NCBI GenBank assembly: GCA_049974845.1
Contig: JBNGCP010000006.1
Coordinates: forward strand, 22,386-86,385
DNA: 64,000 nucleotides
Source: Anaerolineae bacterium
Lineage (GTDB): Bacteria; Chloroflexota; Anaerolineae; B4-G1; SLSP01
Reading direction: 5' to 3'
A program made the position numbers and the translations under genes. Under the pieces are notes generated by a model that was given only the letters and a program-made list of their open reading frames with translations, was not told where the DNA came from and searched no databases. This document shows positions 1 through 64,000 of the stretch, one piece after another. Numbering within the stretch: position 1 is the first letter of the stretch; each line of letters starts with the position of its first letter.

Positions 1-102
1 CAGGCCGCGAGCTGGGGCTGCGATTGCGGGAGCGAGCCCAACGACACTTCTCTTGGCGCCGTACCGCGTTGCACTTGACGCGGATCTACCGCTCTCTCTG
101 GC

Positions 103-2709
103 GTGAGCCAGGGCGACACCATACCTAGAGCACCGACGATGTACGCCCAGGTCTTGGTCTTTCAGCCCATCCGGCTCCGCCACTCGCCCTTTCTCGACTA
201 TGAAGTTCCGCAGTCGCTGGAACCCACAATGCGCCCCGGCGTGCTCGTCGTCGTGCCCCTGCAGACACGGGTCCTGCCGGGCATCGTGATGAGCCTCTCC
301 CAGGCGCCGTCCGTCCCGGACACCCGTCCGATCAAGAGCGTGCTCGATCCCGAGCCGGTGCTCGATGTCACGCGGCTGGGACTTGCTCGATGGATGGCCG
401 ATGCCTGGCTGGCACCGCTCCATCGCTGCGTACAGGCCATGCTGCCGCCGGGCATGCGTCCGCAGGCCTATCTGAAGCTGACCCCGCGGGTAAGTCACGT
501 CCCCCCTGATCTGCCGGCATCCGCGAGAGCGGTCTTGCAGCTCCTCATCGAACGCGGTCCTTTGAAGGGCCGCCAGGTTCGATCGGCGCTCAAGCAGGTC
601 GATCTGAGAAGGACTCGCCACTTTCTGGAGCGCCATGGATACATCCAAGTTGAACGTCTGCTGCGCCTCCCAAAGATACAGCCACGAGAGGTGCCAATGG
701 CAGAGCTGGCGGCGCCCAGAGAGCAATGGACCGAAGGGCTCAAAGGTCTGCAGTTGACGGACCTGTACCAGTCCATCCTCAACTTCTTAGAGGGCGAGGA
801 CCGGCCGGTGGAGATCAGCGTTGTGCGGGCCGAGACGGGCGCCGAGACCTACCACGTCCGAAAGCTGGAGGAGCGGGGTCTGGTCTCCACCAGCCGCCGT
901 GAGGTGTTGAGAGATCCGCTGGAGGATTTGGTCTTTATCCCCGATCGGGCGCCCTCGCTGACGCCGGGGCAGCAGGGCGTCTGGCGCGAACTAGAGGCGT
1001 TGCTGCAACCCGGGGCGGCACGAGGGCGGCCTGCGGCGTTCTCGGGCGTGCTCCTGCTCGGCGTTACAGGGTCGGGCAAGACGGAGATTTATATGCGGGC
1101 GGCAGCCGAGGTGCTGCGACAGGGCAAGCAGGCCTTGATCCTCGTGCCCGAGATCAGCCTGACCCCCCAGACGGTGCGCCGCTTTGCCGTGCGCTTCCCA
1201 GGCCGGGTAGGCCTGTGGCATAGTGGGCTAAGCGACGGCGAGCGCTTCGATACGTGGCGACGGGTGCGAAGCGGGGACCTCAGCGTCGTGGTTGGGGCCC
1301 GGTCCGCGCTCTTCGCCCCCTTCCCCAACCTGGGACTGATCGTCCTAGACGAGGAAGAGGACACCAGCTACAAAAGCGCTCGAACCCCCTACTACCACGC
1401 ACGAGAGACGGCGGAGAAGCTTGCCGCGCTGACCGATGCTCTCCTCGTGATGGGGAGCGCCACCCCCTCTCTGGAGGCCTACGCGCGGGCGCAGGAGGGA
1501 CGCTACCGGCTGCTTCGCTTGCCGGCCCGGATCATGAGCCATGCTCGACGCATCGCAGACTGGCAGCGGGTGCTGCACCTACCCCGCAGCCGCTATCGCC
1601 CCCTCTCTGAGGTCGTTCCACGGACCGCTCAGGGGATGATTTCGGAGGCGCCGGAGGGCGGCTCACAGGCAGTCACGATTCCACTACCACCGATTGACGT
1701 CATCGACATGCGGTCCGAGCTGCGCATGGGCAACCGCTCGATCTTCAGCCGCGCTCTCCAAGAAGCCGTGGATCAGGCTCTAGGGCGCGGCGAGCAAGTC
1801 GTCCTGTTTCTCAACCGCCGAGGTTCGGCGACCTACGTCTTCTGTCGAGACTGCGGGTGGGTCGCGGAATGCCCGAGATGTGATATCCCCCTGACCCAAC
1901 ATCGTCGGGCCGCGGCCCTGATCTGTCACCGGTGCGGATACCAGCGAGGAGTCGTCCAACGGTGTCCAGCGTGTGGATCGCATCGCGTGCGTGCCTTTGG
2001 ACTGGGCACGGAAGGCTTAGAATCCCGCGTCGCACAGCGGTGGCCCCGCGCCCGCATTCTCCGGTGGGATCGCGATGCGGCCCGCTCGCGCGGAGCTCAC
2101 GCCACGATTATGGGGCACTTCGCGCGGGGCGACGCCGATATCCTTGTCGGAACTCAAATGGTGGCGCGCGGCTTGGATATCCCCAAGGTGACCGTGGTCG
2201 GCGTGATCTCTGCTGACACAGCTCTGAATCTGCCCGACTTCCGGGCTGCGGAGCGCACCTTTCAGCTCCTGGCTCAGGTAGCCGGTCGTGCGGGGCGGGG
2301 CATCCTCGGCGGACAAGTGGTGATCCAGACGTATCATCCGGATCACTATGCCATCCAGTTCGCCGCATCGCATGACTACGAGGCATTTGCGCAACGGGAG
2401 CTCGCATTCCGCCGCACGGCGGGCTATCCCCCAGCCATTCGCCTGGCACGCCTTGTGACGGCACACCGCAACCCACAGAAAGCACAAAGGTCGGCCGAGC
2501 AGATGGCCGATCGACTGCGCGAGGCGCTGATTCGGGAAAGCCTTCCACCAACGGACCTTATCGGTCCGGCTCCGGCGTTCTTTGCCCGCGTTCGCGGGCG
2601 CTACCGCTGGCACATCCTGTTACGCAGCGTCGCACCGGCGGATTTCCTCCAGCCCATTGACATCCCACCCGGCTGGATTGTGGATATCGATCCTGTGGAT
2701 ATACTCTGA
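103..2709 (+). CDS. priA: Primosomal protein N' (PriA replication-restart helicase)
   Basis: The 868-aa ORF has a Walker A motif (GVTGSGKTE), DEAD-like helicase motifs and a C-terminal Cys-rich zinc-binding region (CRDCGWVAECPRCD...CHRCGY...CPACGS) typical of PriA. The true start may be the internal Met at 139. Confidence 0.9.
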   Translation: MSQGDTIPRAPTMYAQVLVFQPIRLRHSPFLDYEVPQSLEPTMRPGVLVVVPLQTRVLPGIVMSLSQAPSVPDTRPIKSVLDPEPVLDVTRLGLARWMADAWLAPLHRCVQAMLPPGMRPQAYLKLTPRVSHVPPDLPASARAVLQLLIERGPLKGRQVRSALKQVDLRRTRHFLERHGYIQVERLLRLPKIQPREVPMAELAAPREQWTEGLKGLQLTDLYQSILNFLEGEDRPVEISVVRAETGAETYHVRKLEERGLVSTSRREVLRDPLEDLVFIPDRAPSLTPGQQGVWRELEALLQPGAARGRPAAFSGVLLLGVTGSGKTEIYMRAAAEVLRQGKQALILVPEISLTPQTVRRFAVRFPGRVGLWHSGLSDGERFDTWRRVRSGDLSVVVGARSALFAPFPNLGLIVLDEEEDTSYKSARTPYYHARETAEKLAALTDALLVMGSATPSLEAYARAQEGRYRLLRLPARIMSHARRIADWQRVLHLPRSRYRPLSEVVPRTAQGMISEAPEGGSQAVTIPLPPIDVIDMRSELRMGNRSIFSRALQEAVDQALGRGEQVVLFLNRRGSATYVFCRDCGWVAECPRCDIPLTQHRRAAALICHRCGYQRGVVQRCPACGSHRVRAFGLGTEGLESRVAQRWPRARILRWDRDAARSRGAHATIMGHFARGDADILVGTQMVARGLDIPKVTVVGVISADTALNLPDFRAAERTFQLLAQVAGRAGRGILGGQVVIQTYHPDHYAIQFAASHDYEAFAQRELAFRRTAGYPPAIRLARLVTAHRNPQKAQRSAEQMADRLREALIRESLPPTDLIGPAPAFFARVRGRYRWHILLRSVAPADFLQPIDIPPGWIVDIDPVDIL

Positions 2710-2774
2710 CCCTTATAGGCCTGCTGTGTAGGCCTGCTCTCATCATCCCACATCAGCCCTTTCAGGGAGGAAAA

Positions 2775-4307
2775 ATGGTCGCCAACGCTCGTGAGATTCA
2801 GGGTCCCCGACGCTTCACCAAAGAGCAGATCATCAATGCCTGGTGTATGTATGATTGGGCGAACTCGGCGTTCGCAACGACGATCCTGGCCGCGATACTG
2901 CCAGTCTACTACAGTCTGGTGGCAGGGGCAACGTTGCCTTCGCCCGAGGTGGCAACGGCCTATTGGAGCCTTGGTCTCAGCCTGTCACTCCTGATCGTTG
3001 CCGTACTCTCCCCAATTCTGGGCACCGTTTCCGACGTCGTTCGGAGCAAGAAGCGCTTTCTGACGCTGTTTGCGGCGATGGGCATCACCGGCACGGCCCT
3101 GCTCGTCCTCGTCGACACCGGAGACTGGCTGTTAGCCTCCATTCTCTTTGTCCTGGCGCGCATCGGTTTCACCAGCGCCAACGTCTTCTACGACGCTTTG
3201 CTCCCTCACGTCGCCCAAGGGGAGGAACAGGATCGCGTCTCCGCAAAGGGATATGCCCTGGGTTACCTTGGCGGTGGTCTCCTGCTTGCCGTCAACGCCG
3301 CCATGGTCTCCTTCCTGCCCGGCACCTGGGGACCGCGCCTCTCCTTTGTGAGTGTCGCTGTATGGTGGGCGGTCTTTTCCATTCCCCTCCTCCGCCGTGT
3401 GCCCGAGCCCCTCTCGGCAACGGCGGATCTTGCGCCCGGCGAAAACGTGATCTCGGTGAGCTTCCGCCGGCTGGCGGACGTCTTCAAGGACGTCCGTCGC
3501 TACAAGGAGCTCTTCAAGTTCCTCGTTGCGTTTCTGATCTACAATGACGCCATCGGGACGATCATCGGTGTTGCCAGCATCTACGGCGCGGAGCTGGGCT
3601 TTGACAGTGTGCAACTGATTCTCGCGTTGTTGCTGGTGCAATTCGTGGGCATTCCCTTCAGCCTGATCTTCGGCCGTCTCCCCAGCAAATCAGAGCCACG
3701 GCGACCGATCTACCTCGCCTTCGTCGTCTACAACATGGTGGCGCTGCCGCTGGTCGGCGTCGTAGGCGCGCGGATGCTGCCCGAGCTCGGTCTCGGGCAG
3801 ACCCTGGGCCTGATTGGTGCTGTGGAAGCGGCGGGGATCCTCTTTTCGCTGCTGCTGGGTCGCGCGCTATTCTCCAGATTGGCCGCCATCCTCGACACGA
3901 AACGCAGCATTATCTTGGCCCTCATCATTTATGCCGTTATCGCAGTCTGGGGATACTTTCTACGCTCCGTCGTGGAGTTCTGGCTGCTCGCCTGGATGGT
4001 AGCCGTGGTCCAGGGCGGCAGCCAAGCGCTGAGCCGGAGCCTCTACGCTAGCCTCTCCCCGTCGGCAAAGAGCGGCGAGTTCTTCGGCCTCTTCGGCGTG
4101 ATGGAGAAGTTTTCGGCGATCCTCGGCCCGCTCCTCTTCGCTGCCGCCGCCGCGCTCTTCGGCAGCAGCCGCCCTGCGACCTTGAGCCTGATCCTCTTCT
4201 TCGCCGTCGGTGTTTTGCTTCTGCGGTCTGTCGATGTTCCGGCGGGCGTCAAGGTCGCGCGCGCAGAGGACGCCCGGAGCGCAGCCCAGATCGGGACGAC
4301 GCCATAG
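2775..4307 (+). CDS. MFS transporter, UMF1/Atg22-like family
   Basis: The 510-aa polytopic membrane protein starts MVANAREIQGPRRFTKEQIINAWCMYDWANSAF, which resembles the UMF1 MFS family. An RBS-like GGGAGG lies upstream. Confidence 0.75.
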   Translation: MVANAREIQGPRRFTKEQIINAWCMYDWANSAFATTILAAILPVYYSLVAGATLPSPEVATAYWSLGLSLSLLIVAVLSPILGTVSDVVRSKKRFLTLFAAMGITGTALLVLVDTGDWLLASILFVLARIGFTSANVFYDALLPHVAQGEEQDRVSAKGYALGYLGGGLLLAVNAAMVSFLPGTWGPRLSFVSVAVWWAVFSIPLLRRVPEPLSATADLAPGENVISVSFRRLADVFKDVRRYKELFKFLVAFLIYNDAIGTIIGVASIYGAELGFDSVQLILALLLVQFVGIPFSLIFGRLPSKSEPRRPIYLAFVVYNMVALPLVGVVGARMLPELGLGQTLGLIGAVEAAGILFSLLLGRALFSRLAAILDTKRSIILALIIYAVIAVWGYFLRSVVEFWLLAWMVAVVQGGSQALSRSLYASLSPSAKSGEFFGLFGVMEKFSAILGPLLFAAAAALFGSSRPATLSLILFFAVGVLLLRSVDVPAGVKVARAEDARSAAQIGTTP

Positions 4308-4480
4308 CCATAGACCCGTAGGCTCGGCACATAGCGATGTCATGAGCCAGATGGAACGGCACAGAGACCTGTCTCGCCTGTGACCCGCGTGCCTCCATCT
4401 GGCAAGGCCGGTGCGTCCCCTGGCGCGTCCGATATCGGCGTTTCTTGTCACCGATCTAAAAGACAGTAGAATGCCAGATT

Positions 4481-6097
4481 GTGATGAGTGATCAGGGAGA
4501 GCTTTCAGGAGAAGCGCGGCGCGTGACTCGCGCCGCGATTTTAATCTCCGTGGGCAGCATTGCCAGTCGAGCGCTAGGACTCGTGAGCGAGATGGCGAAG
4601 TCCTATTTCTTCGGCGCAGGGGGCGCCGTCAGCGCCTTTGACGTCGCATCCCAGGTTCCCACCATGCTCTACGACCAGCTTGTGGGGGGCATGCTCAGCG
4701 CTTCGTTGGTCCCGGTCTTCTCTGACTACGCGCGCTCGGAAGATCGCGAGGAGCTGTGGCAGGTCTTCAGTCACATCTTCACCATTTTGTTATTGGTGTT
4801 GGGAGCGATCATCGTGCTTCTGGAGATCGCCGCACCCGCCGTCGCACGGATTCTCGGGACGAAGTTACCGCCGGAGTACCTGGCCATGGCGACATCGATG
4901 ATCCGCATCACCTCACCCGCCGTCCTGTTTCTGAACATCGCGGGACTCCTCTCGGCGCTACTCTATGCTCTGCAACGCTTCCGGCTTCCGGCATTTACGG
5001 GCGCCGTCTACAACGCGGGTATGGTCCTGGTGATTGTGGCGTTGGGCACAGGGCCGCTAGGTGCGAAGACGCTGGCGATCGGCCTGCTGGTCGCGACTTT
5101 TGCCCAGATGGCAATACAGCTGCCAGGTCTACGGGGCCTGCGTCTGCGCCTACAACTGCCTCTCCCACTCCACCCGGCCCTTGGACAGGTCATCAGACTT
5201 TATCTTCCCATTGGCGCGGGACTGCTCGTCGACCTGTTCGCGAGAGGGCTGAGCTTCAACCTGGCGTCACGGACCGGACCGAGCGGCATTGCTTGGATGA
5301 GCTACGCCGCCAAGCTGATCCAATTCCCTCTGGGACTCGTGGTCACCGCAGTCTCCGTTGCCATCCTCCCGACGCTCTCCCGTTACGCCAGCGACGCCGA
5401 AGAGCCTGCCTTCAGCGCAACGCTCGCACAAGGCGTGCGGTTGGTGCTGATCTTGGTATTGCCGGCGGCGGTGGGCCTGCTGGTCATGGCCCAGCCCCTG
5501 GTGGCATTGCTGCTCCAGCGCGGCGCCTTTCAGCCCTCCGACACCCTGGCTACGGCGCACGCGCTGCGGTTTTCCATCCTGGGGCTGGTCTTCGCTGCCC
5601 TGGACACCCCGTTGATCTTTGCCTTCTACGCTCGAAAGGACACGTGGACGCCAGCGCTGGTCGGAATCGGGACGACGGTCCTCTATATCGGAATGGCGCT
5701 CGTGCCAACCCTGTTCCACGAGCCGCGCCTGTGGCAGCTGATTCTCGCCAATTCCCTCAAGCTTATGGCTCACGCGCTATTGATGCTCTATCTGTTTACA
5801 CGCAAAGTTGGGAGTCTGGGGCCTTACGGCGTCGGGCGAACCACGCTTCTGTCGTCAGGCGCCTCCCTCGCGATGGTCCCGCTGATGTTGGCTGTCCTGG
5901 GGGGATTACAGCCGCTCGTGCCGCCGGGCTCGCTGGGCTACCTTATCCGAATCCTTACAGCTACGGGGCTCGGGGGGCTTGTCTATCTCGGCCTGATGCG
6001 CATATTGGGCGTAGAAGAGCTCTCCTTGATCCGCCAGGCGTTGCGACGGCGCCCGTCTTTGGCTTCCGGACCCTTGCTCAGTCTTCGAAAGCAGTGA
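4481..6097 (+). CDS. murJ: Lipid II flippase MurJ (MviN)
   Basis: The 538-aa polytopic membrane protein has the MurJ-family N-terminus (ISVGSIASRALGLVSEMAKSYFFGAGGAVSAFDVASQVPTMLYDQLVGG). Confidence 0.85.
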   Translation: MMSDQGELSGEARRVTRAAILISVGSIASRALGLVSEMAKSYFFGAGGAVSAFDVASQVPTMLYDQLVGGMLSASLVPVFSDYARSEDREELWQVFSHIFTILLLVLGAIIVLLEIAAPAVARILGTKLPPEYLAMATSMIRITSPAVLFLNIAGLLSALLYALQRFRLPAFTGAVYNAGMVLVIVALGTGPLGAKTLAIGLLVATFAQMAIQLPGLRGLRLRLQLPLPLHPALGQVIRLYLPIGAGLLVDLFARGLSFNLASRTGPSGIAWMSYAAKLIQFPLGLVVTAVSVAILPTLSRYASDAEEPAFSATLAQGVRLVLILVLPAAVGLLVMAQPLVALLLQRGAFQPSDTLATAHALRFSILGLVFAALDTPLIFAFYARKDTWTPALVGIGTTVLYIGMALVPTLFHEPRLWQLILANSLKLMAHALLMLYLFTRKVGSLGPYGVGRTTLLSSGASLAMVPLMLAVLGGLQPLVPPGSLGYLIRILTATGLGGLVYLGLMRILGVEELSLIRQALRRRPSLASGPLLSLRKQ

Positions 6098-6102
6098 GAC
6101 TT

Positions 6103-7482
6103 ATGCACAGTACACACAATCCCGCGAAAGCAACCTCGAGTCTTCGCAAGAAAGCACGTTCTCTTTTGCGGCACGGTGCAGCCCTGCTGATCGTGGCGAC
6201 GCTGTTGATCGCAACCGGTTGTGGTCCGGCGGAGCTGCTGTCGGCAGAGGAACGCCAAATCATCGTTCTCTGGCATACCTTCACCGGCGCGGAAGCTGAA
6301 GCCGTGGAGACCCTGACCGATCGCTTCAATGACGCAAATCCCTGGCAGATCGTCCTGATTACGGAGTACCAGGAGGATCTGCTGGACAAACTCAGACGAC
6401 AAGATGCACCGGAGAGCCGACCCGATCTGATCACCATCTGGCCGAAGGATCTGCAGAGCTATGTCGCGTTGGATATGGTAGGCGTGCCTCCCACCCATTC
6501 ACCGGAGATAGCGGACGCGTGGGGCGATATCCTGCCGATGGCCGGCGCGCTCTACGAAGTCGATGGGGTTCCACAGGCGCTTCCTCTGGGGTTGGCGACC
6601 TATCTCGCATACTTCAACCTGGACTGGTTGGGTGATTTGAGTTATGACTCAGAGGTGGCGAACTGGGAGGACTTCCGCCGGACAGCTTGCGGTGCCACTG
6701 ACCCGTTGAGGGGTCAGATTGGCGTGGGCGTGCCGGCGCGAGCCAGCCTCCTGCTGGCATTCCTGGCAGCCAGCGGCTCGGAGATCGTCGGTGAGGATGA
6801 TTACTACCAGTTCTCCGACGAGTCCGGACGAGCTGCGGCCTCGGTCCTCCACGCCGTGATGAGCGCTGAGTGCGGCATGGTCTATCAGGATCGTGACGAG
6901 GGCCTGGCGCGATTGAGCAAGAGCTCAATGGCCATGATTGTGGAGTCGAGCGAATACCTCTCACAGGTTCAGCGCGCGATTCTGGCAGGCCGCAATTTTC
7001 AGTTAGGGGTCAGCCCCCTCCCGGGCTCGGCAGGCCCTGGCCCTACGCTCTGGTACGGCCCCGGCTTGATGATCTCCGCGCCGGAGGGGGAGCGCCAGGT
7101 AGCCGCGCTCAGGGCATTAGCCTGGTTCTTCTCGCCCGAATCGCAACGCTACTGGGGCCAGACCACAGAGTACATTCCCATCCGGCGCTCCGTCGTCGAG
7201 GCCGAGCTGGAGAGGATTGACCAGATGCCTCTGGTGTCTTCTGAGATCAGCCTCCTGGAGATCACCCTCAATGCAGCAGACAGCGGCGATTGGGTTGCAT
7301 GGCCTCAGGCCACGAACCGCATCGCCTGCCGTGCGGCGCTGTTGCGCGGGCTCCTCGCGCTACAGGAGATGGACGCCGACACTGATGCGTACGTCGAAAC
7401 GGCGGTCACCGCCTGTAATACCGGCGTAGGATTCCGGACGGAGCCCTCACCCTCCCCTACGCCGGATCCGGAGACCCCGTGA
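6103..7482 (+). CDS. ABC transporter extracellular solute-binding protein (sugar-type), lipoprotein
   Basis: This is the real part of long frame artefact 4756..7482. It starts at ATG 6103 with a lipoprotein signal (LLIVATLLIATGCGP) and has family-1 solute-binding features. There is no adjacent permease or ATPase. Confidence 0.7.
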   Translation: MHSTHNPAKATSSLRKKARSLLRHGAALLIVATLLIATGCGPAELLSAEERQIIVLWHTFTGAEAEAVETLTDRFNDANPWQIVLITEYQEDLLDKLRRQDAPESRPDLITIWPKDLQSYVALDMVGVPPTHSPEIADAWGDILPMAGALYEVDGVPQALPLGLATYLAYFNLDWLGDLSYDSEVANWEDFRRTACGATDPLRGQIGVGVPARASLLLAFLAASGSEIVGEDDYYQFSDESGRAAASVLHAVMSAECGMVYQDRDEGLARLSKSSMAMIVESSEYLSQVQRAILAGRNFQLGVSPLPGSAGPGPTLWYGPGLMISAPEGERQVAALRALAWFFSPESQRYWGQTTEYIPIRRSVVEAELERIDQMPLVSSEISLLEITLNAADSGDWVAWPQATNRIACRAALLRGLLALQEMDADTDAYVETAVTACNTGVGFRTEPSPSPTPDPETP

Positions 7483-8267
7483 ATCGTTACGAGCACTGGC
7501 TTCGCGTGGGATTGGACGCCGCGGAGGAAGCCGCGGCCTACGCACGACATGAGTGGCGCGCTAAACACGTCATCCATGAGAAGGGCTATCGCGATATCGT
7601 CACCGATACCGATCTTGCCATGGAAGCGCTCATCCTGGACCGCCTGCACGCCGCTTTCCCAGATCATGCGGTGACCTCCGAGGAAGCCGGCGTTGAGGCT
7701 AGTGACGCTCACGTGCGCTGGCTCATTGATCCCCTTGACGGCACAAGCAACTTCTCCCGGAACAATCCCAACTTCAGCACGGCTATTGCGGCTATAGAGG
7801 ATGGCGTGCCTGTCATTGGCATCATCTACGACGCCCTTCGCGCCCAGGCCTTCACGGCCTATGCCGGTGGCGGCGCCTACCTGGATGGAGAGGCGATCCA
7901 CGTCTCAGGGCAAACGGAGGTCGCCGAGGCGATCGTCAGCCTTGATGCACCGCGTGAGCCCCACCTGCGCCAACAGATGCTGACCTATATCGAGCGGTTT
8001 CTGGCTCGCGGTCGGACGATCAGGGCTCTGGGATCGGCGGCGCTGAACATGGCTTATGTAGCGACCGGCTGGGTGGATGGGTATTTCAGCGCTCACATGA
8101 AGCCCTGGGATCAGACAGCCGCAGTGTTGCTGGTTCGGGAGGCCGGCGGTGCCGTCGGCACGGTGTCCGGGAAAGCCTGGACGCCCTACAGCCCGGATCC
8201 CCTGCTGGCTGCGACCCCGACCCTGCTGGAAGCCATACGCTTAATCATAGGGGGGGAAAGCCCGTGA
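7479..8267 (+). CDS. Inositol monophosphatase family protein
   Basis: It carries the IMPase signature motifs WLIDPLDGTSNF and a Mg-binding DP(L/I)DGT, and is 262 aa. The GTG start overlaps the upstream stop. Confidence 0.85.
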   Translation: MNRYEHWLRVGLDAAEEAAAYARHEWRAKHVIHEKGYRDIVTDTDLAMEALILDRLHAAFPDHAVTSEEAGVEASDAHVRWLIDPLDGTSNFSRNNPNFSTAIAAIEDGVPVIGIIYDALRAQAFTAYAGGGAYLDGEAIHVSGQTEVAEAIVSLDAPREPHLRQQMLTYIERFLARGRTIRALGSAALNMAYVATGWVDGYFSAHMKPWDQTAAVLLVREAGGAVGTVSGKAWTPYSPDPLLAATPTLLEAIRLIIGGESP

Positions 8268-9418
8268 GACCTTGTGGCGATCATCGCCGCTTAGGCATAA
8301 GGGTAGGGCTCTGGTTGCTTGCCACAGCTCTGCTCTTTGCCGTAGCCCAGCCGATCCTTGCCCAAGACGATCCCCGCGGCCACTTTCTCGATCTACTCAA
8401 CCAGCTACGACTCAGCGAAGGGCTGGCGCCGCTGGGGAACTCCACGCTCCTCAACCAGGCCGCCCAGCGCCACGCCGAGGATCTGGTGACGCAGGGCGTC
8501 GTGACGCACGAAGGCTCGGATGGGAGCAGCTACCAACAGCGTATTCGCGAGGCTCGCTACCACGCATGGAACGACGGCCTGATGGTCGACGAGGTGCTGT
8601 GGACCGGATTGGGCACAGCCGAGGATGCCGTGATATGGTTTAGGAATAACGCCGAGTGGGCCGTTCTCACAGATCCCCGCTATCGTGAGGTCGGCATTGG
8701 CTACGCCGACGACCACGGGATCCGCTACTTCGTCGTCGATCTTGGGTCACGACCGGGCGTTCTTCCGATCTTTATCAACGACGGTGCTGAGACCACGGAG
8801 GCTCCCCAGGTCGCTCTTCGGCTGACCAATGAGGAGGCTGTGCCGCTGGGAGATGGTACCTGGATGGGTACAGCTATCGAGGTGCGCGTCAGCAATACAC
8901 CGGATTTTGATGGGCAGCCCTGGCAACCTTGGGAGCCCCTCCTCCCCTGGATGCTGTCCGGGCAGGAGCCAGGTGACTATGCCGTATATGTGGAGTTTCG
9001 CGATGGGGCGGCTCGCACAGCGATTGCCGAGGATCTCATCCGGCTGGTGCCGCCGGGCGAATCGCCTCCTACACCGACACCTTTCACCGATACGGGCCCA
9101 GTCACACCCTCATCCGAAGAGCCCACCGCCGCACCGGAGGCGACCGACGCGGCGCCATCCCCCGAGTTGACCCCGGCCTCGGCGCGACCGACAGCAGCGC
9201 CCCGCGATCCCATATCGTCAACGGGCGAGATCGCACTTCCCTCCGAATCTGAGACGTACGAGGGCCTGCTCACACCCTACCCCACATGGACACCGCTGGC
9301 CTCTGATGAGCTGGTTGCCGTGGAGAGAGAGCCGACCGATTGGCCCCTTCTCGCAGTCTTCGTACTGCAGGCCGTGGCCGTGTTGTTAGGAGCTGCGGCC
9401 TTCCTCAAGCGACACTGA
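8264..9418 (+). CDS. CAP/SCP-domain secreted protein with Pro/Thr-rich linker and C-terminal TM anchor
   Basis: It has a signal peptide, a CAP-like domain (LNQAAQRHAEDLVTQGVVTHEGSDG...), a PT-rich low-complexity region and a C-terminal hydrophobic helix. Confidence 0.6.
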   Translation: MRPCGDHRRLGIRVGLWLLATALLFAVAQPILAQDDPRGHFLDLLNQLRLSEGLAPLGNSTLLNQAAQRHAEDLVTQGVVTHEGSDGSSYQQRIREARYHAWNDGLMVDEVLWTGLGTAEDAVIWFRNNAEWAVLTDPRYREVGIGYADDHGIRYFVVDLGSRPGVLPIFINDGAETTEAPQVALRLTNEEAVPLGDGTWMGTAIEVRVSNTPDFDGQPWQPWEPLLPWMLSGQEPGDYAVYVEFRDGAARTAIAEDLIRLVPPGESPPTPTPFTDTGPVTPSSEEPTAAPEATDAAPSPELTPASARPTAAPRDPISSTGEIALPSESETYEGLLTPYPTWTPLASDELVAVEREPTDWPLLAVFVLQAVAVLLGAAAFLKRH

Positions 9419-9471
9419 GATATCCTTAACCCAACTGAAACGCAAAAGAATGCGTGCAGGATGAGAAACGG

Positions 9472-9507
9472 TGCTAGTATGAGACTAAGCGATTTCACAT
9501 ACTAGCA
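9472..9507 (+). terminator. Hairpin downstream of the CAP-domain gene (tgctagtatg...catactagca)
   Basis: A perfect 10-bp inverted repeat with a 16-nt loop sits 54 nt after the stop. A weak T tract follows. Confidence 0.35.
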
Positions 9508-9631
9508 GCGCTTCTGACGCATCTTGTTGGGCCGACGTCCCTGGCTTGTCATAGGGCCAGCCCGGCGAGCAACGCCAGCGCAGAGGCGGCAACTTGGTAC
9601 CTACTCCGATCTGGGAAAGGAGTCTCTACCT

Positions 9632-10660
9632 ATGAAGCGATGGCGTGGTCTTCTCCTCTTTGTGCTGGGGTTGATCCTTACAACGTTGGTGTGGCATCCT
9701 GTCGCCGCTGCGCCCTTGGCGGACACGACATACATCGTGCAGCCCGGCGATACGCTGACGCGCATTGCAGGGCGTTACGGGATTCCGGTGAGCCAGCTGG
9801 CTGCAGCCAATGGCCTGGGAGGGAACGCCTGGGTCTACGCAGGCCAGCGCCTGACCATTCCGACGAGTGCGCCTCTCAACCCCGCGCCAGCGCCCAGCGG
9901 CACGACCTATGTGGTCCAGCGGGGCGATACACTGATGAGCATTGCGGCCCGCTACGGTGTCAGCGTCAGCGAGCTGGCAAATATAAACGGCCTCCATTGG
10001 AACTCCTGGGTCTATGTCGGCCAGCGACTGACCATCCCAGGCGGGGCACCCGCTCCCGCACCCAGCCCCAATCCGGACCCACCTGCGACGAGCGATGGCT
10101 ACTACGTGGTCAAGGCCGGCAACACGCTCTTCAGCATCGCGCGCTGGTATGGAACCACCGTTAATGCGTTGCGCGTCGCGAATGGCCTGACATCGAACAC
10201 GATCTACGTGGGACAGCGGCTGAGGATTCCCGGAGGCGGCGATGGCACCGGCGACCCGCCGGCGCCCAGTCCACCCCCCGAACCCCGTCCGGGTCCCGGC
10301 ACCGGCGGCGAGAAATGGATCGACATCAACCTGAGCGCCCAACGCGTGACGGCCTACCAGGGCCAGACGGCGGTCTACTCAGCATTGGCCTCCACGGGGA
10401 CGTGGCGAACGCCGACGGTCGTGGGTACATTCCACGTCTACGCCAAATACCGGTACACACCGATGAGCGGGCCGGGATACTATCTCCCCAACGTCCCCCA
10501 TACAATGTACTTCTACCGCGGGTACGCGATCCACGGCGCGTACTGGCACAACAACTTCGGAACGCCGATGAGCCACGGCTGCGTAAATCTCTCGTTGCCC
10601 GATGCAGAGTGGTTCTATAACTGGTCCCCCATGGGGATCAAGGTCGTGAGTCACTACTGA
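9632..10660 (+). CDS. LysM-repeat L,D-transpeptidase (YkuD domain)
   Basis: It has three LysM repeats (YIVQPGDTLTRIAGRYG..., YVVQRGDTLMSIAARYG..., YVVKAGNTLFSIARWYG...) and a YkuD catalytic motif (HGCVNLS). It starts at ATG 9632 after an AAAGGAG RBS. Confidence 0.85.
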   Translation: MKRWRGLLLFVLGLILTTLVWHPVAAAPLADTTYIVQPGDTLTRIAGRYGIPVSQLAAANGLGGNAWVYAGQRLTIPTSAPLNPAPAPSGTTYVVQRGDTLMSIAARYGVSVSELANINGLHWNSWVYVGQRLTIPGGAPAPAPSPNPDPPATSDGYYVVKAGNTLFSIARWYGTTVNALRVANGLTSNTIYVGQRLRIPGGGDGTGDPPAPSPPPEPRPGPGTGGEKWIDINLSAQRVTAYQGQTAVYSALASTGTWRTPTVVGTFHVYAKYRYTPMSGPGYYLPNVPHTMYFYRGYAIHGAYWHNNFGTPMSHGCVNLSLPDAEWFYNWSPMGIKVVSHY

Positions 10661-10795
10661 TCGTCAGCCGGTTCAGGCCAACAACGCACCGGCGGGAGCG
10701 ACAGCGCTCCCGCCGGTGCGTTGTTGGAACTTTTTCGTCCTCTGATGCGTCATAAGAGTGAGTATGTTGAAGATCATTGACTTCGGAGGAGAGAA

Positions 10796-11263
10796 ATGTT
10801 GAAGCATAAATTGGCCTTCAGTCTGTTCTTAGGGTTGGGATTGGTCAGCCTATTGATACTTAGCGCGTGTCGCCCTTCTGACTTGGTAGATGGGGCGCCG
10901 CTGCCACCGGCGCCGACCGATGACGTACAGCCAGGCGGACAGGCCTTCATCGAGTCGTTGGATCTGATGATCCTGGAGTCCTTCCCGGTTCAGGTCAGGG
11001 CTCACATCACAGGGCATCTCTCGGACGGGTGCACAGAGATCGAGGCGATCCAGGTTGTGCGTGACGAGGACGCAAAGGCCTACACCATCACAATCGAGAC
11101 GTCGCGCGATCCCGAGGCGATGTGCACGCAAGCCCTGGTCCCCTTTGAGGAGACGGTGAATCTCGACGTTCAGGGCATGCCGGCAGGGACCTACACCGTT
11201 GTCGCCGACGATCAGACCGCTACATTCGAGCTTGCGGTAGACAACGTCATGCCGGAGGAATAG
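10796..11263 (+). CDS. Hypothetical lipoprotein
   Basis: It has a signal peptide with a lipobox (LLILSAC) and no recognisable domain. Confidence 0.5.
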   Translation: MLKHKLAFSLFLGLGLVSLLILSACRPSDLVDGAPLPPAPTDDVQPGGQAFIESLDLMILESFPVQVRAHITGHLSDGCTEIEAIQVVRDEDAKAYTITIETSRDPEAMCTQALVPFEETVNLDVQGMPAGTYTVVADDQTATFELAVDNVMPEE

Positions 11264-11370
11264 GCAGCAGACGCGACATCACAGAATTGCCTACGCGGCC
11301 CCGGGCGTTGCGTTTTGCGGGTCAAGCGAGACTAACACGCAGCTGCGGATCTCCATAGCACGTCGCTTTA

Positions 11371-13053
11371 GTGCGCTATGAAGTCCGCAGCTGCATTACT
11401 CTGGTCGACAGCGAATCCCCTTGGCGTCACTCTGATCCCCTGTACACTTGCGGTGTGAGAGGAGACATCCGCAGGTTACGCCTGATATCGATTGGCTTCC
11501 TCGTGCTGTTCACCTTCCTCGCGAGGTGCCAACCAGCAGCGCTGCCTCATAGCCCGCCAACTGCGACGCCGGGCCGTCTCATCCCCCTCTCCACCCTCGT
11601 ACCCGTCTCTCCTTCAGCGACCCGACTCCTGCCCGCCGCACCTACCGCAGTCCCCAGCGCGACGCCACCGCCGCAAGCCCCTACCCCCAAACCGTTGCTC
11701 GACATCTCTGACGCTGCAATCTCCAGAGTCTCGGTGGTGCCTGAGGTGAGAATGGAGATCGCGCTCGATGTCGCCCAACGACACATGCACGTGATCCAGC
11801 ACGTCCTGTTGGCCAACGGCAGCCGAGACCGCTGGCAGGAGATTGTCTTCGCCGTGCAGCCTGCACACGTGCCGGGGGTATTTGAGCTGACGGAGGCCCG
11901 AGTGACCACGCGCCGGCATCGTGGTGAGGCCACGACCACCCTGGATGGGATAATGCTTCACGTCGGGCTGCCGGCGCCGTTGTCGCCAGGTGAGCCGGTC
12001 TCGTTGACCCTGAGCTACGCGATGCACGTGCCCGCCATTGAACCGACCACCTGGCTGCCTGAGGGCAATCTAGGCGCCGGTGACCGAGTGTACCAGGCCG
12101 GGGATTGGCACCCGACGCTCGTGCCCTACCGCGACGGAGAGGGATGGGCGCAGTGGACGTATCATCGGGTCGGCGATCCTACGTGTTATCCGATAGCGAA
12201 CTATGACGTGCGCATCACGGCCCCCGCGGGGGTCGTGATCGCAGCCCCCGGTCGAGCCTCGCAGGAGGGCACGAAGCGACGATATCAGCTCGACCGGGCC
12301 CGATGCTTTGCGTTTCTCGCGAGTCCAGACTACGTGCGAATCGACGACAGCGTCGACGGCATCCCACTACAAGCGTACTATCTGCCCGAAAGTGCGGAGA
12401 GCGCACGCGCCCTCCTCGAGGTCACGACACAAGCCATCCGACTTTACAGCCGCCTCTATGGCCCTTATCCGACCGATGGACTCGTCATCGCGCAGAATGC
12501 CTATCGCGGCTCAATGGAATACACCGGCTTGATCAGTATGAGCGATCAGGCCTACGCAAGCCATGACGGGAGTCCGCGCTCACAGCTCGTGAGCTTGACG
12601 GCACACGAGGTCGCCCACCAGTGGTGGTATGGAGCGGTAGGAAACGATCAGGTTCACGAACCCTGGCTTGATGAGTCGCTGGCGAAGTATAGCGAGCTGC
12701 TGTTCTACGAGCGCTACCATCCAGAGCCGACCGATTGGTGGTGGGATACGCAAATCCACCGCTTCGAGCCTGAGGGGGCGCTCGATCGCGCCATCTATGA
12801 CTTCGACGACACGCTGACGTACATCCGACAGCTCTACGGCCTTGGCGCGCTCTTCATGCAAGATCTGCGTGAACTGATGGGCGACGAAGCCTTCTTCGAG
12901 TTCCTCAGGGACTATCGCCGATCCGGTGAGGGGCGACTGGTCAACGGCAACGTCTTCTTCACCACGCTCGATGCCCACGTCACCGGGGACGCCTCACCCA
13001 TCATCACACGCTACTTCAACACGCACCCCGGTGATCTCGAGACTCATCCCTAG
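11371..13053 (+). CDS. M1-family zinc metallopeptidase (aminopeptidase N-like)
   Basis: It has an HEVAHQWWY...19...E gluzincin motif (HExxH-x18-E) and a lipoprotein-like N-terminus. The start is uncertain. Confidence 0.8.
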   Translation: MRYEVRSCITLVDSESPWRHSDPLYTCGVRGDIRRLRLISIGFLVLFTFLARCQPAALPHSPPTATPGRLIPLSTLVPVSPSATRLLPAAPTAVPSATPPPQAPTPKPLLDISDAAISRVSVVPEVRMEIALDVAQRHMHVIQHVLLANGSRDRWQEIVFAVQPAHVPGVFELTEARVTTRRHRGEATTTLDGIMLHVGLPAPLSPGEPVSLTLSYAMHVPAIEPTTWLPEGNLGAGDRVYQAGDWHPTLVPYRDGEGWAQWTYHRVGDPTCYPIANYDVRITAPAGVVIAAPGRASQEGTKRRYQLDRARCFAFLASPDYVRIDDSVDGIPLQAYYLPESAESARALLEVTTQAIRLYSRLYGPYPTDGLVIAQNAYRGSMEYTGLISMSDQAYASHDGSPRSQLVSLTAHEVAHQWWYGAVGNDQVHEPWLDESLAKYSELLFYERYHPEPTDWWWDTQIHRFEPEGALDRAIYDFDDTLTYIRQLYGLGALFMQDLRELMGDEAFFEFLRDYRRSGEGRLVNGNVFFTTLDAHVTGDASPIITRYFNTHPGDLETHP

Positions 13054-13214
13054 GTTCACCCTAGACTGCCGCGTTTGTCAAAACAGTCAGACCTCTATAA
13101 TAAGGGACACGAAGCTGAAATCTGCGCAGTAGTCTATGGTTCCCCTTGTGCGTTCGGAGCGGTAGACCCTGCCAGAACCCTGCTGTTCACCTACAAAGGC
13201 GGCAAGATACAGAC

Positions 13215-14261
13215 ATGCTGGAGATCGATGGCGCATACGGCGAAGGCGGCGGGCAGATTTTGCGCTCGACGCTCACACTGTCGATCGTCACGGGCAAGGC
13301 CGTCCGCCTCTTCGACATCCGGGCCAATCGCTCGAAGCCGGGGCTCCGTCCGCAACACCTCACGGCAGTTCGTGCGGCGGCAGAGATATGTGAGGCCCGC
13401 CTAAGGGGCGATGAGCCTGACAGCCAATCCCTGACCTTCGAACCACAGGTCGCGGCGCGCTCGGGCACCTACCTCTTCGACGTGACCGATGCTGCCACCG
13501 GGGGCTCGGCGGGCGCGACGACCCTCGTCCTTCAAACGATACTGCTCCCCCTGGCGCTGGCTCCCGGCGCATCCGAGGTCAATCTCATCGGTGGCACAAC
13601 GGTGCCTTGGAGTCCGCCAGCGATCTACCTTGAGAAGGTCTATCTCCCAACGCTCTTTGAGATGGGCGTGCGGGCGAAGCTGGACCACCGCATCTGGGGC
13701 TACTATCCCCGGGGCGGTGGTGAGATGGTGACGGAGATCCGCGGCGATACCCACTTACGCGGCTACGATCTGACCGACCGCGGCAGCCTCCTGCGCGTAG
13801 AAGGGCTTGCTTTTGCATCTGGGTTGCCCTCACATATCCCACAGCGCATGGTGAATCGTGCGCGCTCCATCCTGAGCGATGCCGGTCTTGAGACGCACCT
13901 CAGGCCAGAACACGTTCCCTCTCCGGGCGTCGGAACCGGCCTCTTCTTGTGTGCACGCTATGAACGCGCGCAGGCAGGCTTTCTGTCGCTGGGCCGGCGA
14001 GGGCTCCCGTCAGAGGAGGTCGCCGAGATTGGGTGCCAAGCCCTCCTCGAACATCACCGAAGCGGGGCGGCTGCCGATCCATACCTCGGCGATCAGCTCG
14101 TGCTGCCCTTTGTCTTGGCGGATGGATCGTCGCAGGCCACCCTCTCCCGCGTGACACGCCACCTGCTGACGAATGTGTGGGTCGCCCGGCAGTTCGGATT
14201 TGAGGGTGTGACGGTCGAGGGAGAGATCGGGGACCCCGGGCGACTGCAGGTCACTGCGTGA
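13215..14261 (+). CDS. rtcA: RNA 3'-terminal phosphate cyclase
   Basis: MLEIDGAYGEGGGQILRSTLTLSIVTGKAVRLFDIRANRSKPGLRPQHL matches the RtcA N-terminus. Confidence 0.85.
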   Translation: MLEIDGAYGEGGGQILRSTLTLSIVTGKAVRLFDIRANRSKPGLRPQHLTAVRAAAEICEARLRGDEPDSQSLTFEPQVAARSGTYLFDVTDAATGGSAGATTLVLQTILLPLALAPGASEVNLIGGTTVPWSPPAIYLEKVYLPTLFEMGVRAKLDHRIWGYYPRGGGEMVTEIRGDTHLRGYDLTDRGSLLRVEGLAFASGLPSHIPQRMVNRARSILSDAGLETHLRPEHVPSPGVGTGLFLCARYERAQAGFLSLGRRGLPSEEVAEIGCQALLEHHRSGAAADPYLGDQLVLPFVLADGSSQATLSRVTRHLLTNVWVARQFGFEGVTVEGEIGDPGRLQVTA

Positions 14262-14372
14262 TGCCATACCCGGGCTACGACACCGGAGATGAGGTCTCAG
14301 GCACACGTGCAGAGCACACGCGCCTTTCTGAGTCAACCACCTTTCCCTATAGTCTAGAGTTGGAGCGACACA

Positions 14373-15368
14373 ATGCTTGAGGTCGTCTTTCTTGGGACAT
14401 CCGCATCCGCGCCGACTATCCAACGGGGACTCCCGGCGCAGATGGTGCTCTTCCGCGACGAACGTTTCCTGATCGACTGCGGCGAGGGCACACAACGCCA
14501 GATCCTGCGCAGCGGGCTGGGCTTCCGTAGGCTCAATCGGGTACTGGTCACCCATGGTCATCTCGATCACATTCTCGGCCTTGGGGGCCTCGTCTCCACC
14601 TTTGCGCGTTGGGAAGCCGTCGATGCTCTGGAGATCTACGGCGGACGACGGTCGCTCGACAGGGTCCACGACCTGATCTTCGGCGTCGTTCTGCGCGGAG
14701 CCCCTCCGCCCGTCTCCGTGGAGTTAGTCGATGTTGAGCCCGGCATCCTCCTTGAGAGCAGCGATTTCGAGGTCCGCGCCTTTGAGGTCCAGCACCGCGG
14801 GTCGGGATCTGTTGGATATCGGTTCTCCGAGAAGCCACGCCGACCGTTTCTGCCCAAGCGGGCCGAGGCGTTGGGCGTGCCTGCGGGCCCGATCCGTCGT
14901 GATCTGGTCCACGGACAGACGGTGACATTGACCGATGGGCGGGTCATCCGCCCCGATGACGTGCTCGGACCGCCCCGGCCCGGCCTCTCTATCGCGTTCA
15001 CGGGCGATATAGGTCGGGTGGACAACGTGGTTTCTGCTGTGGAGGGGGCGGACATTCTGGTCACCGAAGCGACGTATCTGGATGAGGATCGCAAGCTGGC
15101 GCGGCGTTTTGGGCATATCACTGCCAGGGAAGCCGCATGGCTTGCTCACGCCGCGGGGGTGCGCATGCTCGTGCTCAACCATCTCTCACAACGTTACCGC
15201 ATCCGGGCCATCCTTGACGAAGCTGAAGAGCTCTTCGAGCCGGTGGTCGTGGCGCGGGATTTCGACCGGTTCGCCGTGACCCGCGAGAAGATCACTCTCA
15301 CGAACCGACAGCTTGAGGAGGATACGGAGCTACTGGAGGAAGATATGCTGAACGAGCGTGAGCTCTAG
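14373..15368 (+). CDS. rnz: Ribonuclease Z (metallo-beta-lactamase fold)
   Basis: The HxHxDH motif (VLVTHGHLDHILGLG) and overall length fit RNase Z. Confidence 0.8.
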   Translation: MLEVVFLGTSASAPTIQRGLPAQMVLFRDERFLIDCGEGTQRQILRSGLGFRRLNRVLVTHGHLDHILGLGGLVSTFARWEAVDALEIYGGRRSLDRVHDLIFGVVLRGAPPPVSVELVDVEPGILLESSDFEVRAFEVQHRGSGSVGYRFSEKPRRPFLPKRAEALGVPAGPIRRDLVHGQTVTLTDGRVIRPDDVLGPPRPGLSIAFTGDIGRVDNVVSAVEGADILVTEATYLDEDRKLARRFGHITAREAAWLAHAAGVRMLVLNHLSQRYRIRAILDEAEELFEPVVVARDFDRFAVTREKITLTNRQLEEDTELLEEDMLNEREL

Positions 15369-15608
15369 GCGCAGAAGCGCGGAGCTGATCTCGATCAAGC
15401 AGAGTTACCGGATAAGCGCGGGCAGTCCACGCAGCACGCCACCGGTCCACTAGGGTAGGAAACGAGAGTTTGTCCTCCGGCGCTCGTTCCGAACGACGTG
15501 AGCGGTTGGACAACACCCGAGCGTCTGCTACAATATCGCAGGCCCCATCGTTTTTCCTAAGCTGAGGACGAAGCCGTCCAACACATAATCATCAAGGAGG
15601 AGTCTAAG

Positions 15609-16700
15609 ATGAAACGGCGAGTGCTTTTGTGGATCACCCTAATCCTCGTTGCATCAATTGCGCTGACGGCATGTGACGCAGGCCCTCAAGCCTCTGCAGG
15701 GCCATTCAAGGTGGCTTTTGTCTACATCGGCCCCCCTGGTGACCTTGGATGGACGTATGAGCACGATCGCGGTCGCCAAGTGGTCGAGGAGGCGTTCGGC
15801 GACGACATTGAGACCACCTACATTGAGAATGTGGAAGAAGGCCCCGATGCCGCGCGTGTGATTCGGCAGTACGCGCAAGAGGGCTACGACATGGTCTTCG
15901 CCACGTCATTTGGCTATATGGATCCCATGTATGAGGTCGCCGAGGAGTTTCCGGACGTGCTGTTCGAGCATTGTTCGGGCTTCAAGACCCGGGAAAACAT
16001 GGCGACCTACTTCGGCAGGATCTACCAGCCGCGCTATCTCGCAGGCCTCGTTGCCGGCAACATGACCGAAGCCAATAGCATAGGGTACGTGGCAGCTTTC
16101 CCGATCCCCGAGGTCATTCGAGGAATTGACGCCTTCACGTTGGGCGTTCGCGACGCCAATCCAGACGCCGAGGTCCGCGTGGTCTGGACCAACACCTGGT
16201 ATGATCCGGTTATCGAGCGTGAGGCAGCCATCGCCCTCCTCGACGCCGGGGTCGACATCATCACGCAGCATCAGGATACGACAGAGCCGCAAAAGGCAGC
16301 CCAGGAGCGCGGCGCGTTGAGCATCGGCTACGACTCCGATATGCGCAACTTCGTCGGCGATACGGTGCTGACCAGCCCGATCTGGAATTGGGGAACCTAT
16401 TACGTCGACACCATCGGCGCCGCGATGAGTGGCGATTGGGAGACCCACGAGTTCTGGGGCGGCCTGGAGGATGAGGTCGTCAAGCTGGCTGACTTCAGCC
16501 CGAAAGTACCTCAGGATGTCCGCGACCTCGTCGCTTCGGCGCGTGAGGACATCATCGGCGGCGATGACGTCTTCTGTGGGCCTATCACCGCTCAAGATGG
16601 CAGCACACTGGTGGCGGCCGGCGAGTGCATGAGCGACGCGGATATGCTCAACCTCAACGTCTTTGTCGAAGGTGTGGTGGGTACCATCCCGGAGCAGTAG
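15609..16700 (+). CDS. BMP-family ABC transporter substrate-binding lipoprotein (nucleoside-type)
   Basis: It has a lipobox (LTACD) and a BMP/PnrA-like sequence (AFVYIGPPGDLGWTYEHDRG). It is the first gene of a four-gene ABC operon. Confidence 0.8.
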   Translation: MKRRVLLWITLILVASIALTACDAGPQASAGPFKVAFVYIGPPGDLGWTYEHDRGRQVVEEAFGDDIETTYIENVEEGPDAARVIRQYAQEGYDMVFATSFGYMDPMYEVAEEFPDVLFEHCSGFKTRENMATYFGRIYQPRYLAGLVAGNMTEANSIGYVAAFPIPEVIRGIDAFTLGVRDANPDAEVRVVWTNTWYDPVIEREAAIALLDAGVDIITQHQDTTEPQKAAQERGALSIGYDSDMRNFVGDTVLTSPIWNWGTYYVDTIGAAMSGDWETHEFWGGLEDEVVKLADFSPKVPQDVRDLVASAREDIIGGDDVFCGPITAQDGSTLVAAGECMSDADMLNLNVFVEGVVGTIPEQ

Positions 16701-16716
16701 ACCGGAAACGATACGG

Positions 16717-16751
16717 GAGCGGAACCGTGCGTACTCAACCCGGTTCCGCTC
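16717..16751 (+). terminator. Intra-operon hairpin (gagcggaaccg...cggttccgctc) followed by a T-rich tract
   Basis: An 11-bp perfect inverted repeat lies 17 nt after the solute-binding-protein stop and is followed by tctggtttcc. It may be an attenuator between the binding-protein and ATPase genes. Confidence 0.45.
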
Positions 16752-16882
16752 TCTGGTTTCCACAACTCAAACAGGGGGCATCAAGCCTAACCCAGGGCAG
16801 GTTCTGAAGGCTCGCCTTGGGTCTTGAGCATAAGGTGCTCGGGCACAGGCACAGTCACGCTGCTATGGACAATGGTAGAGCG

Positions 16883-18448
16883 ATGAACAAGAGCCAAGCC
16901 GTGCTTCGGATGCACAACATCACGAAGCGGTTTCCCGGTGTCGTGGCCAACGATGGCGTGGACCTTGAGCTCTATCCGGGCGAAGTTCTCGCCCTGCTGG
17001 GCGAAAACGGAGCGGGCAAGACCACGCTGATGAACATCTTGGTCGGGCTCTACCGCCCTGACCTCGGCGAGACCATCGTCCGCGGGGAACGGGTGGAGAT
17101 GCACTCGCCTCGTGATGCGGCGGCGTTGGGTATCGGCATGGTGCATCAGAACTTCATGCTGGTGCCCACGATGACCGTCGCCCAGAACATCGTTCTGGGC
17201 ATGAAGGACCTTCCGTTTGTGCCAAATATGCGCGAGGTCGAGCGAGAGATCCGCGAGCTCTCCGAGCGCTATCATCTCCAGGTAGATCCCCGAGCCTATG
17301 TCTGGCAGCTAAGCGTTGGCGAGCAGCAGCGTGTCGAGATCCTTAAGCTCCTCTACCGCGGCGCCGACGTGTTCATCCTCGACGAACCCACAGCCGTCCT
17401 GACACCGCAGGAAGCAGAGGAACTGGGTCGGGTGCTCGAGCTTATGCAAGCCGAGGGTAAATCCACCATCTTCATCACCCACAAGATGGGCGAGGTGATC
17501 AAGTTCTCCGACCGGGTTTGCGTGCTCCGCCAGGGGAAGGTCGTAGCCGTGATGCGCACGGAGCAGACGAACCCCCGCGAGTTAGCACGTCTGATGGTCG
17601 GCCGAGAGGTATTGTTCCGCCTGGACAAGAAAGAGGCGAAGCCCGGGGAAGACGTGCTGGTCCTGCGCAATGTTCACGCCGATAACGACAAGGGGCTCCC
17701 GGCTCTGCGCGGCGTCTCCTTCACCATCCGCCAGGGCGAGATCCTTGGGATCGCCGGCGTCGCAGGAAACGGTCAGCGGGAACTGGCGGAGGTCGTGACA
17801 GGGCTGCGCGAGGTCAAGAAGGGTGAGATTCTGATCCATCATCGAGACCTCACCAACTGCACACCGCTGGACGCCATCAAGTCGGGCGTCAGCCACATCC
17901 CGGCGGATCGTATGGGCATGGGAACTGTCGGTGACATGGCCGTCGCCGACAACATCGCGATGAAGGGCTACCGGTTCCCACCGTTGGGCACGCGGGGGTT
18001 GATCAACCGGCAGCGCATTCTCGACTTCGCGCGCTCTATGATCCAGATCTTTCAGATCTCCACGCCGACACCCAGCACTTACGTGAAGTTCCTCTCTGGC
18101 GGGAATATCCAGAAAACCATCCTGGCTCGCGAGATCGACGCATGCGCGGGGCTGTTGGTGGCCGTCTATCCCTCACGGGGCCTGGACGTCGGAGCCACCG
18201 AGGCCGTTCGCCGGCGGTTGCTGGAGCAGCGCGACGGGGGGCGTGCCGTCCTGCTGATCTCAGAGGATCTCGACGAGTTGCGCACCATCGCGGACCGCAT
18301 CCTCGTCCTGTATGAGGGACGCGTGATGGGTATCTTGCCGGCTGAGACAGCCGAGACCGAGACGCTGGGCATGATGATGGCCGGTGCCGAGGCAGACGAG
18401 ATTACCGCCGACTGTGTCGGGGACGCCGATCAACCGGTCGCGAGCTGA
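16883..18448 (+). CDS. ABC transporter ATP-binding protein, duplicated ATPase domains
   Basis: It has two Walker A/ABC signature sets (GENGAGKTTL, LSVGEQQRV, LSGGNIQK). Possible starts are ATG 16865 or 16883; the track start at 16817 is a TTG. Confidence 0.85.
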   Translation: MNKSQAVLRMHNITKRFPGVVANDGVDLELYPGEVLALLGENGAGKTTLMNILVGLYRPDLGETIVRGERVEMHSPRDAAALGIGMVHQNFMLVPTMTVAQNIVLGMKDLPFVPNMREVEREIRELSERYHLQVDPRAYVWQLSVGEQQRVEILKLLYRGADVFILDEPTAVLTPQEAEELGRVLELMQAEGKSTIFITHKMGEVIKFSDRVCVLRQGKVVAVMRTEQTNPRELARLMVGREVLFRLDKKEAKPGEDVLVLRNVHADNDKGLPALRGVSFTIRQGEILGIAGVAGNGQRELAEVVTGLREVKKGEILIHHRDLTNCTPLDAIKSGVSHIPADRMGMGTVGDMAVADNIAMKGYRFPPLGTRGLINRQRILDFARSMIQIFQISTPTPSTYVKFLSGGNIQKTILAREIDACAGLLVAVYPSRGLDVGATEAVRRRLLEQRDGGRAVLLISEDLDELRTIADRILVLYEGRVMGILPAETAETETLGMMMAGAEADEITADCVGDADQPVAS

Positions 18449-18471
18449 GGGCATCGAGGAGTCCTGGACCT

Positions 18472-19593
18472 ATGAGGCTGATTCTTAAGAAGCGAGAGTC
18501 CATCTCCCGGCGCGCCGCCATTCTCGTGCCAGTCATCTCTTTCATCGTCTCCCTGCTCTTCGGCGCTGTCCTCCTGGCATTGTCGGGCGCCAATCCCTTT
18601 GTGACCTACGCCGCGATGTTTAGTGGGGCCTTTGGCTCGGTCCACGGTTTGAGTGAGGTCCTGGTCAAGTGCATTCCCCTCATCCTCACCGGTTTGGGCG
18701 TCGCCCTTGCCTTCCGCATGCGTTTTTGGAATATTGGCGCTGAGGGACAGTTGACGATGGGTGCAATAGCCGCCGCTGGTGTCGCGCTCTTCTGGTCGCA
18801 GAACTTGCCCGTCTGGACGCTTCTCCCTCTCTCGGTGCTTGCCGGATGCGTGGCAGGGGCGCTGTGGGCCGGCATCCCGGCCATCCTCAAAGCCGCCCTA
18901 AACGTCGATGAGACACTGACGACGCTGATGTTGAACTACGTCGCCGTCCTCTACTCCGAGCACCTCTACTACATAGCTTGGCGGGCTCCAAACTACAACT
19001 CAGGGACCGAGCGTATTCCTGAGGCCGCGTGGCTACCACGGATCGTAGGGCGCGCGCACGCCGGGCTCTTCTTTGGGCTCGTGCTGGCGTTGCTACTCTG
19101 GGCCGTTCTCCGGTACACACGCTGGGGTTTCGAGCTCAAGATCATCGGCTCCAATCCCAACGCGGCTCGATACCTCGGCATCAACATCGCCCGGAACATC
19201 GTGGTCACGCTGCTGATCTCCGGCGCCATCAGTGGGCTCGCGGGGGCCGTGGAGGTGCTGGGGCTGGCGCGCCGCCTTCAGCAGGGGATCTCCGTAGGCT
19301 ATGGATACACGGCGATCATTATCGCCTGGATGGCGCAGCTGAATCCCTTTGGGGTAATCCTCGTCGCATTCCTTATGGCGGCGCTCTTGGTCGGCGGCGA
19401 CCAGATCCAGATACGGATGCGCCTGCCGGCCTCGGTGGGCGTCGTGCTCCAAGGCATGTTGCTTCTTCCAATGTTGGCGGGCGGGCTCTTCAAGGAATAT
19501 GCGCTGCAGCTCAAACTCCCTGGAGCGGTTCCGAAGACCGCGGAAACTGAAGAAGGAGAGACCGGTGAGGCCGTGGAGGGGGCAGCGCTATGA
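18472..19593 (+). CDS. ABC transporter permease (BMP-family system)
   Basis: It is a 373-aa polytopic membrane protein. The 4-nt overlap with the next permease gene suggests translational coupling. Confidence 0.8.
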   Translation: MRLILKKRESISRRAAILVPVISFIVSLLFGAVLLALSGANPFVTYAAMFSGAFGSVHGLSEVLVKCIPLILTGLGVALAFRMRFWNIGAEGQLTMGAIAAAGVALFWSQNLPVWTLLPLSVLAGCVAGALWAGIPAILKAALNVDETLTTLMLNYVAVLYSEHLYYIAWRAPNYNSGTERIPEAAWLPRIVGRAHAGLFFGLVLALLLWAVLRYTRWGFELKIIGSNPNAARYLGINIARNIVVTLLISGAISGLAGAVEVLGLARRLQQGISVGYGYTAIIIAWMAQLNPFGVILVAFLMAALLVGGDQIQIRMRLPASVGVVLQGMLLLPMLAGGLFKEYALQLKLPGAVPKTAETEEGETGEAVEGAAL

Positions 19594-20552
19594 ATAGCAT
19601 CTTCGCGCTCCTTACTTCGATCCTCACCATCACCCTGCGGGCCGGCACCTCCTTGATCTACGCGACGATCGGCGAGACGTATACCGAGCGCTCCGGGATT
19701 CTCAATCTGGGCGTCGAGGGCATGATGCTGCTGAGCGCAGTCAGCGCCTTCGCCACCGCTTACTACACCCACAGCGTCTGGCTGGGATTGCTCGTGGCGA
19801 TGGCGGCCGGAGCGCTCCTCGCCGCGATCCACGCTTTTCTGACCGTCACTATGCGGGCGAATCAGGTCGTGAGCGGCCTCAGTATCACCCTCTTCGGCAC
19901 GGGGCTGGCAAGCTTTCTCGGCGAGCGGCTGGGACCGGCATCGAACAACCACAGCCTGGTGGGTCTGGTGGGCCCCCGCTTCTCACCGATAGAACTTCAG
20001 GTGATGAGCGAGGTGCCGGTGTTAGGCGCGCTGTTTGAGCAGGATCTGCTTTCCTATTTTCTCATTCTATTGGTGCCCGCTGCCTGGTACTATCTCTACA
20101 GGACGCGGGAGGGGCTGAACCTCCGCGCCGTCGGTGAGAGCCCGCAGACCGCCGATGCGATGGGCATCAACGTGATCCGCACACGCTACCTGTACACGAT
20201 TTTGGGCGGCACGCTGGTGGGCTTCGGGGGCGCGCATTTGTCATTGGCCTATACGCCCGGTTGGGCAGAGAATATCACCGGGGGCCGCGGCTGGATCGTC
20301 ATCGCGCTGGTGATCTTCGCGATGTGGAATCCCGCTCGGGCGGTCTTGGGAGCGGTGCTCTTCGGAGGGATCAACGCCGTGCAGTTCCGCCTCCAGGCTG
20401 GCGGCACGACGATACCCTCTGCGTATCTGAATATGCTGCCGTATCTGGCGACGATACTGGTGCTCATTGTGATGACGTGGTGGGAGACGCTGAGCCACCG
20501 CATCGGTGCGCCAGCCGCCTTGGGCACATCGTACATGCGCGAGGAGAAATGA
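19590..20552 (+). CDS. ABC transporter permease (BMP-family system)
   Basis: It is a 320-aa polytopic membrane protein and the second permease of the operon. Confidence 0.8.
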   Translation: MNSIFALLTSILTITLRAGTSLIYATIGETYTERSGILNLGVEGMMLLSAVSAFATAYYTHSVWLGLLVAMAAGALLAAIHAFLTVTMRANQVVSGLSITLFGTGLASFLGERLGPASNNHSLVGLVGPRFSPIELQVMSEVPVLGALFEQDLLSYFLILLVPAAWYYLYRTREGLNLRAVGESPQTADAMGINVIRTRYLYTILGGTLVGFGGAHLSLAYTPGWAENITGGRGWIVIALVIFAMWNPARAVLGAVLFGGINAVQFRLQAGGTTIPSAYLNMLPYLATILVLIVMTWWETLSHRIGAPAALGTSYMREEK

Positions 20553-20642
20553 CCTGGAGTAGGCTGGTCAAAACAGGCAGGAGCTATGAACGAAACACAT
20601 AATCGGATACCCTCGCACTGGCGCCCTTAGGCGACGTCCCGC

Positions 20643-21086
20643 ATGTGCTTTGTCTGCGGTCGAGAGAACCCTGTGGGTCTGCATGTGCAGTTCTATGAGG
20701 ATCCCGAAGCACAGCAGGTCGTCGTACCGTTGGTGATCCCCGACCGCTACCAAGGATATCCGGGCATCGCCCACGGCGGCATCCTGGCCACGCTTCTGGA
20801 TGAGACGGCGGGGCGGGCTTTGATGATGATATCCGAGGACGATCCTTTCTGGGTCACCGCCAAGCTCGAGCTGCGCTATCGGAAACCCACGCCAACGGAG
20901 ACGCCGTTACAGGTCGTGGGATGGGTCGTGAATCGTCGTCGCCGCACCGCCGAGGTAGCAGGCGAGATTCGCCTTGAGGACGGCACCGTCACAGCCGAAG
21001 CGACGGCGTTGGTCGTCTGTCCCTCTGCCGAGACGCTCCAGCAGTGGGAGCAGGAACAGCAGTACTGGCGGGTTGAAGACGCATAA
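20643..21086 (+). CDS. Hotdog-fold thioesterase (PaaI/YbgC-like)
   Basis: The motif GIAHGGILATLLDETAGRA is typical of PaaI-type hotdog thioesterases. Confidence 0.7.
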   Translation: MCFVCGRENPVGLHVQFYEDPEAQQVVVPLVIPDRYQGYPGIAHGGILATLLDETAGRALMMISEDDPFWVTAKLELRYRKPTPTETPLQVVGWVVNRRRRTAEVAGEIRLEDGTVTAEATALVVCPSAETLQQWEQEQQYWRVEDA

Positions 21087-21166
21087 CGCCACACAACACC
21101 CGATCGCGCGTGCTCATGGCGTAGTCACGCCGTCGAATCGGCTGGCGCACAAGAGAGGAGAGCGAG

Positions 21167-22015
21167 ATGTTACGCAATCTTAAGCACTACAGGCGCCCCA
21201 GCTCCATTGAGGACGCTGTGGCGCTGGTTCAGTCCAGCCCAAACGCCGTCTATCTGAGCGGGGGGGCATGGACGGTTGCGCAGGGAGATCCCACCCTTGA
21301 GATGGTCGTCGATCTCCAGGACCTGGGCCTCGACTACATTGAGGCCACCTTGGAGGATATCCGTATCGGCGCTACGGCGTCGCTGCAAGCCGTCATCGAC
21401 CACGCAGACGCCGGCAGTCTCGCGCAGGGACTTCTGAGCTCCGCCATAGGCTACGTGCAATCGCGCAACCTACGGGAACAGGGATCGGTGGGCGGTACCC
21501 TGATCACGGCAGGCCCGGCCGATCCACTGACGACGGCGCTGTTGGTCCTGGATGTGCAAATGTTCTACGCCGACCCGGTCGTGCACAAGGCCCCTTTCAT
21601 GAGCTTCGTCGCCTACCGCAATCGTCTGATCAACACACAGGTCTTGCTCACGGAATTGCGGATCCAGCGACCGCCAGCGCGAAGCGCGACAGCATTCGAG
21701 GTCGTTGGACGCTCGCCAAAGGATAAACCCATCGTCTGCGCTGCGGCGTACATTGAGGTCGATGAGGGTCTCCCGGCAGCCGTGCGCATCGCCGTCGGTG
21801 GCGCGCACGTCCGCCCCACGCGCCTGCACAAGACCGAGCACATGCTGCGGGGACAGCTCCTGAGCCGTGAGCGGGTTGCCCACGCGCTGAAGCCGGCCCT
21901 GGAGGAATTGGAGCCGGTAGCTGACTTCTTGGGCAGTGTCGAATACCGCCTGGCGATGGCTGAGGTCCTGGCACAGCGCGCCATCGTCAAAGCGTGGGAG
22001 GCCGCCCGTATCTGA
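21167..22015 (+). CDS. FAD-binding subunit of a molybdopterin dehydrogenase (CoxM/XdhB-like), orphan
   Basis: It is 282 aa with a CO-dehydrogenase medium-subunit-like FAD-binding pattern (YLSGGAW...LQDLGLDYIE...). No large or small subunit genes are adjacent. Confidence 0.55.
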   Translation: MLRNLKHYRRPSSIEDAVALVQSSPNAVYLSGGAWTVAQGDPTLEMVVDLQDLGLDYIEATLEDIRIGATASLQAVIDHADAGSLAQGLLSSAIGYVQSRNLREQGSVGGTLITAGPADPLTTALLVLDVQMFYADPVVHKAPFMSFVAYRNRLINTQVLLTELRIQRPPARSATAFEVVGRSPKDKPIVCAAAYIEVDEGLPAAVRIAVGGAHVRPTRLHKTEHMLRGQLLSRERVAHALKPALEELEPVADFLGSVEYRLAMAEVLAQRAIVKAWEAARI

Positions 22016-22085
22016 CAACATCCCAGGCCCAACCTGTAGCCCGGGCAGTATAGCGTGAGAACCCAATTACTGTGAGAGAGGTGAT

Positions 22086-22991
22086 ATGACCGAGGAACAG
22101 GAGGAGCGCAAGCCGCTAGGAGAGACCTACGGCGGTCAGGCTGTGATTGAGGGCGTCCTGATGCGTGGCAAGTACAACGCCGCCATTGCTGTGCGGCGAC
22201 CCGACGGCGAGGTGATCGTCAAGCACGAATCCTTGGGAGCCCTATACCACGGGCCGATCAGCAAGATCCCTTTTCTGCGGGGTATCCCGATGCTCTGGGA
22301 TTCGCTGGGGTTGGGGATGCGAGCGCTCTTCTTCTCCGCTGAGATCGTCGGTCAGGAGGAGGATCCGGAGTTCTCGATGTCCGGCGGCCTCGGCTTGGCC
22401 ACCGGCGCGTTCTCCCTGCTCCTGGGGATCGGCCTCTTTATGATCCTTCCGTCATTTATTGCCGGCCTGCTCGTGAAGGAGCGGGCCTTCGCCTTCAATC
22501 TCGTCGAGGGTCTGATACGCCTCATCCTCCTGGTCGGCTACATCGCGGCGATCGGGCGGACCGCGGAGATCCGGCGCGTCTTTGCCTATCATGGGGCTGA
22601 GCACAAGACGATCAACGCTCACGAGGACGGCGCGCCCCTGACGGTCGAAGGGGTACGCCCCTACTCGCGCCAGCACGCGCGATGCGGCACGGCCTTCTTG
22701 TTGACCGTCGTGCTCATCTCGGTGCTCGTCCTGTCGCCCCTGGGGCGTCCCTCGCTCCTCCTTCGCGTGGCCTCGAGACTCGCCTTGCTCCCGGTCATCA
22801 CCGGCATCTCCTACGAAGTGCTGCGTTTTACAGGACGTCATAAGGAGAGCCCCCTGATCCGCGCCCTCATCGCGCCCAATCTGGCTCTGCAACGGTTGAC
22901 CACCCAGGAGCCCGACGACTCGATGATCGAGGTCGCCATCTTGGCCCTAAAGGCTGTGCTCAAGGGCGAACGAGAGGCAGTGCAAGCCTAG
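22086..22991 (+). CDS. DUF1385 (YqhQ-like) membrane-associated protein
   Basis: It has the conserved YHGAEHKTINAHE segment and hydrophobic helices. Confidence 0.6.
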   Translation: MTEEQEERKPLGETYGGQAVIEGVLMRGKYNAAIAVRRPDGEVIVKHESLGALYHGPISKIPFLRGIPMLWDSLGLGMRALFFSAEIVGQEEDPEFSMSGGLGLATGAFSLLLGIGLFMILPSFIAGLLVKERAFAFNLVEGLIRLILLVGYIAAIGRTAEIRRVFAYHGAEHKTINAHEDGAPLTVEGVRPYSRQHARCGTAFLLTVVLISVLVLSPLGRPSLLLRVASRLALLPVITGISYEVLRFTGRHKESPLIRALIAPNLALQRLTTQEPDDSMIEVAILALKAVLKGEREAVQA

Positions 22992-23131
22992 GGCATCCCG
23001 TTCACGAACGATCTGGACCCGCGACGCGTCACGGGCAGACGCAATGGGCCAGGTTGCGCATAGGCTACCCCGCCAAATGGCCCTCCCTACTCCAGACCTG
23101 TCGATTATCATGCCGACAATATCGGATTGGG

Positions 23132-23188
23132 GAGACGCTAGCATACCGCATCGCAGCTTCCATCGCGCTTCGGGTATGCTAGCGTCTC
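23132..23188 (+). terminator. Strong hairpin in long intergenic region (gagacgctagcatacc...ggtatgctagcgtctc)
   Basis: A 16-bp perfect inverted repeat with a ~25-nt loop lies 140 nt after the DUF1385 stop and 270 nt beyond the stop of the minus-strand methyltransferase gene. Confidence 0.4.
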
Positions 23189-23458
23189 GGTCTTTCCCAG
23201 GCCTCTCAGAGCGCAGCTGGCAAGGGATGTGTGTGGGGGTGGAACATCGTGATACCGGATCCGCCCAAGCGACGTGACAGAAAGGCTCTCCTGTACGTAG
23301 AAGAGCTGAAACATCGGATCCTCGCCGATCCAAGCCTCCCCGCTCGCTATGATGGACGTCATTGAGGCTGGGCTCTGGCGCCCGGTCCAACAGGAGCTAG
23401 AAACGCGGGGATTCACCGCCAACAACTTCGTCTGGTGGGCCTTCGACCCCCAGCACGC

Positions 23459-24202
23459 CTAAGGCTTGTGCGCGCGGATGAGAAAGAAGGGCAGGTGCGC
23501 GACCTGCGACCACGGCCCCGAACGAGTAGCGGCAGCACTCCGGATCTCAGCCAACCTCGACCGCTCTTCCACCGTCAGAGGCAGGTCCTCAAGGTAGTCA
23601 AAGCGCGAGAGAGCGGGCGGAAAAAGGGTATCGAAGAGCGAGATGTGCACGCTAAACCCTCGCTCCGCGAGAAGCCCGGGCAGCTTTCGACCGACATAAG
23701 GATCGGCGCCGGCACGCGTCAGCGCGCTGATCCATAGCGGACGGCTGCGGATCTCAGGTGGATGCTCGATCATCCCATCGTAGTCGGGTTCCAGCGCGAC
23801 GAAGGCCCCGCCGGGCTGCAACACGCGCCAGATCTCATCCACCGCGAGGGACAAAGGGCTGACCCACAGCAGGGTCACCTGCGAGAACACCAAATCAAAG
23901 ACCCCATCGGCGACCGGCAGCCGGGTGGCATCCGCGGCAAGCTTCGAGGTCCCCCTGGGACTCTGCCACGATCGCAGCGCCGCAAACGCAAGGTCTAATG
24001 CGACCACCCGCCCCCGCGACCGTCGTCGAAGCTCCGCAGCAACCGTACCGAACCCAGTCCCGAGGTCGAGAACGCGGTTGCGGCGAGCCACGTGGACCCG
24101 CCGCAACAAAACCGACCGAGCCGGCGCAAGCCATTCAGCCTGCTGTGCCATCAGCGCCGGCTCCGGCAGCGCAAAGCTGAGGCCGCTATTCATTCGCGCC
24201 AA
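23459..24202 (-). CDS. Class I SAM-dependent methyltransferase
   Basis: It has the SAM-binding motif I (VLDLGTGFGTV) and motif post-I (VVALDL). It is the last gene of the minus-strand rSAM cluster. Confidence 0.75.
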   Translation of the reverse strand: MARMNSGLSFALPEPALMAQQAEWLAPARSVLLRRVHVARRNRVLDLGTGFGTVAAELRRRSRGRVVALDLAFAALRSWQSPRGTSKLAADATRLPVADGVFDLVFSQVTLLWVSPLSLAVDEIWRVLQPGGAFVALEPDYDGMIEHPPEIRSRPLWISALTRAGADPYVGRKLPGLLAERGFSVHISLFDTLFPPALSRFDYLEDLPLTVEERSRLAEIRSAAATRSGPWSQVAHLPFFLIRAHKP

Positions 24203-24208
24203 CGCACG

Positions 24209-26113
24209 CTAACGTCCGCCCCCCGCGCAGGCGCAGGCACACGCACAACCGGCGCAGGCGCACGCGCAGCTGCTGCGACCACCACCACCGCTCCCGCCGC
24301 TGCTCTTTGAGGCCTTGGACATCGCCTCAAAGACGTCACCGGTGACACGATCGACGCCACTAAGGTCGACGAAACCACCCTTAGCACCGGGGATGTTCAT
24401 CGAGCCAGGCAGAACCGCCGCAGCCATGCTGCCCATCGTCGTCTCCGCCCAACCGGAAAAAGAGGCCGCGACGTCGCCGAAGGAGGTCCGCCCCCCGCCA
24501 CTGGGGCGCGCGGTCGGCGCCCCGCCGCCGGCGCCCGAGGTCACGGGTCCGCCGGTCGGGCGCGCCCACATGGGCCAGTAGTGGTAACCTCCATGCGTCA
24601 AGACCGTCGGGTAATTGTCGTTCATCATAACCCAGGGCAGATACTTATCGAGGTATTGCTCGCGTTCCCGGACCTCACCCATCTGTCTGGCTTGCTCCAT
24701 CGCCCGCGAGATCACGCGTTCGTAGTACTCCCGGGTCTGCGCGAGGTCGAACCCCTCCATCTTGGCAGCGGTGGACGTGATCAGGCCCTCCATCGCGGCG
24801 GTGAAATCAATCTTCTCCACCGGCTTGTTCGGATTGCGCTCCAACTGATCCAGGAAATCTTGCTCGTAGGCGTGAATGACCGTGCCCGCCTGTTGAGCCG
24901 CCGTTTGACGGGCATTGTGGCGCTTCTTCTTCGAGCGTCGCAGGTCGGGATCGTCCCACATCTTGAATGCATCGTTGACCTTCACGGTCAACGGATCCGG
25001 CTTCACGAGCGTCACGATGCCTTTTTCCAGCAGACCAAACATGGCCAGGGTGAGAATCTTGTGGAGCGGCAACTCCAACAGGATGGCAGCCTCAGGTGCC
25101 GTGAGCCCGCGCTTGATACCGCCACCCTCCACCTGGGCGATGGGTGGCAGATAGTCGTGGGGCTTTTTCTTCAGACGGACTTCATTGAAGATGACAAGCG
25201 CAATCAGCACCGGAATAGCTGGCAGCATCAGAATGGGCGCAGCAAAGAAGAGCAGGATCGCGCCGCCCGCGAGGATAGCAAAGACGGTGCAGCCCGTCCC
25301 GCCCGAGAACCGGAAGAAGAGCAAAGCCAGGAGGCCCACATTGATGGCCCCAAGGATGAGCCGGGCGCCGGGATTGTCGGCAAGCCACCGGTTCACCAGT
25401 TCGATCAACGTCATGCGCTCGACGCGTGTCATCACCCGCTGCGGGAAAGACACCCCGACCATGCGCGGCCCTGTGAGGCTGACATCCTCCCATTCCCAGA
25501 GGACAACGGTGTGGCCCTGGAACAAGGCCCTGTCTGTAAAGGGCTCCTGCTGATAAAGGGCTTCCTCCGGTTCCACGCCTTCAGGCAAGTGAACGGCGAT
25601 TGCAAGCTCGCTCGCACCACGAACGGATTCCTCGTCAAACCAGGTGGGCGTGATGCGGAACGAGGCAAAATCTCGGTTCGTCGTGTCCTGATAGACCATA
25701 TCCGGCATCGTGGCCTCGAAGTGGAGCGTCGCCGTCTCACCCGGTGAGATGGCCATTTCGCGCAGGTGAATCTCGACGCCGATGTCGACATACTCGGAGG
25801 TCCGAATATCGTTCAAGGTGACGCCATCGATGCTGGCTGTCATGTTGTCGATAGTGTAGTCCCTGTGCGGCAGACCAATGTCGACAATGTCGATGGGCGA
25901 TCCCTGGTTTTCGAACGTGATGTCATAGACCAACCGGGCCGAGGCATCGGGTTGGACGTAGACCTGCAATTCCATTCTCGGCACAGCGAACACGTAGCTC
26001 TGTGCGCTTGCCGGATGGATGCTCGCCCCCAGCAACACAAGCACGACAAAGAGTGACACTACCAAAGAGAGGCGTTTAGACATATCCGTGTTCACCTCCG
26101 TGCGATGCTCCAT
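24209..26113 (-). CDS. Large membrane protein A, DUF2207-like architecture, with C-terminal Gly-rich/Cys-Ala tail (…GGSGGGGRSSCACACAGCACACACAGGGR)
   Basis: It is 634 aa with a signal/TM, a ~230-aa extracytoplasmic domain, a TM cluster, a ~300-aa cytoplasmic domain (YHYWP) and a Gly-rich segment ending in a 7-Cys alternating Cys-Ala tail. It is a paralog of 26140..27915. Confidence 0.7.
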   Translation of the reverse strand: MEHRTEVNTDMSKRLSLVVSLFVVLVLLGASIHPASAQSYVFAVPRMELQVYVQPDASARLVYDITFENQGSPIDIVDIGLPHRDYTIDNMTASIDGVTLNDIRTSEYVDIGVEIHLREMAISPGETATLHFEATMPDMVYQDTTNRDFASFRITPTWFDEESVRGASELAIAVHLPEGVEPEEALYQQEPFTDRALFQGHTVVLWEWEDVSLTGPRMVGVSFPQRVMTRVERMTLIELVNRWLADNPGARLILGAINVGLLALLFFRFSGGTGCTVFAILAGGAILLFFAAPILMLPAIPVLIALVIFNEVRLKKKPHDYLPPIAQVEGGGIKRGLTAPEAAILLELPLHKILTLAMFGLLEKGIVTLVKPDPLTVKVNDAFKMWDDPDLRRSKKKRHNARQTAAQQAGTVIHAYEQDFLDQLERNPNKPVEKIDFTAAMEGLITSTAAKMEGFDLAQTREYYERVISRAMEQARQMGEVREREQYLDKYLPWVMMNDNYPTVLTHGGYHYWPMWARPTGGPVTSGAGGGAPTARPSGGGRTSFGDVAASFSGWAETTMGSMAAAVLPGSMNIPGAKGGFVDLSGVDRVTGDVFEAMSKASKSSGGSGGGGRSSCACACAGCACACACAGGGR

Positions 26114-26139
26114 CAGAACCCAACGCTATACCCCCGACC

Positions 26140-27915
26140 TCAGCGCCCGCCACCGGCACAGGCACAGGCGCAGGCGCAGCCTGCGCACGCACAGGCACAA
26201 CTGCTCCCCGAGCCTCCCCGCGAGACGGTCACACCAGTGGACGGTTTGCTGAGCGTGGTCGGCAGAATGGCAGCTGCCATCCCGCCCATCGTCGTCTCCG
26301 CCCAGCCGGCAAAGGAAGCCGACACATCACCAAAGGTGGTGGACGGTCGCCCTGATCCACCCGAGACAGCCCCTCCACCGATGCTACTTCCGGCAGTGCT
26401 CACCGTACCGCGAGCTTGTCGCGCCCACACGGGCCAGTAATGGTAACCGCCCAGCCTCAGGGCCGGCCTGTAGTTCGGCCGCATCATGACCCAAGGGAGG
26501 TACTTATCGAGATAGGCCTCACGCTGCTCGATCTCGCCAATGCTCGCAGCCTGCTCCATCGCACGATCGATCACCCGACGATAGTACTCCTGGGTATCGG
26601 AGAGATCGAAACCCTCCATCTTCGCTGCGACGCCGTCGACGAGCTTCTGCATCGGGTTGACGACGGGCAGCTCCTTGACCGGCTTGCCGGGATGGACCTC
26701 GATCAGGTCCAGGAACGGATGCTCGTACTCGTGGATCACGGTGCCCTTCTGTTGGGCCACCTGACGGCGATAGCGCTTCCGGCTCTCCGCGTCCTTTAAT
26801 TCGGGCTTGCCTTCCACCTGAAAGTCGTCGACGACCTCCAGGGTGAGAGGATCTGCATCAGTCTGGCGCACGAGTCCCTTTTCCAGCATTCCAAAGACCA
26901 CCAGCCCCAGCACCTTGGTTAGGGGCAGCTCCAGGACGATCGCGGCTTCCGGAGCCGTAAGTCCGCGCTTGATGCCGCCGCCCTCAACTTGTGCGATCGG
27001 GGGAAGATAGTTGGGTTTGAGGCCGCGGATGACGGCGCGAACGATGACGAAGATAAAGAAGGCGGGAATGGCAACGGGCAGACAGAACATAAGGATCGCC
27101 CCGATCACGGGAAGCACCCCGCCCAACCATCGTCCAAGCAAATCCCAGAAGGTGACCTCAATGACGTTGGTCATGCCACGTCGGGGGAACGAGACGCCCA
27201 CCCGATAGGCCTCCGTCAACCGGATGTCCTCGTACCGCCAGATCGCCACGACTCGCCCCTCATCGTCCAGCACCTTGTCGTCGAAAGGCTCATCCTGGTA
27301 GAGAACCTCGTCGAGCTCGATACTCGGCAGCGTCCTGACCCGAATCTCGACGTCACTCGTGCCCTGCACGAGTTCGCCGTCGAACCAGGTTGGCGTGATC
27401 TGCAGGGAAGCGTTCTCCTCGTTGGTCGTATCGGCATAGACCATCTCAGGCGAGTCAAACTCGAGATGCAGTGTCCCCGTCTCGCCCGCCGGAATAGCGT
27501 ACGGCCCTAGATGGATCTCCACGCCAACGTCGATGTATTCTGAAGGGCGGATGTCCGACACCGGATTGCCGTCGATCGTCGCCACCATCTGATCGACGTC
27601 GTAATCGGCGTTCGGCGTGCCGATATCCACAATGTCGATGGGATCTCCGGAGTTCTCGAACGTGATGTCGTAGACGATGTGGGCGGAGCCATCGGGTTGT
27701 ACAGTTGCACTCAGCAATAGCTCGGGCACGGCGAAGCGGTAAGTCTGCACGTAGGGGCGCGCCAGAACAGTGCCGGCGCCCGAGCCGAGAAGACCCAGGA
27801 GCACAGCCAAGGCCACGACCAGCGCCACAGCCCGCCTTCTGATCGTCGGGGCCACCGTCCTCTCGCGCGTGTCCACCCTTCCGTGGGAGTGTCTATGACC
27901 GGCTGGTCGGGTCAT
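26140..27915 (-). CDS. Large membrane protein B, paralog of A, with identical C-terminal tail SSCACACAGCACACACAGGGR
   Basis: The track ORF extends to 27933, but the probable start is ATG 27915..27913. That ATG overlaps the TGA of the upstream rSAM-like gene by 1 nt. It has the same domain order as protein A; the last 21 aa are identical although encoded by different codons. Confidence 0.7.
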   Translation of the reverse strand: MTRPAGHRHSHGRVDTRERTVAPTIRRRAVALVVALAVLLGLLGSGAGTVLARPYVQTYRFAVPELLLSATVQPDGSAHIVYDITFENSGDPIDIVDIGTPNADYDVDQMVATIDGNPVSDIRPSEYIDVGVEIHLGPYAIPAGETGTLHLEFDSPEMVYADTTNEENASLQITPTWFDGELVQGTSDVEIRVRTLPSIELDEVLYQDEPFDDKVLDDEGRVVAIWRYEDIRLTEAYRVGVSFPRRGMTNVIEVTFWDLLGRWLGGVLPVIGAILMFCLPVAIPAFFIFVIVRAVIRGLKPNYLPPIAQVEGGGIKRGLTAPEAAIVLELPLTKVLGLVVFGMLEKGLVRQTDADPLTLEVVDDFQVEGKPELKDAESRKRYRRQVAQQKGTVIHEYEHPFLDLIEVHPGKPVKELPVVNPMQKLVDGVAAKMEGFDLSDTQEYYRRVIDRAMEQAASIGEIEQREAYLDKYLPWVMMRPNYRPALRLGGYHYWPVWARQARGTVSTAGSSIGGGAVSGGSGRPSTTFGDVSASFAGWAETTMGGMAAAILPTTLSKPSTGVTVSRGGSGSSCACACAGCACACACAGGGR

Positions 27916-29222
27916 CACCCACCTCGGGCCCATCCTTCTGGATCACGCGGGCACGCAGCCGCGCAAATGGCAAGGCCAGGGCAGACCTCGCAGCGGGTCG
28001 GCGCCTCCACGCGCTCGCGATAGTCGCGAAAGACCGCGTCGTTCCAGATCGTGTCCCATGAGTCCCGCAGAAGGTTACCCGCACTCCGGTAGGGCCCACG
28101 GGGTGGGATGACCTCACCGGTGGGCTCGATGCGGACGGCCACGTCCCCAGAGCATCGCGGCCCCTGCAGAATCTGGTCCATCAACGACCTGTTTGGATCC
28201 CTTTCCACCGGCGGATCCCAGATGAACCGTGCGTTGGCCATATCAGCGGTCTCCTCGACGGTCGCAGCCACCTGAGCCATGCCCTCGCGGCTGAAGATAC
28301 CCTCGGCCCGCGCGAGCTGTGGATCCGTCGTCGGATAAGCGATAAAGGAGAGATTGTCAGCGCCATTCGCGATGAGCACGTCCACCGTCGCGTTGATGCG
28401 ATCGAGCGTCGCCTGGACCAAGGGGATCTCGGCCACCGCCGCGATCTGATAAGTCTCCAGCCAATCGAGCACGCTCTGTGCCATAAGGAAATCGCCCTCG
28501 CCGCAGAGGCTATCGTGAATCTCTTGGTCGGCCGCAGCATAGAGGAAGGTCACGTGGTCGACGCCGGTCTGACGAAGGTCGGGCAGGAATCCTTCCACGG
28601 CCAAGGTTGTCGCACGTCCCCTGACACCGGCGATCATGCCCAGATCTTCCGCTCGCTCCACAACCCTTAGCACATCGGTCGGCTCACAGCCGTATGGGAC
28701 GAGGATCGTCACGTGCGGGATCCCCACTTCCCAAAGGCGGTCGAGAATGGGTATAATCACCTTCGGCTCCACCAGTGGCACCGTCGCCTGCAGCGGAGCG
28801 ATGAGCTCGGCAGCATAGGGGGAGAGCGAGGCATCCTCCAGATTGAAGACCGGATACGTATCACCGGGCGCCCTAAGTCGCTCAATGAGAGCGTGCACCT
28901 TCGCGATGTCCCCGCGTACGATCTCCTCCTTGGCGCCGGAGAAGTGCGCTCTCAACCTCTCAACGATCTCGTCGGGGGTTCGGCCCTCAAGCAGGCCCTT
29001 GGCAATGACCACACCCGACGCCGTCAAACGAGCGGCAGCCATCGCGTTGGCGATCAGCATCCCGCTGCCATCCTTCTCCACCCGCAGGTGGAATCGGGCA
29101 AACGCGTCGTCGGTCTCCTGCATCACGTGATAGAGCCCGGGCTCTACGGGCGCGGTGGGTTCGGCGCGCTCAAAGGACAGCAAGCGCTTCAACCAGTCCT
29201 GGGCCATAGACGACCTCCTCAC
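27915..29222 (-). CDS. Degenerate radical-SAM/SPASM-like protein (CxxxCxxC lost, SPASM Cys cluster retained)
   Basis: It is 435 aa and aligns along its length with the 30581..32086 rSAM protein (PGLY...RV.EDGSG N-domain, IPHVTIL core). Where the paralog has YACNNACPHC it has no Cys triad. It retains the C-terminal GPRCSGD...CEVCPGLAICAAACP cluster. Confidence 0.65.
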   Translation of the reverse strand: MRRSSMAQDWLKRLLSFERAEPTAPVEPGLYHVMQETDDAFARFHLRVEKDGSGMLIANAMAAARLTASGVVIAKGLLEGRTPDEIVERLRAHFSGAKEEIVRGDIAKVHALIERLRAPGDTYPVFNLEDASLSPYAAELIAPLQATVPLVEPKVIIPILDRLWEVGIPHVTILVPYGCEPTDVLRVVERAEDLGMIAGVRGRATTLAVEGFLPDLRQTGVDHVTFLYAAADQEIHDSLCGEGDFLMAQSVLDWLETYQIAAVAEIPLVQATLDRINATVDVLIANGADNLSFIAYPTTDPQLARAEGIFSREGMAQVAATVEETADMANARFIWDPPVERDPNRSLMDQILQGPRCSGDVAVRIEPTGEVIPPRGPYRSAGNLLRDSWDTIWNDAVFRDYRERVEAPTRCEVCPGLAICAAACPRDPEGWARGG

Positions 29223-29225
29223 AAC

Positions 29226-29942
29226 CTATGCTTGTTGGGGTTGTTGGTATTTTCTTTCGAACAGATCGGGCTCGTAAGCCGCACGTCGCCCCGGACATTC
29301 CCCCCGCGGGCAGAGCTGGCAGCTCTCAAACCGCTCCTCCGTCGGGAATCGAATGCCGGAGATGGTCTTGTTTGGGATCATCAGAAAGCTCTCGGTCAGC
29401 TGCACCCCAATCGCCGCCTCGGGATCCCCGAGAATCCGGAAAAGGGGACGCTGCTGCCGGATCGGCCAATCGGCCAAGGAGCCCGGAGCCATCGTCGACG
29501 TGCGTCCCAAGGCATAGCACTCGTACAGATGGGCGTTAAGCGCCTGCGTCGCCGCCCCCAGCGCGGCCTCCTTGATCGCGTCAGCCCAGTAACGATAGAG
29601 CATATCGTCGAGGCCGTCACTCCAGGTCTGCAGTTCCGCCCCGCACGTGGCGATATAGACGAAAACCCGATGAGCCACCGCAAGGTTGACTCGCAATACG
29701 CGGCTGTGCAGCCTCACGCCGTCGACGGTCACACTCTCGTCGGACCTGTCGTCGACGTAGGCGAGCTTGTACATGGCCTTAGGCCTGGCGATCGCCGCGG
29801 CTGTCTTGAGCAGCCCGGCAAACTCGGCAAGCTGCTGGCTGCCGTCCTTGAGCCTCAGACGTTTGGCCAATGAGCCAAGGTCAGGCTGAAAAACAATGTC
29901 ATCGAGTATGTAAGGTCTCTCGCCGTTATCGATTGCGTTCAT
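29226..29942 (-). CDS. MetH activation-domain-like (AdoMet-binding) protein with C-terminal CxxCxxxxC motif
   Basis: It is 238 aa. The segment LTESFLMIPNKTISGIRF and the preceding PGSLADWP resemble the conserved core of the B12-dependent methionine synthase reactivation domain (E. coli LTESFAMWPGASVSGWYF). The C-terminus is SCQLCPRGECPG. Confidence 0.5.
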   Translation of the reverse strand: MNAIDNGERPYILDDIVFQPDLGSLAKRLRLKDGSQQLAEFAGLLKTAAAIARPKAMYKLAYVDDRSDESVTVDGVRLHSRVLRVNLAVAHRVFVYIATCGAELQTWSDGLDDMLYRYWADAIKEAALGAATQALNAHLYECYALGRTSTMAPGSLADWPIRQQRPLFRILGDPEAAIGVQLTESFLMIPNKTISGIRFPTEERFESCQLCPRGECPGRRAAYEPDLFERKYQQPQQA

Positions 29943-29986
29943 TGTTGTCTGCTATGGTTCCGTTCTGTGCGTGAAAGGTTCTCGGG

Positions 29987-30523
29987 TCACGATCGGTGGG
30001 CCACCAACAGCCCTCGAATCAGGGCCAACAGCCCCAGGCCGATGAAGAGGATCGGCCACCCGATGAAGTCCAGGCCAAGACCGCTGATATTCAGGATCAG
30101 TTCAAAGAAGACCAGGCCCACGAGAAACATGATCAGCCCGATGTTCACCAGGGTCGAACCGGTCCGTATGGCGCTCTCCCTACGCTTGCTCCAACCATAG
30201 AGCATCTCTGCCAAGCCTATACCAGTTGGGGTGATCAGCGCCCACACGTAGGCCCAACTGGTCCAGTGCCCTGTGACACTTTGATAGAGCAGCACCAATC
30301 CTACCATCGTGACAATCCCGCTCAACATTGCGAAAGGCTCACTCAAGGGCGTATCGGCGGCAAGGGCGAAGAGGAAGATCAAGACGCCGGGCAGAATGAC
30401 AAAGAAGGGCCACAGGAAAGCGCCGATGTTGAGCTGCAAAAACTGCCCGACCAGGGCCAGGACCCCCAGGACGATCAGAGCAATACCGAGTGCCCGAACA
30501 AACGCTCTTGGTCCCTCAAACAT
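29987..30523 (-). CDS. Integral membrane protein (5-6 TM), unknown function
   Basis: It is a 178-aa, very hydrophobic protein inside the rSAM cluster. Confidence 0.55.
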   Translation of the reverse strand: MFEGPRAFVRALGIALIVLGVLALVGQFLQLNIGAFLWPFFVILPGVLIFLFALAADTPLSEPFAMLSGIVTMVGLVLLYQSVTGHWTSWAYVWALITPTGIGLAEMLYGWSKRRESAIRTGSTLVNIGLIMFLVGLVFFELILNISGLGLDFIGWPILFIGLGLLALIRGLLVAHRS

Positions 30524-30580
30524 GCCTTTCCTCCTGCGTGATTTGGAAACCCGGCATCCAAAGCGCCCCGCGAACCTGCC

Positions 30581-32086
30581 CTAGCGTCGCGTCCCCGTCA
30601 GGACGCCCTCCTGTGTCGCAGATCGATCGTCGGTGAATGACACGACGCGGCCCGACCCCCGTCGGGTAGGGCGAGAACACCCGCGCTCAGCCGCCCGAAT
30701 CCCGGCCCGCGCTTCTCGCTCCAACCGGCATCCCCCCCCGCACATCTCCAGGTCCGGACAATCCCAGCAGGCCTCCGGCAACCCCGCGGCTTGCGGGTCC
30801 TCCTCACGATTTCGGAAGCTGAGGAAGAGCTCGCTATTCCATATACTCTCCCACGGATCGGCAAGGATGTTGCCTGCGGTGACGTAGTAAGACTGACAAG
30901 GGAGGACGACGCCGTTGGGCTCGATGCAGATCGAGTATTCGGCTGCATTGCAGCGCTTGGGCGGCAGGCCCAGCGCCACCGGGGACAAGCGGCAGTAGTC
31001 GGTCACCGTGTACCAGAGGAACCGCATGTTGAGCCGCTCGGCCTCGTCCCTCACCGCAGCGAGCAGGGCCGCCATGTCCTCAGCCGGAATGGCAGCGGGC
31101 GTACTCGTCCCTCCTCCGGCATGGATAATACCGTTCATCGCGAAGGTCTGTAGACCTAACTCATGGAGAAACCTGACGGTATCGAGGACGTGATCCTGAT
31201 TTTGCCGGGTAACGGTCGTATTGGTGATGGTGTGTATGCCGGCGTCCAGCGCGCTCTGAATCCCCGCAACCGTCTCTTCGAAAGCGCCCTCCACACCCAC
31301 CATCTCATCATGGACGGAGCGGTAGCACGACTCCAGCGTGATCTGCACGTGGTTGAGCCCTGCTGCTGCCAGCGAGGTCGTCAACACTCGATCCGCGAGG
31401 CGACGTCCGTTGCTGTTCATGCCGACGATCAGACCGAGTCCGTCGGCATACCGAACCAACTGCGCCAGGGCGGGATGGAGTGTCGGCTCACCGCCGGTCA
31501 GGATGACGTGAGGAATGCCGATGTCCAGGATCCGATCGAAGACCCGCATCCAGTCGCGCGTGGTGAGCGAAGCCATCGCGAACCGTTCCTGCTCGTTATA
31601 GCAATGTGGGCAGGCATTGTTGCAGGCATAGGTGAGCGCGACGTCCACCTTATAGGGCGCCGTGACGGGCGTGCTGAAGATCGGCTGAAAATCCACAAGC
31701 GGCCCTAGGGCGCACGTCGGACAGATATTGTCGGTCTCTCGCAAACGCCGAACCATATCATACATCGTGGCGACCGCCTCCGAGAGCTCTCCTTTCGTGA
31801 CACCGCGGTACCGACGAATCATCCGGTCTCGCGCCTCGGCCTGCGGGACGTCGTCCAGCGCTAGCTTGACCATCTCGACGGCAGTCGCATTAAGATGGAT
31901 CACGTCGGTGACGTCGATAAAGAGCACGCCCGAGCCATCCTCGTTGACGCGTAGATGCACGCGGCGCTGCCCCCCGTCCAAGACCAAGGGATAGCTGTAG
32001 AGGCCGGGAGCCATTGCCACCGACCCAGGCTGCAACAGAGCCCGGACGGTAGTCATCAGACGATGCCACTCCGACGATAGATTCAT
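30581..32086 (-). CDS. Radical SAM/SPASM-domain maturase with N-terminal extension
   Basis: It has the canonical CxxxCxxC (YACNNACPHCYNE), a GGEPTL SAM-binding motif and a C-terminal SPASM region (CQSYY...CWDCPDLEMCGGGC). The ~120-aa N-terminal domain is shared with the degenerate paralog. Confidence 0.85.
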   Translation of the reverse strand: MNLSSEWHRLMTTVRALLQPGSVAMAPGLYSYPLVLDGGQRRVHLRVNEDGSGVLFIDVTDVIHLNATAVEMVKLALDDVPQAEARDRMIRRYRGVTKGELSEAVATMYDMVRRLRETDNICPTCALGPLVDFQPIFSTPVTAPYKVDVALTYACNNACPHCYNEQERFAMASLTTRDWMRVFDRILDIGIPHVILTGGEPTLHPALAQLVRYADGLGLIVGMNSNGRRLADRVLTTSLAAAGLNHVQITLESCYRSVHDEMVGVEGAFEETVAGIQSALDAGIHTITNTTVTRQNQDHVLDTVRFLHELGLQTFAMNGIIHAGGGTSTPAAIPAEDMAALLAAVRDEAERLNMRFLWYTVTDYCRLSPVALGLPPKRCNAAEYSICIEPNGVVLPCQSYYVTAGNILADPWESIWNSELFLSFRNREEDPQAAGLPEACWDCPDLEMCGGGCRLEREARAGIRAAERGCSRPTRRGSGRVVSFTDDRSATQEGVLTGTRR

Positions 32087-32316
32087 AATTCTCTATGTAT
32101 GTTTACGTACAAAGCGGCGCCGGGTTGCAGCTCGGCCTTGACACAGAGCACCCCCGAGCCGTAACCGAGGCTGCGCCAACCTTCCCCCCAGCGATGTCCC
32201 CGACGTCTAAGTCGGCATTAACGGACTGATCCACCTGTTGAACGCGAGAGAAAAACGGAGGAGATGGGGGTCACCGCGTTGGCAGGAGCGCGACAGAAAG
32301 AGCACGAGCGCAGCGT

Positions 32317-32724
32317 TCACCACTTTGGGGCTTCTTCGATCTGGTAAGAGGCCCCACAGTACGGACACTCGACGAAAATGGCGCCCGCCTTGACCTCAAG
32401 GTTGCCCTTGCTCAGGGCGCCGCCACAGGACCGACACTTCAGCTGCTCTAGCTGAACATCGCCCGACAGGTCGATCTTCTGTACGTGGGTGTGTTCCTCA
32501 TGTTTGGGGCGAACGCGCGTCAGATAGATGAGCACGCCGGCCGCAGCGAAAAGGATCAGACCGACGACGATGCGTATAACCTGTCCCTGCGATCCCACCA
32601 CAAACATAAACCCGAAAAAGGCCACCACCGCGGCAATCAGGTAGGTCAAGAGCTCCATCGCGTTCTCCTCCACAGGCGTTTTGGGTTGCAGCAGGTAGTA
32701 TAGTCGATCCGCCATGCTCGTCAA
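32317..32724 (-). CDS. Small membrane protein with C-terminal zinc-ribbon (CxxC-x15-CxxC)
   Basis: It is 135 aa with two TM helices and then CRSCGG...CPYCG. It is the first gene of the minus-strand cluster; its start may be the internal Met (MELLTYL). Confidence 0.55.
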   Translation of the reverse strand: MTSMADRLYYLLQPKTPVEENAMELLTYLIAAVVAFFGFMFVVGSQGQVIRIVVGLILFAAAGVLIYLTRVRPKHEEHTHVQKIDLSGDVQLEQLKCRSCGGALSKGNLEVKAGAIFVECPYCGASYQIEEAPKW

Positions 32725-32816
32725 CGATCAGCCCAGTGAGATACAGCAGCGGGGGGGTCAGCAACCTCCCCGCAATCCCTGCGTCACACAGGCAGATGAG
32801 CCGAAGTCTCCCCGTG

Positions 32817-33979
32817 TCAGGAACCACCGGGTTTGCTGCGGAGGCCTGCCAGCGCGGTCACAAAACCCAGGAACAGGGCGGCGGCACCCGTGAGGTAGGG
32901 CAGGCTGAGATGCAGATCGAAGGCGTAGCCGGCGCAGAGGGGGCCGATCACCCTCGCGAGGCTGATCGCGGTGTTCCCCATCCCCATCATCGCGCCCTGT
33001 TGCCGCGAGGCCCGCTTGGAGACAAGCGCCAGCAGCACCAAGTAGCCGGCGGCCCCTGCGATCATCGAGCCCTTGGCCACGCTGGCCTCGCCGAAGCGCT
33101 TCGTGAGCGGGCCTGTCAGCAGCCCCTTTCCGAAGGTCGTGACGACGCCGACGACCACGAGGATCGTGTCCACGCGCTCGGGTCCGAAGCCAAACCTGTC
33201 GGCCGCATAGAGGCCAAAGACCGCCTCGAAGTTGGCCAGGCCGAGGCTGGCGATGAAGAGGAGCAGAAGCGTAAATCCCACGGGGCCGGTGAACGCTTCC
33301 CAAAGCCGCCGCGGGTCCAGCGCAGGCTGCGTCGCAGCTTGCGCCGCGACAGCCTCTGCGGTCGCGAGCCCGTCGCCTTGAGCAACGTCACGCGACGAAA
33401 CGGAGGTCCGGGGCGTCTCAGGCAGGAGGAGCATCACCAACAAGAGGCCAACAAAGGCCAACGCCGCCCCGATGAAAAACGGGAGCGAGAGGGAAGCGCC
33501 CCCGAGCCAACCGCCCAGGCCCGGTCCCAGGATCACGCCCAGGCCGGCCGCCGATCCGAGGGCGCCAATCCCGCCACCGCGATCCTCCTCCGAGGTCGTG
33601 TCACTGACGTAGGCCATGGCCGTGGGCATCGTAGCCGCGGTCAGCACACCGGAGAGCGCGCGGGCGCCGATGAGCATCCACAGCTTGTGCGCCAACCCCA
33701 TCAACACCATTGACAGCCCATACCCGAAGATGCCGACCGCGAGCACGCGCTTGCGCCCGATGCGGCCCGACCAAGCCCCCCACATCGGCGAGAAGAGAAG
33801 CTCCGTCAGGGCAGCCACCGCCACCAGGATCCCCATCGCGCTGCCGCTGCCCCCCAACGCCTCGATGTAGAGTAGAAGGGGAAGATGGGGATGATGACGC
33901 CGTAGCCCAGCATCACGACGACGAGGACGAAGGAGAGGATGATAAGTGAACGCTGCTCAGTCCGGCTTCCCGCTGTCAT
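32817..33979 (-). pseudogene. MFS transporter disrupted by a 5-bp tandem duplication (GTAGAGTAGA at 33867-33876)
   Basis: ATG 33979 encodes an MFS N-terminus (…GYGVIIPIFPFY) and then shifts frame. The frame containing the 346-aa ORF 32817..33857 continues …IEALGGSGSAMGILVA. Removing one TCTAC copy restores FYIEALGG. Confidence 0.65.
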
Positions 33980-33997
33980 CGCGTCTTCCTCCTCAGC

Positions 33998-35331
33998 TCA
34001 GGCGGGGGTCGCCTCGGCACCGTCCTCGAGGATGACCTCGCCCGCATCGCCGTCGACGGTGACGGTCATCCCGCTTTGAATGCGCTTCGTAGCGACGCCG
34101 GTGCCCAGGACAGCAGGGATGCCGTACTCACGGGCGACGATGGAGCCGTGGCTCAGCGGCCCACCGATGTTGGTGACGATGCCCGAGGCCATCGCGAAGA
34201 GCGGCGTCCAGGCTGGCGTGGTGACGTCCGCCACGAAGATGTCCCCGTGCTGCATCTGATCGAAGTCCTCGGGACCGTGCAGCACCCGCGCGCACCCCGT
34301 CACCCGGCCCGGGCTGGCGCCGAGCCCTTGAGCGCGGTCTCTTTCTGTTCCTCCGCGCTTGTCGGGACGTAAGCGTCCGTCTTGAGGCCCATCACCCGTT
34401 CCTTGTACGGCAACTGTGGCGGAGGCGTGACGCGCTTCTCGGCGCGCCACGTCATCTTTCGCTCCTTAACGCGCTCTGCGTACGTCCCCAGCGGCTCATC
34501 GCGGTCGAGGGCGGCAGCTGCGGTCTCCACTTCGTCCCGCTCAAGCCAGAAGATGTCGTCCGGCGCCTCAAGCGCTCCGGCGTCGACCATGCGCTGACCC
34601 AGCTCCTGCAACATCTGTCGGATGTAGGGATAGGCCAGACCGATATCAAAGATGCTGTCCTCACGCACCACTGTGAAGGTCTGCGCCCATTCCAGTGTCT
34701 TGTTGAAGATTTTGCGTCTCAGGCCACCAACCCTCTCCCGCACCGCCGCGATCGCCTCCTCGCGCTCCTCGCGCAGTCGCTGCTGGCGCGCATAGGGGTT
34801 CTGCCCCTCACCCCGAAGGAAGATGATGAAAGTTCGCAATGGTGGGGTCGGGTCGTCAGCCGGGACGGGTTTGGCGAAGTCAAGATCGTAAATACTGTGC
34901 CCGTACTCGTCCAGATAGGCTCGGAAGCGCTCTAACCATCCCTGCCACGGATCGGCGCGGACGCCGGAGGGAACACCCTTGTGCTTCAGCCCATCTACCA
35001 GCTCGGAGATCAGGGCACGTGTCAGGTAAGCCGTCAGACCCTCATACTCCCGGCACCATTCGGCCAGATCGTAAAGCGCTTTCTCCGCCTGGATGGGCAG
35101 GCTGTCCGCACCGAGGAGGAACGTCGGTGCCGGCGGATCCTGGGCGCCCTTGCGCTTGATCAGCTTCTGGTAGACTGTCGTGAAGAGCATCTCGGAGCCT
35201 GCAGCGATTCCAAGGGTGTCGACCTGCAGCGCGGTGATGGCGCGGGCCTGCACGATGGCGAACTCTCCCTCGACCATCGCCCACTCGATATCACGGGGGT
35301 CGCCGAAGAGCTCCTCGATCTCGCGGCCCAA
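33998..35331 (-). pseudogene. PEP-utilising enzyme (PEP synthase/rifampin-phosphotransferase-like) remnant, N-terminally truncated and frameshifted
   Basis: The 343-aa ORF carries the end of the ATP-grasp/PPDK_N domain (DIEWAMVEGEFAIVQARAIT). The 150-aa ORF carries the PEP-utiliser mobile domain (GGPLSHGSIVAREYGIPAV). The two are joined by a -1 shift at a G-run (ctcaagggctcggc versus expected ctcaaggggctcggc). About 330 N-terminal residues are missing. Confidence 0.65.
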
Positions 35332-35339
35332 CCGCTGAG

Positions 35340-35489
35340 CAGCGTGGTCTTGCCGAAGCCCGCCGGTGCGGAGATCAGGGTCAGGCGACGACGACGGCCC
35401 AGATCCAGTTGGGCCGTCAGGCGGGCGCGCTCGACGAGCCTGGCTCGTACGGGCGGGACCACGATCTTGGTGCTCAGGAGTGAGTCCAT
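35340..35489 (-). pseudogene. N-terminal fragment of a LuxR/MalT-family ATPase regulator
   Basis: MDSLLSTKIVVPPVRARLVERARLTAQLDLGRRRRLTLISAPAGFGKTTLLSGWAA includes a Walker A motif. It then reads out of frame into the PEP-enzyme remnant; the frame offset at the junction is +2. Confidence 0.55.
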
Positions 35490-35739
35490 CAGGCTCCGAC
35501 TTCTGCTTAGTGCCTCATCACGCCACCTAGCGCTCCAGAATGCCGGCCCGCGACGGAGAACTCATAGGATCGCCGGGAAGACAGAGAGCCGCACGCTCGT
35601 TGTCTCGGTCCCAGTATAGAGCAAGTAGCACGTCAATCAAGACGCGCTCCTGTGCGGCATCGCGAGGTGTCAGGACACACAGCAGTGCCCGGCAGGACCA
35701 AGGCTTGGTCCTGCCGGGCATCAAACGGAAGTCGGTGAT

Positions 35740-37050
35740 CTAGTTCGCCGGGTTCAGCGTGCGACCAACGAAGAGCAGCGCGCCGGTCTCGATATCGCGA
35801 ATCAGGAAGATAAAGGGGCGGTCCACCGTCATCTCCACCGGCTCCTCGGGCATCGCCGAGGTCAGGCCGACGACGACGGCAGTCGCCGCCGCTGCCTCGG
35901 TGCCCTCCTCATCCACGGAGACGAAAGCCTGGTGGAGCACATCGGTAATCATCAGCTCCCGCCGCTCGTTTATGCCGGAGAAATCAGCCTCCTCAGTGAA
36001 GGCCACGGGCATGCCCAGCTCCGATAGCGCATCGGTCAGGCTGAACTTCGATGAGAACTCGAATCGGGGCATCGCCAGGTTGACGCGCTGGCTCTGCAGT
36101 GCGCTGAGGATCGAAGCCAGCTTCTCGCGGTCGAGGTCGCGTTCAAAGTCGGCGAACTCCCCGGAATCCGGCAGCAGGATCACCATCGACAGCTCGCGCC
36201 CGTCATAGGGAAGCTCGACTGCCTGATAGCCGTCCCCCGCCGTATAAGCAAAGCGTTCAGTTTGGCGCATCATCGGAACCTCAACGGAGCTCCCATCGAG
36301 AAGGTAGAAGGGGCCGTCTTCGGTCCGGCTCTCCTCAAAGGGCTCGGCCCAGGCAGCGTTGAAGTAGATTGCGTTGGTGAGGACCAGTCGGGTGAAGGCA
36401 TCGAGCACGCCTTGGGGGATCAGATCCTCGATCCGTCCCTCGGTCTGTTCGCTGACCCAGGCGTTGATCGTCTGGCGGGCCCCTTCGGCGTCTTCGACGA
36501 AGTCCACCAGGCGCAAACCTGCGCCGTAGTTCCGGGCGAGCGTGTCGAGGAAGGCCTGCTCGAAGTCGTAGCCTTGTTGGCCCCACAGCGCGTTGACGAC
36601 GTGCAGTCGGAAGCCCTCACCGTCCTTGCCCTTGGCGTCCTCCCCACGCGCACTCAGAATCAGATCGAGCTGATTGAATGCAGCGTGAAGCTCATCCTGA
36701 GGCAGCGTGAAGTGGAGCGTATCCGCCATCTGGGACTCCGTCTCACCGCGCGCGCCGGCATACGTCATCGCGAGCGCCACCGAGATGCTGTGCGGCGAGA
36801 GGAACAGGTCGTCCTGCGACCGATCCGCCAGGTAACGATACAGTTCCAGGGCAAAAGCCTGGTTATCCTCCACGAGCCGCGCAAGCGCCTGTCCGCTGAC
36901 GTCCGGCTCGGCGATGCGCGACGCGTCCGAGGCCGCTAAAACGATCTTGTCTCCCATAGCGTTGTCACCCAATGGATTGAGCCCACACCCTACAAGTCCA
37001 AGAAGGACCACTAGCCATACAAAGCGTTTCACATAAGTCTGCATGTGCAT
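35740..37050 (-). CDS. Serpin-family protease inhibitor, lipoprotein
   Basis: It has a lipobox (LGLVGCG), serpin motifs (NAIYFNAAWAEPF; hinge and RCL region GTEAAAATAVVV; C-terminal PFIFLIRDIETGALLFVGR) and is 436 aa. Confidence 0.8.
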   Translation of the reverse strand: MHMQTYVKRFVWLVVLLGLVGCGLNPLGDNAMGDKIVLAASDASRIAEPDVSGQALARLVEDNQAFALELYRYLADRSQDDLFLSPHSISVALAMTYAGARGETESQMADTLHFTLPQDELHAAFNQLDLILSARGEDAKGKDGEGFRLHVVNALWGQQGYDFEQAFLDTLARNYGAGLRLVDFVEDAEGARQTINAWVSEQTEGRIEDLIPQGVLDAFTRLVLTNAIYFNAAWAEPFEESRTEDGPFYLLDGSSVEVPMMRQTERFAYTAGDGYQAVELPYDGRELSMVILLPDSGEFADFERDLDREKLASILSALQSQRVNLAMPRFEFSSKFSLTDALSELGMPVAFTEEADFSGINERRELMITDVLHQAFVSVDEEGTEAAAATAVVVGLTSAMPEEPVEMTVDRPFIFLIRDIETGALLFVGRTLNPAN

Positions 37051-37212
37051 AACCTCCCGCAGCTCCAGGAATTGATCTCATCATTCGTGATCGCATCAGT
37101 GATGATGCCATCACTCTATAGACGCGGGAGAAGCAGCATAAGTTCCCCGGATGGTTCCGCATCGCTGACAGCTGGTTCTATCCATCGCGTTCCACAGCCA
37201 ACACCGAGCTGG

Positions 37213-37830
37213 TTAGGCAAGCGCCGGATGCCCGGGGGCGGGCATGCAGATGATCTCCAGGAACCGCAGATCGAAGAAGGTCTGCGCATGGGTGGGACGC
37301 AGCACCACCGCCGTGTCAGCCCCTTGTCCGGTTCCACTTACTGCGATCAGGGGTTCCGCCGTAGGCACGAGACCCGCATCCGAGGCCATCAGCGCGATCT
37401 CAGCTGCGACCTTCATTCCCTCACCGAAGAGACGAAGGGTAAAGGCGATGATCTCCTCGATCTGATACGTATCCAGCTTCTTCCGCACGGCACGCCCGAC
37501 CCCGCCGAAGGCGTGGGTGGCGGTAAGCACTTTTCCACCTGCGCCCTCGATGCGCTCGCAGACAGCGCGGTCGTGCTCAACGTCATAGGGCTCGCGAAAA
37601 CCGGCGGAATGCGTCACCGCGATGACGTCCAGGCCGCTTAGAGTCTGCACCGCCTGCAGGCCGGTGGCGCCACTGGTGGTGGCGACCAAGACAGTCTGAA
37701 TGCCCAGGGCCTTGGCCCGTTCTGCCACGAGGGCCAACGTTCGCTCCGTGTTAACCGGCCCTGACTCGGCGAAATAAACGGTCTGGCTCACAAGCTCGTT
37801 CACATGTCCCTCCTTAAGTTCTGGTGCCAT
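37213..37830 (-). CDS. Stand-alone pyruvate-kinase C-terminal alpha/beta-domain-like protein
   Basis: It is 205 aa and resembles the PK_C domain (…GIQTVLVATTSGATGLQ…IAVTHSAGF…). Confidence 0.5.
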   Translation of the reverse strand: MAPELKEGHVNELVSQTVYFAESGPVNTERTLALVAERAKALGIQTVLVATTSGATGLQAVQTLSGLDVIAVTHSAGFREPYDVEHDRAVCERIEGAGGKVLTATHAFGGVGRAVRKKLDTYQIEEIIAFTLRLFGEGMKVAAEIALMASDAGLVPTAEPLIAVSGTGQGADTAVVLRPTHAQTFFDLRFLEIICMPAPGHPALA

Positions 37831-38016
37831 CAGATGTGATGCATCAACTCAACACCCCGGCTCCGATCATCGTCGACAACTAGAGTATAAGGTCTGCTTG
37901 AGGCTCGTCAAAGTCTCATGTTTCACTTGCCACTTCTTCAGCCCACGATGCTTATGTGGTATGATAGAGCCGATTTGAGTTTGCGATCCCTAACGAATCA
38001 CAGGAGGCAAGTGCCT

Positions 38017-38901
38017 ATGTCGAAATTCGAGGCCGCCTTGGCTACAAACAAGATCCTGATCGCCGACGGGGCGACCGGCACGATGCTGCAACAGGCCGGC
38101 TTGCCCGCAGGCGCAGCGCCGGAGCGGTGGAATCTGGAGAACCCCGACGCAGTCCGGGCGCTGCACCGCAGTTACATCAAAGCAGGCGCGGATATGATCC
38201 TCACCAACACGTTTGGTGGCTCTGCCGTTCGTCTGAAGCGAGAGGGATTGGCCGAGCGGGCAGCGGAGATCAACCATGCCGCTGCGCGCCTCGCCTGCGA
38301 GGTTGCCGGGGAGACAACGCTGGTGGTGGGCGACATCGGACCCACGGGCGAGATGCTGGCGCCGTTGGGCACGCTGAGCTACGAGGATGCGCTGGCCGCG
38401 TTTGCTGAGCAAGCCGCGGCCCTCGCTGAGGGTGGCGTCCACGCCATCCTCGTCGAGACGATGAGCGATCTGAACGAGGTCCAGGCCGCCATCGAGGGCG
38501 TCCGGCAGGTCACAGATTTGCCTCTGTTGGTGACCATGAGTTTTGATACCAAGGGACGTACGATGATGGGTGTGAAACCGGAGCAAGCGGCCAAGACCCT
38601 GCACTCACTGGGCGTCGACGTCATAGGAGCAAACTGCGGCCGAACGCTGAGCGAGACGCTCGAAGCGGTTCAGAAGATGCGCGAGGCTGTGCCGGAGGCC
38701 GTCCTGATGGCGAAGCCTAACGCAGGGCTCCCTCATGCTCAAGGCAGCGAGCTCGTATATGACGTCACACCAGCGGTCATGGCGGACTACGCACGACGCT
38801 TCGTCAAGCAGGCTGGCGTCAAGATCTTTGGCGGTTGCTGCGGCAGCACACCCGAACATATTCAAGCCGTGGCCGAGGCGCTTAAGTCCAATACGACATA
38901 G
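38017..38901 (+). CDS. Homocysteine S-methyltransferase-domain protein (Hcy-binding/MmuM-like)
   Basis: ILIADGATGTMLQQAGL…ADMILTNTFGGS and the C-terminal GGCCGSTPEHI Zn/Hcy motif match the family. It starts at ATG 38017 after an AGGAGG RBS. Confidence 0.75.
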   Translation: MSKFEAALATNKILIADGATGTMLQQAGLPAGAAPERWNLENPDAVRALHRSYIKAGADMILTNTFGGSAVRLKREGLAERAAEINHAAARLACEVAGETTLVVGDIGPTGEMLAPLGTLSYEDALAAFAEQAAALAEGGVHAILVETMSDLNEVQAAIEGVRQVTDLPLLVTMSFDTKGRTMMGVKPEQAAKTLHSLGVDVIGANCGRTLSETLEAVQKMREAVPEAVLMAKPNAGLPHAQGSELVYDVTPAVMADYARRFVKQAGVKIFGGCCGSTPEHIQAVAEALKSNTT

Positions 38902-39119
38902 GCCTTCCACGACTCATTGCGAGCCTAAGACGCCATGCTATAATCGCGTTGCTGGCGAATTCATCACACACCGAAAGCATCAGGCCAAGCACGACCGTCT
39001 CATATTTGGGCCGATCGCGATCATCGCTCCCGCTTCGCGCCATCTGTATCCTTTAGGTGGGGCAATCACCTTCCAGCCTCACCACCCACAGCCAGTTCGT
39101 TAGAACAGGAGGACGTAAG

Positions 39120-39806
39120 ATGCGCTACGAGATTCACGGCACCGTGATGCAAACGCTAGACGTTTACCTCTCCCAGGGTGAGTCGATGTACACCGAATCG
39201 GGGGGTATGGCCTGGATGAAGGGTAACGTCGAGATGAAGACGGATACGAAGGGTGGTCTTATGGCCGGGCTCGGCCGTAAGCTCGCAGGTGAATCCCTTT
39301 TCATGACGACCTATCGAAATCAGGGGCCAGGGGAAGCGCTGGTGACCTTCACCCCGGAGGCGCCCGGTAAGGTTCTTCCCATCAAACTGGGCGAGAATCA
39401 GAGCATGATCTGCCAGCGAGATGCCTTTATGTGCGCCGAGAGCGCCGTGAGCCTCAGTATTCACTTCCGCAAACGGCTCGGGACTGGCTTCTTTGGCGGT
39501 GAGGGCTTCATCCTACAGCAGATCGCCGGACCGGGCTACGCCTTCCTTGAGATCCCAGGGGAAGTGCGGGAGTACTCCCTGGCTGCAGGCGAGACAATGC
39601 GCATCGACCCAGGCCACATCGCGCTTTTTGAGCCTTCCGCCAACTATGATATACAGATGGTCAAGGGCTTGACCAACGTCCTGTTCGGCGGCGAGGGGCT
39701 CTTCCTGGCAACAGTCACCGGACCGGGTCGGATCTGGCTGCAGAGCCTGCCGCTGTCGAATCTGGCAGGCAAGCTGGCCAAGTATCTTCCGACGAAATCA
39801 TCTTAG
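39120..39806 (+). CDS. AIM24/TIGR00266 (DUF124) family protein
   Basis: MRYEIHGTVMQTLDVYLSQGESMYTESGGMAWM is characteristic of the family. An AGGAGGA RBS precedes it. Confidence 0.65.
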   Translation: MRYEIHGTVMQTLDVYLSQGESMYTESGGMAWMKGNVEMKTDTKGGLMAGLGRKLAGESLFMTTYRNQGPGEALVTFTPEAPGKVLPIKLGENQSMICQRDAFMCAESAVSLSIHFRKRLGTGFFGGEGFILQQIAGPGYAFLEIPGEVREYSLAAGETMRIDPGHIALFEPSANYDIQMVKGLTNVLFGGEGLFLATVTGPGRIWLQSLPLSNLAGKLAKYLPTKSS

Positions 39807-40163
39807 CTCGAGCATCTGGGGCACTGTCCACTACATAACATCGGCTTGCACGGGAAGCGTAGGGATCCCCGACCCTGGGGATCCCCAGCTCCCTGAAGCA
39901 CCTTCACAACTGAATGATGGTCGTGCCCTTCCCTCGTTATCGACAGAGAAGGATTAGGGCGCTCCGAGCTATCGGGGTATGTAGCGTCTGCCGTCCTCAG
40001 GGCTCATATACTTTATTCCTAGACATTCCCGAGCCCTTTAAAGAAGAGCTACGGCACCGCGACGACACAGGTCAGTTACGGCAGAAGCTCTGTGCTGTCC
40101 GTGCCTACGTGGTGGCCCATATCTCTGCGGTGGCATATCTGTTGTACAAAGGAGTAAGGCATT

Positions 40164-41018
40164 ATGGTTAAGATTGTAGGCGATACCACATCCGGTCTGT
40201 CCGAATCGTTGGCGGAAAAGTACGCCATCCCCATCATTCCCCAAATCATCATCTTTGGCGAGGAGTCTTATCTCGAGAGTGTCGAGATCACCTACGACAC
40301 CTTTATGCAGAAACTCAAGACGGCTACCCAGCTTCCGAAGACCGCGGCGCCCCCACCGGAGCTTTTTGCCGAGGTCTTCGAGCGTTTTGCGCCCACAGCT
40401 GAGCCCATCGTCTGCGTACTGCCGTCGGCAATCGTCAGCGGCACGGTACGGTCGGCGACCGTTGGGTTGCAGATGGCGCTAGAGCGCGGCGCTGAGAACC
40501 TCGATGTCCGCATCATCGACACCAATCTCATCGCCAGCCCTGTGGCGACGCTCTTGCGCCTGGCGGCTGAATGGGCGGAGCAAGGGGAGAGCGCGGACAC
40601 CATTGAAGCGCGGGTTAAGGAAATGAGTGCCCGGGGCAAAATCTACTTCCTCGTGGACACCCTCAAGTATCTGGCGATGGGTGGACGCATCGGTGGCGCA
40701 GCCGCGCTCTTGGGCAGTGTCCTGCAAGTGAAACCGGTGCTGACCTTCAAAGAGGGTCGGATCGACACCCTAGAAAAGGTGCGCACGCACAAACGAGCGA
40801 TCGACCGACTCAAGCAATTGGTCGTCGATCAGATCGCCCCCGGCGATCAGGGGTACCTTAGCATCATGCACGCCGCAGCGGAAGAACAGGCGCAAGACTT
40901 GGTCGTCTACTTCCGCGAAGAACTAGGACTCGATGACATTCCGGTCCGGGCGGTCCCCCCAGCCGTCGTGACCCACGGTGGGCCGGGTGTCCTAGGCGTG
41001 GGTTTCTTCACCGAGTAG
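40164..41018 (+). CDS. DegV-family fatty-acid-binding protein
   Basis: MVKIVGDTTSGLS…, the length (284 aa) and the DegV-like pattern support the call. Confidence 0.75.
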   Translation: MVKIVGDTTSGLSESLAEKYAIPIIPQIIIFGEESYLESVEITYDTFMQKLKTATQLPKTAAPPPELFAEVFERFAPTAEPIVCVLPSAIVSGTVRSATVGLQMALERGAENLDVRIIDTNLIASPVATLLRLAAEWAEQGESADTIEARVKEMSARGKIYFLVDTLKYLAMGGRIGGAAALLGSVLQVKPVLTFKEGRIDTLEKVRTHKRAIDRLKQLVVDQIAPGDQGYLSIMHAAAEEQAQDLVVYFREELGLDDIPVRAVPPAVVTHGGPGVLGVGFFTE

Positions 41019-41022
41019 TACC

Positions 41023-42141
41023 ATGAAGGTCCACGCTGTCAACACGCGCAACGCCGCGGACGTCCGCGCCTTCGTCCGGCTGCCCTTTACGCTCTATGCC
41101 GACTGCGAGCAGTGGACGCCGCCTCTCGTCTCCAGTGTCAAACTGGCCCTCAACCGAAGTCGACACCCTTTCTATAACCACTCCGATGCGGCGTTCTTCC
41201 TCGCCAAACAGGATGGGCAGACCGTTGGGCGCATCGCTGTCCTCGAAAATCGTCGCTACAATGACTACAACAACGCCAAGGTCGCCTTCTTCTACTACCT
41301 CGACCTCGTCGACGATGCCGAGGTCGCGGCGGGCTTGATCGAGGCGGCGGCAGGTTGGGCTCGCGAGCGCGACCTGGACACACTATTAGGGCCCAAGGGT
41401 ATGCTGCGATCAGACCCCTACGGTGTCCTGGTCGAGGGCTTTCAGTATCTGACCGGCATGGGCCTCCCCTATAACTACCCCTATTATGCCCGCCTCCTGA
41501 CGGGGATGGGCCTTGAAAAAGAGGTTGACTACCTGTCGGGCTATATGACGGGACAGCAGGAGCTTTCGGAAAGGCTCTTCGATCTGGCAGAGCGAATCAA
41601 GCAACGGCGAGGATTCTGGATCAAGTCTTTCTCCACCAAACGCGAGCTGCGCAGTTGGCTCCCGGACATCCAGGGGGTGAACAACAAGGCCTTCACACAG
41701 GTTTGGGGTTACTATCCCATTGACGAGGCCGAAGCACAAATGATCGCCGATCAGCTGCTGATGGTATCGGATCCCCGGCTTATGAAAGTCGTCATGAAAG
41801 GGGATGAGATCGCCGGGTTCGCCTTCGTCTTCCCCGATGTCGCCAGAACATTGCAGGCCACCGGCGGGCGGCTATGGCCCTTCGGCTGGATCCGTTTGCT
41901 GATCGCGCTCAAGCGCACAAAGCGACTGCTGGGCAATGGCATCGGCCTGTTGCCTAAACATCAGGGAATGGGGGCCAGCGCGTTGCTCTACGTCGACCTC
42001 CACGACACGCTCCGCGCCCGTGGTGCAGAGCACCTCGAGATCGTCCAGGTCATGGAGACGAATCTTAAGAGCCTCAGCGACATGAACGCGCTGGGCGCGA
42101 ACTGGCACAAACGCTATCGAGTGTACCGGCTTGCGCTTTGA
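41023..42141 (+). CDS. GNAT-like acyltransferase-fold protein (putative)
   Basis: It is 372 aa with weak resemblance to N-acyltransferase-fold proteins. It lies between degV and an MFS gene. Confidence 0.4.
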   Translation: MKVHAVNTRNAADVRAFVRLPFTLYADCEQWTPPLVSSVKLALNRSRHPFYNHSDAAFFLAKQDGQTVGRIAVLENRRYNDYNNAKVAFFYYLDLVDDAEVAAGLIEAAAGWARERDLDTLLGPKGMLRSDPYGVLVEGFQYLTGMGLPYNYPYYARLLTGMGLEKEVDYLSGYMTGQQELSERLFDLAERIKQRRGFWIKSFSTKRELRSWLPDIQGVNNKAFTQVWGYYPIDEAEAQMIADQLLMVSDPRLMKVVMKGDEIAGFAFVFPDVARTLQATGGRLWPFGWIRLLIALKRTKRLLGNGIGLLPKHQGMGASALLYVDLHDTLRARGAEHLEIVQVMETNLKSLSDMNALGANWHKRYRVYRLAL

Positions 42142-42160
42142 TCTTGGCAAAGGAGTCTAT

Positions 42161-43636
42161 ATGACAGAGCAAGCAGACAAGGTTCCCCGCCTGACGAAAA
42201 TCGTCTACGGGACAGGCGATTGGGGCATGGCGGCCTTCAACACCCTTCGCCAGATCTTCTACGCAATTTTCCTGACCGATGTCGTGGGGCTGGAGCCCCG
42301 CCTCGCTTCCTTCGCTGCGGTCATCGGGGTGCTTTGGGACGCCATCAACGATCCGTTGGTCGGCGTGTGGAGCGATAAGTTGCGTACGCGGTGGGGACGC
42401 CGGCGCCCCTTCCTTCTCATTTTCGCGGTGCCCTACGGCCTGGCGTTCCTGCTCCTCTGGTGGGCGCCGCCTTGGGAGAATCAGGTTCTGCTGATGATCC
42501 ACGTGATGCTTGCTTATGCCATCAGCGACACCTTCCAGACCCTCGTCGTGGTGCCCTTCCACGCCTTGACACCGGAGATGACCTCGGACTATGACGAGCG
42601 CACGTCGCTGGCAAGCTACCGGATGTTCTTCAACTTTCTGGCCTCCCTTGCCGGGGGTGTGGCCGCGCCAATGATCGTCGACGCGACGCTGGCAGCCGGG
42701 GGAACCCAGCAACAAGGGTATCTGCTAGCCTCAGCCGTCTTCGGGGCGACCTCAATCCTTCCCTATCTTCTGATCTTCTTTACCGTGCGGGAGAAGGCTC
42801 AGCCCCAACAGCAGACCGAGATGGTCTCCCTCCGCCAGACGATCCGTAAGGCTTGGGAGAACGTGCCCTTTCGCTACGCCACGGCGCTCTACGTGCTCAA
42901 TTGGGTGACCTTCGACCTAGTCGCCTCCGTGCTCCCCTTCTTCATTGTCTACTGGGTCGCCCAGGGAAATCTGCTGCTGACGGTACCGGGCCTGGGTATG
43001 CCGGTGGAGTCAGCGGTGCTGGGCATCATGGCCGTCGTCGCCCTGCCGGCGCTCCCGCTCTGGTTCTGGATGGCCCGGCGTCTGGGAAAGCGCATCGCTT
43101 ATATGATCGCCATCGCCTTCTGGGCGTTGATCATGCTAGCGCTTAACTTCCTGCCCCCGATGCAGATTGGGCTGGTGCTAGGGATGGCCGTGCTGATGAG
43201 CTTCAGCTATTCCGCCGCTCATATGCTCCCCGACGCGATCTTCCCCGACGTCATCGATTGGGACGAGCTGCGCACGGGGGAGCGCCACGAGGGCATCTAT
43301 TACGGCGCCAAGAACTTCATCCGCAAACTGACGACCGCGCTGGCGATCTTTCTCGTGCTTCAGGTGCTGGGTTGGTTGGGATATCAGAAACCGCCAGACC
43401 AGGCCACCCTCTTCATGCAGCCAGCCGCCGTCGTCCTCGGCATTCGTATCTTGATCGGTCCGGTGGCGACGCTCCTTCTCGTCAGTCTACTCATCGTGAC
43501 CTGGTTCTATCCGCTCAATCGCCGGCGCTACCAGCGGGTTCAGCGGCTGCTGGCGCGGCGCCAGCGACGCCAGACCACCATCGAGACTGCTGTCCCCTCA
43601 ACCTTGAACCTGACCTCTCAGCGTGTCAGAGATTGA
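42161..43636 (+). CDS. MFS transporter, glycoside-pentoside-hexuronide (GPH):cation symporter family
   Basis: KIVYGTGDWGMAAFNTLRQIFYAIFLTDVVGL and the DxxxxGxxSD…RWGRRRP motif are typical of GPH transporters. It has 12 TM helices. Confidence 0.75.
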   Translation: MTEQADKVPRLTKIVYGTGDWGMAAFNTLRQIFYAIFLTDVVGLEPRLASFAAVIGVLWDAINDPLVGVWSDKLRTRWGRRRPFLLIFAVPYGLAFLLLWWAPPWENQVLLMIHVMLAYAISDTFQTLVVVPFHALTPEMTSDYDERTSLASYRMFFNFLASLAGGVAAPMIVDATLAAGGTQQQGYLLASAVFGATSILPYLLIFFTVREKAQPQQQTEMVSLRQTIRKAWENVPFRYATALYVLNWVTFDLVASVLPFFIVYWVAQGNLLLTVPGLGMPVESAVLGIMAVVALPALPLWFWMARRLGKRIAYMIAIAFWALIMLALNFLPPMQIGLVLGMAVLMSFSYSAAHMLPDAIFPDVIDWDELRTGERHEGIYYGAKNFIRKLTTALAIFLVLQVLGWLGYQKPPDQATLFMQPAAVVLGIRILIGPVATLLLVSLLIVTWFYPLNRRRYQRVQRLLARRQRRQTTIETAVPSTLNLTSQRVRD

Positions 43637-43706
43637 GATCTTGAGAGGCCCCACCGGAGCACGTGAGCCATGCCAAACAGCCCTCACGTCACTCTGAGGA
43701 GAGTCT

Positions 43707-45068
43707 ATGCCTGACCCAAGGCCTGAGATGAGCACGTACCGCAATGAGCGCGCCTACGAGTTCTGTCCCGGCTGTAGCCACCGCCTGATACTGGATGCGC
43801 TCGATCGCGCCCTTGTCCGCCTCGCTTGGGATCCGGCCGAGATCGTCATCGTCAGCGATATCGGCTGTGTGGGCTTGTCCGACCAATACTTCGTCACCAG
43901 TGGATTCCACGGCTTGCACGGACGGAGCCTGACGTACGCCACCGGCGTCAAGCTGGCGAACCCGGCGCTCCACGTGATTGATCTCATCGGTGACGGTGGC
44001 TGCGGTATCGGCTGTGCTCATCTCGTCAGCGCGGCCCGGCGCAATATCGGCGTCACCACCCTCGTTTTCAACAACCTCAACTTCGGGATGACGGGGGGCG
44101 AACACAGCGTCACGACCCCGCCCGACACCAGGACCACAACCACACCCTGGGGCAACCCTGAGGCCCCCCTCGACATCGCCCAGACCGCTGCCGCCAATGG
44201 CGCAGGCTATGTCTGGCGAGGGACGGCCTTTGACGCGGAGTTGGAGGACCAGATCGTCTCTGCTCTTACCCATGAGGGATTCGCGCTCCTCGATATCTGG
44301 GAGCTCTGCGTTGCCTATTACGCTTCGATCAACCGTGTCGGCCCGAAAGACCTGACGTGTATGATGGAGCAGCTTGGGCTGCGCAGAGGCCTCATCCAGA
44401 AGACAGATCGAGCTGAGGCGACAATAGCCTTTGGCGAGGCGTGGGCCTCGCGGCGCGGAGAGGCGTCGTCGCTCTCCCAGCCCCTCGAAGTGCGCTTCTC
44501 GACCGACCTGAGCGACACGGCCTCCGTCGTGATCGCAGGCTCGGCCGGCGCCCATATTCGCACGGCTGGACGCCTCCTCGGGGTCGCCGCCACGCTATCC
44601 GACCTCTGGACGACCCAGCGGGATGAGTATCCGGTGACGGTGCGCTCCGGGTACAGCATCAGCGAGGTGCTCCTCAGTCCCCAGCCTATCCACACCACCG
44701 CCACTGAAGAGATCGATGCCCTTTTCATCCTCTCTGAGCGGGGCTATCAGAAGGTCGCCAAGGACGTGGGGCGCGTGGCCCCGGGAGGATGGCTCTTCCT
44801 GGCATCGGATCTCGTGAGGAGCGTCGACGTGCCACTGCCCGACGGTGTCCATCTCCGCTTGCTCGAACTCGATGCGCTCAAGGGAATCGCCTCCTCCAGT
44901 CTGGCGTTGGCGGCAGTAGCAGCGGGTGCAGCTTTCCTGGGCTACCTGGCCCCAGAATCCCTCATCGAGGCTGCCGCTCAACTCAATCCCGCTTACGCTG
45001 ACGCCAACCAGCGGGCCGTACGCAGGGCCCTCGCTGCCCAGGATACCGTCATCATTGCCCGCCAGTGA
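43707..45068 (+). CDS. 2-oxoacid:ferredoxin oxidoreductase beta (TPP-binding) subunit fused to a gamma-like domain, orphan
   Basis: It has the Cys motif FCPGCSH and a TPP motif (GDGGCGIGCAHLVSAARRNIGVTTLVFNNLNFGMTGGE). The C-terminal ~200 aa resemble a POR gamma-like domain. No alpha subunit gene is nearby. Confidence 0.6.
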   Translation: MPDPRPEMSTYRNERAYEFCPGCSHRLILDALDRALVRLAWDPAEIVIVSDIGCVGLSDQYFVTSGFHGLHGRSLTYATGVKLANPALHVIDLIGDGGCGIGCAHLVSAARRNIGVTTLVFNNLNFGMTGGEHSVTTPPDTRTTTTPWGNPEAPLDIAQTAAANGAGYVWRGTAFDAELEDQIVSALTHEGFALLDIWELCVAYYASINRVGPKDLTCMMEQLGLRRGLIQKTDRAEATIAFGEAWASRRGEASSLSQPLEVRFSTDLSDTASVVIAGSAGAHIRTAGRLLGVAATLSDLWTTQRDEYPVTVRSGYSISEVLLSPQPIHTTATEEIDALFILSERGYQKVAKDVGRVAPGGWLFLASDLVRSVDVPLPDGVHLRLLELDALKGIASSSLALAAVAAGAAFLGYLAPESLIEAAAQLNPAYADANQRAVRRALAAQDTVIIARQ

Positions 45069-45289
45069 AACGCCGCCTCCATCCAGGTTGACAAAACCTC
45101 GGTCTTAGCTAACATATCTGTTTGGCCCTAGCGGTCACCAGTTCGCCTTATCCAGAGAGCGAAGCACCATAGGGGAACCACCAACCTTTGGTCGGCTTTG
45201 CTCTCTTCGCATGGTGTTGTCCAACAGCGTATTCGAGATTTCTAATCTCACGTTACGCATACAGCACGTCTCATTAGGAGGATGGATCT

Positions 45290-46249
45290 ATGATTGATGT
45301 CACCAACCTATCAAAGTCCTATGGTCCTATCCGTGCCTTAGAGGAGGTCACCTTTCGGATCGACACGGGCGAGATTGTCGGCTTGCTCGGCCCCAACGGC
45401 GCCGGCAAGACGACGCTGGTCAAGATCCTGACGGGCTATCTCCAGCCGGATCAGGGGACCGCGACGATTGACAATCTGGATGTCCAGGAGCATACCCGCG
45501 AGGTCCAGGCTCGGATCGGCTATCTTCCCGAAACCGCGCCCCTCTACCCCGAGCTATCGGTCCAGGCCTATCTGCAGATGATGACCGACCTGCGGATGAT
45601 CCCAGAGGAAGACCAGCTGGCTCACGTCTCCGAAGCCGTCTACGCGACCGGCCTCGAGGAACACCTGACGCGGCCCATCGGGGAGTTGAGCAAGGGATTC
45701 CGGCAGCGGGTGGGACTGGCACAGGCCATCATCCACCGTCCCAAGCTATTGATCCTGGACGAGCCCACGGTCGGGCTGGATCCCACACAGATCGTGGAGA
45801 TCCGAAACCTGATTCGCCGTCTGTCACAGCACAGCACCGTTCTCTTCTCCACCCACATCCTCTCCGAGGTCGAGGCCCTCTGCGACCGCGCCATCATCCT
45901 AATCAACGGCCGAATCAAGGCCGATGCCCGGCTTGCAGAGCTGGCGGCGACCTCCAATGCCGTGCTGGTGTTGGATCGTCCGGTCTCCGGCGCCGATAAC
46001 CTCCTCAAGGGGCTAGAGCAGGCGCGCGGCGTGAGTCCGTTCGAGTCCACGGACGGTCATCCCGCCTACAGAGTCCTGGGGAAGCCCGCGTTGAGCGACA
46101 ACCTGACGCCCGCGATCTATGAGCTGGCGCGGGAGCAGGCGTGGCCGGTACGGGAGCTGCGCAGGGACATCCGCACACTGGAGACCGTTTTCAATGAGCT
46201 GGCTATGGCGACCGAGGAGGATCGGTCGCTCGTGGCGGAGGTGGCATGA
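45290..46249 (+). CDS. ABC transporter ATP-binding protein (ABC-2/GldA-like)
   Basis: It has Walker A (GPNGAGKTT), a signature (LSKGFRQRV) and Walker B (LLILDEPT). Confidence 0.85.
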   Translation: MIDVTNLSKSYGPIRALEEVTFRIDTGEIVGLLGPNGAGKTTLVKILTGYLQPDQGTATIDNLDVQEHTREVQARIGYLPETAPLYPELSVQAYLQMMTDLRMIPEEDQLAHVSEAVYATGLEEHLTRPIGELSKGFRQRVGLAQAIIHRPKLLILDEPTVGLDPTQIVEIRNLIRRLSQHSTVLFSTHILSEVEALCDRAIILINGRIKADARLAELAATSNAVLVLDRPVSGADNLLKGLEQARGVSPFESTDGHPAYRVLGKPALSDNLTPAIYELAREQAWPVRELRRDIRTLETVFNELAMATEEDRSLVAEVA

Positions 46250-49197
46250 TGAAATCCTGGATTCGACAGACCCTGACGGTAACCCGGAAGGAGCTGCGCG
46301 GCTACTTCGGGTCGCCCATGGCACTGATCTTCATCGGCACCTTCTTAGCGGCCACGCTCTTCTCCTTCTTCTGGGTCGAGACCTTCTTCGCGCGCGGCAT
46401 CGCCGACGTGCGCCCGCTCTTCCAGTGGATGCCGATCCTGATGATCTTCTTGGTGGCAGCCCTCACGATGCGGCAGTGGAGTGAGGAGGAGCGTTCGGGA
46501 ACGCTGGAGATTCTTCTGACGTTGCCTGTCTCCAAGACGCAACTCGTGTTGGGCAAGTTCCTGGCTGTCGTCGCGTTGGTCGCGGTCGCGCTTGGGTTGA
46601 CGATCTTTCTGCCCCTGACCGTCTCGCTGTTGGGCAACCTGGACTGGGGCCCCGTATTCGGTGGGTACCTGGCCGCGCTCTTGCTGGCTGGCGCCTATAC
46701 GGCCATCGGGCTCTTCATCTCCTCGCGCACTGACAATCAAATCGTGGCTCTGATCTCCACCGCGCTTCTATGCGGTCTCTTCTATCTGATCGGATCTCCA
46801 GGCGTCACCGACTTCTTCGGCAGTGAGGTCGGGGAGCTCTTGCGTGCCCTCGGTGCCGGCAGCCGCTTCGAATCGATCCAGCGTGGCGTTATCGATCTGC
46901 GGGACCTCGCGTATTACCTTACGCTTGCAGGGATCTTCCTGACGTTGAATGTGCTCTCGCTTAAGGCCAAGGGCTGGAGTGAAGGGGAGCAGACGCTGCC
47001 GAAGCGACGGAGCGTCGCGATCACCTCAGCGCTTCTGGCCGTGAACCTCGTGGTGGTCAACGTCTGGCTCTTCCCGCTGCGCCGGCTTCGCGTCGATCTG
47101 ACCGAGTATAACGAGTACACATTGTCATCGACGACACGCGAGCTGCTGAGCAACCTGCAGGAGCCACTGCTCATTCGGGGATACTTCAGTGAGAAGACAC
47201 ATCCTCTGCTGGCCCCCTTGGTGCCGCAGGTTCGCGACATGCTGCAGGAATATCGGGTCGCCTCTGGCGGAAAGGTGGAGCTTGAGATCATCGATCCAGC
47301 CGAGGATCCCGAGAAGGAGGCCGAGGCCTATCAGGTCTACGGCATCAGGCCGACGCCGTTCCAGGTCACCGGTCGTTACGAAGCATCGGTGATCAACTCC
47401 TACTTCGATATCCTGATTCAGTACGGCGACCAGAGCGCGACGCTCACCTTCAGCGATCTGATCGAGGTCGAGTCCACGAGCAGCGGGGGCGTCAACGTCC
47501 GCCTGCGGAACCTGGAGTACGACCTCACCAGCAATATCAAGAAGGTCGTCTACGGGTTCCAAAGTGCCGACGCGATCCTGGCCTCTCTTACAGAGCCACT
47601 GGAGGTCAAGGTTTATGTCACACCGGACACGTTACCCGAACAACTGGCTGCGGTGCCGGAAACCATTGAGACGGTGCTTCAGGACTTCGCGGACCGTTCT
47701 GGCGGCACCTTCACCTACGAGTTCGTGGACCCCGATGCTCCTGACAGTGGCATCACCCGTCAGGAGCTCTACGATCGCTACGGGTTGCAGCCGCTGATGA
47801 CCTCGCTCTTCTCCGACCAAACCTACTACCTCTATATGGTAATGGGATCGGGGGAACAGACACAGGTCATCTATCCTCAGGGTGAACTGACCGAAGCGGA
47901 TATACGCAGGGCTGTTGAATCCGCGCTCAAGCGCTCCTCTTCGGGTTTCCTGGAGGTCGTCGGGCTCTGGACGCCGCCAAGCACGACGATGGATGTCTAC
48001 GGTCAGCCGCAACAATCGCTCTCGTCATGGGAGCAGCTCCGTCAGACCCTGCAGCAGGAGTATGAGGTACGCGACATCGACCTCAGCACCGGCGGGGTCG
48101 CTGCGGACGTCGATGTGTTAGTGCTCATCGGCCCTGAGGATCTGGATGACAAAGCGCGCTACGCCGTGGATCAATACCTGATGCGTGGGGGCACCGTCAT
48201 CGTCGCCGCGGGCAACATGGCGATCAGCTACGATCAGATGACTGGCGGCTTGGGCGGTCGCGCCGTCGAGAACGGGCTGCAGGAGATGCTGGAGCATTAC
48301 GGCTTCACGGTCAAGGATGCGCTCGTGCTCGATAGACAGAACGAGCCCTTCCCCTTGCCGGTTGTCCGACAGGTAGGCAACTACCAGGTCCAGGAGATTC
48401 AGGCGCTGGATTACCCCATGTTTGTGGACGTCCGGTCTGACGGTATGGCTGAGGGCAACCCTATCGTCGCCGGTCTGACAGCCGTGACTCTCAACTGGGC
48501 GTCGCCCATCGAAGTCGACGTGGCGAAGAACGCGGACCGCGACGTGACCGTGCTGATGAAATCCTCGCCGGAATCGTGGCTCCGGGAGGACTTCAATATC
48601 CAGCCCGACTTCGAACTCTACCCCGAGACCGGATTTGCGCAGATAAGCGAGACCCGGCCCTATACGCTCGCGGTGGCCGTGCAGGGCTCTTTCGAGTCAT
48701 ACTTCAAGGATCAGCCATCGCCGCTAGAAGTCGCGGAGGAGGAAGTAGGCGAGGGTACACCTACACCAGAGCCGATCATCACAGCGGGCACCATCGAGCA
48801 GTCGCCCGAAACCGCCCGGCTCGTCATCATCTCCAGCCGAGAGTTCGTGGACGATGTCATCCTTGAGCTCTCTCAGACGATGAGCGGCAATCGCTACCTG
48901 AACAACCTCAAGCTGGTACAGAATGCCGTCGCCTGGGCTGTTGAGGACACGGATCTGCTCAGCATACGCAGCCGCGGCACCGAGTCTCGCGTCCTGATCC
49001 CATTGGAGGAGAGTGAGCAGTCTTTCTGGGAGGGCGCAAACTACGTCTTGGCGCTGCTCTCTGTCGTGGGGATCGCAGCCGTCAGCAGTGTGCGTCGACG
49101 CAACGAGATGCCCATCGAGCTGCTTCCGCCGGAGGAAGTGGGATACAAGCCCCGCTCCGCTAGAGCCAAGACAGCGCCCAAGGAGGTGGACGCATGA
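46246..49197 (+). CDS. Fused ABC-2 permease (GldF-like) and GldG-like large periplasmic protein
   Basis: It is 983 aa with an N-terminal 6-TM ABC-2 permease, a large extracytoplasmic region and a terminal TM helix. The start overlaps the ATPase stop (ATGATGA). Confidence 0.7.
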   Translation: MMKSWIRQTLTVTRKELRGYFGSPMALIFIGTFLAATLFSFFWVETFFARGIADVRPLFQWMPILMIFLVAALTMRQWSEEERSGTLEILLTLPVSKTQLVLGKFLAVVALVAVALGLTIFLPLTVSLLGNLDWGPVFGGYLAALLLAGAYTAIGLFISSRTDNQIVALISTALLCGLFYLIGSPGVTDFFGSEVGELLRALGAGSRFESIQRGVIDLRDLAYYLTLAGIFLTLNVLSLKAKGWSEGEQTLPKRRSVAITSALLAVNLVVVNVWLFPLRRLRVDLTEYNEYTLSSTTRELLSNLQEPLLIRGYFSEKTHPLLAPLVPQVRDMLQEYRVASGGKVELEIIDPAEDPEKEAEAYQVYGIRPTPFQVTGRYEASVINSYFDILIQYGDQSATLTFSDLIEVESTSSGGVNVRLRNLEYDLTSNIKKVVYGFQSADAILASLTEPLEVKVYVTPDTLPEQLAAVPETIETVLQDFADRSGGTFTYEFVDPDAPDSGITRQELYDRYGLQPLMTSLFSDQTYYLYMVMGSGEQTQVIYPQGELTEADIRRAVESALKRSSSGFLEVVGLWTPPSTTMDVYGQPQQSLSSWEQLRQTLQQEYEVRDIDLSTGGVAADVDVLVLIGPEDLDDKARYAVDQYLMRGGTVIVAAGNMAISYDQMTGGLGGRAVENGLQEMLEHYGFTVKDALVLDRQNEPFPLPVVRQVGNYQVQEIQALDYPMFVDVRSDGMAEGNPIVAGLTAVTLNWASPIEVDVAKNADRDVTVLMKSSPESWLREDFNIQPDFELYPETGFAQISETRPYTLAVAVQGSFESYFKDQPSPLEVAEEEVGEGTPTPEPIITAGTIEQSPETARLVIISSREFVDDVILELSQTMSGNRYLNNLKLVQNAVAWAVEDTDLLSIRSRGTESRVLIPLEESEQSFWEGANYVLALLSVVGIAAVSSVRRRNEMPIELLPPEEVGYKPRSARAKTAPKEVDA

Positions 49198-50171
49198 ACC
49201 GTCATCAACAGATCCTATTAGGCGCTTTGGTCGTCCAGGTGATCCTGAGCATGGTTATGTTATGGCCCCGACAGGTCACCTCGGAGACAGGCGAGCCTGT
49301 CTTCCCGGACCTCAGCGCCGAGGACATCATCGCACTGACGATCGTGGACAACCAGGGTCAGGAAATCGCCCTTCGGAAGGTGGATGATACGTGGGTGCTC
49401 CCCGAGGGGGGAGACTACCCGGCCAAAGAAGAGTCGATTACCCCGGTGTTGGAGAAGCTGACCGCGCTCTCCACATCGACGTTGGTGGCACGCACCGACG
49501 CCAGCCACATCCAGCTTCAGGTTGACAGCAGCAACTTCCAGCGACGTCTGGACTTTGAGACTGCGGGCGGCGACACCTATACCATCTATCTGGGATCGGC
49601 GCCGCGTTACACCGCGACGCATTTCCGGGTTGCAGGCCAGTCCGAGACCTATCTGACGACAGAGCTCTCGAGCTGGGAGGTCACCACCCAGCCAAACAGC
49701 TGGGTGGACACGGTCTACACGAGCATCGATCAGGAGACCCTCACCAGCGTAAGCCTTGAGAACGCCAACGGCACCTTCACCTTTGTGAAAGATGGCGAAG
49801 ACTGGACGCTGGCCGATCTTGAGGATGACGAGACCATTGCAGCGGGCAAAATCAACGCCATCGTGCGAAACGCCAGTAGTCTCTCTCTGCAGGCTCCACT
49901 GGGTAAGGAGGAGGAACCCGGCTACGGCATGGATGCGCCAAACGCTGTGGTCACCCTGGAGACGGAGGATGGGGGCACCCACATCCTCAAAGTGGGCGCC
50001 CTCGACGAGGAGAACAACGGCTACATCGTCAAGTACTCCGACTCGCCCTACTATGTGCGCGTCGCGCAGTACAACGTCAGCGCCATGGTCGAGAATAGCC
50101 GTGAGGACTTCCTCACCGTGGAGCCCACACCAACGCCTGAAGGAGCCGAGGCACCGGGCGACACGCCCTAA
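49194..50171 (+). CDS. DUF4340-domain protein (GldG-system partner)
   Basis: It has an N-terminal TM anchor. It follows a GldG-like gene, which is the conserved arrangement. Confidence 0.55.
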   Translation: MNRHQQILLGALVVQVILSMVMLWPRQVTSETGEPVFPDLSAEDIIALTIVDNQGQEIALRKVDDTWVLPEGGDYPAKEESITPVLEKLTALSTSTLVARTDASHIQLQVDSSNFQRRLDFETAGGDTYTIYLGSAPRYTATHFRVAGQSETYLTTELSSWEVTTQPNSWVDTVYTSIDQETLTSVSLENANGTFTFVKDGEDWTLADLEDDETIAAGKINAIVRNASSLSLQAPLGKEEEPGYGMDAPNAVVTLETEDGGTHILKVGALDEENNGYIVKYSDSPYYVRVAQYNVSAMVENSREDFLTVEPTPTPEGAEAPGDTP

Positions 50172-50187
50172 TCGAACATCGCAAAAC

Positions 50188-50209
50188 GGCCCCCTCCGCG
50201 GAGGGGGCC
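50188..50209. terminator. Bidirectional intrinsic terminator between convergent genes (ggccccctccgcggagggggcc)
   Basis: A 22-nt perfect GC-rich palindrome is flanked by A-rich (caaaac) and T-rich (gcttta) tracts. It lies between the DUF4340 stop (50171) and the malQ stop (50227). Confidence 0.65.
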
Positions 50210-50226
50210 GCTTTATGGCTGGTGCG

Positions 50227-51753
50227 TCACATCCACGTCGGGCGTTCCTGCGCCTCCTCAGGCTCCTTCCGCCCATACGTGAGGGCCATCTCGTTGAGCT
50301 TCTCGATATGCTCCGGCCTGATATCCTCTGTCTTGAAGCGCCACGTCCAATTGTCGCCGAACTTGCCCGGTGTGTTCATCCGGCCCTCGGTACCCAATCC
50401 CAGGACATCCTGCAAGGGCACAATCGCGAGATCCGCGACGGACCGGTAAGCGAGTCGCATCAGAGCCCAGTTGATGGGTTCGTCAGTTGGACCGAGATAG
50501 CGGTGGCAAGCCTCTAGCTCCTCCTTTTCACGGCTCTCGTACCATCCCACGGTGGTATCGTTATCGTGGGTTCCCGTATAGATGACGGAATTATGCTCGA
50601 CGTTGTGCGGGAGATAGGGGTTGCCCGCGTCGGTGGCGAAGGCAAAGTGCAACACGTTCATCCCCGGGAAATCAAACCGGTCGCGTAGCTCGAAAACATC
50701 CTCCGTGATGTGTCCCAGATCCTCGGCGATGATCGGAAGCTCGCCCAAGGCGGCCCGAACCGCCTCGAAGAACGGCGCGCCGGGACCTTTCTCCCACTCT
50801 CCGTTGATCGCTGTGTCCTCGTCCGCGGGGACAGCCCAGTAAGCGGCGAATCCTCGGAAGTGGTCCAGGCGGACAATGTCCACCGTAGTGAGGATCTGCT
50901 CGAAGCGCCGTGTCCACCAGCGATAGTCGTTCTCCTCAACGACGTCCCAGCGGTAGAGGGGGTTCCCCCACAACTGGCCCGTTGCGCTGAAGTAGTCAGG
51001 CGGAACGCCTGCCACCTTCGTCGGAGCTAGATCGTCATCCAGATAGAAAAGCTCGGGATGCGCCCAGACGTCCACGCTATCGTAGGCCACGAAGATCGGA
51101 ATATCACCCACGATCTGGATGCCGTTCTCGTTAGCAGCCTGCTTGAGCCCCTCCCACTGCCGGAAGAACTGGAACTGGTAATAGCATTGAGCAAAGACGA
51201 CATCGTCCAGCCGCTGACGCCACGCCTGCAGGACCTCTGGGTCACGCTTGACTAATCCGGGCTCCCAGGTGTTCCAAACGGCCCCGCCATGGGCCTCCTT
51301 TAGCGCCATAAAGAGGGCAAAGTCCTCAAGCCAATCACTGTTCTCTTCGCAGAAATAGTTGAAAGCCGCGCGCCGGTCGCCATGCTCGGACGTCCGAAAC
51401 GTTCTGGCGGCTTGTTGAAGCATCGCGGTTTTGAAGGAGATGACCGCGCCAAAGTCGACCTTCTCCTCAGGGAAATCCGGCGCCAAGGCCAGCTCTCGCC
51501 GGTCGAGATCGCCCTCGTCCGCTAGCTTTGCGAGGTCGATCAACATTGGATTGCCCGCAAGCGCGGAGAAGCACGCATAGGGAGAGTCGCCGTAACCCGT
51601 AGGGCCCAAAGGCAGGATCTGCCACAACGATTGCCCGCTCTCGACCAACATATCCACAAATTCATAAGCATGGGGTCCGATCTCACCGATACCAAAGCCA
51701 CCGGGCAGCGATGTGGGATGCAACAGGATGCCGGCTGAACGTGGGAAACGCAT
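50227..51753 (-). CDS. malQ: 4-alpha-glucanotransferase (amylomaltase)
   Basis: The real start is ATG 51753 (MRFPRSAGILLHPTSLPGGFGIGEIG…). The 662-aa track ORF includes a non-coding N-terminal extension. The protein has GH77 features. Confidence 0.85.
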   Translation of the reverse strand: MRFPRSAGILLHPTSLPGGFGIGEIGPHAYEFVDMLVESGQSLWQILPLGPTGYGDSPYACFSALAGNPMLIDLAKLADEGDLDRRELALAPDFPEEKVDFGAVISFKTAMLQQAARTFRTSEHGDRRAAFNYFCEENSDWLEDFALFMALKEAHGGAVWNTWEPGLVKRDPEVLQAWRQRLDDVVFAQCYYQFQFFRQWEGLKQAANENGIQIVGDIPIFVAYDSVDVWAHPELFYLDDDLAPTKVAGVPPDYFSATGQLWGNPLYRWDVVEENDYRWWTRRFEQILTTVDIVRLDHFRGFAAYWAVPADEDTAINGEWEKGPGAPFFEAVRAALGELPIIAEDLGHITEDVFELRDRFDFPGMNVLHFAFATDAGNPYLPHNVEHNSVIYTGTHDNDTTVGWYESREKEELEACHRYLGPTDEPINWALMRLAYRSVADLAIVPLQDVLGLGTEGRMNTPGKFGDNWTWRFKTEDIRPEHIEKLNEMALTYGRKEPEEAQERPTWM

Positions 51754-51910
51754 GGGCCCTCCCTTCGAGCTACTCAGAGTTGGGCTTACTATACTCTCTA
51801 TGCCTAGGAAGCACAAGAGACATGCAACCGTGAGGCCTGATCTGCGCCTGCTCCCTATGCCGACCGGGGAGCGCTGACAAGCTCCCCGGTCGTAAGATCC
51901 TGCCTCGGCA

Positions 51911-53014
51911 CTATGCGTCGACGTTGATCTCGACTTCGCGTCCAGTCTCCTGACTTCGGTAAATCCCGTCCAGAATCGTCTGCACGTAGAGCGATTCCTC
52001 GGCCGGAACCGGCGACGGCAAGCCCTCCGCAACGGCCCGGGCGAACTCGACGCACTCCAACGCGTGAGGCTCCATCGGATCCCGCGTGAGCTGCAATGTG
52101 CGGTTATAGAGCTGCCGCGTCTCGTAGTTATTGGAGAGGAACTTGGCGTCGGGCCATTCGCAGCCACCCTGCGTCCCGTACAGCCAGATCTTGGCGGCTT
52201 CGCCATCGACGTCATGGTGCAGCAACCAACTCACCTCGAGCACCAGCGTCGCCCCGGTATCGAAGCGCACAAAGGCCGCGGCGAAATCCTCCACGTCCAT
52301 ATCCTCCGGCACCAACGTCTGGCCCCACGCCGAGAAAGCCCCCGGATGATGAGCCAGCGCCGCTTTGGCGACGCCGCTGACCGCAATGGGCTTCGGATGC
52401 CCCATCAACCACAGAGTGAGATCCAGGATGTGCACCCCGATATCGATCGTCGGACCGCCCCCGCTATGCTCTTTGTAGACAAACGTGGGACGGACAGGCA
52501 ACCCACTTCGGCGTAGCATCCAGCTCCGCACGTGATAGACGTCGCCGAGCGCCCCCTGATCAATCTCCTCCTTGACGGCTTGCGACACGCCACGAAAACG
52601 GAAATGCTGCGCCGTCATCAAGAGCTTACCGGAGCGATCCCTGGCTTCGATCATCTTGCGGATGTCCGCGGGTGTCGGCGCCAGGGGCTTCTCACAGATC
52701 ACGTGCTTACCGGCATCCAGCGCGGCGACCACCTGCTCGGTATGGTACATATTCGGGGTACAGACATCGACAATATCGATCTCGGGATCCTCGATCAACT
52801 CCAGCGGATCGGTGGTGAGCTTGGACACGCCATAGGTGCCGCCCCACTCCGGCAATATCTTGGGATCAATATCGCATCCGGCTGTGATTTCCGTATACTC
52901 CGACGCGATCCAACCGGGAATATGCGTGCGGGCGATGCCACCGAGCCCGATGATGCCGACGTTCAGTTTCTCAGACACACTTGACCTCCGTTTGCTTGAT
53001 TGAGATTTGGCCAT
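51911..53014 (-). CDS. Gfo/Idh/MocA-family NAD(P)-dependent oxidoreductase
   Basis: It has a Rossmann motif (VGIIGLGGIARTH) and the EKP motif (ICEKPLA). Confidence 0.8.
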   Translation of the reverse strand: MAKSQSSKRRSSVSEKLNVGIIGLGGIARTHIPGWIASEYTEITAGCDIDPKILPEWGGTYGVSKLTTDPLELIEDPEIDIVDVCTPNMYHTEQVVAALDAGKHVICEKPLAPTPADIRKMIEARDRSGKLLMTAQHFRFRGVSQAVKEEIDQGALGDVYHVRSWMLRRSGLPVRPTFVYKEHSGGGPTIDIGVHILDLTLWLMGHPKPIAVSGVAKAALAHHPGAFSAWGQTLVPEDMDVEDFAAAFVRFDTGATLVLEVSWLLHHDVDGEAAKIWLYGTQGGCEWPDAKFLSNNYETRQLYNRTLQLTRDPMEPHALECVEFARAVAEGLPSPVPAEESLYVQTILDGIYRSQETGREVEINVDA

Positions 53015-53161
53015 TCGCTACGTACCTGACGACGCACCCAGTTTACGCGGGGTCCGAAGGGGAGCAAGTGCCCAGGATGCTTAGGGGGGCACGGTGTTGC
53101 CGATAGGCACCGGTAGGCTAGAATAGATGCGCTGAGCATAGCTCACTGAGAGGGGGAAACC

Positions 53162-53968
53162 ATGATCAGCTTTCTAGAGCAGTTCCCGGTGATTGTACAA
53201 GCGCTCCTCGCCACGTCCTTTACGTGGTTTGTGACGGCGGTGGGCGCTTCGGCGGTCTTCATGACCAAGGAGATCGACCGTCGCATTCTGGATCTCATGT
53301 TGGGTTTCGCAGGGGGCGTGATGATTGCCGCCAGCTTCTGGTCTCTGCTGGCGCCGGCGCTGGAGATGTCGACGGAGAGCGCGCTGCCCCAATGGGTGCC
53401 GGTCGCGATCGGGTTTTTGCTCGGTGGCGCATTCCTGAGACTTCTAGATCGTATCCTGCCGCACCTGCATGTCGCCGAGGATCAGCCGGAGGGCCTGAAG
53501 GTCACCTGGCAACGCATCACGCTCTTGGTCTTGGCGATCACGCTGCATAACATCCCCGAAGGGCTCGCGGTCGGCGTGGCGTTTGGTGCCGCAGGCGCGG
53601 GGATCCCCGGCGCCTCAATCGCAGGTGGCCTGGCCCTGGCGTTGGGGATTGGCATACAGAATTTCCCTGAAGGGCTCGCGGTGGCGATGCCGTTACGGAC
53701 CAGCGCTGTGTCACCCCTGAAGAGCTTCTGGTACGGTCAGCTCTCGGCGATCGTAGAGCCAATCGCCGGCGTGCTCGGCGCGGCGGCGGTCCTGCTTGTT
53801 CGGCCAATCTTGCCGTACGCCATGGCGTTCGCGGCCGGCGCGATGATCTTCGTCGTGGTGGAGGACCTCATCCCAGAAGCGCACGCCGAAGGCAACGTGG
53901 ACCTGGCGACCTTGGGCGTGATGTTGGGGTTTACCGTGATGATGATCCTCGACGTGGCCCTGGGTTAG
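53162..53968 (+). CDS. ZIP-family divalent metal (zinc) transporter
   Basis: It has the motif HNIPEGLAVGVAF twice (FPEGLAVAMP). Confidence 0.8.
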   Translation: MISFLEQFPVIVQALLATSFTWFVTAVGASAVFMTKEIDRRILDLMLGFAGGVMIAASFWSLLAPALEMSTESALPQWVPVAIGFLLGGAFLRLLDRILPHLHVAEDQPEGLKVTWQRITLLVLAITLHNIPEGLAVGVAFGAAGAGIPGASIAGGLALALGIGIQNFPEGLAVAMPLRTSAVSPLKSFWYGQLSAIVEPIAGVLGAAAVLLVRPILPYAMAFAAGAMIFVVVEDLIPEAHAEGNVDLATLGVMLGFTVMMILDVALG

Positions 53969-53998
53969 GCGGGATACCGATAGCGGAATCGAGGCGTT

Positions 53999-54682
53999 AT
54001 GGCGGAGAGAATCCTTGTGGTAGACGATGAAGTGCAGATCGTGCGGGTGGTGCGCGGCTATTTGGAGCAAGCAGGCTATCAGGTCGCAACGGCCAGCAAC
54101 GGCCAAGAGGCCCTCTTTATCGCGCGCGAGCGCAAGCCCGCGCTGATTATCTTGGACCTGCAGATGCCGAAGATGGACGGGCTGGAGTTCACACGACGCA
54201 TCCGCGCGGAGCAGCCCGATGTGGCCATCATCATGCTGACGGCCCGTGTGGAGGAGATGGACCGCATCCTAGGGCTGGAACTCGGTGCCGATGACTATGT
54301 GACCAAGCCTTTCAGCCCCCGAGAGCTTGTTGCCCGGGTGCGCGCCGTGTTGCGCCGCACGCAGAGCGAACCCTCCTCCCCCGAGGTCCTTGAGGCGAGA
54401 GGCTTGGTGCTCGACAGGGGGCGACGCGAGGTCCGTAAGAACGACGAGGTGATCGATCTGACTCCCACGGAGTTCGATCTGCTCGCCGTCCTGATGAGCG
54501 CACCAGGCCGCGCCTACTCGCGGTCGGAGCTCCTGGAAGAGATCCAGGGCGTCGCCTTCGAGGCCTACGAACGGACCATCGATGTCCACATTAAGAATCT
54601 GCGCCAGAAGATCGAGGAAGATCCCGCCGATCCACAGTATATCGGCACCGTTCGGAGCGTTGGTTACCGTTTCGAGGATTAG
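53999..54682 (+). CDS. OmpR-family response regulator
   Basis: It has a receiver domain (ILVVDDE…LDLQMPKMDG) and a winged-helix C-terminus (YIGTVRSVGYRF). Confidence 0.85.
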   Translation: MAERILVVDDEVQIVRVVRGYLEQAGYQVATASNGQEALFIARERKPALIILDLQMPKMDGLEFTRRIRAEQPDVAIIMLTARVEEMDRILGLELGADDYVTKPFSPRELVARVRAVLRRTQSEPSSPEVLEARGLVLDRGRREVRKNDEVIDLTPTEFDLLAVLMSAPGRAYSRSELLEEIQGVAFEAYERTIDVHIKNLRQKIEEDPADPQYIGTVRSVGYRFED

Positions 54683-54703
54683 GCGCTTGAGGCAGCGCGT
54701 GCT

Positions 54704-56116
54704 ATGAACCTCTATCAAAAGGGGCTGCTGGCCTTCGCCAGCGTTATCCTCATCGCGATTGCGACGGTCGCGGTCGTGGTAGGGCACCAGACGGAGACGG
54801 CCTTCCGTCGCTACGCCATGCTCTACAGCGGCCGAACCCAGATGCTGGCGGAGGCATTGGTCGCCTACTATGAGCAGCAGGGAAGCTGGGAGGGTGTCCA
54901 AGCGGCGCTCCCGCAGTTGGCCGTGCCGGGGCAGGGACAGGGACGGCACGGCGCCCCCGAGAGTGCTGGCGACGGGGAGATCAACTATAGAGTCGCCGAT
55001 GCACAGCGGCGCGTCGTTGCACGCACCGAGGGATCGCCGGAGGGAGAGCTAAGCCCCTCGGAAGCCAGTGCCGCCCTGCATCTAAGCCTCGCGGGTGAGA
55101 CCATCGGCTATCTGATGCTTGAGACACAGGGCGCCATGACCGCTTCCCTGGACGCCCCGGCTGTTGAATTCCTCTCAAGGTTGCGCTGGGCCCTGGCCTT
55201 GGGCGGCGGTGTGGCCTTTCTCGCCGCCCTGCTCTTGGCCGGGCTGTTGACGCGCAGCATCGTAGCCCCGGTGCGGACGCTGAGCCAGACCGCGGAGACC
55301 ATCGCGGAGGGCCACTTCGACGCCCGAGCGGTCGTCAGCGGTGAGGACGAGATCGCACAGCTTGCCGCGACCTTCAATCAGATGGCCGCTAGCCTGGAAC
55401 GCGCGGAAGCGGCGCGGCGTGCTCAGACAGCAGACATCGCGCACGAGCTTCGTAACCCGCTCGCCGTGCTGCAAAGCACGCTGGAGGCCCTCGCCGACGG
55501 GATCGCTCCGCCTACACCCGATAACATCGAACCGGCCTTGGATCAGGTTAAGACCCTCAACCGGTTGGTCGAGGATCTGCGGACCCTGGCGCTGGCCGAC
55601 GCCGGTCAGCTCAAGCTCGACCGGCAGCCCGTCGATATGCACCAGCTTATCGGGCGCGTGATCGACGCCCACAAAGACACCTTCAGAGCACAGCATCTGA
55701 CTCTAACCCTTGTCACAGAGGCAACCGGGCCCACGCCGAACGTCGTGGAGTCAGCAGAGGCCGCACCGGTGGTCCCCGCCGATTACGCGCGCCTGACACA
55801 GGTGCTTAACGACATTCTCAGCAACGCTGTGCGTTACGTCCCAGCTGGCGGGCAGGTGCGCATCTCCGTTGAAGCCCAGGCCGATGGCGTCGTCGTCTGT
55901 GTGGCCGACGACGGTCCGGGCATTCCGGAGGCGGCCCTTCCACGGCTCTTCGAGCGCTTCTGGCGCGGGGAGCCCTCCCGCAGCCGCGTCACCGGCGGCT
56001 CAGGATTGGGCCTGGCTATCGCCGATCAGATTATCCAAGCTCACCACGGCCGGATCTGGGGCGAGCCCACGCCGGGCGGCGGATTGACGATCTGTTTCTG
56101 GCTACCCGAGAAGTAA
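54704..56116 (+). CDS. Sensor histidine kinase (TM-HAMP-HisKA-HATPase)
   Basis: It has an H-box (IAHELRNPL), an N-box, and G1/G2 motifs (DDGPGIP, GGSGLGLAI). Confidence 0.85.
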   Translation: MNLYQKGLLAFASVILIAIATVAVVVGHQTETAFRRYAMLYSGRTQMLAEALVAYYEQQGSWEGVQAALPQLAVPGQGQGRHGAPESAGDGEINYRVADAQRRVVARTEGSPEGELSPSEASAALHLSLAGETIGYLMLETQGAMTASLDAPAVEFLSRLRWALALGGGVAFLAALLLAGLLTRSIVAPVRTLSQTAETIAEGHFDARAVVSGEDEIAQLAATFNQMAASLERAEAARRAQTADIAHELRNPLAVLQSTLEALADGIAPPTPDNIEPALDQVKTLNRLVEDLRTLALADAGQLKLDRQPVDMHQLIGRVIDAHKDTFRAQHLTLTLVTEATGPTPNVVESAEAAPVVPADYARLTQVLNDILSNAVRYVPAGGQVRISVEAQADGVVVCVADDGPGIPEAALPRLFERFWRGEPSRSRVTGGSGLGLAIADQIIQAHHGRIWGEPTPGGGLTICFWLPEK

Positions 56117-56307
56117 CGGCGCCCACCCCTTAGGCGCGACGAGCCGGGCGAGGCCTTACAACCGGGCTCGTCCTTTATCATCCCCACATCGTTTCTTCAT
56201 CGGATCTTCATACACGAGCGGTATGATCCACACGTGATCGGAAAGCACCACGGCTGGCGCGTAAGGTGCCTTCGACGAATAAGATTTTGCAGATTGGGAG
56301 AAGATAG

Positions 56308-56646
56308 ATGAACAAAACGCAGTTGAACTACTGGCTTGACATCGTGATTGGCCTGGCTTTTGTCCTGGCCGCCAGCACCGGTCTCGCATTCCTCTTTATG
56401 GGAAGCGGCGGATATCAGGGAGGGCGAAACCTCAGCTATCAGGCTGCGTTTCTGGGCCTCTCCCGCGACGTGTGGAAAGATCTCCACACCCTCAGCAGCC
56501 TGGTGATGACGGCCGGTGTGGGGCTGCACCTCGTGTTTCATGCGAATTGGATTGTTTGTGTCACCAAGCGTATGGTGGCCCGGATGCGAGCGCGAAAGCC
56601 GACAGCGCCCCGGGCCTTCCCTGCGAAAGCAGGAAGAAACCTGTGA
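56308..56646 (+). CDS. DUF4405-like small membrane protein
   Basis: It is 112 aa with MNKTQLNYWLDIVIGLAFVLAASTGLAFLF and a second TM helix. Confidence 0.5.
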   Translation: MNKTQLNYWLDIVIGLAFVLAASTGLAFLFMGSGGYQGGRNLSYQAAFLGLSRDVWKDLHTLSSLVMTAGVGLHLVFHANWIVCVTKRMVARMRARKPTAPRAFPAKAGRNL

Positions 56647-56699
56647 TATCGCCGCGTAAAGGGCGGGTCACATTCCTCATCTGAAAGAAAGAGACTGAG

Positions 56700-57338
56700 A
56701 TGATCAACATTCTGAAATACGGACTCGTAATTACGTTGTTGGTCGTGCTGATCGGAGGCACGGTCTATATCCTGGCACGCCCTCAGGAGGCCAGCGCTGA
56801 TCCGGTCGCGCGTGGCGTCCGGGCGTCTGAGGACGCAGCAGCGGCCCCGGGCCAGGGCTGGGGCAGATCCGGAGACCGCGACGCCGTGGAGCGTCCAGCT
56901 CCCCGGAGCGCCGACAATGGGATACGCCAGGGCGCGAATGCCGCACAAAGTGGGGCCGCACCTGACGGCGCTACGCGCGGCAGAGGCCCGAACAACGCCG
57001 ATCAGATGAGCCGTGGCTTGGGTGACGGACCGCAGGCCGCCGCCGAGGCCCCCGCATGGGAGACCATTGAGGGCATTGTCCTGGAATCAGACAACGAACT
57101 CACGGTCGATACGAGCTCTGGCAGCATCGTCGTTGGTCTAGGCCAGCAGTTCTACCGCGATGAGATGGGCTTCACCGTGGGTGAGGGCGACAGCGTGCGC
57201 GTGAGTGGCTTCTATGAGGATGGCGAGTTCAAGGCCGGCACCGTGGAGAACCTCACGACCGGCGATACGATCACATTAAGGGACGAAACAGGGCGCCCTA
57301 TGTGGGCCGGGCGGGGAAATCTGGCTAACCGCCCCTAA
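56700..57338 (+). CDS. Hypothetical secreted/membrane-anchored protein
   Basis: It has an N-terminal TM/signal and a low-complexity Ala/Gly/Arg-rich region. No domain was recognised. Confidence 0.45.
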   Translation: MINILKYGLVITLLVVLIGGTVYILARPQEASADPVARGVRASEDAAAAPGQGWGRSGDRDAVERPAPRSADNGIRQGANAAQSGAAPDGATRGRGPNNADQMSRGLGDGPQAAAEAPAWETIEGIVLESDNELTVDTSSGSIVVGLGQQFYRDEMGFTVGEGDSVRVSGFYEDGEFKAGTVENLTTGDTITLRDETGRPMWAGRGNLANRP

Positions 57339-57387
57339 CGACATCAACGTACGTCAGTCCACAAGCGATGCTCGAAGCGGCACAGGG

Positions 57388-58386
57388 CTATCGGGTGTGG
57401 CGCGTCACCTCGTCGCTGACGGCATCGAGCTCCGTCACTTCATCCTCCGTCAGCCGCCAGCCCACAGCTCCGGCGTTGGATCTCACGTGACGCGCGTTCT
57501 TGGCCCCGGGAATGGGAACCGTGCCTTTGCAGAGGGTCCAGTTCAGGGCCACCTGAGCCGACGTCTTGCCACCGTGGGCCTCGCCGATCTCCCGGATCCG
57601 TTGGACCAGCGGCTGTACCTCTCGAAGATAATCCGGTGGATATCGCCACCGTCGAATCTGACGCGGCGGGTTGTCCGGCGTGTACTTCCCCGTCAGGATC
57701 CCCATCTCCAAGGGGCTGTAGGCGATCAGCGTCACGTTGAGGTCGCGGCAGAGCTGCAGGACGCCATTGTGCTCGGGCTCTCGATGAAGCAAGCTATAGT
57801 GAACCTGATTCGAGGCCAGCACGACGTCGCGTTCCGCGAGCGTGGCGTGCGTGCGTCCCATCTGCTGTGCGCTATAGTTTGACGCGCCCACCGCCCGCGC
57901 CAGACCGGCCTCCACAGCGTCGGCCAAGGCGTGGGCCCACGTTTCGACCGGCACCGGCGGCAGCGGGAGGTGAATCTGATACAAGTCCACCTTGTCCAGT
58001 CCCAGGCGATTCAGGCTGCTCTTCAGAGCCCGAGGCAGCGAGGACCGCGTCAGCCGCCAGGGGAAGGGCACGAACTTGGTCGCGATCGTCGGGCGCGTCC
58101 CGGTCTCCGACATAAACTGCCCTAGCAGCTTCTCCGACTGCCCCAGCCCGTACATCTCCGCGGTGTCGAAGAAGTCGAGCCCCCCCTGAAGAGCCACCTC
58201 GTACGCCTCCCGAAGGTCGCGGTCAGAATAGTCGCCACGCCCGTATCCCCATATCCATCGATCACCCCACGCCCACGCCCCGATGCCCATCGGAGGAATC
58301 TTAATGCCCGTCGCTCCTAGAGCGACACGATCGTCACCAGATATCTCCATCATAGCCTCTCTTTCAGGATCGAAAGCCGTCTCCAA
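57388..58386 (-). CDS. Aldo/keto reductase
   Basis: It carries AKR signatures (GIGAWAWGD; FFDTAEMYG; IGASNYS). Confidence 0.8.
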   Translation of the reverse strand: METAFDPEREAMMEISGDDRVALGATGIKIPPMGIGAWAWGDRWIWGYGRGDYSDRDLREAYEVALQGGLDFFDTAEMYGLGQSEKLLGQFMSETGTRPTIATKFVPFPWRLTRSSLPRALKSSLNRLGLDKVDLYQIHLPLPPVPVETWAHALADAVEAGLARAVGASNYSAQQMGRTHATLAERDVVLASNQVHYSLLHREPEHNGVLQLCRDLNVTLIAYSPLEMGILTGKYTPDNPPRQIRRWRYPPDYLREVQPLVQRIREIGEAHGGKTSAQVALNWTLCKGTVPIPGAKNARHVRSNAGAVGWRLTEDEVTELDAVSDEVTRHTR

Positions 58387-58485
58387 GGATCCATCCTCCC
58401 GCCGCTTAGCGAGATCACCGTCAAATACAGCCTAGCACATCAGCAGCGGATGTCAATGTATCGCACATATATTGACGACTTATAT

Positions 58486-58514
58486 TTGACACGCCCTGAA
58501 GCCCATGGTATTAT
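58486..58514 (+). promoter_or_regulatory. Near-consensus sigma-70-type promoter (TTGACA-17-TATTAT) overlapped by direct repeats TATATTGAC/TATATTTGAC
   Basis: TTGACA lies at 58486-58491 and TATTAT at 58509-58514, about 110 nt upstream of the MerR/B12 regulator start. The tandem repeat at 58469-58491 is a plausible CarH/LitR-type operator. Confidence 0.5.
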
Positions 58515-58622
58515 AGGGGCGAAATTCGGTTAATGGAATCCCGTGGAGGATTTGCTGAGAGCGCTTGGGACTGATTGAAGCAGTCCTGGGCATGCGCACA
58601 AAGCGAGGGGAAAGAGGGAAAA

Positions 58623-59609
58623 ATGAACCAGGAGGAACCCATCTATAACATTGGCGTCGTGTCGCGTATGACGGATATACCCGCCGCGACGTTGCGCGTA
58701 TGGGAACGGCGCTATGACTTCCCCGACACGGCGCGGACCGAAGGGGGACATCGGCTGTACAGCGAGAAAGACATCGAGCGCATCCGCTGGGTCAAAGCCC
58801 GGGTTGACGAGGGCATGCAGACCCGACAGGCAGTCCGCGCCCTGCGGACCTTGGAGGAGGAGGGGACCTTCCCGGAGCCGCCGCGCGGGATCAGCCAGTC
58901 GCCATTGCCCAGCCTTCAAGGGGGGCCGGATCCGGAGGCAGATGTCGATACCTATCTTGAGTTGCTGCAAGGGAGACTGAGCGACGCCCTGGTGCAACAC
59001 GACATAGCGCGCGCCGACGGCATCTTTGACGAGGCCCTGGTCCTCTACACACCAGAGGAGATCATGCTCCAACTTATCCGCCCGACGCTCACCGAGATCG
59101 GCGAGCAGTGGTTTGAGGGGAAGATCACCATCGGGACGGAGCACCTGACGACGAGCTATCTCCGCCAGCGCCTCATGGTCTGGCTCCGCATCGGTCCTCC
59201 GACCTTCTCGGTACAGCCCACGGTCTTGGCGTGTGCGCCCGGGGAATACCACGAAGGAAGCCTGATGATCTTCGGGGCGTTGATGCGACGTCGGCGGTGG
59301 CCCATTGCCTACCTGGGTCAGTCCATTCCACTTTCGGATTTGGCGGAATTCGCCAAGAAAGCCGACCCGCTCTCCATCGTGCTGGTGGCGATGACCGAAG
59401 AGCCTGCCGAAGCGATGGCCTCGTGGCCTGAGCACTTCCCGGATGTTGCCAAGCGCGGGCGACCTATCTTTGCCTTTGGCGGCAGGGTCTTTAACGAGGA
59501 GCCGGAGTGGCGGGCCCGCATTCAGGGCCTCTTTCTGGGCGCGACCTTGACCGAGGGTGTCGAGACATTGGAACGCACGCTGCGGCGCTACACACCGCCG
59601 CTGGAATGA
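58623..59609 (+). CDS. MerR-family transcriptional regulator with C-terminal cobalamin-binding domain (CarH/LitR-like light-responsive regulator)
   Basis: It has a MerR HTH (YNIGVVSRMTDIPAATLRVWERRY…GHRLYSEKDIERIRWV) and a C-terminal B12-binding-like domain (VLACAPGEYHEGSLMIFGALMRRRRW). It starts at ATG 58623. Confidence 0.7.
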   Translation: MNQEEPIYNIGVVSRMTDIPAATLRVWERRYDFPDTARTEGGHRLYSEKDIERIRWVKARVDEGMQTRQAVRALRTLEEEGTFPEPPRGISQSPLPSLQGGPDPEADVDTYLELLQGRLSDALVQHDIARADGIFDEALVLYTPEEIMLQLIRPTLTEIGEQWFEGKITIGTEHLTTSYLRQRLMVWLRIGPPTFSVQPTVLACAPGEYHEGSLMIFGALMRRRRWPIAYLGQSIPLSDLAEFAKKADPLSIVLVAMTEEPAEAMASWPEHFPDVAKRGRPIFAFGGRVFNEEPEWRARIQGLFLGATLTEGVETLERTLRRYTPPLE

Positions 59610-59677
59610 GAGGCCCCGGCAAATCGATCAACGTCTCGACCCCGAGCGAGAGAGGGGTTCGCCGCTTCAGGGCCGTC

Positions 59678-60163
59678 CTAGAGGAGCGTTTTCGGGTCGG
59701 GTATCGTATCGGGTTCCAGCAGCGTCAGAACGTCGGCGTACCCCTCGGCCGTCATGGCCATCGGCTTGACGGACCGAACTTGCTGCAGCGCTTGCTCGGG
59801 AGATTTGCCTTGATAGGTGATCAGATATCCCGCCAGGATCGCCCCGGTTCTGTCCTGACCGGCGTAGCAATGCACCAGCGTCGGCCGATCGGCCTCCATC
59901 TGCTCGTGAATAAAGGCCCATACCGGCAATGCCTGGTAGATAAAGGCCTTCCGCATGCCGACCGAATAGAGCTTCACCGGCGGAAACTCCGCCCTGTAAT
60001 GGACAAGACCGTACGGCGTAAGATCGCCGATCGCCTCTTCAGCGGGTAAGGAGATCACCACGCGGATTCCGCCGGCATAGAGAGCCGCTGGATCCCAGGG
60101 ACGCAGCCCAGGGCCAGGTCGTCCAGCCAATAGGCGATCGATGATCCAGTAGACGTAGCGCAT
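59678..60163 (-). CDS. Dual-specificity/tyrosine protein phosphatase
   Basis: It has a CX5R P-loop (HCYAGQDRTG) and is 161 aa. Confidence 0.75.
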   Translation of the reverse strand: MRYVYWIIDRLLAGRPGPGLRPWDPAALYAGGIRVVISLPAEEAIGDLTPYGLVHYRAEFPPVKLYSVGMRKAFIYQALPVWAFIHEQMEADRPTLVHCYAGQDRTGAILAGYLITYQGKSPEQALQQVRSVKPMAMTAEGYADVLTLLEPDTIPDPKTLL

Positions 60164-60322
60164 GAGGCGATTCTACCTGCTGGCCTTTTTCTGTCAACGA
60201 TGCTCGTCAAGGACGAAAACGGCTGCTTCGAAAAAGAGAGCACCCGATCAAACGGCGAGCAGAGAGACAGTCTGTGTCCTCTTGGCGCGACAGTGACGAT
60301 GAGAGCTTTGGGGGGAGGGTAA

Positions 60323-61732
60323 ATGATGGAAACCGCAATCTGGTGGATACGCCGGGACCTGCGCCTGCGTGATAACCAAGCCCTAAAACAGGCAATGGAT
60401 GAAGCCAACGCGATCGTGCCTCTCTTCATCCTCGACCCAACTCTGTTAGCCTCACCCTATGTGGGCGACAAACGCCTCGCCTTTCTCTTCGACGGGCTGC
60501 GTGCCCTCGACAAGAGCCTGCGCGAGCGCGGAAGCCGGCTCGTGATCCGCCGTGGCGACCCGGCGTCGGTCCTCTCCAGCCTGAAAGACGAAACCGACGC
60601 GGGTGCGATCTATGCCGAGGCCGATGTATCGCCCTATGCGCGGCAGCGCGACGCGCGGGTCGCGGAAACGCTGCCCCTGCACCTGACCAACGGGCTCACA
60701 ATCCACCCCTATGACGCAGTCCTCAAGGACGATGGCGATCCCTACATCGTCTATAGCTACTACAGCCGTACTTGGAAAGCGCTGCCCCTGCCGGACCCCG
60801 GCGAGCTCACCGAACCACCGAAACGAATCGCTACACCTGAAGGCCTTTCATCAGAATCCGTCCCTGAATCGCCACAGTTGCCGGCGTCGGTCCCCTTCGT
60901 AGCCGGTGAGGAGGCCGCGTTGGAGCGTCTGAGGGCCTTCACGGAGGAGGGGATCGAGCAGTACGCCGCCAGGCGGGACCGCACGGACCTAAACGGCACG
61001 TCGGGGCTTTCACCATTCTTGCGCTTTGGCATGCTCTCCGCGCGACGCGCCGCCGTGGCCGCCCTTGAGGCGAAGGCCGCCGCCGAATCCGAGAAGGCGC
61101 GCCAGGGCGCGCAGACGTGGCTCGACGAGTTGATCTGGCGCGAGTTCTACATCTCGATTCTCTTTCACTTTCCCGGGGTTCGAGAGCACAGCTTCCGCGA
61201 GACCTATCGCGACGTCAAGTGGGAAAACGATCCCGACGCCTTCGCCGCGTGGCAGGAGGGCCGAACCGGCTATCCCATCGTCGACGCCGCGATGCATCAG
61301 CTCCAAGCGACGGGCTGGATGCACAACCGCGCGCGCATGATCGTTGCCGCGTTTTTGACCAAAGACCTGCTGATCGACTGGCGATGGGGAGAGAAGCACT
61401 TTATACAGCATCTGATCGACGGCGACCCGGCGGCCAACAACGGGGGGTGGCAATGGTCCGCCGGCACGGGCACCGATGCCGCGCCCTATTTCCGCATCTT
61501 CAACCCGGTGCTACAGGGCGAGAGACACGATCCGCACGGGGACTACATCCGACGTTGGGTGCCGGCGCTGGAGAAGGTGCCGAAGAAGTACATTCACGAG
61601 CCTTGGACCATGCCTGAGGAGGCGCAGGAGGAAAGCGGCTGCCGAATTGGCCACGACTATCCGGCCCCAATCGTGGACCATCAGGAAGCGCGAGAGCGGG
61701 CGCTGGCAGCTTACAGGCGGGCGCGCGACTAG
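60323..61732 (+). CDS. phr: Deoxyribodipyrimidine photolyase / cryptochrome family (FAD-binding)
   Basis: It has an N-terminal photolyase domain ([16 protein letters not shown]) and FAD-binding-domain motifs ([33 protein letters not shown]…NNGGWQW). Confidence 0.85.
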
Positions 61733-61787
61733 CCTCAACGGCTGGCTGCAGCAACTCACCATCGCCGGCGCGGATAGGGGGTATGCG

Positions 61788-62588
61788 ATGAAGACAACAC
61801 GACACGTGCTGCCAAGGCTCCTCGCCGTGGCATTCGGCATTCTGGTGCTCCTCGTCGGCGGTTTCGTGCTGTGGGGAAGCACGCCGCTCGGCCCGACAGA
61901 GGCGGCTTTGACAGCGCTGAACTCCGATGAGGCGGTCGAGGTGATGGACGGCCCATGGCTCACGTTCCGGCCGACCAAGGCCGATACGGTGACCGGCCTG
62001 ATCCTCTATCCCGGCGGAAGGGTGGATCCACGCTCCTACGCGCCTCTGGCGCGGGCCATCGCCGCCCGCGGACACCTGGTCATCGTGATACCGATGCCCC
62101 TCAACCTGGCGGTCCTGGCGCCCGATCGCGCCGATGGCGTGATGGCCGCTTATCCCTCGGTGGCGACATGGGCCGTGGGCGGACACTCACTGGGCGGGGC
62201 AATGGCGGCGCGCTATGCCGATCGCCACGAGGATGTCCTCGATGGCCTGGTGCTGTGGGCAGCGTATCCGGCCTCCTCCAACGACCTCTCGAACCACGAC
62301 CTGGCGGCGCTCTCCATCTACGCGACACAGGATGGGCTGATGACCGTGCAGGAACGCACGGACTCGGAAGCACTCCTGCCCGCCAACACCTGCTGGGTCG
62401 TAATTGACGGTGGCAACCACGCGCAATTCGGCGACTATGGTGCGCAGCGCGGTGACAACCCCGCGTCGATCTCCAAGTCCGAACAGCATGCGGAAGTCGT
62501 AGACGCCACCGCGTCTTTCCTCAGGCAGCTCGGCGGCAGCGAGAGTCCTGAGGCGCTGATATGCTCGCAGATCGGAGGTGCTCCGTGA
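61788..62588 (+). CDS. Alpha/beta hydrolase-fold protein
   Basis: The real start is ATG 61788 (MKTTRHVLPRLLAV…). It has a nucleophile-elbow-like GGHSLGG. The upstream part of track ORF 61476.. is a frame artefact. Confidence 0.7.
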   Translation: MKTTRHVLPRLLAVAFGILVLLVGGFVLWGSTPLGPTEAALTALNSDEAVEVMDGPWLTFRPTKADTVTGLILYPGGRVDPRSYAPLARAIAARGHLVIVIPMPLNLAVLAPDRADGVMAAYPSVATWAVGGHSLGGAMAARYADRHEDVLDGLVLWAAYPASSNDLSNHDLAALSIYATQDGLMTVQERTDSEALLPANTCWVVIDGGNHAQFGDYGAQRGDNPASISKSEQHAEVVDATASFLRQLGGSESPEALICSQIGGAP

Positions 62589-63559
62589 AGCCGTGGCTGC
62601 GATTCCTGCTGATAGGCCTCGCCATCGTTCTAGCCCTGCTGCTGATCGGCCCGTTCTTGATTCCCGTACCGCCGCTGGAGGACACGGTCCCACCAGAGCA
62701 GCTCGCCGATCCCGACAGCCGCTTCGTCGAGGTCGACGGCGTCACCTTCCACTACAAGCAGGAAGGCGAGGGAACGCCCGTCCTGCTGCTGCTCCACGGC
62801 TTTGGGGCGAGCACCTTCTCCTGGCGCGAGGTGATGACCCCGCTGGCACAGATCGGCACGGTGATCGCCTTTGACCGTCCTGCGTTTGGCCTGACCGAGC
62901 GTCCAATGCGCGATACCGAAATGTGGCCCGGCTATAACCCCTACGATTACGAGGCGCAGCCGCGCCTGACGATCGGCCTGATGGATGCGCTAGGCGTCGA
63001 GTCCGCCATCTTGGTGGGGAACTCAGCCGGCGGGACCGTCGCGATGCTGGCGGCGCTGGCGTATCCCGAGCGCGTCGAGGCCCTGATCTTGGTCGATGCC
63101 GCGGTCTACGCCGGAGGGGGCACGCCCGCCCTTGTCCAGCCTCTGCTGAACACGCCTCAGATGCGTCGCCTGGGCCCCCTCATTGTACGCCGCATTCGCG
63201 ACTGGAGCGTTCAGTTCGGACGCTCTGCCTGGCACGATCCCGACAGGATTGCCCCTGAGTTCTGGGAGGGCTACCAGCGACCGCTGAGGGCCGAGAATTG
63301 GGACCGCGCGCTCTGGGAGCTTACCAGCAGCTCGCGCCAGCCCAACCTGCCGGACCGTCTCGATGAGCTGACGCTGCCGACGCTGGTTATAACCGGGGAT
63401 GACGACCGTATCGTCCCGACCGAGCAGAGCGTACGCCTGGCGGGCGAGATGCCCAACGCCGAGCTCGTGGTGCTCGCAAGCTGTGGACACATTCCTCAAG
63501 AGGAGTGCCCCGGCCCCTGGCTGGAGGCGGTGACCGCATTCATCGATCGGCTGCCATGA
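62585..63559 (+). CDS. Alpha/beta hydrolase (haloalkane dehalogenase/epoxide hydrolase-like fold)
   Basis: It has HGFGAS and the GNSAGG nucleophile elbow. The probable GTG start overlaps the upstream stop (GTGA). Confidence 0.7.
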   Translation: MKPWLRFLLIGLAIVLALLLIGPFLIPVPPLEDTVPPEQLADPDSRFVEVDGVTFHYKQEGEGTPVLLLLHGFGASTFSWREVMTPLAQIGTVIAFDRPAFGLTERPMRDTEMWPGYNPYDYEAQPRLTIGLMDALGVESAILVGNSAGGTVAMLAALAYPERVEALILVDAAVYAGGGTPALVQPLLNTPQMRRLGPLIVRRIRDWSVQFGRSAWHDPDRIAPEFWEGYQRPLRAENWDRALWELTSSSRQPNLPDRLDELTLPTLVITGDDDRIVPTEQSVRLAGEMPNAELVVLASCGHIPQEECPGPWLEAVTAFIDRLP

Positions 63560-63657
63560 TGTACAAGACGGACGCGGCGCAGGCCGCAGAGCCGTGACAC
63601 CTCGGTTCTTGCCTTTTCCCCGCTTGTGCCCATACTTGTAGCCGCGTGAGGTGACCA

Positions 63658-64000
63658 TGAAGGCGAAAATCCTTAGTCAGAACGAAGAAGCCATCCTAGG
63701 CGTTGAGCGCTACTGGCTCACGCGGCTTCAGGTTGCGCTGGCACAATTCCCGGCGACGCCTGAGGATCGCGAGGCCCTGGAGCGATCGGTGCGCCAGCTC
63801 GACGAGATCTTTCTTATCGTCGTCGTCGGCGAGTTCAATGCCGGAAAATCGGCGTTGATCAACGCGCTCTTTGGCGAGCCCCTCCTAGAAATGGGCGTAA
63901 CCCCGACAACGACCCGCATCCATCTGCTCAAACACGGCGAGAGTGTGGAGCGGGTGGCAGTCGAGGCTGAGGTGGACGTCTACACGCTGCCGGCGCCCAT
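63658..64000 (+). CDS. Dynamin-family GTPase, 5' partial (runs off window end)
   Basis: It starts at ATG 63658: MKAKILSQNEE…FLIVVVGEFNAGKSALINALFG (G1/P-loop)…TPTTT. There is no stop within the window. Confidence 0.65.

What the first reader, a model, noticed from the sequence alone, without database searches (positions are those of the whole stretch)
23459..32724. Candidate protein-tail modification system: two rSAM/SPASM-type enzymes plus two large membrane proteins ending in SSCACACAGCACACACAGGGR
Eight co-directional, tightly spaced genes on the minus strand form an apparent operon. Its members are a Zn-ribbon membrane protein, a canonical radical-SAM/SPASM enzyme, a polytopic membrane protein, a MetH-activation-domain-like protein, a degenerate rSAM/SPASM paralog, two paralogous ~600-aa DUF2207-like membrane proteins and a SAM methyltransferase. 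The two large proteins end in a Gly-rich segment followed by the identical 7-Cys alternating Cys-Ala tail. SPASM-domain rSAM enzymes classically install thioether (sactionine or ranthionine-type) or other crosslinks on Cys-rich peptides. Here the apparent substrate is the C-terminal tail of a large membrane protein, not a small precursor peptide. Both rSAM proteins share an extra ~120-aa N-terminal domain that could act as a recognition element. I do not recall this architecture as a described RiPP or PTM family. It is somewhat reminiscent of the GRRM or CxxX-repeat systems, but has a Cys-Ala periodicity and full-length protein substrates.
Basis: partly seen in the sequence, partly recalled or inferred. 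Interest (0 to 1): 0.92.

Follow-up and report, generated by a model that had tools for sequence, protein, structure and literature searches.

The report
Radical-SAM system for Cys-Ala protein tails
A conserved gene cassette found in several phyla of uncultured anaerobic bacteria pairs a peptide-modifying radical-SAM enzyme with large membrane proteins that all end in the same 19-residue Cys-Ala tail; this points to an undescribed modification made on a whole membrane protein rather than on a small peptide.

Summary
Window 23459-32724 (minus strand) carries eight tightly packed genes. Two are paralogous membrane proteins (52% identical) that both end in CACACAGCACACACAGGGR. The two tails differ at 15 of 19 codons, all synonymously.

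- **Tail distribution:** the tail is the hallmark of a large unnamed family (921 clusters at 50% identity). It occurs in Anaerolineae/Chloroflexota, 'Deltaproteobacteria', Cloacimonadota and Zixibacteria MAGs, always as (CA)2-5-G-(CA)3-4-GGGR at the extreme C-terminus.
- **Motif scan:** a degenerate-DNA scan of metagenomes found the motif 84 times. In 83 it was the C-terminus of a family member, and never a short peptide.
- **Core genes:** the recurrent core has five genes, not eight: a Zn-ribbon membrane protein, the tail protein(s), a true rSAM/SPASM enzyme with an N-terminal RRE (PqqD-like) domain, a catalytically dead rSAM paralog that keeps the RRE, and a class-I methyltransferase.
- **Linkage:** 44 of 50 well-flanked loci have the true rSAM within 6 kb, and all 50 have the rSAM or its dead paralog.
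- **Accessory genes:** g3 and g4 are lineage-specific.

No Pfam or NCBIfam model and no searchable paper covers the system. My best reading is that the RRE docks on a conserved leader-like segment and the rSAM crosslinks the tail, probably through thioethers. The chemistry is inferred, not shown.

The parts
32317..32658 (-). g1: small membrane protein with two predicted TM helices and a C-terminal Zn-ribbon (CxxC-x19-CxxC at 32356-32436) that ends EAPKW. The ORF extends to 32724, but the start is probably M23.
   Evidence: All 92 homologous ORFs keep CxxC-x19-CxxC and end E(E/A)PKW. Homologs are 111-134 aa. It stays next to the rSAM even when the pair is separated from the tail gene. TM segments.
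32697..32724 (-). Sigma-70-like promoter candidate for the operon (TTGACG-16-TATACT, 10 of 12 matches).
   Evidence: This is a consensus match only. It lies inside the over-long g1 ORF and upstream of M23.
30581..32086 (-). g2: active rSAM/SPASM maturase. It has an RRE/PqqD-like domain (about 31742-32008), the CX3CX2C motif (31601-31624) and the SPASM CX2CX5CX3C motif (30728-30769).
   Evidence: Pfam hits. No NCBIfam model reaches its cutoff. RRE profile hit to TfuB1 at E=3.3e-5. Closest solved enzymes are SkfB at 2.8e-18 and PqqE at 3.8e-18. 77 of 78 orthologs keep CX3CX2C.
29987..30523 (-). g3: 178-aa polytopic membrane protein. Lineage-specific accessory gene.
   Evidence: No family hit. 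Present in only 8 of 36 genome loci. TM segments.
29226..29942 (-). g4: 238-aa protein with weak similarity to the MetH AdoMet-binding (activation) domain and an invariant C-terminal CxxCx4C (29295-29321). Accessory gene, seen only in the Anaerolineae clade.
   Evidence: Pfam Met_synt_B12 scores 23.8 bits against a cutoff of 25. The top five PDB hits of its profile are all MetH activation domains, but at E=0.06. Invariant Cys residues. Present in 21 of 36 loci.
27915..29222 (-). g5: catalytically dead rSAM/SPASM paralog. It has an RRE-like N-domain (about 28869-29144), no CX3CX2C, and one retained SPASM Cys motif (27951-27992).
   Evidence: 27% identical to g2. 0 of 63 orthologs have CX3CX2C and 35 of 63 keep CX2CX5CX3C. 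It lies directly upstream of a tail gene in 32 of 32 genome loci that have upstream DNA.
26140..27933 (-). g6: the shorter tail protein. It has a signal/anchor, an extracytoplasmic beta-sandwich, a TM region, a cytoplasmic domain, a leader-like segment (26260-26334), a Gly/Ser linker and the tail CACACAGCACACACAGGGR (26143-26199).
   Evidence: 100% identical to an Anaerolineae MAG protein annotated as hypothetical.
24209..26113 (-). g7: the longer tail protein, whose likely start is M11 at 26083. It has the same architecture as g6, with the leader-like segment at 24407-24481 and the tail at 24212-24268.
   Evidence: The AF2 model gives a beta-sandwich at 32-214 (pLDDT >90), three TM helices at 238-306, a cytoplasmic domain at 329-485, and a disordered C-terminal 120 residues that include the tail.
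23459..24202 (-). g8: class-I SAM-dependent methyltransferase.
   Evidence: Methyltransf_11 E=2e-18. No NCBIfam equivalog reaches its cutoff. Found downstream of the tail gene in most loci and in the 'Deltaproteobacteria' and Zixibacteria versions.

Best explanation
This is a dedicated maturation system for the C-terminal tail of a conserved family of membrane proteins.

The tail proteins have an extracytoplasmic beta-sandwich, a TM region and a cytoplasmic domain. This is followed by about 100 disordered residues arranged like a fused RiPP precursor: a conserved leader-like segment, a Gly/Ser linker, and the invariant core (CA)nG(CA)mGGGR.

Proposed mechanism (inferred):
1. The RRE domains of the active rSAM/SPASM enzyme (g2) and of its dead paralog (g5, acting as a substrate-holding partner) bind the leader-like segment.
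2. The small Zn-ribbon membrane protein (g1) keeps the enzyme at the membrane next to its substrate.
3. g2 reductively cleaves SAM. The 5'-deoxyadenosyl radical abstracts a hydrogen from an Ala or Gly carbon of the tail.
4. A Cys thiolate presented at an auxiliary cluster closes a thioether. This repeats to give a ladder of intra-tail crosslinks, either sactionine-type (S-C-alpha) or lanthionine-like (S-C-beta).
5. The methyltransferase (g8) then caps a remaining thiol or the terminal carboxylate.

What is shown: the gene content, the domain identities, the loss of the catalytic motif in g5, cross-phylum linkage, and extreme protein-level constraint on the tail.

What is inferred: that the tail is the substrate, the bond type, and the roles of g1, g5 and g8.
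For: - **Tail constraint:** the tail is invariant in 118 of 120 closest homologs that are only 47-80% identical overall. It is retained, with limited variation in repeat number, in members about 25-30% identical. Synonymous sites are saturated.
- **Motif specificity:** 83 of 84 motif matches in metagenomes are C-termini of family members.
- **Linkage:** 44 of 50 well-flanked loci have a true rSAM within 6 kb, and 50 of 50 have the rSAM or the pseudo-rSAM.
- **Cross-phylum conservation:** the Zn-ribbon, tail, rSAM order is kept in 'Deltaproteobacteria', Zixibacteria and Cloacimonas contigs.
- **Enzyme architecture:** g2 has RRE + rSAM + SPASM, the architecture of sactisynthases such as RumMC2 (PMC8188230). 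Its closest solved relative is the thioether synthase SkfB. The RRE profile hits TfuB1 at E=3.3e-5.
- **Dead paralog:** it always lacks CX3CX2C but keeps the RRE. An RRE can work in trans in RumMC2.
- **Leader-like segment:** a conserved segment lies 15-25 residues upstream of the core across phyla. It is not hydrophobic enough to be a TM helix.
- **Accessibility:** the tail region is disordered in both AF2 models.
- **No competing substrate:** no alternative small precursor ORF was found.
Against: - There is no biochemical evidence of any modification.
- One monophyletic lineage (7 loci; 6 of the 50 well-flanked ones) has only pseudo-rSAM, tail and MT within 10 kb. One locus (L087) shows no rSAM in the 5 kb downstream.
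- Runs of Cys-x-Cys are also typical of metal-thiolate binding, which needs no enzyme.
- The cytoplasmic location of the tail rests only on the positive-inside rule and a crude hydropathy scan.
- The top NCBIfam similarities of g2 (AhbD, PqqE, GeoRSP) do not single out thioether chemistry.
- The methyltransferase and g4 have no assigned step.
Confidence: 0.55

Rival explanations
1. The tail is an unmodified metal- or Fe-S-binding terminus (metallothionein-like Cys-x-Cys runs) of a membrane sensor or transporter. The rSAM pair either acts on another substrate or helps load a cluster or metal rather than forming covalent crosslinks.
For: The tail has seven Cys in Cys-x-Cys spacing. All hosts named by the sources are MAGs of uncultured lineages that are typically anaerobic (the anaerobic lifestyle is my own knowledge). 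A Fer4/CCG (HdrD-like) protein sits inside the cassette of one 'Deltaproteobacteria' MAG. One lineage keeps the tail without a nearby active rSAM.
Against: Ala, Gly and the terminal GGGR are as invariant as the Cys residues, which a generic thiolate cluster would not require. The rSAM carries a peptide-binding RRE. It is linked to the tail gene across at least four phyla. No other candidate substrate recurs.
Confidence: 0.2
2. The rSAM does modify the tail, but by non-crosslinking chemistry. One option is C-alpha epimerisation of alternate residues, giving an L/D pattern. Another is conversion of Cys into a different residue, followed by methylation.
For: The strict two-residue periodicity with achiral Gly breaks. 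rSAM/SPASM-type epimerases such as EpeE and YydG exist (the paper listed, PMC13012085, and my own knowledge). A methyltransferase is nearly always present.
Against: Seven invariant thiols are more simply explained as reaction partners. The closest solved relative by sequence is a thioether synthase, although that margin over PqqE is negligible.
Confidence: 0.15
3. The C-terminal module is a true RiPP precursor. After modification the tail is cut off and released as a small bioactive peptide, and the membrane protein serves only as a giant leader.
For: The leader-like segment, linker and core layout of the last ~100 residues.
Against: No protease or exporter recurs in the cassette. The 450-residue body is itself strongly conserved, with invariant motifs such as EGGGIKRGLxAPE, which implies a function of its own. 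The core does not vary between species, unlike most secreted RiPPs.
Confidence: 0.05

Closest known systems
Sactipeptide and ranthipeptide maturases (AlbA, SkfB, RumMC1/2, CteB, PapB)
   Same: RRE + rSAM + SPASM/Twitch architecture. The substrate is Cys-rich and encoded next to the enzyme. SkfB is the closest solved relative. In this class, Cys residues are crosslinked to backbone or side-chain carbons; this last point is from my own knowledge.
   Different: The presumed substrate is the C-terminus of a 550-630-aa membrane protein, not a 30-60-aa precursor. No protease or exporter is present. An obligatory dead paralog, a Zn-ribbon membrane partner and a methyltransferase accompany the enzyme. 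No NCBIfam equivalog cutoff is reached (best 129 bits against a cutoff of 500).
FxSxx-COOH / FxsB system and QhpD-QhpC (rSAM/SPASM enzymes acting on protein C-termini or whole proteins; from my own knowledge)
   Same: These are precedents for a SPASM-domain rSAM whose target motif sits at the extreme C-terminus of proteins of various sizes (Fxs), or that installs Cys thioethers in a folded protein subunit (QhpC).
   Different: The motif is unrelated and the enzyme families differ. Here the carrier is a single conserved membrane-protein family, not diverse carriers, and the core is invariant across phyla. I did not test this comparison with the tools beyond noting that these models are absent from the top NCBIfam hits.
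ACGX-repeat and GRRM / rSAM-associated Gly-rich repeat systems (NCBIfam TIGR04340 and others)
   Same: An rSAM/SPASM enzyme next to a low-complexity Cys/Gly-repeat target. TIGR04340 appears among the weak hits (E=9e-17 for g2).
   Different: The score of 61 bits is far below the cutoff of 400. The targets in those systems are short peptides, and the repeat unit and periodicity differ.
DUF2207 membrane proteins (PF09972 / PF20990)
   Same: The order of parts is the same: N-terminal extracytoplasmic beta-sandwich, TM region, cytoplasmic segment and Gly-rich C-terminus. UniRef names one member DUF2207. Faint DUF2207_C or N-domain hits occur in 3 of 9 diverse members.
   Different: No member reaches the Pfam gathering score (best 13.9 bits against 33; 0 of 48 hit at E<=1). 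The Cys-Ala tail and the rSAM linkage are not features described for DUF2207.

Membership tests
RiPP-type rSAM/SPASM thioether maturase system (sacti/ranthipeptide-like) | Radical-SAM core with a CX3CX2C cluster motif | tested here: met
   CNNACPHC in g2. 77 of 78 orthologs keep the motif. Pfam Radical_SAM E=4.8e-25.
RiPP-type rSAM/SPASM thioether maturase system (sacti/ranthipeptide-like) | SPASM/Twitch auxiliary-cluster domain | tested here: met
   Pfam SPASM E=6.4e-10. CX2CX5CX3C is present in 75 of 78 orthologs.
RiPP-type rSAM/SPASM thioether maturase system (sacti/ranthipeptide-like) | N-terminal RiPP recognition element (PqqD-like) | tested here: met
   A profile of the N-domains hits the RRE TfuB1 (6jx3_B) at E=3.3e-5. 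Pfam PqqD gives weak hits on g5 and on the delta-MAG rSAM.
RiPP-type rSAM/SPASM thioether maturase system (sacti/ranthipeptide-like) | Substrate is a short, dedicated precursor peptide (leader + core) that is later cleaved and exported | tested here: not met
   The motif is found only at the end of 500-770-aa membrane proteins, and no complete short ORF carries it. No protease or exporter recurs.
RiPP-type rSAM/SPASM thioether maturase system (sacti/ranthipeptide-like) | Demonstrated Cys-to-carbon thioether bonds | not testable with these tools
   Requires MS/MS or NMR of the modified tail.
Named NCBIfam rSAM equivalogs (AhbD, PqqE, GeoRSP, SkfB, AlbA, StsB, ACGX and others) | Score at or above the curated cutoff | tested here: not met
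   The best is AhbD at 129.2 bits against a cutoff of 500. All 58 hits are far below their cutoffs. The same holds for the rSAMs from three other phyla.
DUF2207 (PF09972 N-domain, PF20990 C-domain) | Pfam gathering score | tested here: not met
   0 of 48 members hit at E<=1. The best faint hits are 13.9 bits against 33 and 11.9 bits against 24.4.
DUF2207 (PF09972 N-domain, PF20990 C-domain) | Architecture: signal/anchor, extracytoplasmic beta-sandwich, TM region and Gly-rich C-terminus | tested here: met
   AF2 model. The fold search matches the M1-aminopeptidase N-domain and the ribophorin-I lumenal beta-sandwich. Gly/Ser-rich linker seen.
MetH activation (AdoMet-binding) domain, for g4 | Pfam PF02965 gathering score, or a significant match to solved MetH activation domains | tested here: inconclusive
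   23.8 bits against a cutoff of 25. The top five PDB hits of the profile are all MetH, but the best E is 0.06 over about 37 residues.
Metallothionein-like metal-binding tail | Dense Cys-x-Cys motifs that bind metal-thiolate clusters | tested here: inconclusive
   The Cys-x-Cys spacing is present. Metal binding cannot be tested here. The invariance of the Ala, Gly and Arg positions is atypical for this family.

The most novel reading that the evidence does not exclude
This would be a previously unrecognised, phylum-spanning class of post-translational modification. A RiPP-style radical-SAM maturase, helped by a dead paralog that keeps only the peptide-binding domain and by a membrane Zn-ribbon tether, builds a ladder of thioether crosslinks on the cytoplasmic C-terminal tail of a full-length membrane protein. 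The crosslinks might be radical-made lanthionines between neighbouring Cys and Ala. The result would be a permanent structural or redox/metal-active module on that protein rather than a secreted natural product.
Probability: 0.4. Interest if true: 0.9.

Novelty: new variant of a known kind. Interest (0 to 1): 0.8.

Why it matters
rSAM/SPASM enzymes with RRE domains are known almost only as makers of small secreted peptides. Here the same machinery appears to be committed to a single, absolutely conserved 19-residue core fused to a conserved membrane protein.

The system is widespread. It comprises 921 clusters at 50% identity across Chloroflexota, 'Deltaproteobacteria', Cloacimonadota, Zixibacteria and at least one human-gut contig. 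These lineages dominate anaerobic digesters and sediments and are largely uncultured.

If confirmed, three things would follow:
- It would extend RiPP-type chemistry to the maturation of a full-length membrane protein.
- It would give a function to a large family currently annotated only as hypothetical.
- It would provide a clean case of an active/dead rSAM pair.

The short invariant core makes it directly testable by co-expression and mass spectrometry.

Tried and rejected
- **DNA-level repeat or artefact:** rejected. The two window tails differ at 15 of 19 codons, all synonymously, and synonymous sites are saturated across loci.
- **Small precursor peptide:** none found. There are no Cys-rich short ORFs in the g1-g2 gap. 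All short motif-bearing ORFs in metagenomes are cut by contig ends.
- **Additional conserved partner genes:** unbiased clustering of neighbouring ORFs found none in more than 13 loci, only lineage synteny. Occasional inserts are IS200-like, PAS-like or a Fer4/CCG protein.
- **Tail-only HMMER search:** considered but not run, because composition correction would cancel the score. I used a degenerate-DNA scan instead.
- **Curated family names:** neither Pfam nor NCBIfam names the tail proteins, g1 or g3.
- **Literature:** no paper holds CACACAGCACACA or CACACAGGGR, none combines DUF2207 with radical SAM, and none combines SPASM with these taxa. A search for FxsB/ACGX papers returned only noise.
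- **Taxonomy through cluster members:** this gave no names. Names came instead.
- **Sorting-signal idea (PEP-CTERM, GlyGly-CTERM and similar):** rejected, because the tail has no TM helix or basic cluster and ends GGGR (sequence).
- **Rest of the window:** no tRNA and no Rfam match.


Full report
**1. The observation**

The window has about 62% G+C with no compositional break at the locus. Its proteins are 100% identical to hypothetical proteins of an Anaerolineae MAG. Between 23459 and 32724 it carries eight co-directional minus-strand ORFs:

| Gene | Coordinates | Length |
|---|---|---|
| g1 | 32317-32724 | 135 aa |
| g2 | 30581-32086 | 501 aa |
| g3 | 29987-30523 | 178 aa |
| g4 | 29226-29942 | 238 aa |
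| g5 | 27915-29222 | 435 aa |
| g6 | 26140-27933 | 597 aa |
| g7 | 24209-26113 | 634 aa |
| g8 | 23459-24202 | 247 aa |

The gaps between them are 230, 57, 44, 3, -19, 26 and 6 bp.

g6 and g7 are 52% identical. Both end in SSCACACAGCACACACAGGGR followed by a stop codon. The tail DNA lies at 26143-26199 and 24212-24268. The two tail DNAs differ at 15 of 19 codons, and every difference is synonymous. The feature is therefore conserved as protein and is not a DNA repeat.

**2. The individual genes**

- **g2** is a canonical rSAM/SPASM enzyme: Radical_SAM E=4.8e-25, SPASM E=6.4e-10, with motifs CNNACPHC and CWDCPDLEMCGGGC. None of 58 NCBIfam models comes near its curated cutoff; the best is AhbD at 129 bits against 500. 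The closest solved enzymes are the thioether synthase SkfB (2.8e-18) and PqqE (3.8e-18).
- **g5** is a 27%-identical paralog. It lacks CX3CX2C but keeps one SPASM Cys motif.
- **The shared N-terminal domain.** Both g2 and g5 have an extra domain of about 110 residues at the N-terminus. A profile of 21 such domains hits the lasso-peptide RRE TfuB1 at E=3.3e-5. Pfam and NCBIfam PqqD models give weak hits. The resulting RRE + rSAM + SPASM layout of g2 matches that of sactisynthases such as RumMC2 (PMC8188230).
- **g8** is a class-I methyltransferase (Methyltransf_11, E=2e-18).
- **g1** has two predicted TM helices and a Zn-ribbon. All 92 homologs keep CxxC-x19-CxxC and end E(E/A)PKW. Homologs are 111-134 aa, and a promoter-like site (TTGACG-16-TATACT) lies at 32724-32697, so g1 probably starts at M23 (32658).
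- **g4** resembles the MetH AdoMet-binding domain only weakly: 23.8 bits against a cutoff of 25, and top-five PDB hits that are all MetH but at E=0.06. It has an invariant C-terminal CxxCx4C.
- **g3** has no family.

**3. The tail proteins**

No Pfam or NCBIfam model matches them. DUF2207 appears only as faint sub-threshold hits in 3 of 9 diverse members and as a UniRef name on one member.

An AF2 model of g7 shows four regions:
- an N-terminal anchor followed by a beta-sandwich (residues 32-214, pLDDT >90);
- three TM helices (238-306);
- a confident cytoplasmic helical/winged-helix-like domain (329-485);
- a disordered last 120 residues.

Basic residues directly follow the last TM helix. The conserved helix upstream of the tail is too polar to span the membrane (maximum KD19 of 0.77-0.94). 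From these two points I infer that the tail is cytoplasmic and so within reach of cytoplasmic Fe-S enzymes.

**4. How special is the tail?**

The 120 best homologs of g6 are 47-80% identical overall, yet 118 of them end in exactly CACAGCACACACAGGGR, mostly with the full 3+4 Cys version.

A profile search of 1.84 billion cluster representatives found 921 family clusters at E<=1e-3, of which 318 are at E<=1e-30. The tails of the best 150 are distributed as follows:

| Tail type | Count |
|---|---|
| 4+3, (CA)4G(CA)3GGGR | 44 |
| 3+4 | 32 |
| 2+4 | 14 |
| 5+3 | 7 |
| 3+3 | 7 |
| Single-residue variants | 14 |
| Other endings (most look like truncated or frameshifted fragments) | 32 |

Among the 84 matches in the 80 loci listed in that output, 83 are the extreme C-terminus of an ORF ending GGGR-stop. 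Every ORF long enough to judge is a g6/g7 homolog at 24-66% identity. No complete short ORF carries the motif.

Across 151 distinct tail DNAs, every synonymous codon (including all six Arg codons) and all three stop codons occur, while the residues do not change. Part of the amino-acid constancy in the metagenome set comes from how those loci were found. However, the GGGR-stop part and the body-ascertained genome loci are free of that bias.

**5. Linkage**

*Genome loci.* In 36 genome loci (all Anaerolineae/Chloroflexota MAGs), the eight window genes are distributed as follows:
- g5 lies immediately upstream of a tail gene in 32 of 32 loci that have upstream DNA.
- g8 follows the tail gene in most loci.
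- g1 and g2 are present in 23 loci.
- g4 is present in 21 loci.
- g3 is present in only 8 loci.

*Metagenome loci.* These are mostly the divergent 4+3 clade. The usual gene order there is Zn-ribbon, tail, rSAM, pseudo-rSAM, MT.

*Catalytic motifs.* Of 78 rSAM-type ORFs, 77 have CX3CX2C. Of 63 pseudo-type ORFs, none has it.

*Well-flanked loci.* Of 50 loci with at least 3 kb on both sides, 44 have the true rSAM within 6 kb, and all 50 have the rSAM or the pseudo-rSAM.

*The exceptions.* The six exceptions among those 50 belong to a monophyletic lineage of seven loci with only pseudo-rSAM, tail and MT. A stand-alone Zn-ribbon + rSAM pair with no tail gene within 10 kb also exists. It is equidistant from all other g2 sequences. 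This fits a split operon but does not prove it. Locus L087 shows a tail gene with no rSAM in the 5 kb downstream.

*Other phyla.* Source names place the 4+3 clade in 'Deltaproteobacteria', Cloacimonadota and Zixibacteria MAGs. Their contigs show:
- Zn-ribbon, tail, rSAM (PqqD+SPASM), a Fer4/CCG protein, an oppositely oriented tRNA-binding-domain gene, then MT;
- Zn-ribbon-sized gene, tail, rSAM, MT;
- 143-aa gene, tail, rSAM.

*Summary.* The universal core is therefore Zn-ribbon protein + tail protein + RRE-rSAM/SPASM. The MT is usually present. The dead paralog is common, but it is absent from the three contigs from the other named phyla. Unbiased clustering of all other neighbouring ORFs found nothing recurring in more than 13 loci.

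**6. A precursor-like module**

I aligned the last ~135 residues from members of all clades. A conserved segment appears (roughly LPxLPG-xxFA...V...F...VTxxTNPxP; in the window FGDVxASFxGWAETTMGxMAAAxLP at 24407-24481 and 26260-26334). It is followed by a Gly/Ser linker of variable length (about 10 to 45 residues or more) and then by the invariant core. This leader, linker, core order is the layout of a RiPP precursor, here fused to the end of a membrane protein.

**7. Best explanation and its limits**

The simplest reading is that the tail is the substrate of the RRE-bearing rSAM. In this reading the dead paralog acts as a second RRE or holding subunit; an RRE supplied in trans works for RumMC2. 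The Zn-ribbon protein would act as a membrane tether and the MT as a finishing enzyme.

Thioether crosslinking is the most likely chemistry, given the seven invariant thiols, the alternating Ala acceptors and the relationship to SkfB-type enzymes. Epimerisation or other radical chemistry is not excluded, nor is a role as an unmodified metal-binding terminus. Release of the tail as a free peptide is unlikely, because the body is conserved and no protease or exporter recurs.

Everything about bond type, and about the roles of g1, g5, g8 and g4, is inference.

**8. Comparison with known systems, and novelty**

The system works like a sacti/ranthipeptide pathway. It fails that family's defining feature of a short, cleavable precursor, and it matches no curated equivalog. 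Precedents for protein-level substrates of SPASM enzymes exist: FxSxx-COOH proteins, QhpC and sulfatases (from my own knowledge). None shares this motif, carrier or gene set.

No searchable paper contains the motif or links these families. I therefore classify it as a new variant of a known kind: a RiPP-like rSAM maturation system whose substrate is the invariant Cys-Ala tail of a widespread, unnamed membrane-protein family.

Noticed in passing
L086:2735-4751 (human gut metagenome contig OQAB01004852): A short 332-aa variant has TM + beta-sandwich + TM + Gly-rich stretch + CACACAGCACACACAGGGR, but followed by 31 more residues, so the motif is internal. It lacks the cytoplasmic domain. It lies directly downstream of an rSAM/SPASM gene that appears split by a frameshift. 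This is the only one of 84 motif matches that is not C-terminal.
   Followed up: partly
L037:11638-12534 and L117:5443-6213: A 298-aa paralog of the tail protein has one TM helix plus the cytoplasmic domain but no beta-sandwich and no Cys-Ala tail. It is encoded immediately after the rSAM in a distant Chloroflexi version of the system.
   Followed up: partly
L159:11128-12159 ('Deltaproteobacteria' MAG JAFGFE01): A 343-aa Fer4 + CCG (HdrD/HdrB-like, thiol/disulfide-type) protein sits between the rSAM and the methyltransferase, where Chloroflexi have the dead rSAM paralog. This may hint at thiol redox chemistry on the tail.
   Followed up: no
L054:1876-2433, L112:3897-4439, L038:6029-6625: IS200-like (Y1_Tnp) ORFs are inserted between the tail gene and the rSAM gene, or just upstream of the cassette, in several unrelated loci.
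   Followed up: no
L052:6708-7421: Two small PAS-like ORFs (122 and 115 aa) lie between the rSAM and the pseudo-rSAM. A related cluster occurs in about 9 metagenome loci.
   Followed up: partly
L037:10001-11641: The active rSAM of this distant locus carries its own Cys/Gly-rich C-terminal extension (GGGGCSGCSGSCATGH...). In Anaerolineae-type g2 a conserved CP(T/V)C lies between the RRE and the rSAM core (window about 31700-31740).
   Followed up: no
window 32317-32334 and homologs: The Zn-ribbon protein g1 ends in a nearly invariant E(E/A)PKW-COOH in all 92 homologs. This is a second conserved C-terminal motif in the system, of unknown role.
   Followed up: partly
P0251 (948 aa), P0503 (927 aa), P0290/P0297/P0299/P0305 (766-774 aa): Some family members are much longer, and P0503 carries extra Pfam domains (PF06439, PF13385). 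They all keep the Cys-Ala tail.
   Followed up: no
window 25085-25129 and 26941-26985: An invariant EGGGIKRGLTAPEAA motif lies at the start of the cytoplasmic domain of both tail proteins. It is conserved family-wide, is poorly modelled (pLDDT <50 just before it), and has no assigned function.
   Followed up: no

What the first reader, a model, noticed from the sequence alone, without database searches (positions are those of the whole stretch)
23459..32724. Candidate protein-tail modification system: two rSAM/SPASM-type enzymes plus two large membrane proteins ending in SSCACACAGCACACACAGGGR
Eight co-directional, tightly spaced genes on the minus strand form an apparent operon. Its members are a Zn-ribbon membrane protein, a canonical radical-SAM/SPASM enzyme, a polytopic membrane protein, a MetH-activation-domain-like protein, a degenerate rSAM/SPASM paralog, two paralogous ~600-aa DUF2207-like membrane proteins and a SAM methyltransferase. 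The two large proteins end in a Gly-rich segment followed by the identical 7-Cys alternating Cys-Ala tail. SPASM-domain rSAM enzymes classically install thioether (sactionine or ranthionine-type) or other crosslinks on Cys-rich peptides. Here the apparent substrate is the C-terminal tail of a large membrane protein, not a small precursor peptide. Both rSAM proteins share an extra ~120-aa N-terminal domain that could act as a recognition element. I do not recall this architecture as a described RiPP or PTM family. It is somewhat reminiscent of the GRRM or CxxX-repeat systems, but has a Cys-Ala periodicity and full-length protein substrates.
Basis: partly seen in the sequence, partly recalled or inferred. 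Interest (0 to 1): 0.92.

Follow-up and report, generated by a model that had tools for sequence, protein, structure and literature searches.

The report
Radical-SAM cassette for Cys-Ala protein tails
A gene cassette found in many anaerobe-rich bacterial phyla pairs a radical-SAM enzyme with membrane proteins that all end in the near-invariant sequence CACACAGCACACACAGGGR, which points to an undescribed enzymatic modification of a protein tail.

Summary
Eight tightly spaced minus-strand genes occupy 23459-32724, and two 52%-identical membrane proteins end in an identical Cys-Ala tail. Sixteen of its 21 codons differ synonymously, so selection acts on the peptide.

The conserved core is five genes: a Zn-ribbon membrane protein, a radical-SAM/SPASM enzyme, a catalytically dead paralog, the tail protein and a SAM methyltransferase. 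That order recurs in Chloroflexota, Planctomycetota, Armatimonadota and Myxococcota. A distant Chloroflexota clade (27-32% identity), found without using the tail, has a permuted order and the tail (CA)4G(CA)3GGGR. Clostridia carry a two-gene module, enzyme plus a short membrane protein, with the motif internal.

In 301 Chloroflexota genomes, 24 have the enzyme ortholog and all 24 have a tail protein. The other 277 matched neither.

Both radical-SAM paralogs start with a PqqD-like peptide-recognition domain. The tail is predicted to be disordered and cytoplasmic.

No Pfam or NCBIfam family covers the tail proteins, and no paper in the searched library contains the motif.

Best reading: the enzyme modifies the tail, most likely with thioether crosslinks, and methylation follows. 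The chemistry and the biological role are untested.

The parts
32317..32724 (-). Zn-ribbon membrane protein: two transmembrane helices, an IDL[ST]GD motif, a CxxC...CxxC zinc ribbon and an invariant C-terminus YQ[IL][ET]E.PKW. The probable true start is 32658 (MELLTYL...).
   Evidence: ORF. Alignment of 52 homologs. Hydropathy. It is the first gene of the cassette in clades 1 and 2. A 113-aa gene is called in the nearest relative.
30581..32086 (-). Active radical-SAM/SPASM enzyme, 501 aa. It has a PqqD-like RRE domain (about residues 1-125, nt 31712-32086), the CxxxCxxC motif at residues 155-162 (nt 31601-31624), and a SPASM region with 8 conserved Cys at residues 365-453 (nt 30728-30994).
   Evidence: Pfam Radical_SAM 4.8e-25 and SPASM 6.4e-10. 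Conserved Cys in 52 orthologs. Cys motifs in 60 of 67. RRE. Closest solved structures by sequence are SkfB 2.8e-18 and PqqE 3.8e-18. The best NCBIfam hit scores 129 bits, far below its 500-bit cut-off.
29987..30523 (-). 178-aa polytopic membrane protein, a lineage-specific accessory gene.
   Evidence: No family hit. Hydropathy. Absent from all 117 pattern-found loci. Present only in the 80%-identical relative.
29226..29942 (-). MetH-activation-domain-like protein with a C-terminal CxxCx4C motif. It is an accessory gene of the Anaerolineae subclade that carries two tail paralogs.
   Evidence: PF02965 at 3.6e-5, 23.8 bits against a gathering threshold of 25. There are 2038 homologs, many with a precomputed PF02965 hit. 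Found in only 5 of 117 loci.
27915..29222 (-). Catalytically dead radical-SAM paralog ('pseudo-rSAM'). It has a PqqD-like RRE N-domain, no CxxxCxxC, and a partial SPASM motif (CX2CX5CX3C at residues 411-424).
   Evidence: 27% identical to the active enzyme, with the cluster motif falling in a gap. None of 59 orthologs has CxxxCxxC and 56 of 59 keep CX2CX5CX3C. PqqD hits.
26140..27933 (-). Tail protein A (probable start 27828, 562 aa): signal peptide, beta-sandwich ectodomain, membrane segment, cytoplasmic winged-helix plus helical domain, Ser/Gly linker, then the tail CACACAGCACACACAGGGR (nt 26143-26199).
24209..26113 (-). Tail protein B (probable start 26083, 624 aa): signal peptide, beta-sandwich at residues 32-214, three transmembrane helices at 238-302, a winged helix at 329-369, a helical bundle at 379-495, a Gly-rich disordered linker, then the tail CACACAGCACACACAGGGR (nt 24212-24268).
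   Evidence: AF2 model with mean pLDDT 84 and tail pLDDT about 30. Foldseek matches Ost1 and the M1-aminopeptidase N-domain at 1.8e-7. The cytoplasmic domain has no PDB match. Topology. The tail columns are invariant across 44 sequences from several phyla, though 42 of them were chosen by the tail pattern.
23459..24202 (-). Class I SAM-dependent methyltransferase, the last gene of the cassette.
   Evidence: Methyltransf_11 at 2.1e-18. Present downstream of the tail gene in 62 of 90 loci that extend far enough. Also present in clade 2, sometimes in two copies.

Best explanation
This is a dedicated maturation system for a protein tail.

The tail proteins are membrane proteins. Each has an extracytoplasmic beta-sandwich domain, one to three transmembrane helices and a cytoplasmic domain. 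A flexible Gly/Ser-rich linker then presents a disordered (CA)2-5-G-(CA)3-4-GGGR tail at the inner face of the membrane.

The active radical-SAM/SPASM enzyme probably works as a complex with its catalytically dead paralog. Each carries a PqqD-type recognition domain that would dock on the tail protein. The enzyme then uses 5'-deoxyadenosyl-radical chemistry on the Cys-Ala tail. The most likely product is a set of Cys-S-to-carbon thioether crosslinks, of the sactionine type onto Ala or Gly C-alpha. The class I methyltransferase then methylates the product, for example at remaining thiols or at the C-terminal carboxylate. The Zn-ribbon membrane protein is a conserved partner of unknown role.

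What is shown:
- the gene content and order, and their conservation;
- genome-level co-occurrence of enzyme and tail protein;
- the catalytic and SPASM cysteines;
- the identity of the recognition domain;
- peptide-level selection on the tail.

What is inferred:
- that the tail is the substrate;
- the cytoplasmic topology;
- that the two paralogs form a complex;
- the thioether chemistry, which I rate at about 40% given that the tail is the substrate;
- the target of methylation;
- any physiological role.
For: 1. Linkage across phyla. A degenerate DNA pattern for the tail found at least 120 sites in 185,579 species genomes. In non-Clostridia these sites are always the exact C-terminus of homologous proteins of about 600 aa or more. 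The gene order Zn-ribbon protein, rSAM, pseudo-rSAM, tail protein, methyltransferase is conserved. Of 31 loci with at least 3.8 kb upstream, 24 carry the rSAM ortholog. Five checked exceptions (of the seven such loci) encode it elsewhere in the genome.

2. An independent test. A search with the tail protein's sequence found a clade at 27-32% identity with a permuted gene order. That clade still has the rSAM, a dead paralog, the methyltransferase and the Zn-ribbon protein. Its tail is (CA)4G(CA)3GGGR.

3. Phyletic profile. In 301 Chloroflexota genomes, 24 of 24 with the enzyme ortholog have a tail protein, and the other 277 matched neither query at the thresholds used.

4. A minimal module. In Clostridia the enzyme gene overlaps or abuts a gene for a protein of about 320 aa carrying ...(CA)4GGGRAGCSxKDFY. 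This pair sits in unrelated contexts: near the dcw cluster in L045, and between argG and argH in Hungatella hathewayi.

5. The enzyme looks competent. CxxxCxxC plus 8 conserved SPASM-region Cys are present. Its N-terminal domain is an RRE, which implies a peptide or protein substrate.

6. The tail is under strong peptide-level selection. It is disordered in the AF2 model and predicted to be cytoplasmic.

7. Precedents exist for rSAM/SPASM enzymes installing thioethers on whole proteins: CrpC on CrpA (PMC13692751) and QhpD on QhpC (PMC10114670).
Against: - There is no biochemical evidence of any kind.
- The tail contains only Cys, Ala, Gly and Arg. It lacks the Asp/Asn/Gln/Thr acceptor residues typical of ranthionine motifs. 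It also lacks the CxPxR/CxAxR motif recognised by anSME-type enzymes.
- Eight conserved SPASM-region cysteines could fully ligate both auxiliary clusters. An open substrate-binding iron, as proposed for some thioether synthases, is therefore not evident.
- Seven clustered thiols could bind metals without any modification.
- The Clostridial enzymes gave no PqqD hit.
- Genomes in the profile are phylogenetically related, so the 24/24 count overstates independence. The positives nevertheless fall in at least six families.
Confidence: 0.65

Rival explanations
1. The tail is a metal- or Fe-S-binding, or redox-sensing, thiol cluster that is not covalently modified. The radical-SAM pair is linked to the membrane protein for another reason. 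The tail protein could be a membrane dock, or an electron or sulfur donor. The enzyme's real substrate would then be something else, such as the Zn-ribbon protein's invariant ...PKW C-terminus or a small molecule or lipid.
For: The tail has seven Cys at alternating positions and no classical thioether acceptor residues. The Zn-ribbon protein has a strikingly invariant C-terminus with adjacent Lys-Trp. No conserved Cys or His lies elsewhere in the tail protein.
Against: Metal-binding CxC motifs normally tolerate varied residues at x. Here Ala is invariant across phyla. The Clostridial minimal module has only the enzyme and the tail protein, with no Zn-ribbon protein. RRE domains imply a peptide substrate. 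A dedicated methyltransferase suggests covalent tailoring.
Confidence: 0.2
2. The tail is a RiPP core that is cleaved from the membrane protein after modification and released as a 19-residue natural product. The roughly 600-aa protein would act as a giant leader or scaffold.
For: A disordered C-terminal core after a Gly-rich segment, together with RRE-bearing maturases, mirrors RiPP logic. Long leaders are known from general knowledge of NHLP/Nif11-type precursors.
Against: No protease or exporter is conserved in any version of the cassette. In Clostridia the motif is internal and followed by a conserved AGCSxKDFY segment. The large protein's other domains are strongly conserved.
Confidence: 0.08
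3. The tail is a low-complexity or repeat artefact (a TGYGCN hexanucleotide repeat) with no function, and the gene adjacency is coincidental.
For: The number of CA units varies from 2 to 5, as expected if some replication slippage occurs.
Against: Sixteen of 21 codons differ synonymously and none non-synonymously between the two paralogs. The tail is kept in homologs down to 27% identity. Co-occurrence with the enzyme is perfect in the sample. The pattern occurs only twice in the genome and the control pattern not at all.
Confidence: 0.01

Closest known systems
CrpC/CrpA of Methanococcus voltae: an rSAM/SPASM enzyme that installs ranthionine thioethers on a Cys-rich protein (PMC13692751)
   Same: An rSAM/SPASM enzyme with an N-terminal RRE acts on a C-terminal Cys-rich region of a full protein rather than a short peptide. 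The biological role is also unknown there.
   Different: CrpA is a soluble 28.8-kDa protein with ten 17-residue repeats containing C-x-x-Q/D. Here the candidate substrate is a short (CA)n tail on a polytopic membrane protein. This cassette also has a dead rSAM paralog, a methyltransferase and a Zn-ribbon membrane protein. CrpC's family (TIGR04463, as named in that paper) was not among the top 25 of the window enzyme's 58 NCBIfam hits.
QhpD/QhpC: an rSAM/SPASM enzyme crosslinking the gamma subunit of quinohemoprotein amine dehydrogenase (PMC10114670)
   Same: An rSAM/SPASM enzyme makes intra-protein Cys thioethers on a protein that stays part of a functional complex.
   Different: QhpC is a small periplasmic subunit with Asp/Glu acceptors and a quinone cofactor. 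It has no (CA)n motif, membrane protein, pseudo-rSAM or methyltransferase.
Sactipeptide maturases (SkfB, AlbA, StsB) and PqqE/MftC
   Same: These are the best sequence matches: SkfB 2.8e-18 and PqqE 3.8e-18 in the PDB, and partial NCBIfam hits. They show the same architecture of RRE or PqqD partner plus rSAM plus auxiliary clusters.
   Different: All NCBIfam hits fall far below their family cut-offs, for example 129 bits against 500. Their substrates are short leader-core peptides, and no such ORF lies in the cluster's one sizeable intergenic gap.
Pseudo-SAM/SPASM proteins (NCBIfam TIGR04347, haloarchaeal)
   Same: The concept is the same: a radical-SAM-like protein that has lost the SAM-cluster cysteines. 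In the window's clade it keeps SPASM cysteines.
   Different: Not a member: the scores are far below the 525-bit cut-off. Here the dead paralog carries its own RRE and is paired with an active paralog. In clade 2 it has also lost the SPASM cysteines.
DUF2207 / YgcG-type membrane proteins with Gly-rich C-terminal tails
   Same: The layout is similar: N-terminal beta-sandwich ectodomain, transmembrane segment(s), then a Gly-rich cytoplasmic tail. Some clade-2 and Clostridial relatives are labelled DUF2207 or YgcG in public records.
   Different: PF09972 does not hit the window's proteins. The cytoplasmic winged-helix plus helical domain has no PDB match. The (CA)n-GGGR motif and the rSAM linkage are not features described for DUF2207.

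Membership tests
Radical SAM superfamily with SPASM domain (PF04055 + PF13186 / TIGR04085) | CxxxCxxC motif for the SAM-binding [4Fe-4S] cluster | tested here: met
   CNNACPHC at residues 155-162. C155, C159 and C162 are 100% conserved in 52 orthologs.
Radical SAM superfamily with SPASM domain (PF04055 + PF13186 / TIGR04085) | C-terminal CX9-15GX4C ... CX2CX5CX3C cysteine pattern for auxiliary clusters | tested here: met
   Pfam SPASM 6.4e-10. Both sub-motifs are present in 60 of 67 orthologs. Eight conserved Cys lie at residues 365-453.
Radical SAM superfamily with SPASM domain (PF04055 + PF13186 / TIGR04085) | Reductive SAM cleavage and binding of three Fe-S clusters | not testable with these tools
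   This requires anaerobic reconstitution, EPR or Moessbauer spectroscopy and a 5'-deoxyadenosine assay.
RiPP recognition element (PqqD-like, PF05402) | Sequence homology of the N-terminal domain of about 120 aa to PqqD/RRE proteins | tested here: met
   A profile of 56 N-domains matches TfuB1 (6jx3_B) at E=5.9e-6. 39 of 56 members hit PF05402, with a best E of 1.1e-7.
RiPP recognition element (PqqD-like, PF05402) | Binding of a substrate segment by the RRE | not testable with these tools
   This needs binding assays or a structure of the complex.
Sactipeptide / ranthipeptide RiPP systems | A short leader-core precursor peptide encoded next to the maturase | tested here: not met
   No Cys-rich small ORF was found among ORFs of at least 20 aa in the cluster's one sizeable (230-bp) intergenic gap; the shorter gaps were not scanned. 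The only Cys-rich sequences are the tails of the 562- and 624-aa proteins.
Sactipeptide / ranthipeptide RiPP systems | Maturase scores above the cut-off of a known maturase equivalog (AlbA, SkfB, StsB, ACGX, SCIFF-type and similar) | tested here: not met
   Best scores are 61-129 bits against cut-offs of 265-850 bits.
Sactipeptide / ranthipeptide RiPP systems | Thioether (S-C-alpha, S-C-beta or S-C-gamma) bond formation | not testable with these tools
   This needs MS/MS, alkylation and desulfurization experiments.
DUF2207 (PF09972) | A hit to the Pfam model above its gathering threshold | tested here: not met
   No PF09972 hit to either window tail protein, or to L012 or L045 relatives, at E<=10. 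One distant Clostridial-type relative has a precomputed PF09972 hit, and some relatives are named DUF2207 in UniRef.
Known Cys-rich rSAM target peptide families (FibroRumin TIGR04135, ACGX system) | The tail scores above the family cut-off | tested here: not met
   The tail-only query gives TIGR04135 at E=0.033, 14.2 bits against a 45-bit cut-off, and nothing else. The rSAM scores 61 bits against 400 for TIGR04340.
MetH activation domain (PF02965), for gene 29226-29942 | A hit above Pfam's gathering threshold | tested here: inconclusive
   The window protein scores 23.8 bits against a threshold of 25. Many homologs at 56-82% identity carry a precomputed PF02965 hit.

The most novel reading that the evidence does not exclude
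The (CA)n-GGGR tail is the ribosomal precursor of a previously unseen, membrane-tethered structure built after translation. Examples would be a thioether ladder, an alternating D/L segment or a thiolate-metal cofactor. It would be made by a heteromeric active/dead radical-SAM pair carrying two RREs, and then methylated. That would define a new class of protein-derived modification that is widespread in anaerobe-rich phyla and in human-gut Clostridia, with a cellular function not yet imagined.
Probability: 0.3. Interest if true: 0.9.

Novelty: new variant of a known kind. Interest (0 to 1): 0.8.

Why it matters
Radical-SAM/SPASM maturases are known mainly from short RiPP peptides. Modification of whole proteins has only a handful of examples (QhpC, CrpA).

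Here a whole superfamily of membrane proteins carries one of the most invariant short motifs seen across phyla, always alongside a dedicated enzyme. The profile search found 1129 clusters at 50% identity. A separate search found 1536 further clusters (90% identity) of the Clostridial type.

The system has no Pfam or NCBIfam model and no literature in the searched library. It occurs in cultured organisms, including Hungatella hathewayi, Sporobacter termitidis DSM 10068 and 'Ca. Brevefilum fermentans'. The hypothesis can therefore be tested directly by co-expression and mass spectrometry.

A positive result would add a new substrate class and probably new crosslink chemistry. It would also give a first functional handle on DUF2207/YgcG-like membrane proteins.

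Tried and rejected
1. HMM assignment of the tail proteins. Pfam and NCBIfam gave nothing at E<=10, whether for whole proteins or for the tail alone. The one Pfam hit, to the Phlebovirus G2 C-terminal domain (4.5e-4, below threshold), was dismissed as spurious.

2. A search for a small precursor ORF in the 230-bp gap and in nearby frames found nothing Cys-rich.

3. A Foldseek search with the cytoplasmic domain alone found no PDB match (best E=2). Only the ectodomain matches known folds: Ost1 and the M1-peptidase N-domain.

4. Literature searches for the motif string, for DUF2207 together with radical SAM, and for related terms found nothing on this system.

5. A shared 'DLSG.D' motif in the Zn-ribbon protein and in tail B was considered as a common RRE docking site. 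It was rejected as a general feature. Clade-2 Zn-ribbon proteins have DLPG and the clade-2 tail C-termini examined (last 60-70 residues) lack the motif.

6. An anSME-type formylglycine mechanism was considered unlikely, because the tail has no C-x-P/A-x-R motif (read directly from the sequence).

7. A class B (cobalamin-dependent) radical-SAM methylation was rejected, because no B12-binding domain is present in either paralog.

8. P0250, an apparent fusion of the pseudo-rSAM and the tail protein, was not used as evidence. It is a single case, and its topology is odd enough that it may be an assembly or frameshift artefact.

9. Promoter and terminator scans were not significantly above the shuffled controls.

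Full report
**1. The observation**

The region 23459-32724 holds eight co-directional minus-strand ORFs. The gaps between successive genes are 230, 57, 44, 3, -19, 26 and 6 bp. In order, the genes are:

- a 135-aa protein with two transmembrane helices and a zinc ribbon, probably 113 aa from a start at 32658;
- a 501-aa radical-SAM/SPASM enzyme (Pfam Radical_SAM 4.8e-25, SPASM 6.4e-10; CNNACPHC at residues 155-162);
- a 178-aa polytopic membrane protein;
- a 238-aa MetH-activation-domain-like protein (PF02965, 23.8 bits against a gathering threshold of 25);
- a 435-aa paralog of the enzyme (27% identity, BLASTP 1e-36) that lacks CxxxCxxC but keeps CX2CX5CX3C;
- two paralogous membrane proteins that are 52% identical;
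- a class I SAM methyltransferase.

Both large proteins end in SSCACACAGCACACACAGGGR. Sixteen of those 21 codons differ synonymously between the two genes and none differs non-synonymously. Conservation therefore acts on the peptide. It does not come from a DNA repeat or from recent gene conversion. The (CA)3GGG pattern occurs only at these two places in the 4.3-Mb genome, and the control pattern matches nowhere.

**2. The tail across homologs**

A word-based search found more than 1000 homologs of tail protein A. All are annotated 'hypothetical' and come mostly from Anaerolineae MAGs. Among the 120 best hits (47-100% identity), about 117 end in CACACAGCACACACAGGGR or in the variant with one fewer CA unit.

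A profile search of 1.84 billion representative proteins found 1129 clusters at E<=1e-3 and 412 at E<=1e-30. Of the best 149:

- 110 end in an exact (CA)nG(CA)mGGGR;
- about 17 end in near variants, such as an S, VS or DS spacer, or (CA)5GGGR;
- the rest are C-terminally truncated fragments.

**3. Linkage to the radical-SAM genes**

A degenerate DNA pattern for CACAGCACACACAGG was scanned over one genome for each of 185,579 species. The record titles name:

- Chloroflexota;
- Planctomycetota (Thermoguttaceae, Pirellulales, Brocadiia);
- Armatimonadota;
- Hydrogenedentota;
- Myxococcota or 'delta' proteobacteria;
- 'Zipacnadia';
- Elusimicrobiota, Nitrospiraceae and Sumerlaeota;
- Clostridia.

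Outside the Clostridial type, the motif is always the exact C-terminus of homologs of tail B of about 600 aa or more.

I compared the window's proteins by BLASTP with six-frame ORFs of these loci, each at most 8 kb. The order Zn-ribbon protein, rSAM, pseudo-rSAM, tail protein, methyltransferase recurs in Planctomycetota, Armatimonadota, Myxococcota and Anaerolineae. Hydrogenedentota, Elusimicrobiota and Nitrospiraceae loci lack a separate pseudo-rSAM.

Of 31 loci with at least 3.8 kb upstream of the tail gene, 24 hold the rSAM ortholog. Of 90 loci with at least 900 bp downstream, 62 hold the methyltransferase. Seven loci lacked an adjacent rSAM; the five genomes checked encode a Zn-ribbon-plus-rSAM unit elsewhere, with a pseudo-rSAM beside it in the three Thermoguttaceae genomes.

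**4. An independent test**

I searched 301 Chloroflexota genomes with tail B's sequence, not with the tail pattern. This found one close ortholog and about 18 distant homologs at 27-32% identity. I fetched 15 of these regions. Fourteen of them form a second clade with a different gene order: Zn-ribbon protein, tail protein, rSAM, a fully degenerate rSAM paralog (absent in two of the loci), then the methyltransferase (not seen in two loci). The degenerate paralog has neither CxxxCxxC nor the SPASM cysteines. The tail in this clade is (CA)4G(CA)3GGGR, with 5+3 and 3+3 variants.

Searching the same 301 genomes with the enzyme at E<=1e-60 gave orthologs in 24 genomes, all at E<=1e-100. These were the 20 genomes already found plus four more. 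In each of those four, the gene upstream of the enzyme proved to be a tail protein ending in (CA)4G(CA)3GGGR.

Within this sample, co-occurrence is therefore 24 of 24, and the other 277 genomes matched neither query at the thresholds used. The positives fall in at least six families. Relatedness among genomes means this is not a formal statistic.

**5. A minimal module in Clostridia**

Clostridial-type loci encode an rSAM/SPASM enzyme of 462-514 aa. Its gene abuts or overlaps the gene for a protein of about 320 aa. That protein consists of an N-terminal transmembrane segment, a beta-rich ectodomain, a second transmembrane segment, a Gly/Arg/Tyr-rich linker and the motif ...(CA)4GGGRAGC[SAT]xK[DN]FY.

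This family has 1536 clusters at 90% identity. Its first Cys block varies, but (CA)4GGGR is kept.

The pair sits next to the dcw cluster in one genome. In Hungatella hathewayi WAL-18680 it sits between argG and argH. No methyltransferase or Zn-ribbon protein is nearby in either case. The enzyme and the motif-bearing protein are thus the irreducible pair.

**6. Lineage-specific parts of the window's cluster**

- The MetH-activation-like gene and the A-type tail paralog occur only in close Anaerolineae relatives (5 of 117 loci).
- The 178-aa membrane protein occurs only in the 80%-identical nearest relative, which has the same eight genes.

**7. The proteins**

*The active enzyme.* It conserves C155, C159 and C162, eight cysteines between residues 365 and 453, and C122.

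*The recognition domain.* A profile of the N-terminal 130 residues of 56 active and dead paralogs matches the lasso-peptide RRE TfuB1 (6jx3_B) at E=5.9e-6. Thirty-nine of the 56 hit Pfam PqqD, with a best E of 1.1e-7. Both paralogs therefore carry a RiPP recognition element.

*Family assignment.* All NCBIfam equivalog hits fall far below their cut-offs, the best being 129 bits against 500. The closest solved structures by sequence are SkfB and PqqE.

*Tail protein B.* The AlphaFold2 model has a mean pLDDT of 84. It shows:

- a signal peptide;
- a beta-sandwich at residues 32-214;
- transmembrane helices;
- a winged helix at residues 329-369;
- a helical bundle at residues 379-495;
- disordered linkers;
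- a disordered tail with pLDDT about 30.

The beta-sandwich resembles Ost1/ribophorin I and the N-domain of M1 aminopeptidases (Foldseek 1.8e-7). The cytoplasmic domain alone has no PDB match, with a best E of 2. Hydropathy and the positive-inside rule place the C-terminal half, and so the tail, in the cytoplasm (inference). That is where radical-SAM enzymes work.

*The Zn-ribbon protein.* It is well conserved, including an invariant C-terminus YQ[IL][ET]E.PKW.

**8. Interpretation**

The best-supported reading is a tail-maturation system. RRE-bearing active and dead radical-SAM paralogs recognise the tail protein. The active enzyme modifies the Cys-Ala tail, and the methyltransferase tailors the product.

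Thioether crosslinking is the most likely chemistry, by analogy with three things:

- the sactisynthase SkfB, the best PDB match;
- QhpD acting on QhpC (PMC10114670);
- the recently shown CrpC acting on CrpA, where an rSAM/SPASM enzyme crosslinks a whole protein (PMC13692751).

The tail offers only Ala, Gly and Arg as possible acceptors, so the chemistry could well differ. Alternatives include S-C-alpha links, epimerisation and others.

The main rival is an unmodified metal- or redox-active thiol cluster. Three observations disfavour it: the invariance of Ala, the RRE domains and the Clostridial minimal pair. It is not excluded.

**9. Novelty**

- No Pfam or NCBIfam model covers the tail proteins.
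- Public records call them hypothetical, YgcG or DUF2207.
- The motif string, and the combination of DUF2207 with radical SAM, appear in none of about 8.4 million searched papers and preprints.

I class the finding as a new variant of a known kind. The known kind is rSAM/SPASM-RRE maturation of a Cys-rich ribosomal substrate. Two things are new here:

- the substrate class, which is the cytoplasmic tail of a polytopic membrane protein;
- the conserved partner set: a dead paralog, a methyltransferase and a Zn-ribbon membrane protein.

Noticed in passing
L045:2470-4838 and L158:6539-9063 (Hungatella hathewayi WAL-18680): Clostridia carry a two-gene version: an rSAM/SPASM gene overlapping the gene for a membrane protein of about 320 aa. 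In that protein the (CA)n-GGGR motif is internal and is followed by a conserved AGC[SAT]xK[DN]FY segment. The pair lies in unrelated neighbourhoods (the dcw cluster in one genome, arginine biosynthesis genes in the other). The family has 1536 clusters at 90% identity.
   Followed up: partly
L135-L153 (Chloroflexota clade 2, e.g. L137 = 'Ca. Brevefilum fermentans'): A distant clade (27-32% identity) has a permuted gene order and a swapped tail, (CA)4G(CA)3GGGR. Its second rSAM paralog has lost all cluster cysteines. Locus L135 additionally holds a second methyltransferase, a DSP-type phosphatase-like gene and an unassigned 337-aa ORF inside the cassette.
   Followed up: partly
window 32317-32724 (-) and its homologs: The Zn-ribbon membrane protein ends in an invariant YQ[IL][ET]E.PKW. 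Adjacent Lys-Trp recalls the Lys-Trp crosslink motifs of other rSAM/SPASM systems, so it could be a second substrate. The listed TTG start at 32724 is probably wrong. Homologs start at MEL/MEI (32658), and promoter-like hexamers lie at 32724-32697.
   Followed up: partly
window 24290-24330 (tail B, ...VDLSGVDRVTGDVF...) and window 32430-32470 (Zn-ribbon protein, ...IDLSGDV...): A short DLSG.D motif is shared by tail B-type proteins and by the Zn-ribbon protein in clade 1. It is not kept in clade 2, so its meaning is unclear.
   Followed up: partly
P0250 (948 aa, metagenomic representative): This is an apparent fusion of the pseudo-rSAM (residues 2-322) with a tail protein (residues 350-948). 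It is a single case, and the topology looks odd, so it may be a frameshift or assembly artefact rather than a true fusion.
   Followed up: no
P0284, P0291, P0294, P0295, P0302 (766-838 aa): Some clade-2 tail proteins carry two tandem copies of the N-terminal beta-sandwich ectodomain.
   Followed up: no
L026 (contig labelled Anaerolineaceae): A contig binned as Anaerolineaceae carries the short type with an internal motif (GGGRVGCSRK...). This could be transfer between phyla, a binning error, or wider distribution of the short type.
   Followed up: no
window 24209-25156 (cytoplasmic half of tail B): The confidently modelled domain (pLDDT above 90) of a winged helix plus a helical bundle has no Foldseek match in the PDB (best E=2). 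It may be a new fold.
   Followed up: partly

What the first reader, a model, noticed from the sequence alone, without database searches (positions are those of the whole stretch)
23459..32724. Candidate protein-tail modification system: two rSAM/SPASM-type enzymes plus two large membrane proteins ending in SSCACACAGCACACACAGGGR
Eight co-directional, tightly spaced genes on the minus strand form an apparent operon. Its members are a Zn-ribbon membrane protein, a canonical radical-SAM/SPASM enzyme, a polytopic membrane protein, a MetH-activation-domain-like protein, a degenerate rSAM/SPASM paralog, two paralogous ~600-aa DUF2207-like membrane proteins and a SAM methyltransferase. The two large proteins end in a Gly-rich segment followed by the identical 7-Cys alternating Cys-Ala tail. 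SPASM-domain rSAM enzymes classically install thioether (sactionine or ranthionine-type) or other crosslinks on Cys-rich peptides. Here the apparent substrate is the C-terminal tail of a large membrane protein, not a small precursor peptide. Both rSAM proteins share an extra ~120-aa N-terminal domain that could act as a recognition element. I do not recall this architecture as a described RiPP or PTM family. It is somewhat reminiscent of the GRRM or CxxX-repeat systems, but has a Cys-Ala periodicity and full-length protein substrates.
Basis: partly seen in the sequence, partly recalled or inferred. Interest (0 to 1): 0.92.

Follow-up and report, generated by a model that had tools for sequence, protein, structure and literature searches.

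The report
Radical-SAM cassette for a membrane-protein Cys-Ala tail
A conserved gene cassette found in many anaerobic bacterial phyla pairs a peptide-modifying radical-SAM enzyme with a large membrane protein whose last 17-19 residues, (Cys-Ala)n-Gly-(Cys-Ala)m-Gly-Gly-Gly-Arg, almost never change. This suggests an undescribed enzymatic modification of a full-length membrane protein's tail.

Summary
Eight co-directional minus-strand genes lie at 23459-32724. Two ~600-aa paralogs end in the identical tail CACACAGCACACACAGGGR.

Only five genes form a conserved core:
- a 2-TM Zn-ribbon protein
- the tail protein
- an RRE-rSAM-SPASM enzyme
- a catalytically dead paralog of that enzyme
- a class-I methyltransferase

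The polytopic membrane protein and the MetH-activation-like protein occur only in close relatives.

The tail protein is a distant DUF2207-like membrane protein. Its family has about 1,300 clusters at 50% identity, spread over at least 12 phyla. Across 89 tail copies there are 87 different DNA versions and essentially one peptide.

Tail and orthologous rSAM co-occur:
- 36 of 36 tail-bearing genomes in a 251-genome class sample have the enzyme.
- The same 3 of 151 genomes carry both in a second class.
- All five genomes whose loci lacked an adjacent rSAM have it elsewhere.

No conserved small precursor ORF was found. No Pfam or NCBIfam family reached its curated cut-off apart from generic domains, and no paper holding the motif was found.

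Best reading: the enzyme pair modifies the cytoplasmic tail, probably by thioether crosslinking. The chemistry is inferred, not shown. Precedents for rSAM/SPASM action on whole proteins exist (CrpC/CrpA, QhpD), so I call this a new variant of a known kind.

The parts
32317..32724 (-). g1: 2-TM membrane protein with a cytoplasmic C-terminal Zn-ribbon (CxxC...CPYCG) and a conserved C-terminal PKW. The likely true start is ATG 32658 (113 aa). Core member.
   Evidence: Found beside the tail gene in 65 of 80 loci, and in 43 of 47 loci with at least 4 kb of flank on both sides. Relatives are 113 aa.
30581..32086 (-). g2: active radical-SAM/SPASM enzyme with an N-terminal RRE-like domain (about residues 28-117). 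The rSAM motif is C155-x3-C159-x2-C162. Seven to eight SPASM cysteines are present. Core member.
   Evidence: Pfam Radical_SAM 89 bits and SPASM 40 bits. All 45 orthologs keep the 3 rSAM Cys and 7 SPASM Cys. AF2 model pLDDT 87.5. The best PDB folds are SkfB, SuiB and CteB.
29987..30523 (-). g3: small polytopic membrane protein with no family. Accessory, seen only in the closest relatives.
   Evidence: No Pfam or NCBIfam hit. tblastn hits only in L001, L002 and L006.
29226..29942 (-). g4: stand-alone MetH-activation-domain-family protein with a C-terminal CxxCx5C. Accessory, seen only in the closest relatives (L001-L006).
   Evidence: Pfam Met_synt_B12 E 3.6e-5, just under the cut-off. Atlas features 0.97 and structure TM 0.84 to Met_synt_B12 clusters. 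Distribution.
27915..29222 (-). g5: catalytically dead paralog of g2 (pseudo-rSAM/SPASM). The RRE-like N-terminus is kept and the CxxxCxxC loop is deleted. Only the C-terminal CxxCx5Cx3C is kept. Core member.
   Evidence: 27% identity to g2 over the full length, with a 22-residue gap over the cluster loop. None of the g5-like ORFs has CxxxCxxC. Cys conservation. Weak PqqD hit.
26140..27933 (-). g6: tail protein, shorter paralog. It has a signal/TM segment, a beta-sandwich ectodomain, one hydrophobic span, a cytoplasmic domain and the tail.
   Evidence: A second tail gene occurs only in the closest relatives L001-L006.
26143..26199 (-). Tail of g6: CACACAGCACACACAGGGR, directly before the stop codon.
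   Evidence: Differs from the g7 tail at most synonymous sites.
24209..26113 (-). g7: tail protein, a distant DUF2207-like membrane protein. Layout: signal/TM 11-30, beta-sandwich 42-224, three TM helices 248-316, winged-helix-like plus helical cytoplasmic domain 339-505, Gly/Ser linker, then the tail. Core member.
   Evidence: AF2 model pLDDT 86.7. Foldseek against AFDB puts DUF2207 proteins on top, E 1.8e-17. Atlas result. Family size.
24212..24268 (-). Tail of g7: CACACAGCACACACAGGGR, directly before the stop codon. This is the proposed substrate of g2/g5.
   Evidence: Invariant in the 120 best homologs and in the genome loci. Codon analysis.
23459..24202 (-). g8: class-I SAM-dependent methyltransferase with no Cys residues. 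Frequent core member.
   Evidence: Methyltransf_11 67 bits. Only sub-threshold NCBIfam hits. Present in 51 of 80 loci, and in 33 of 47 loci with at least 4 kb of flank on both sides.
32697..32724 (-). Promoter-like site (10 of 12 consensus matches) at the 5' edge of the cassette. Weak evidence.
23285..23306 (-). Terminator-like hairpin downstream of g8. Weak evidence.

Best explanation
This is a conserved five-gene cassette for maturing a protein tail.

The substrate is a DUF2207-like membrane protein. Its ectodomain faces outward. Its C-terminal half, a Gly/Ser linker and the invariant tail (CA)n-G-(CA)m-GGGR lie in the cytoplasm.

A cytoplasmic enzyme with an RRE, an rSAM domain and a SPASM domain (g2) acts on this tail. 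It works together with a catalytically dead paralog (g5) that also carries an RRE-like domain and probably serves as a tail-binding or scaffolding partner.

The most likely reaction follows the nearest characterised enzymes. A 5'-deoxyadenosyl radical abstracts hydrogen from an Ala or Gly carbon. A Cys sulfur then attacks, giving several intramolecular thioether (sactionine or ranthionine type) crosslinks. The methyltransferase (g8) would add a further modification.

The 2-TM Zn-ribbon protein (g1) is an obligate membrane partner of unknown role.

Shown here: gene content, conservation, co-occurrence, intact catalytic motifs, fold classes and predicted topology.
Inferred: that the tail is the substrate, the type of chemistry, and the roles of g5, g8 and g1.

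The physiological function of the mature protein is unknown. A rigid, sulfur-rich and possibly metal-binding module at the inner face of the membrane is the most plausible end product.
For: 1. Extreme protein-level constraint on the tail. 89 copies give 87 nucleotide versions. Every synonymous codon is used at each position, including all 6 Arg codons and all 3 stops, with one amino-acid change in total. The tail is invariant in the 120 best homologs at 53-100% identity and in proteins only 28-35% identical from other phyla. Of the 150 best library representatives, 112 fit (CA)nG(CA)mGGGR. Most of the other complete ones end in CACACAGGGR; a few are shorter or deviate slightly.

2. Gene linkage. 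65 of 80 genome loci have the orthologous rSAM in the locus. Of 47 loci with at least 4 kb of flank on both sides, 43 have it. The four exceptions, plus one locus with a short downstream flank, all carry the ortholog elsewhere in the genome. Only the tail protein, the rSAM pair, the MTase and the Zn-ribbon protein recur among neighbours.

3. Genome co-occurrence.
- In 251 genomes of the window's class, 36 have the tail protein and 38 have the ortholog rSAM (at least 300 bits). All 36 tail genomes have the rSAM.
- There are no tail-only genomes. The 2 rSAM-only genomes are 85-89% complete, and in one the gene sits at a contig edge.
- In 151 genomes of a second class, the same 3 genomes carry both.
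- Pairwise distances of tail proteins and rSAMs correlate, r = 0.77, 0 of 2000 permutations.

4. Enzyme class.
- g2 keeps CxxxCxxC and the SPASM cysteines in 45 of 45 orthologs.
- The AF2 model shows an N-terminal domain of four strands followed by three helices, the RRE layout.
- The best solved folds are the RiPP maturases SkfB, SuiB and CteB. The best PDB sequence hits are SkfB and PqqE.
- The sister enzyme has a PqqD hit above the Pfam cut-off.

5. No competing substrate. There is no conserved small ORF in the neighbourhoods. Short database proteins bearing the tail are fragments of the large protein.

6. Topology puts the tail in the cytoplasm with the enzymes. There is a signal-like N-terminus ending ASA-Q, an odd number of later TM helices, and a basic stretch after the last TM (the positive-inside rule is established knowledge).

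7. Precedent. rSAM/SPASM enzymes install thioethers on Cys-rich full-length proteins (CrpC/CrpA, PMC13692751).

8. Contigs from a metatranscriptome library cover 28 of 30 bins of the cassette. DNA carry-over is not excluded.
Against: - No experiment or mass-spectrometry data exists. The link between enzyme and tail rests on co-occurrence and analogy.
- The tail offers only Ala, Gly, Cys and Arg as acceptors. Known ranthionine acceptors are mostly Asp, Glu, Asn, Gln or Thr.
- C-x-C repeats are also the classic metal-thiolate motif. In the sister system the tail is rich in both Cys and His, which fits metal binding.
- SPASM enzymes also catalyse unrelated reactions (AhbD, PqqE, anSME). The highest NCBIfam scores for g2 were to AhbD and PqqE models, all far below their cut-offs.
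- The Zn-ribbon protein co-occurs as tightly as the tail protein and could be the real partner or substrate.
Confidence: 0.5

Rival explanations
1. The tail is a metal- or Fe-S-binding module of metallothionein-like Cys-x-Cys type and works unmodified. The rSAM pair is functionally coupled, for example by exchanging clusters or electrons with the tail or by acting on a bound ligand. It does not crosslink the tail.
For: There are seven Cys in C-x-C spacing. The sister family's tail is (ACHS)n, rich in both Cys and His. Canonical DUF2207-like neighbours end in plain poly-Gly tails, so tails in this superfamily may have a role of their own. CrpA is also suspected to bind metals.
Against: Metal-binding tails normally tolerate changes at spacer positions. 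Here Ala, Gly and the terminal GGGR are as invariant as Cys, despite saturated synonymous change. The enzyme has an RRE-like peptide-binding domain and its best fold matches are peptide maturases. Co-occurrence is near perfect.
Confidence: 0.2
2. The rSAM pair acts on something other than the tail. Candidates are the Zn-ribbon protein, another part of the membrane protein, or a small molecule or lipid handled by the membrane complex. The tail would be conserved for another reason, such as protein-protein docking.
For: The Zn-ribbon protein is linked as tightly as the tail protein. SPASM enzymes have many non-peptide substrates (NCBIfam hits to AhbD, NirJ, BlsE and Tes). Nothing computed here shows that g2 binds the tail.
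Against: Both the RRE-like domain and the fold class point to a peptide substrate. The only Cys-rich, hyper-conserved, disordered peptide in the cassette is the tail. The sister system repeats the same logic with a different Cys-periodic tail on a homologous protein.
Confidence: 0.12
3. The large protein is a giant 'leader'. The modified tail would be cut off and released as a small RiPP natural product.
For: The core-like peptide sits at the C-terminus after a flexible linker, and an RRE enzyme is present. The sister loci also encode an InhA-like metalloprotease.
Against: No protease or exporter is conserved in the cassette. The predicted location of the tail is cytoplasmic. The 600-aa protein has strongly conserved domains of its own across phyla, which is not expected of a mere leader.
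Confidence: 0.07
4. The tail is a low-complexity or DNA-repeat artefact with no specific function.
For: It is a GC-rich dinucleotide-like repeat at the protein level, in a genome of 62% GC.
Against: 87 of 89 copies differ in DNA while the peptide is invariant. The tail is conserved across phyla. The two tails in the window differ at most third codon positions.
Confidence: 0.01

Closest known systems
CrpC/CrpA of Methanococcus voltae (rSAM/SPASM ranthionine synthase acting on a 29-kDa Cys-rich protein; PMC13692751)
   Same: The enzyme has RRE, rSAM and SPASM domains and is encoded next to a Cys-rich region placed C-terminally in a full-length protein with periodic Cys motifs. A second, related non-substrate protein may act as a helper. 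The product is suspected to bind metals.
   Different: - CrpA is a soluble protein with ten 17-residue repeats carrying C-x-x-Q/D. Here the substrate is a polytopic DUF2207-like membrane protein with one short (CA)n tail lacking Asp, Glu, Gln or Asn.
- Here the helper is a dead paralog of the enzyme.
- A Zn-ribbon membrane protein and a methyltransferase are part of this cassette.
- No NCBIfam equivalog among the 25 best-scoring families reached its cut-off.
Sactipeptide and ranthipeptide maturases with an RRE (SkfB, AlbA, CteB, PapB)
   Same: Same domain order, with intact rSAM and SPASM cysteines. They are the best structural and PDB sequence matches. Their substrates are Cys-rich.
   Different: Their substrates are small leader-bearing precursor peptides that are cleaved and exported. 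Here there is no small precursor ORF, no conserved protease or exporter, and the substrate stays part of a membrane protein. All HMM scores are far below family cut-offs.
QhpD/QhpC (thioether crosslinking of the QHNDH gamma subunit; from my own knowledge and as cited in PMC13692751)
   Same: An rSAM/SPASM enzyme installs several Cys thioethers in a protein subunit that remains part of a functional protein.
   Different: QhpC is a small soluble periplasmic subunit with Cys-to-Asp/Glu links and a CTQ cofactor. No qhp-type neighbours occur here.
DUF2207 (PF09972/PF20990) membrane proteins
   Same: Same overall architecture in the predicted structure: N-terminal beta-sandwich ectodomain, TM helices, cytoplasmic helical domain and a Gly-rich C-terminal tail.
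   Different: No Pfam DUF2207 hit at E up to 1 in any of 20 members. Ordinary members seen in the fetched loci end in poly-Gly and are not next to an rSAM gene. The function of DUF2207 itself is unknown.
Sister system found here: (ACHS)n-tail membrane protein, RRE-rSAM-SPASM, Zn-ribbon protein, ~390-aa protein and InhA-like protease
   Same: The tail protein is homologous in the TM and cytoplasmic region (24% identity, E 3e-13). The rSAM is the nearest paralog (31-37% identity). It has a 2-TM Zn-ribbon partner and a periodic Cys tail at the very C-terminus.
   Different: The tail has a period of four and contains His and Ser. The accessory genes differ. No dead rSAM paralog or methyltransferase was seen in the eight loci inspected.

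Membership tests
RRE-dependent radical-SAM/SPASM peptide maturases (sacti/ranthi-synthase type) | CxxxCxxC radical-SAM cluster motif | tested here: met
   g2 has C155, C159 and C162. All 45 orthologs keep them. Pfam Radical_SAM 89 bits.
RRE-dependent radical-SAM/SPASM peptide maturases (sacti/ranthi-synthase type) | SPASM domain with Cx9-15Gx4C and Cx2Cx5Cx3C cysteines | tested here: met
   C379-x12-G392-x4-C397 and C440-x2-C443-x5-C449-x3-C453 are present, plus C365. These are conserved in 44-45 of 45 orthologs. Pfam SPASM 39.6 bits.
RRE-dependent radical-SAM/SPASM peptide maturases (sacti/ranthi-synthase type) | N-terminal RiPP recognition element (PqqD-like winged helix) | tested here: inconclusive
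   The AF2 model has four strands (28-65) followed by three helices (67-117). The full-length fold matches the RRE-bearing SkfB, SuiB and CteB. The PqqD HMM is only sub-threshold in g5 (19.6 bits against 23.4) and absent in g2. It is above threshold in the sister enzyme (37 bits).
RRE-dependent radical-SAM/SPASM peptide maturases (sacti/ranthi-synthase type) | Small leader-core precursor peptide with protease or exporter in the cluster | tested here: not met
   There is no conserved small ORF. Only the tail protein, rSAM pair, MTase and Zn-ribbon protein are conserved. This is therefore not a classical RiPP cluster.
RRE-dependent radical-SAM/SPASM peptide maturases (sacti/ranthi-synthase type) | Demonstrated thioether formation on the Cys-rich substrate | not testable with these tools
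   Needs co-expression and MS/MS.
Curated rSAM/SPASM equivalogs in NCBIfam (AhbD, PqqE, GeoRSP, StsB, SkfB, AlbA, ACGX, ScmE/F, mycofactocin and others) | Score at or above the family's curated cut-off | tested here: not met
   The best score is 129 bits against a cut-off of 500 (AhbD). All 25 listed families are far below their cut-offs.
DUF2207 (Pfam PF09972 / PF20990) | Match to the Pfam HMM | tested here: not met
   No hit at E up to 1 in any of 20 family members or in g6 and g7.
DUF2207 (Pfam PF09972 / PF20990) | Shared architecture and fold (ectodomain beta-sandwich, TM helices, cytoplasmic domain, Gly-rich tail) | tested here: met
   Foldseek against AFDB gives DUF2207 proteins as top hits, E 1.8e-17 and 2.5e-14. 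Atlas features score 0.93-0.96 to DUF2207 clusters.
Metallothionein-like metal-binding tails | Cys-x-Cys motifs with freely varying spacer residues | tested here: not met
   C-x-C spacing is present, but the spacers are invariant Ala or Gly despite saturated synonymous change. Metal binding itself cannot be tested here.
Anaerobic sulfatase-maturating enzymes (anSME) | Substrate motif C/S-x-A/P-x-R, and an enzyme without an RRE | tested here: not met
   The tail has no C-x-[AP]-x-R. g2 has an extra N-terminal domain. anSME ranks below SkfB, SuiB and CteB in the fold search.

The most novel reading that the evidence does not exclude
The rSAM pair would convert the invariant (Cys-Ala)n tail into a defined, densely crosslinked sulfur structure. 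Examples are a ladder of sactionine links or radical-made lanthionine-like Cys-S-C(beta)-Ala links, possibly holding a metal or Fe-S centre. That would create a new kind of protein-derived prosthetic module on the cytoplasmic face of a widespread membrane protein. The (ACHS)n sister system would then be a second member of a larger, unrecognised class of 'tail-matured' DUF2207-like proteins.
Probability: 0.2. Interest if true: 0.9.

Novelty: new variant of a known kind. Interest (0 to 1): 0.78.

Why it matters
Radical-SAM/SPASM maturases are known almost entirely from small exported peptides. Only a few cases of action on whole proteins have been shown.

Here a clearly delimited cassette has intact catalytic motifs and a nearly invariant 17-19-residue target. 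It is found in about 1,300 protein clusters across many anaerobic phyla. It points to a modification of the tail of a polytopic membrane protein.

This matters for four reasons:
- It would give the first functional handle on the large DUF2207-like superfamily, whose function is unknown.
- It would extend RiPP-type chemistry to membrane proteins.
- The Cys-Ala-only substrate could reveal crosslink chemistry on unactivated Ala or Gly carbons.
- It is directly testable. The tail of g7 follows an Arg and has no internal Lys or Arg, so it should be released as one tryptic peptide. Two cultured anaerobes, Bellilinea caldifistulae GOMI-1 and Ornatilinea apprima P3M-1, carry the cassette.

Tried and rejected
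- Complex prediction of g2 with residues 536-634 of g7 gave 'no answer' (score 0.01, partner pLDDT about 30). It is neither support nor evidence against binding.
- Pfam, NCBIfam and PADLOC scans of all eight proteins gave only generic or sub-threshold hits for the rSAM and the MTase, and nothing for the tail proteins or g3.
- Literature searches for the motif strings returned either nothing or DNA primers. A search for pseudo-SAM/SPASM in Anaerolineae found nothing.
- A search for small stand-alone peptides with the tail returned only 68 short entries. The ten inspected are C-terminal fragments of the large protein.
- Clustering of small ORFs (18-75 aa) around the cassettes found nothing shared by more than three loci.
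- Foldseek of the g7 model against the PDB matched only the ectodomain beta-sandwich, to ribophorin I/Ost1 and M1-aminopeptidase N-domains. That gives no functional lead.
- The ArsM-like idea for g8 was dropped. The hits are generic class-I MTase matches and g8 has no cysteine.
- A DNA- or RNA-level explanation of the repeat was rejected by the codon analysis. There are no Rfam or tRNA hits in the window.
- Runs holding only a small share of the stretch's sampled words (X8-X20) were not used for habitat claims. Bins without RNA-library contigs were not interpreted.
- The joint 24270 to 26156 rests on 22-letter sides and is not taken as evidence of a deletion variant.

Full report
**Observation**

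The eight minus-strand ORFs are present exactly as described. They are packed with gaps of -19 to 57 nt, except for 230 nt between g1 and g2.

g6 (597 aa) and g7 (634 aa) are 55% identical. Both end in CACACAGCACACACAGGGR followed by a stop codon. In the window's own 4.3-Mb assembly no other ORF longer than 60 codons carries this tail.

A promoter-like site lies at 32724-32697. Relatives of g1 are 113 aa long. Together these suggest that g1 starts at ATG 32658. A terminator-like hairpin follows g8. Both are weak consensus matches.

**The tail protein family**

A word-indexed search found at least 938 homologs of g7. All are annotated as hypothetical and most come from Anaerolineae metagenomes. 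In all 120 best hits (53-100% identity) the last 17 residues are identical.

A scan of one genome per GTDB species used back-translated tail patterns. It hit more than 600 stretches, two patterns per tail, and 302 of them encode relatives of g7. The 80 loci kept come from:
- Chloroflexota, in several classes
- Planctomycetota
- Armatimonadota
- Myxococcota/'Deltaproteobacteria'
- Nitrospirota
- Elusimicrobiota
- Hydrogenedentota
- Acidobacteriota/Aminicenantes
- Zixibacteria
- Cloacimonadota
- Fermentibacterota
- others

Two cultured strains are among them: Bellilinea caldifistulae GOMI-1 (L054) and Ornatilinea apprima P3M-1 (L077).

Proteins only 28-35% identical to g7 still end in the motif. 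There are two registers:
- type A: (CA)2-3-G-(CA)4-GGGR
- type B: (CA)3-4-G-(CA)3-GGGR

An exhaustive profile search of 1.84 billion representatives found 1,320 clusters at E up to 1e-3 and 507 at E up to 1e-30. Of the 150 best:
- 112 fit (CA)nG(CA)mGGGR.
- About twenty show small variants, for example Ser for the central Gly, or (CA)5GGGR.
- The rest are fragments cut at the C-terminus.

Most complete sequences end in CACACAGGGR. A few have shorter or slightly deviating variants.

**The constraint acts on the protein**

Among 89 tail copies there are 87 different nucleotide sequences. At every position all synonymous codons occur, including all six Arg codons and all three stop codons. Only one amino-acid replacement is seen.

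The two tails in the window also differ at most third positions, so gene conversion is not the cause. Ala, Gly and the terminal Arg are as invariant as Cys. The tail is always the very C-terminus.

**Linkage to the enzymes**

tblastn of the eight window proteins against the loci shows two conserved gene orders:
- A: Zn-ribbon, rSAM, dead rSAM paralog, tail protein, MTase
- B: Zn-ribbon, tail protein, rSAM, dead paralog, MTase

Unsupervised clustering of all ORFs in the loci found only four recurrent families: tail protein, rSAM with its paralog, MTase and Zn-ribbon protein. g3 and g4 occur only in the nearest relatives. Some of those relatives also carry a Ser/Thr kinase gene inside the cassette.

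An orthologous rSAM lies in 65 of 80 loci. Among the 47 loci with at least 4 kb on both sides of the tail gene, 43 have the rSAM, 43 the Zn-ribbon gene and 33 the MTase. The four full-flank exceptions, plus one locus with a short downstream flank, all have a g2 ortholog (44-56% identity) on another contig.

Whole-genome co-occurrence:
- In an even sample of 251 genomes of the window's class, 36 carry the tail protein.
- 38 carry a g2 ortholog. The scores are clearly bimodal: at least 307 bits for orthologs against at most 229 bits for paralogs.
- All 36 tail genomes have the ortholog, and none has the tail alone.
- The two rSAM-only genomes are 85-89% complete. In one the gene starts at a contig edge.
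- In 151 genomes of the class of a Thermoguttaceae carrier, the same three genomes hold both genes.

The distribution is patchy. The system was not found in the window's own family or order among the genomes searched.

Pairwise distances of tail proteins and rSAMs from the same loci correlate (r = 0.77). Any co-inherited genes would show this, so it is weak evidence.

Neither was met.

**The enzymes**

g2:
- It has Radical_SAM and SPASM domains.
- Its CxxxCxxC motif and the SPASM cysteines (Cx12Gx4C and Cx2Cx5Cx3C) are kept in essentially all 45 aligned orthologs.
- Its AF2 model (pLDDT 87.5) shows an N-terminal domain of four strands followed by three helices, the RRE layout.
- The best solved folds are SkfB, SuiB and CteB, ahead of PqqE and anSME. 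By sequence the best PDB hits are SkfB and PqqE.
- No NCBIfam equivalog comes near its cut-off.

g5:
- It is a full-length paralog of g2 (27% identity) and shares the N-terminal domain.
- The cluster-binding loop is deleted. None of the g5-like proteins has CxxxCxxC.
- Type A versions keep only the last four SPASM cysteines. Type B versions keep none.
- It therefore cannot cleave SAM. It most likely acts as a partner or chaperone.

g8 is a generic class-I methyltransferase without cysteines. g4 belongs to the stand-alone MetH-activation-domain family.

**The substrate protein**

The AF2 model of g7 (pLDDT 86.7) contains, in order:
- a signal-like helix, 11-30
- a beta-sandwich, 42-224
- three TM helices, 248-316
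- a winged-helix-like unit plus a helical domain, 339-505
- a disordered Gly/Ser linker and the tail

The protein has a signal-peptide-like N-terminus and an odd number of later TM helices. A basic stretch follows the last one. The tail should therefore be cytoplasmic, where the enzymes are. This step is an inference from the positive-inside rule.

Foldseek against AlphaFold DB and the ESM Atlas both point to DUF2207 proteins. The Pfam model does not match. I therefore call it DUF2207-like, not a member.

**Mechanism**

The simplest account of all the facts has g2, helped by g5, binding the C-terminal region of the membrane protein and modifying the tail. By analogy with the nearest characterised enzymes, the reaction would be thioether crosslinking of Cys sulfur to Ala or Gly carbons. 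g8 would add a methyl group. The invariance of every residue would reflect both enzyme recognition and the geometry of the product. The chemistry is not shown.

The main rival is a metal- or cluster-binding tail that is not crosslinked. The C-x-C spacing and the Cys/His-rich tail of the sister system support it. The invariant spacer residues and the RRE-type enzyme speak against it. The two ideas are not exclusive, because a crosslinked tail could still bind metal.

**Comparison with what is known**

A 2026 paper shows that the rSAM/SPASM enzyme CrpC installs ranthionine links in the 29-kDa Cys-rich protein CrpA. It lists QHNDH, MCR and the ribosome as other proteins with RiPP-like modifications (PMC13692751). 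The principle is therefore known.

New here are:
- the substrate class, the tail of a polytopic membrane protein
- the Cys-Ala-only target
- the fixed partnership with a dead paralog, a Zn-ribbon membrane protein and a methyltransferase
- the breadth of distribution

No Pfam or NCBIfam model and no paper in the searchable library covers it.

**A sister system**

The nearest paralogs of g2 in 37 other genomes of the class sit beside a homologous ~580-aa membrane protein. That protein ends in a different periodic tail of the (ACHS)n type. The loci also encode a Zn-ribbon membrane protein, a ~390-aa protein and an InhA-like protease. This suggests a wider class of DUF2207-like proteins with Cys-periodic tails served by RRE-rSAM-SPASM enzymes.

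**Context**

The stretch is held at 94% of its sampled words by a crude-oil metagenome run and at 59% by an oil-field run. Contigs of a metatranscriptome library from the crude-oil study cover 28 of 30 bins of the cassette and bridge several gene junctions. This is consistent with expression, but DNA carry-over cannot be excluded.

Noticed in passing
L092-L099 (e.g. L095: 4203-5936 tail protein, 5952-7376 rSAM, 7389-8573, 8632-9123 Zn-ribbon, 9081-11168 protease): This is a sister system in 37 other genomes of the class. A homologous ~580-aa membrane protein ends in an (ACHS)n tail (...ACHSACHSACHSACVSRF). Next to it lie the nearest paralog of g2 (with a clear PqqD/RRE hit), a 2-TM Zn-ribbon protein, a ~390-aa protein and an InhA-like MAM metalloprotease. 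No Pfam or NCBIfam model covers its tail protein.
   Followed up: partly
window 24270 / 26156: Contigs in two DNA runs and one RNA-library run join 24270 to 26156, skipping g7's body between the two tail-coding segments. The matching sides are only 22 letters and the depths exceed the surroundings. This is probably another strain or organism with a single tail gene, or an assembly collapse.
   Followed up: no
window 32317-32724 and orthologs in the loci: The Zn-ribbon membrane protein also has a conserved extreme C-terminus (E-x-PKW, then stop) in the 28 relatives aligned. The annotated TTG start overlaps a promoter-like site, so ATG 32658 is the likelier start.
   Followed up: partly
L053 17700-19298 (-) and L062 14576-16210 (-): Two Anaerolineaceae loci have only a dead paralog right after the tail gene. 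An active rSAM lies about 3-6 kb downstream on the opposite strand. It resembles type A enzymes (55% identity to g2), although the tail is type B.
   Followed up: no
L001/L002 4165-5463, L006 4063-5397: In the closest relatives with the eight-gene layout, a Ser/Thr protein kinase gene (Pkinase) is inserted between the rSAM gene and the small membrane protein gene. The window lacks it.
   Followed up: no
L094 11376-13262, L099 11793-13253: Ordinary DUF2207-like proteins in the same genomes end in long poly-Gly tails (...GGGGGGGGGGGGAG). The Cys-periodic tails therefore look like elaborations of a general Gly-rich tail of this superfamily.
   Followed up: no
ESM Atlas result for g7 (structure row 5): An archaeal (Thermoplasmatota) cluster of 474-aa proteins carries a Zn_ribbon_TFIIB domain and resembles the g7 model weakly (TM 0.34-0.43). 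This may be a fusion of the Zn-ribbon partner with a DUF2207-like protein. It is a lead only.
   Followed up: no
window 1-64000: There are no tRNA or tmRNA genes and no Rfam family at gathering score in the whole window. GC content is even (0.59-0.66), and the cassette is not compositionally distinct from its flanks.
   Followed up: yes
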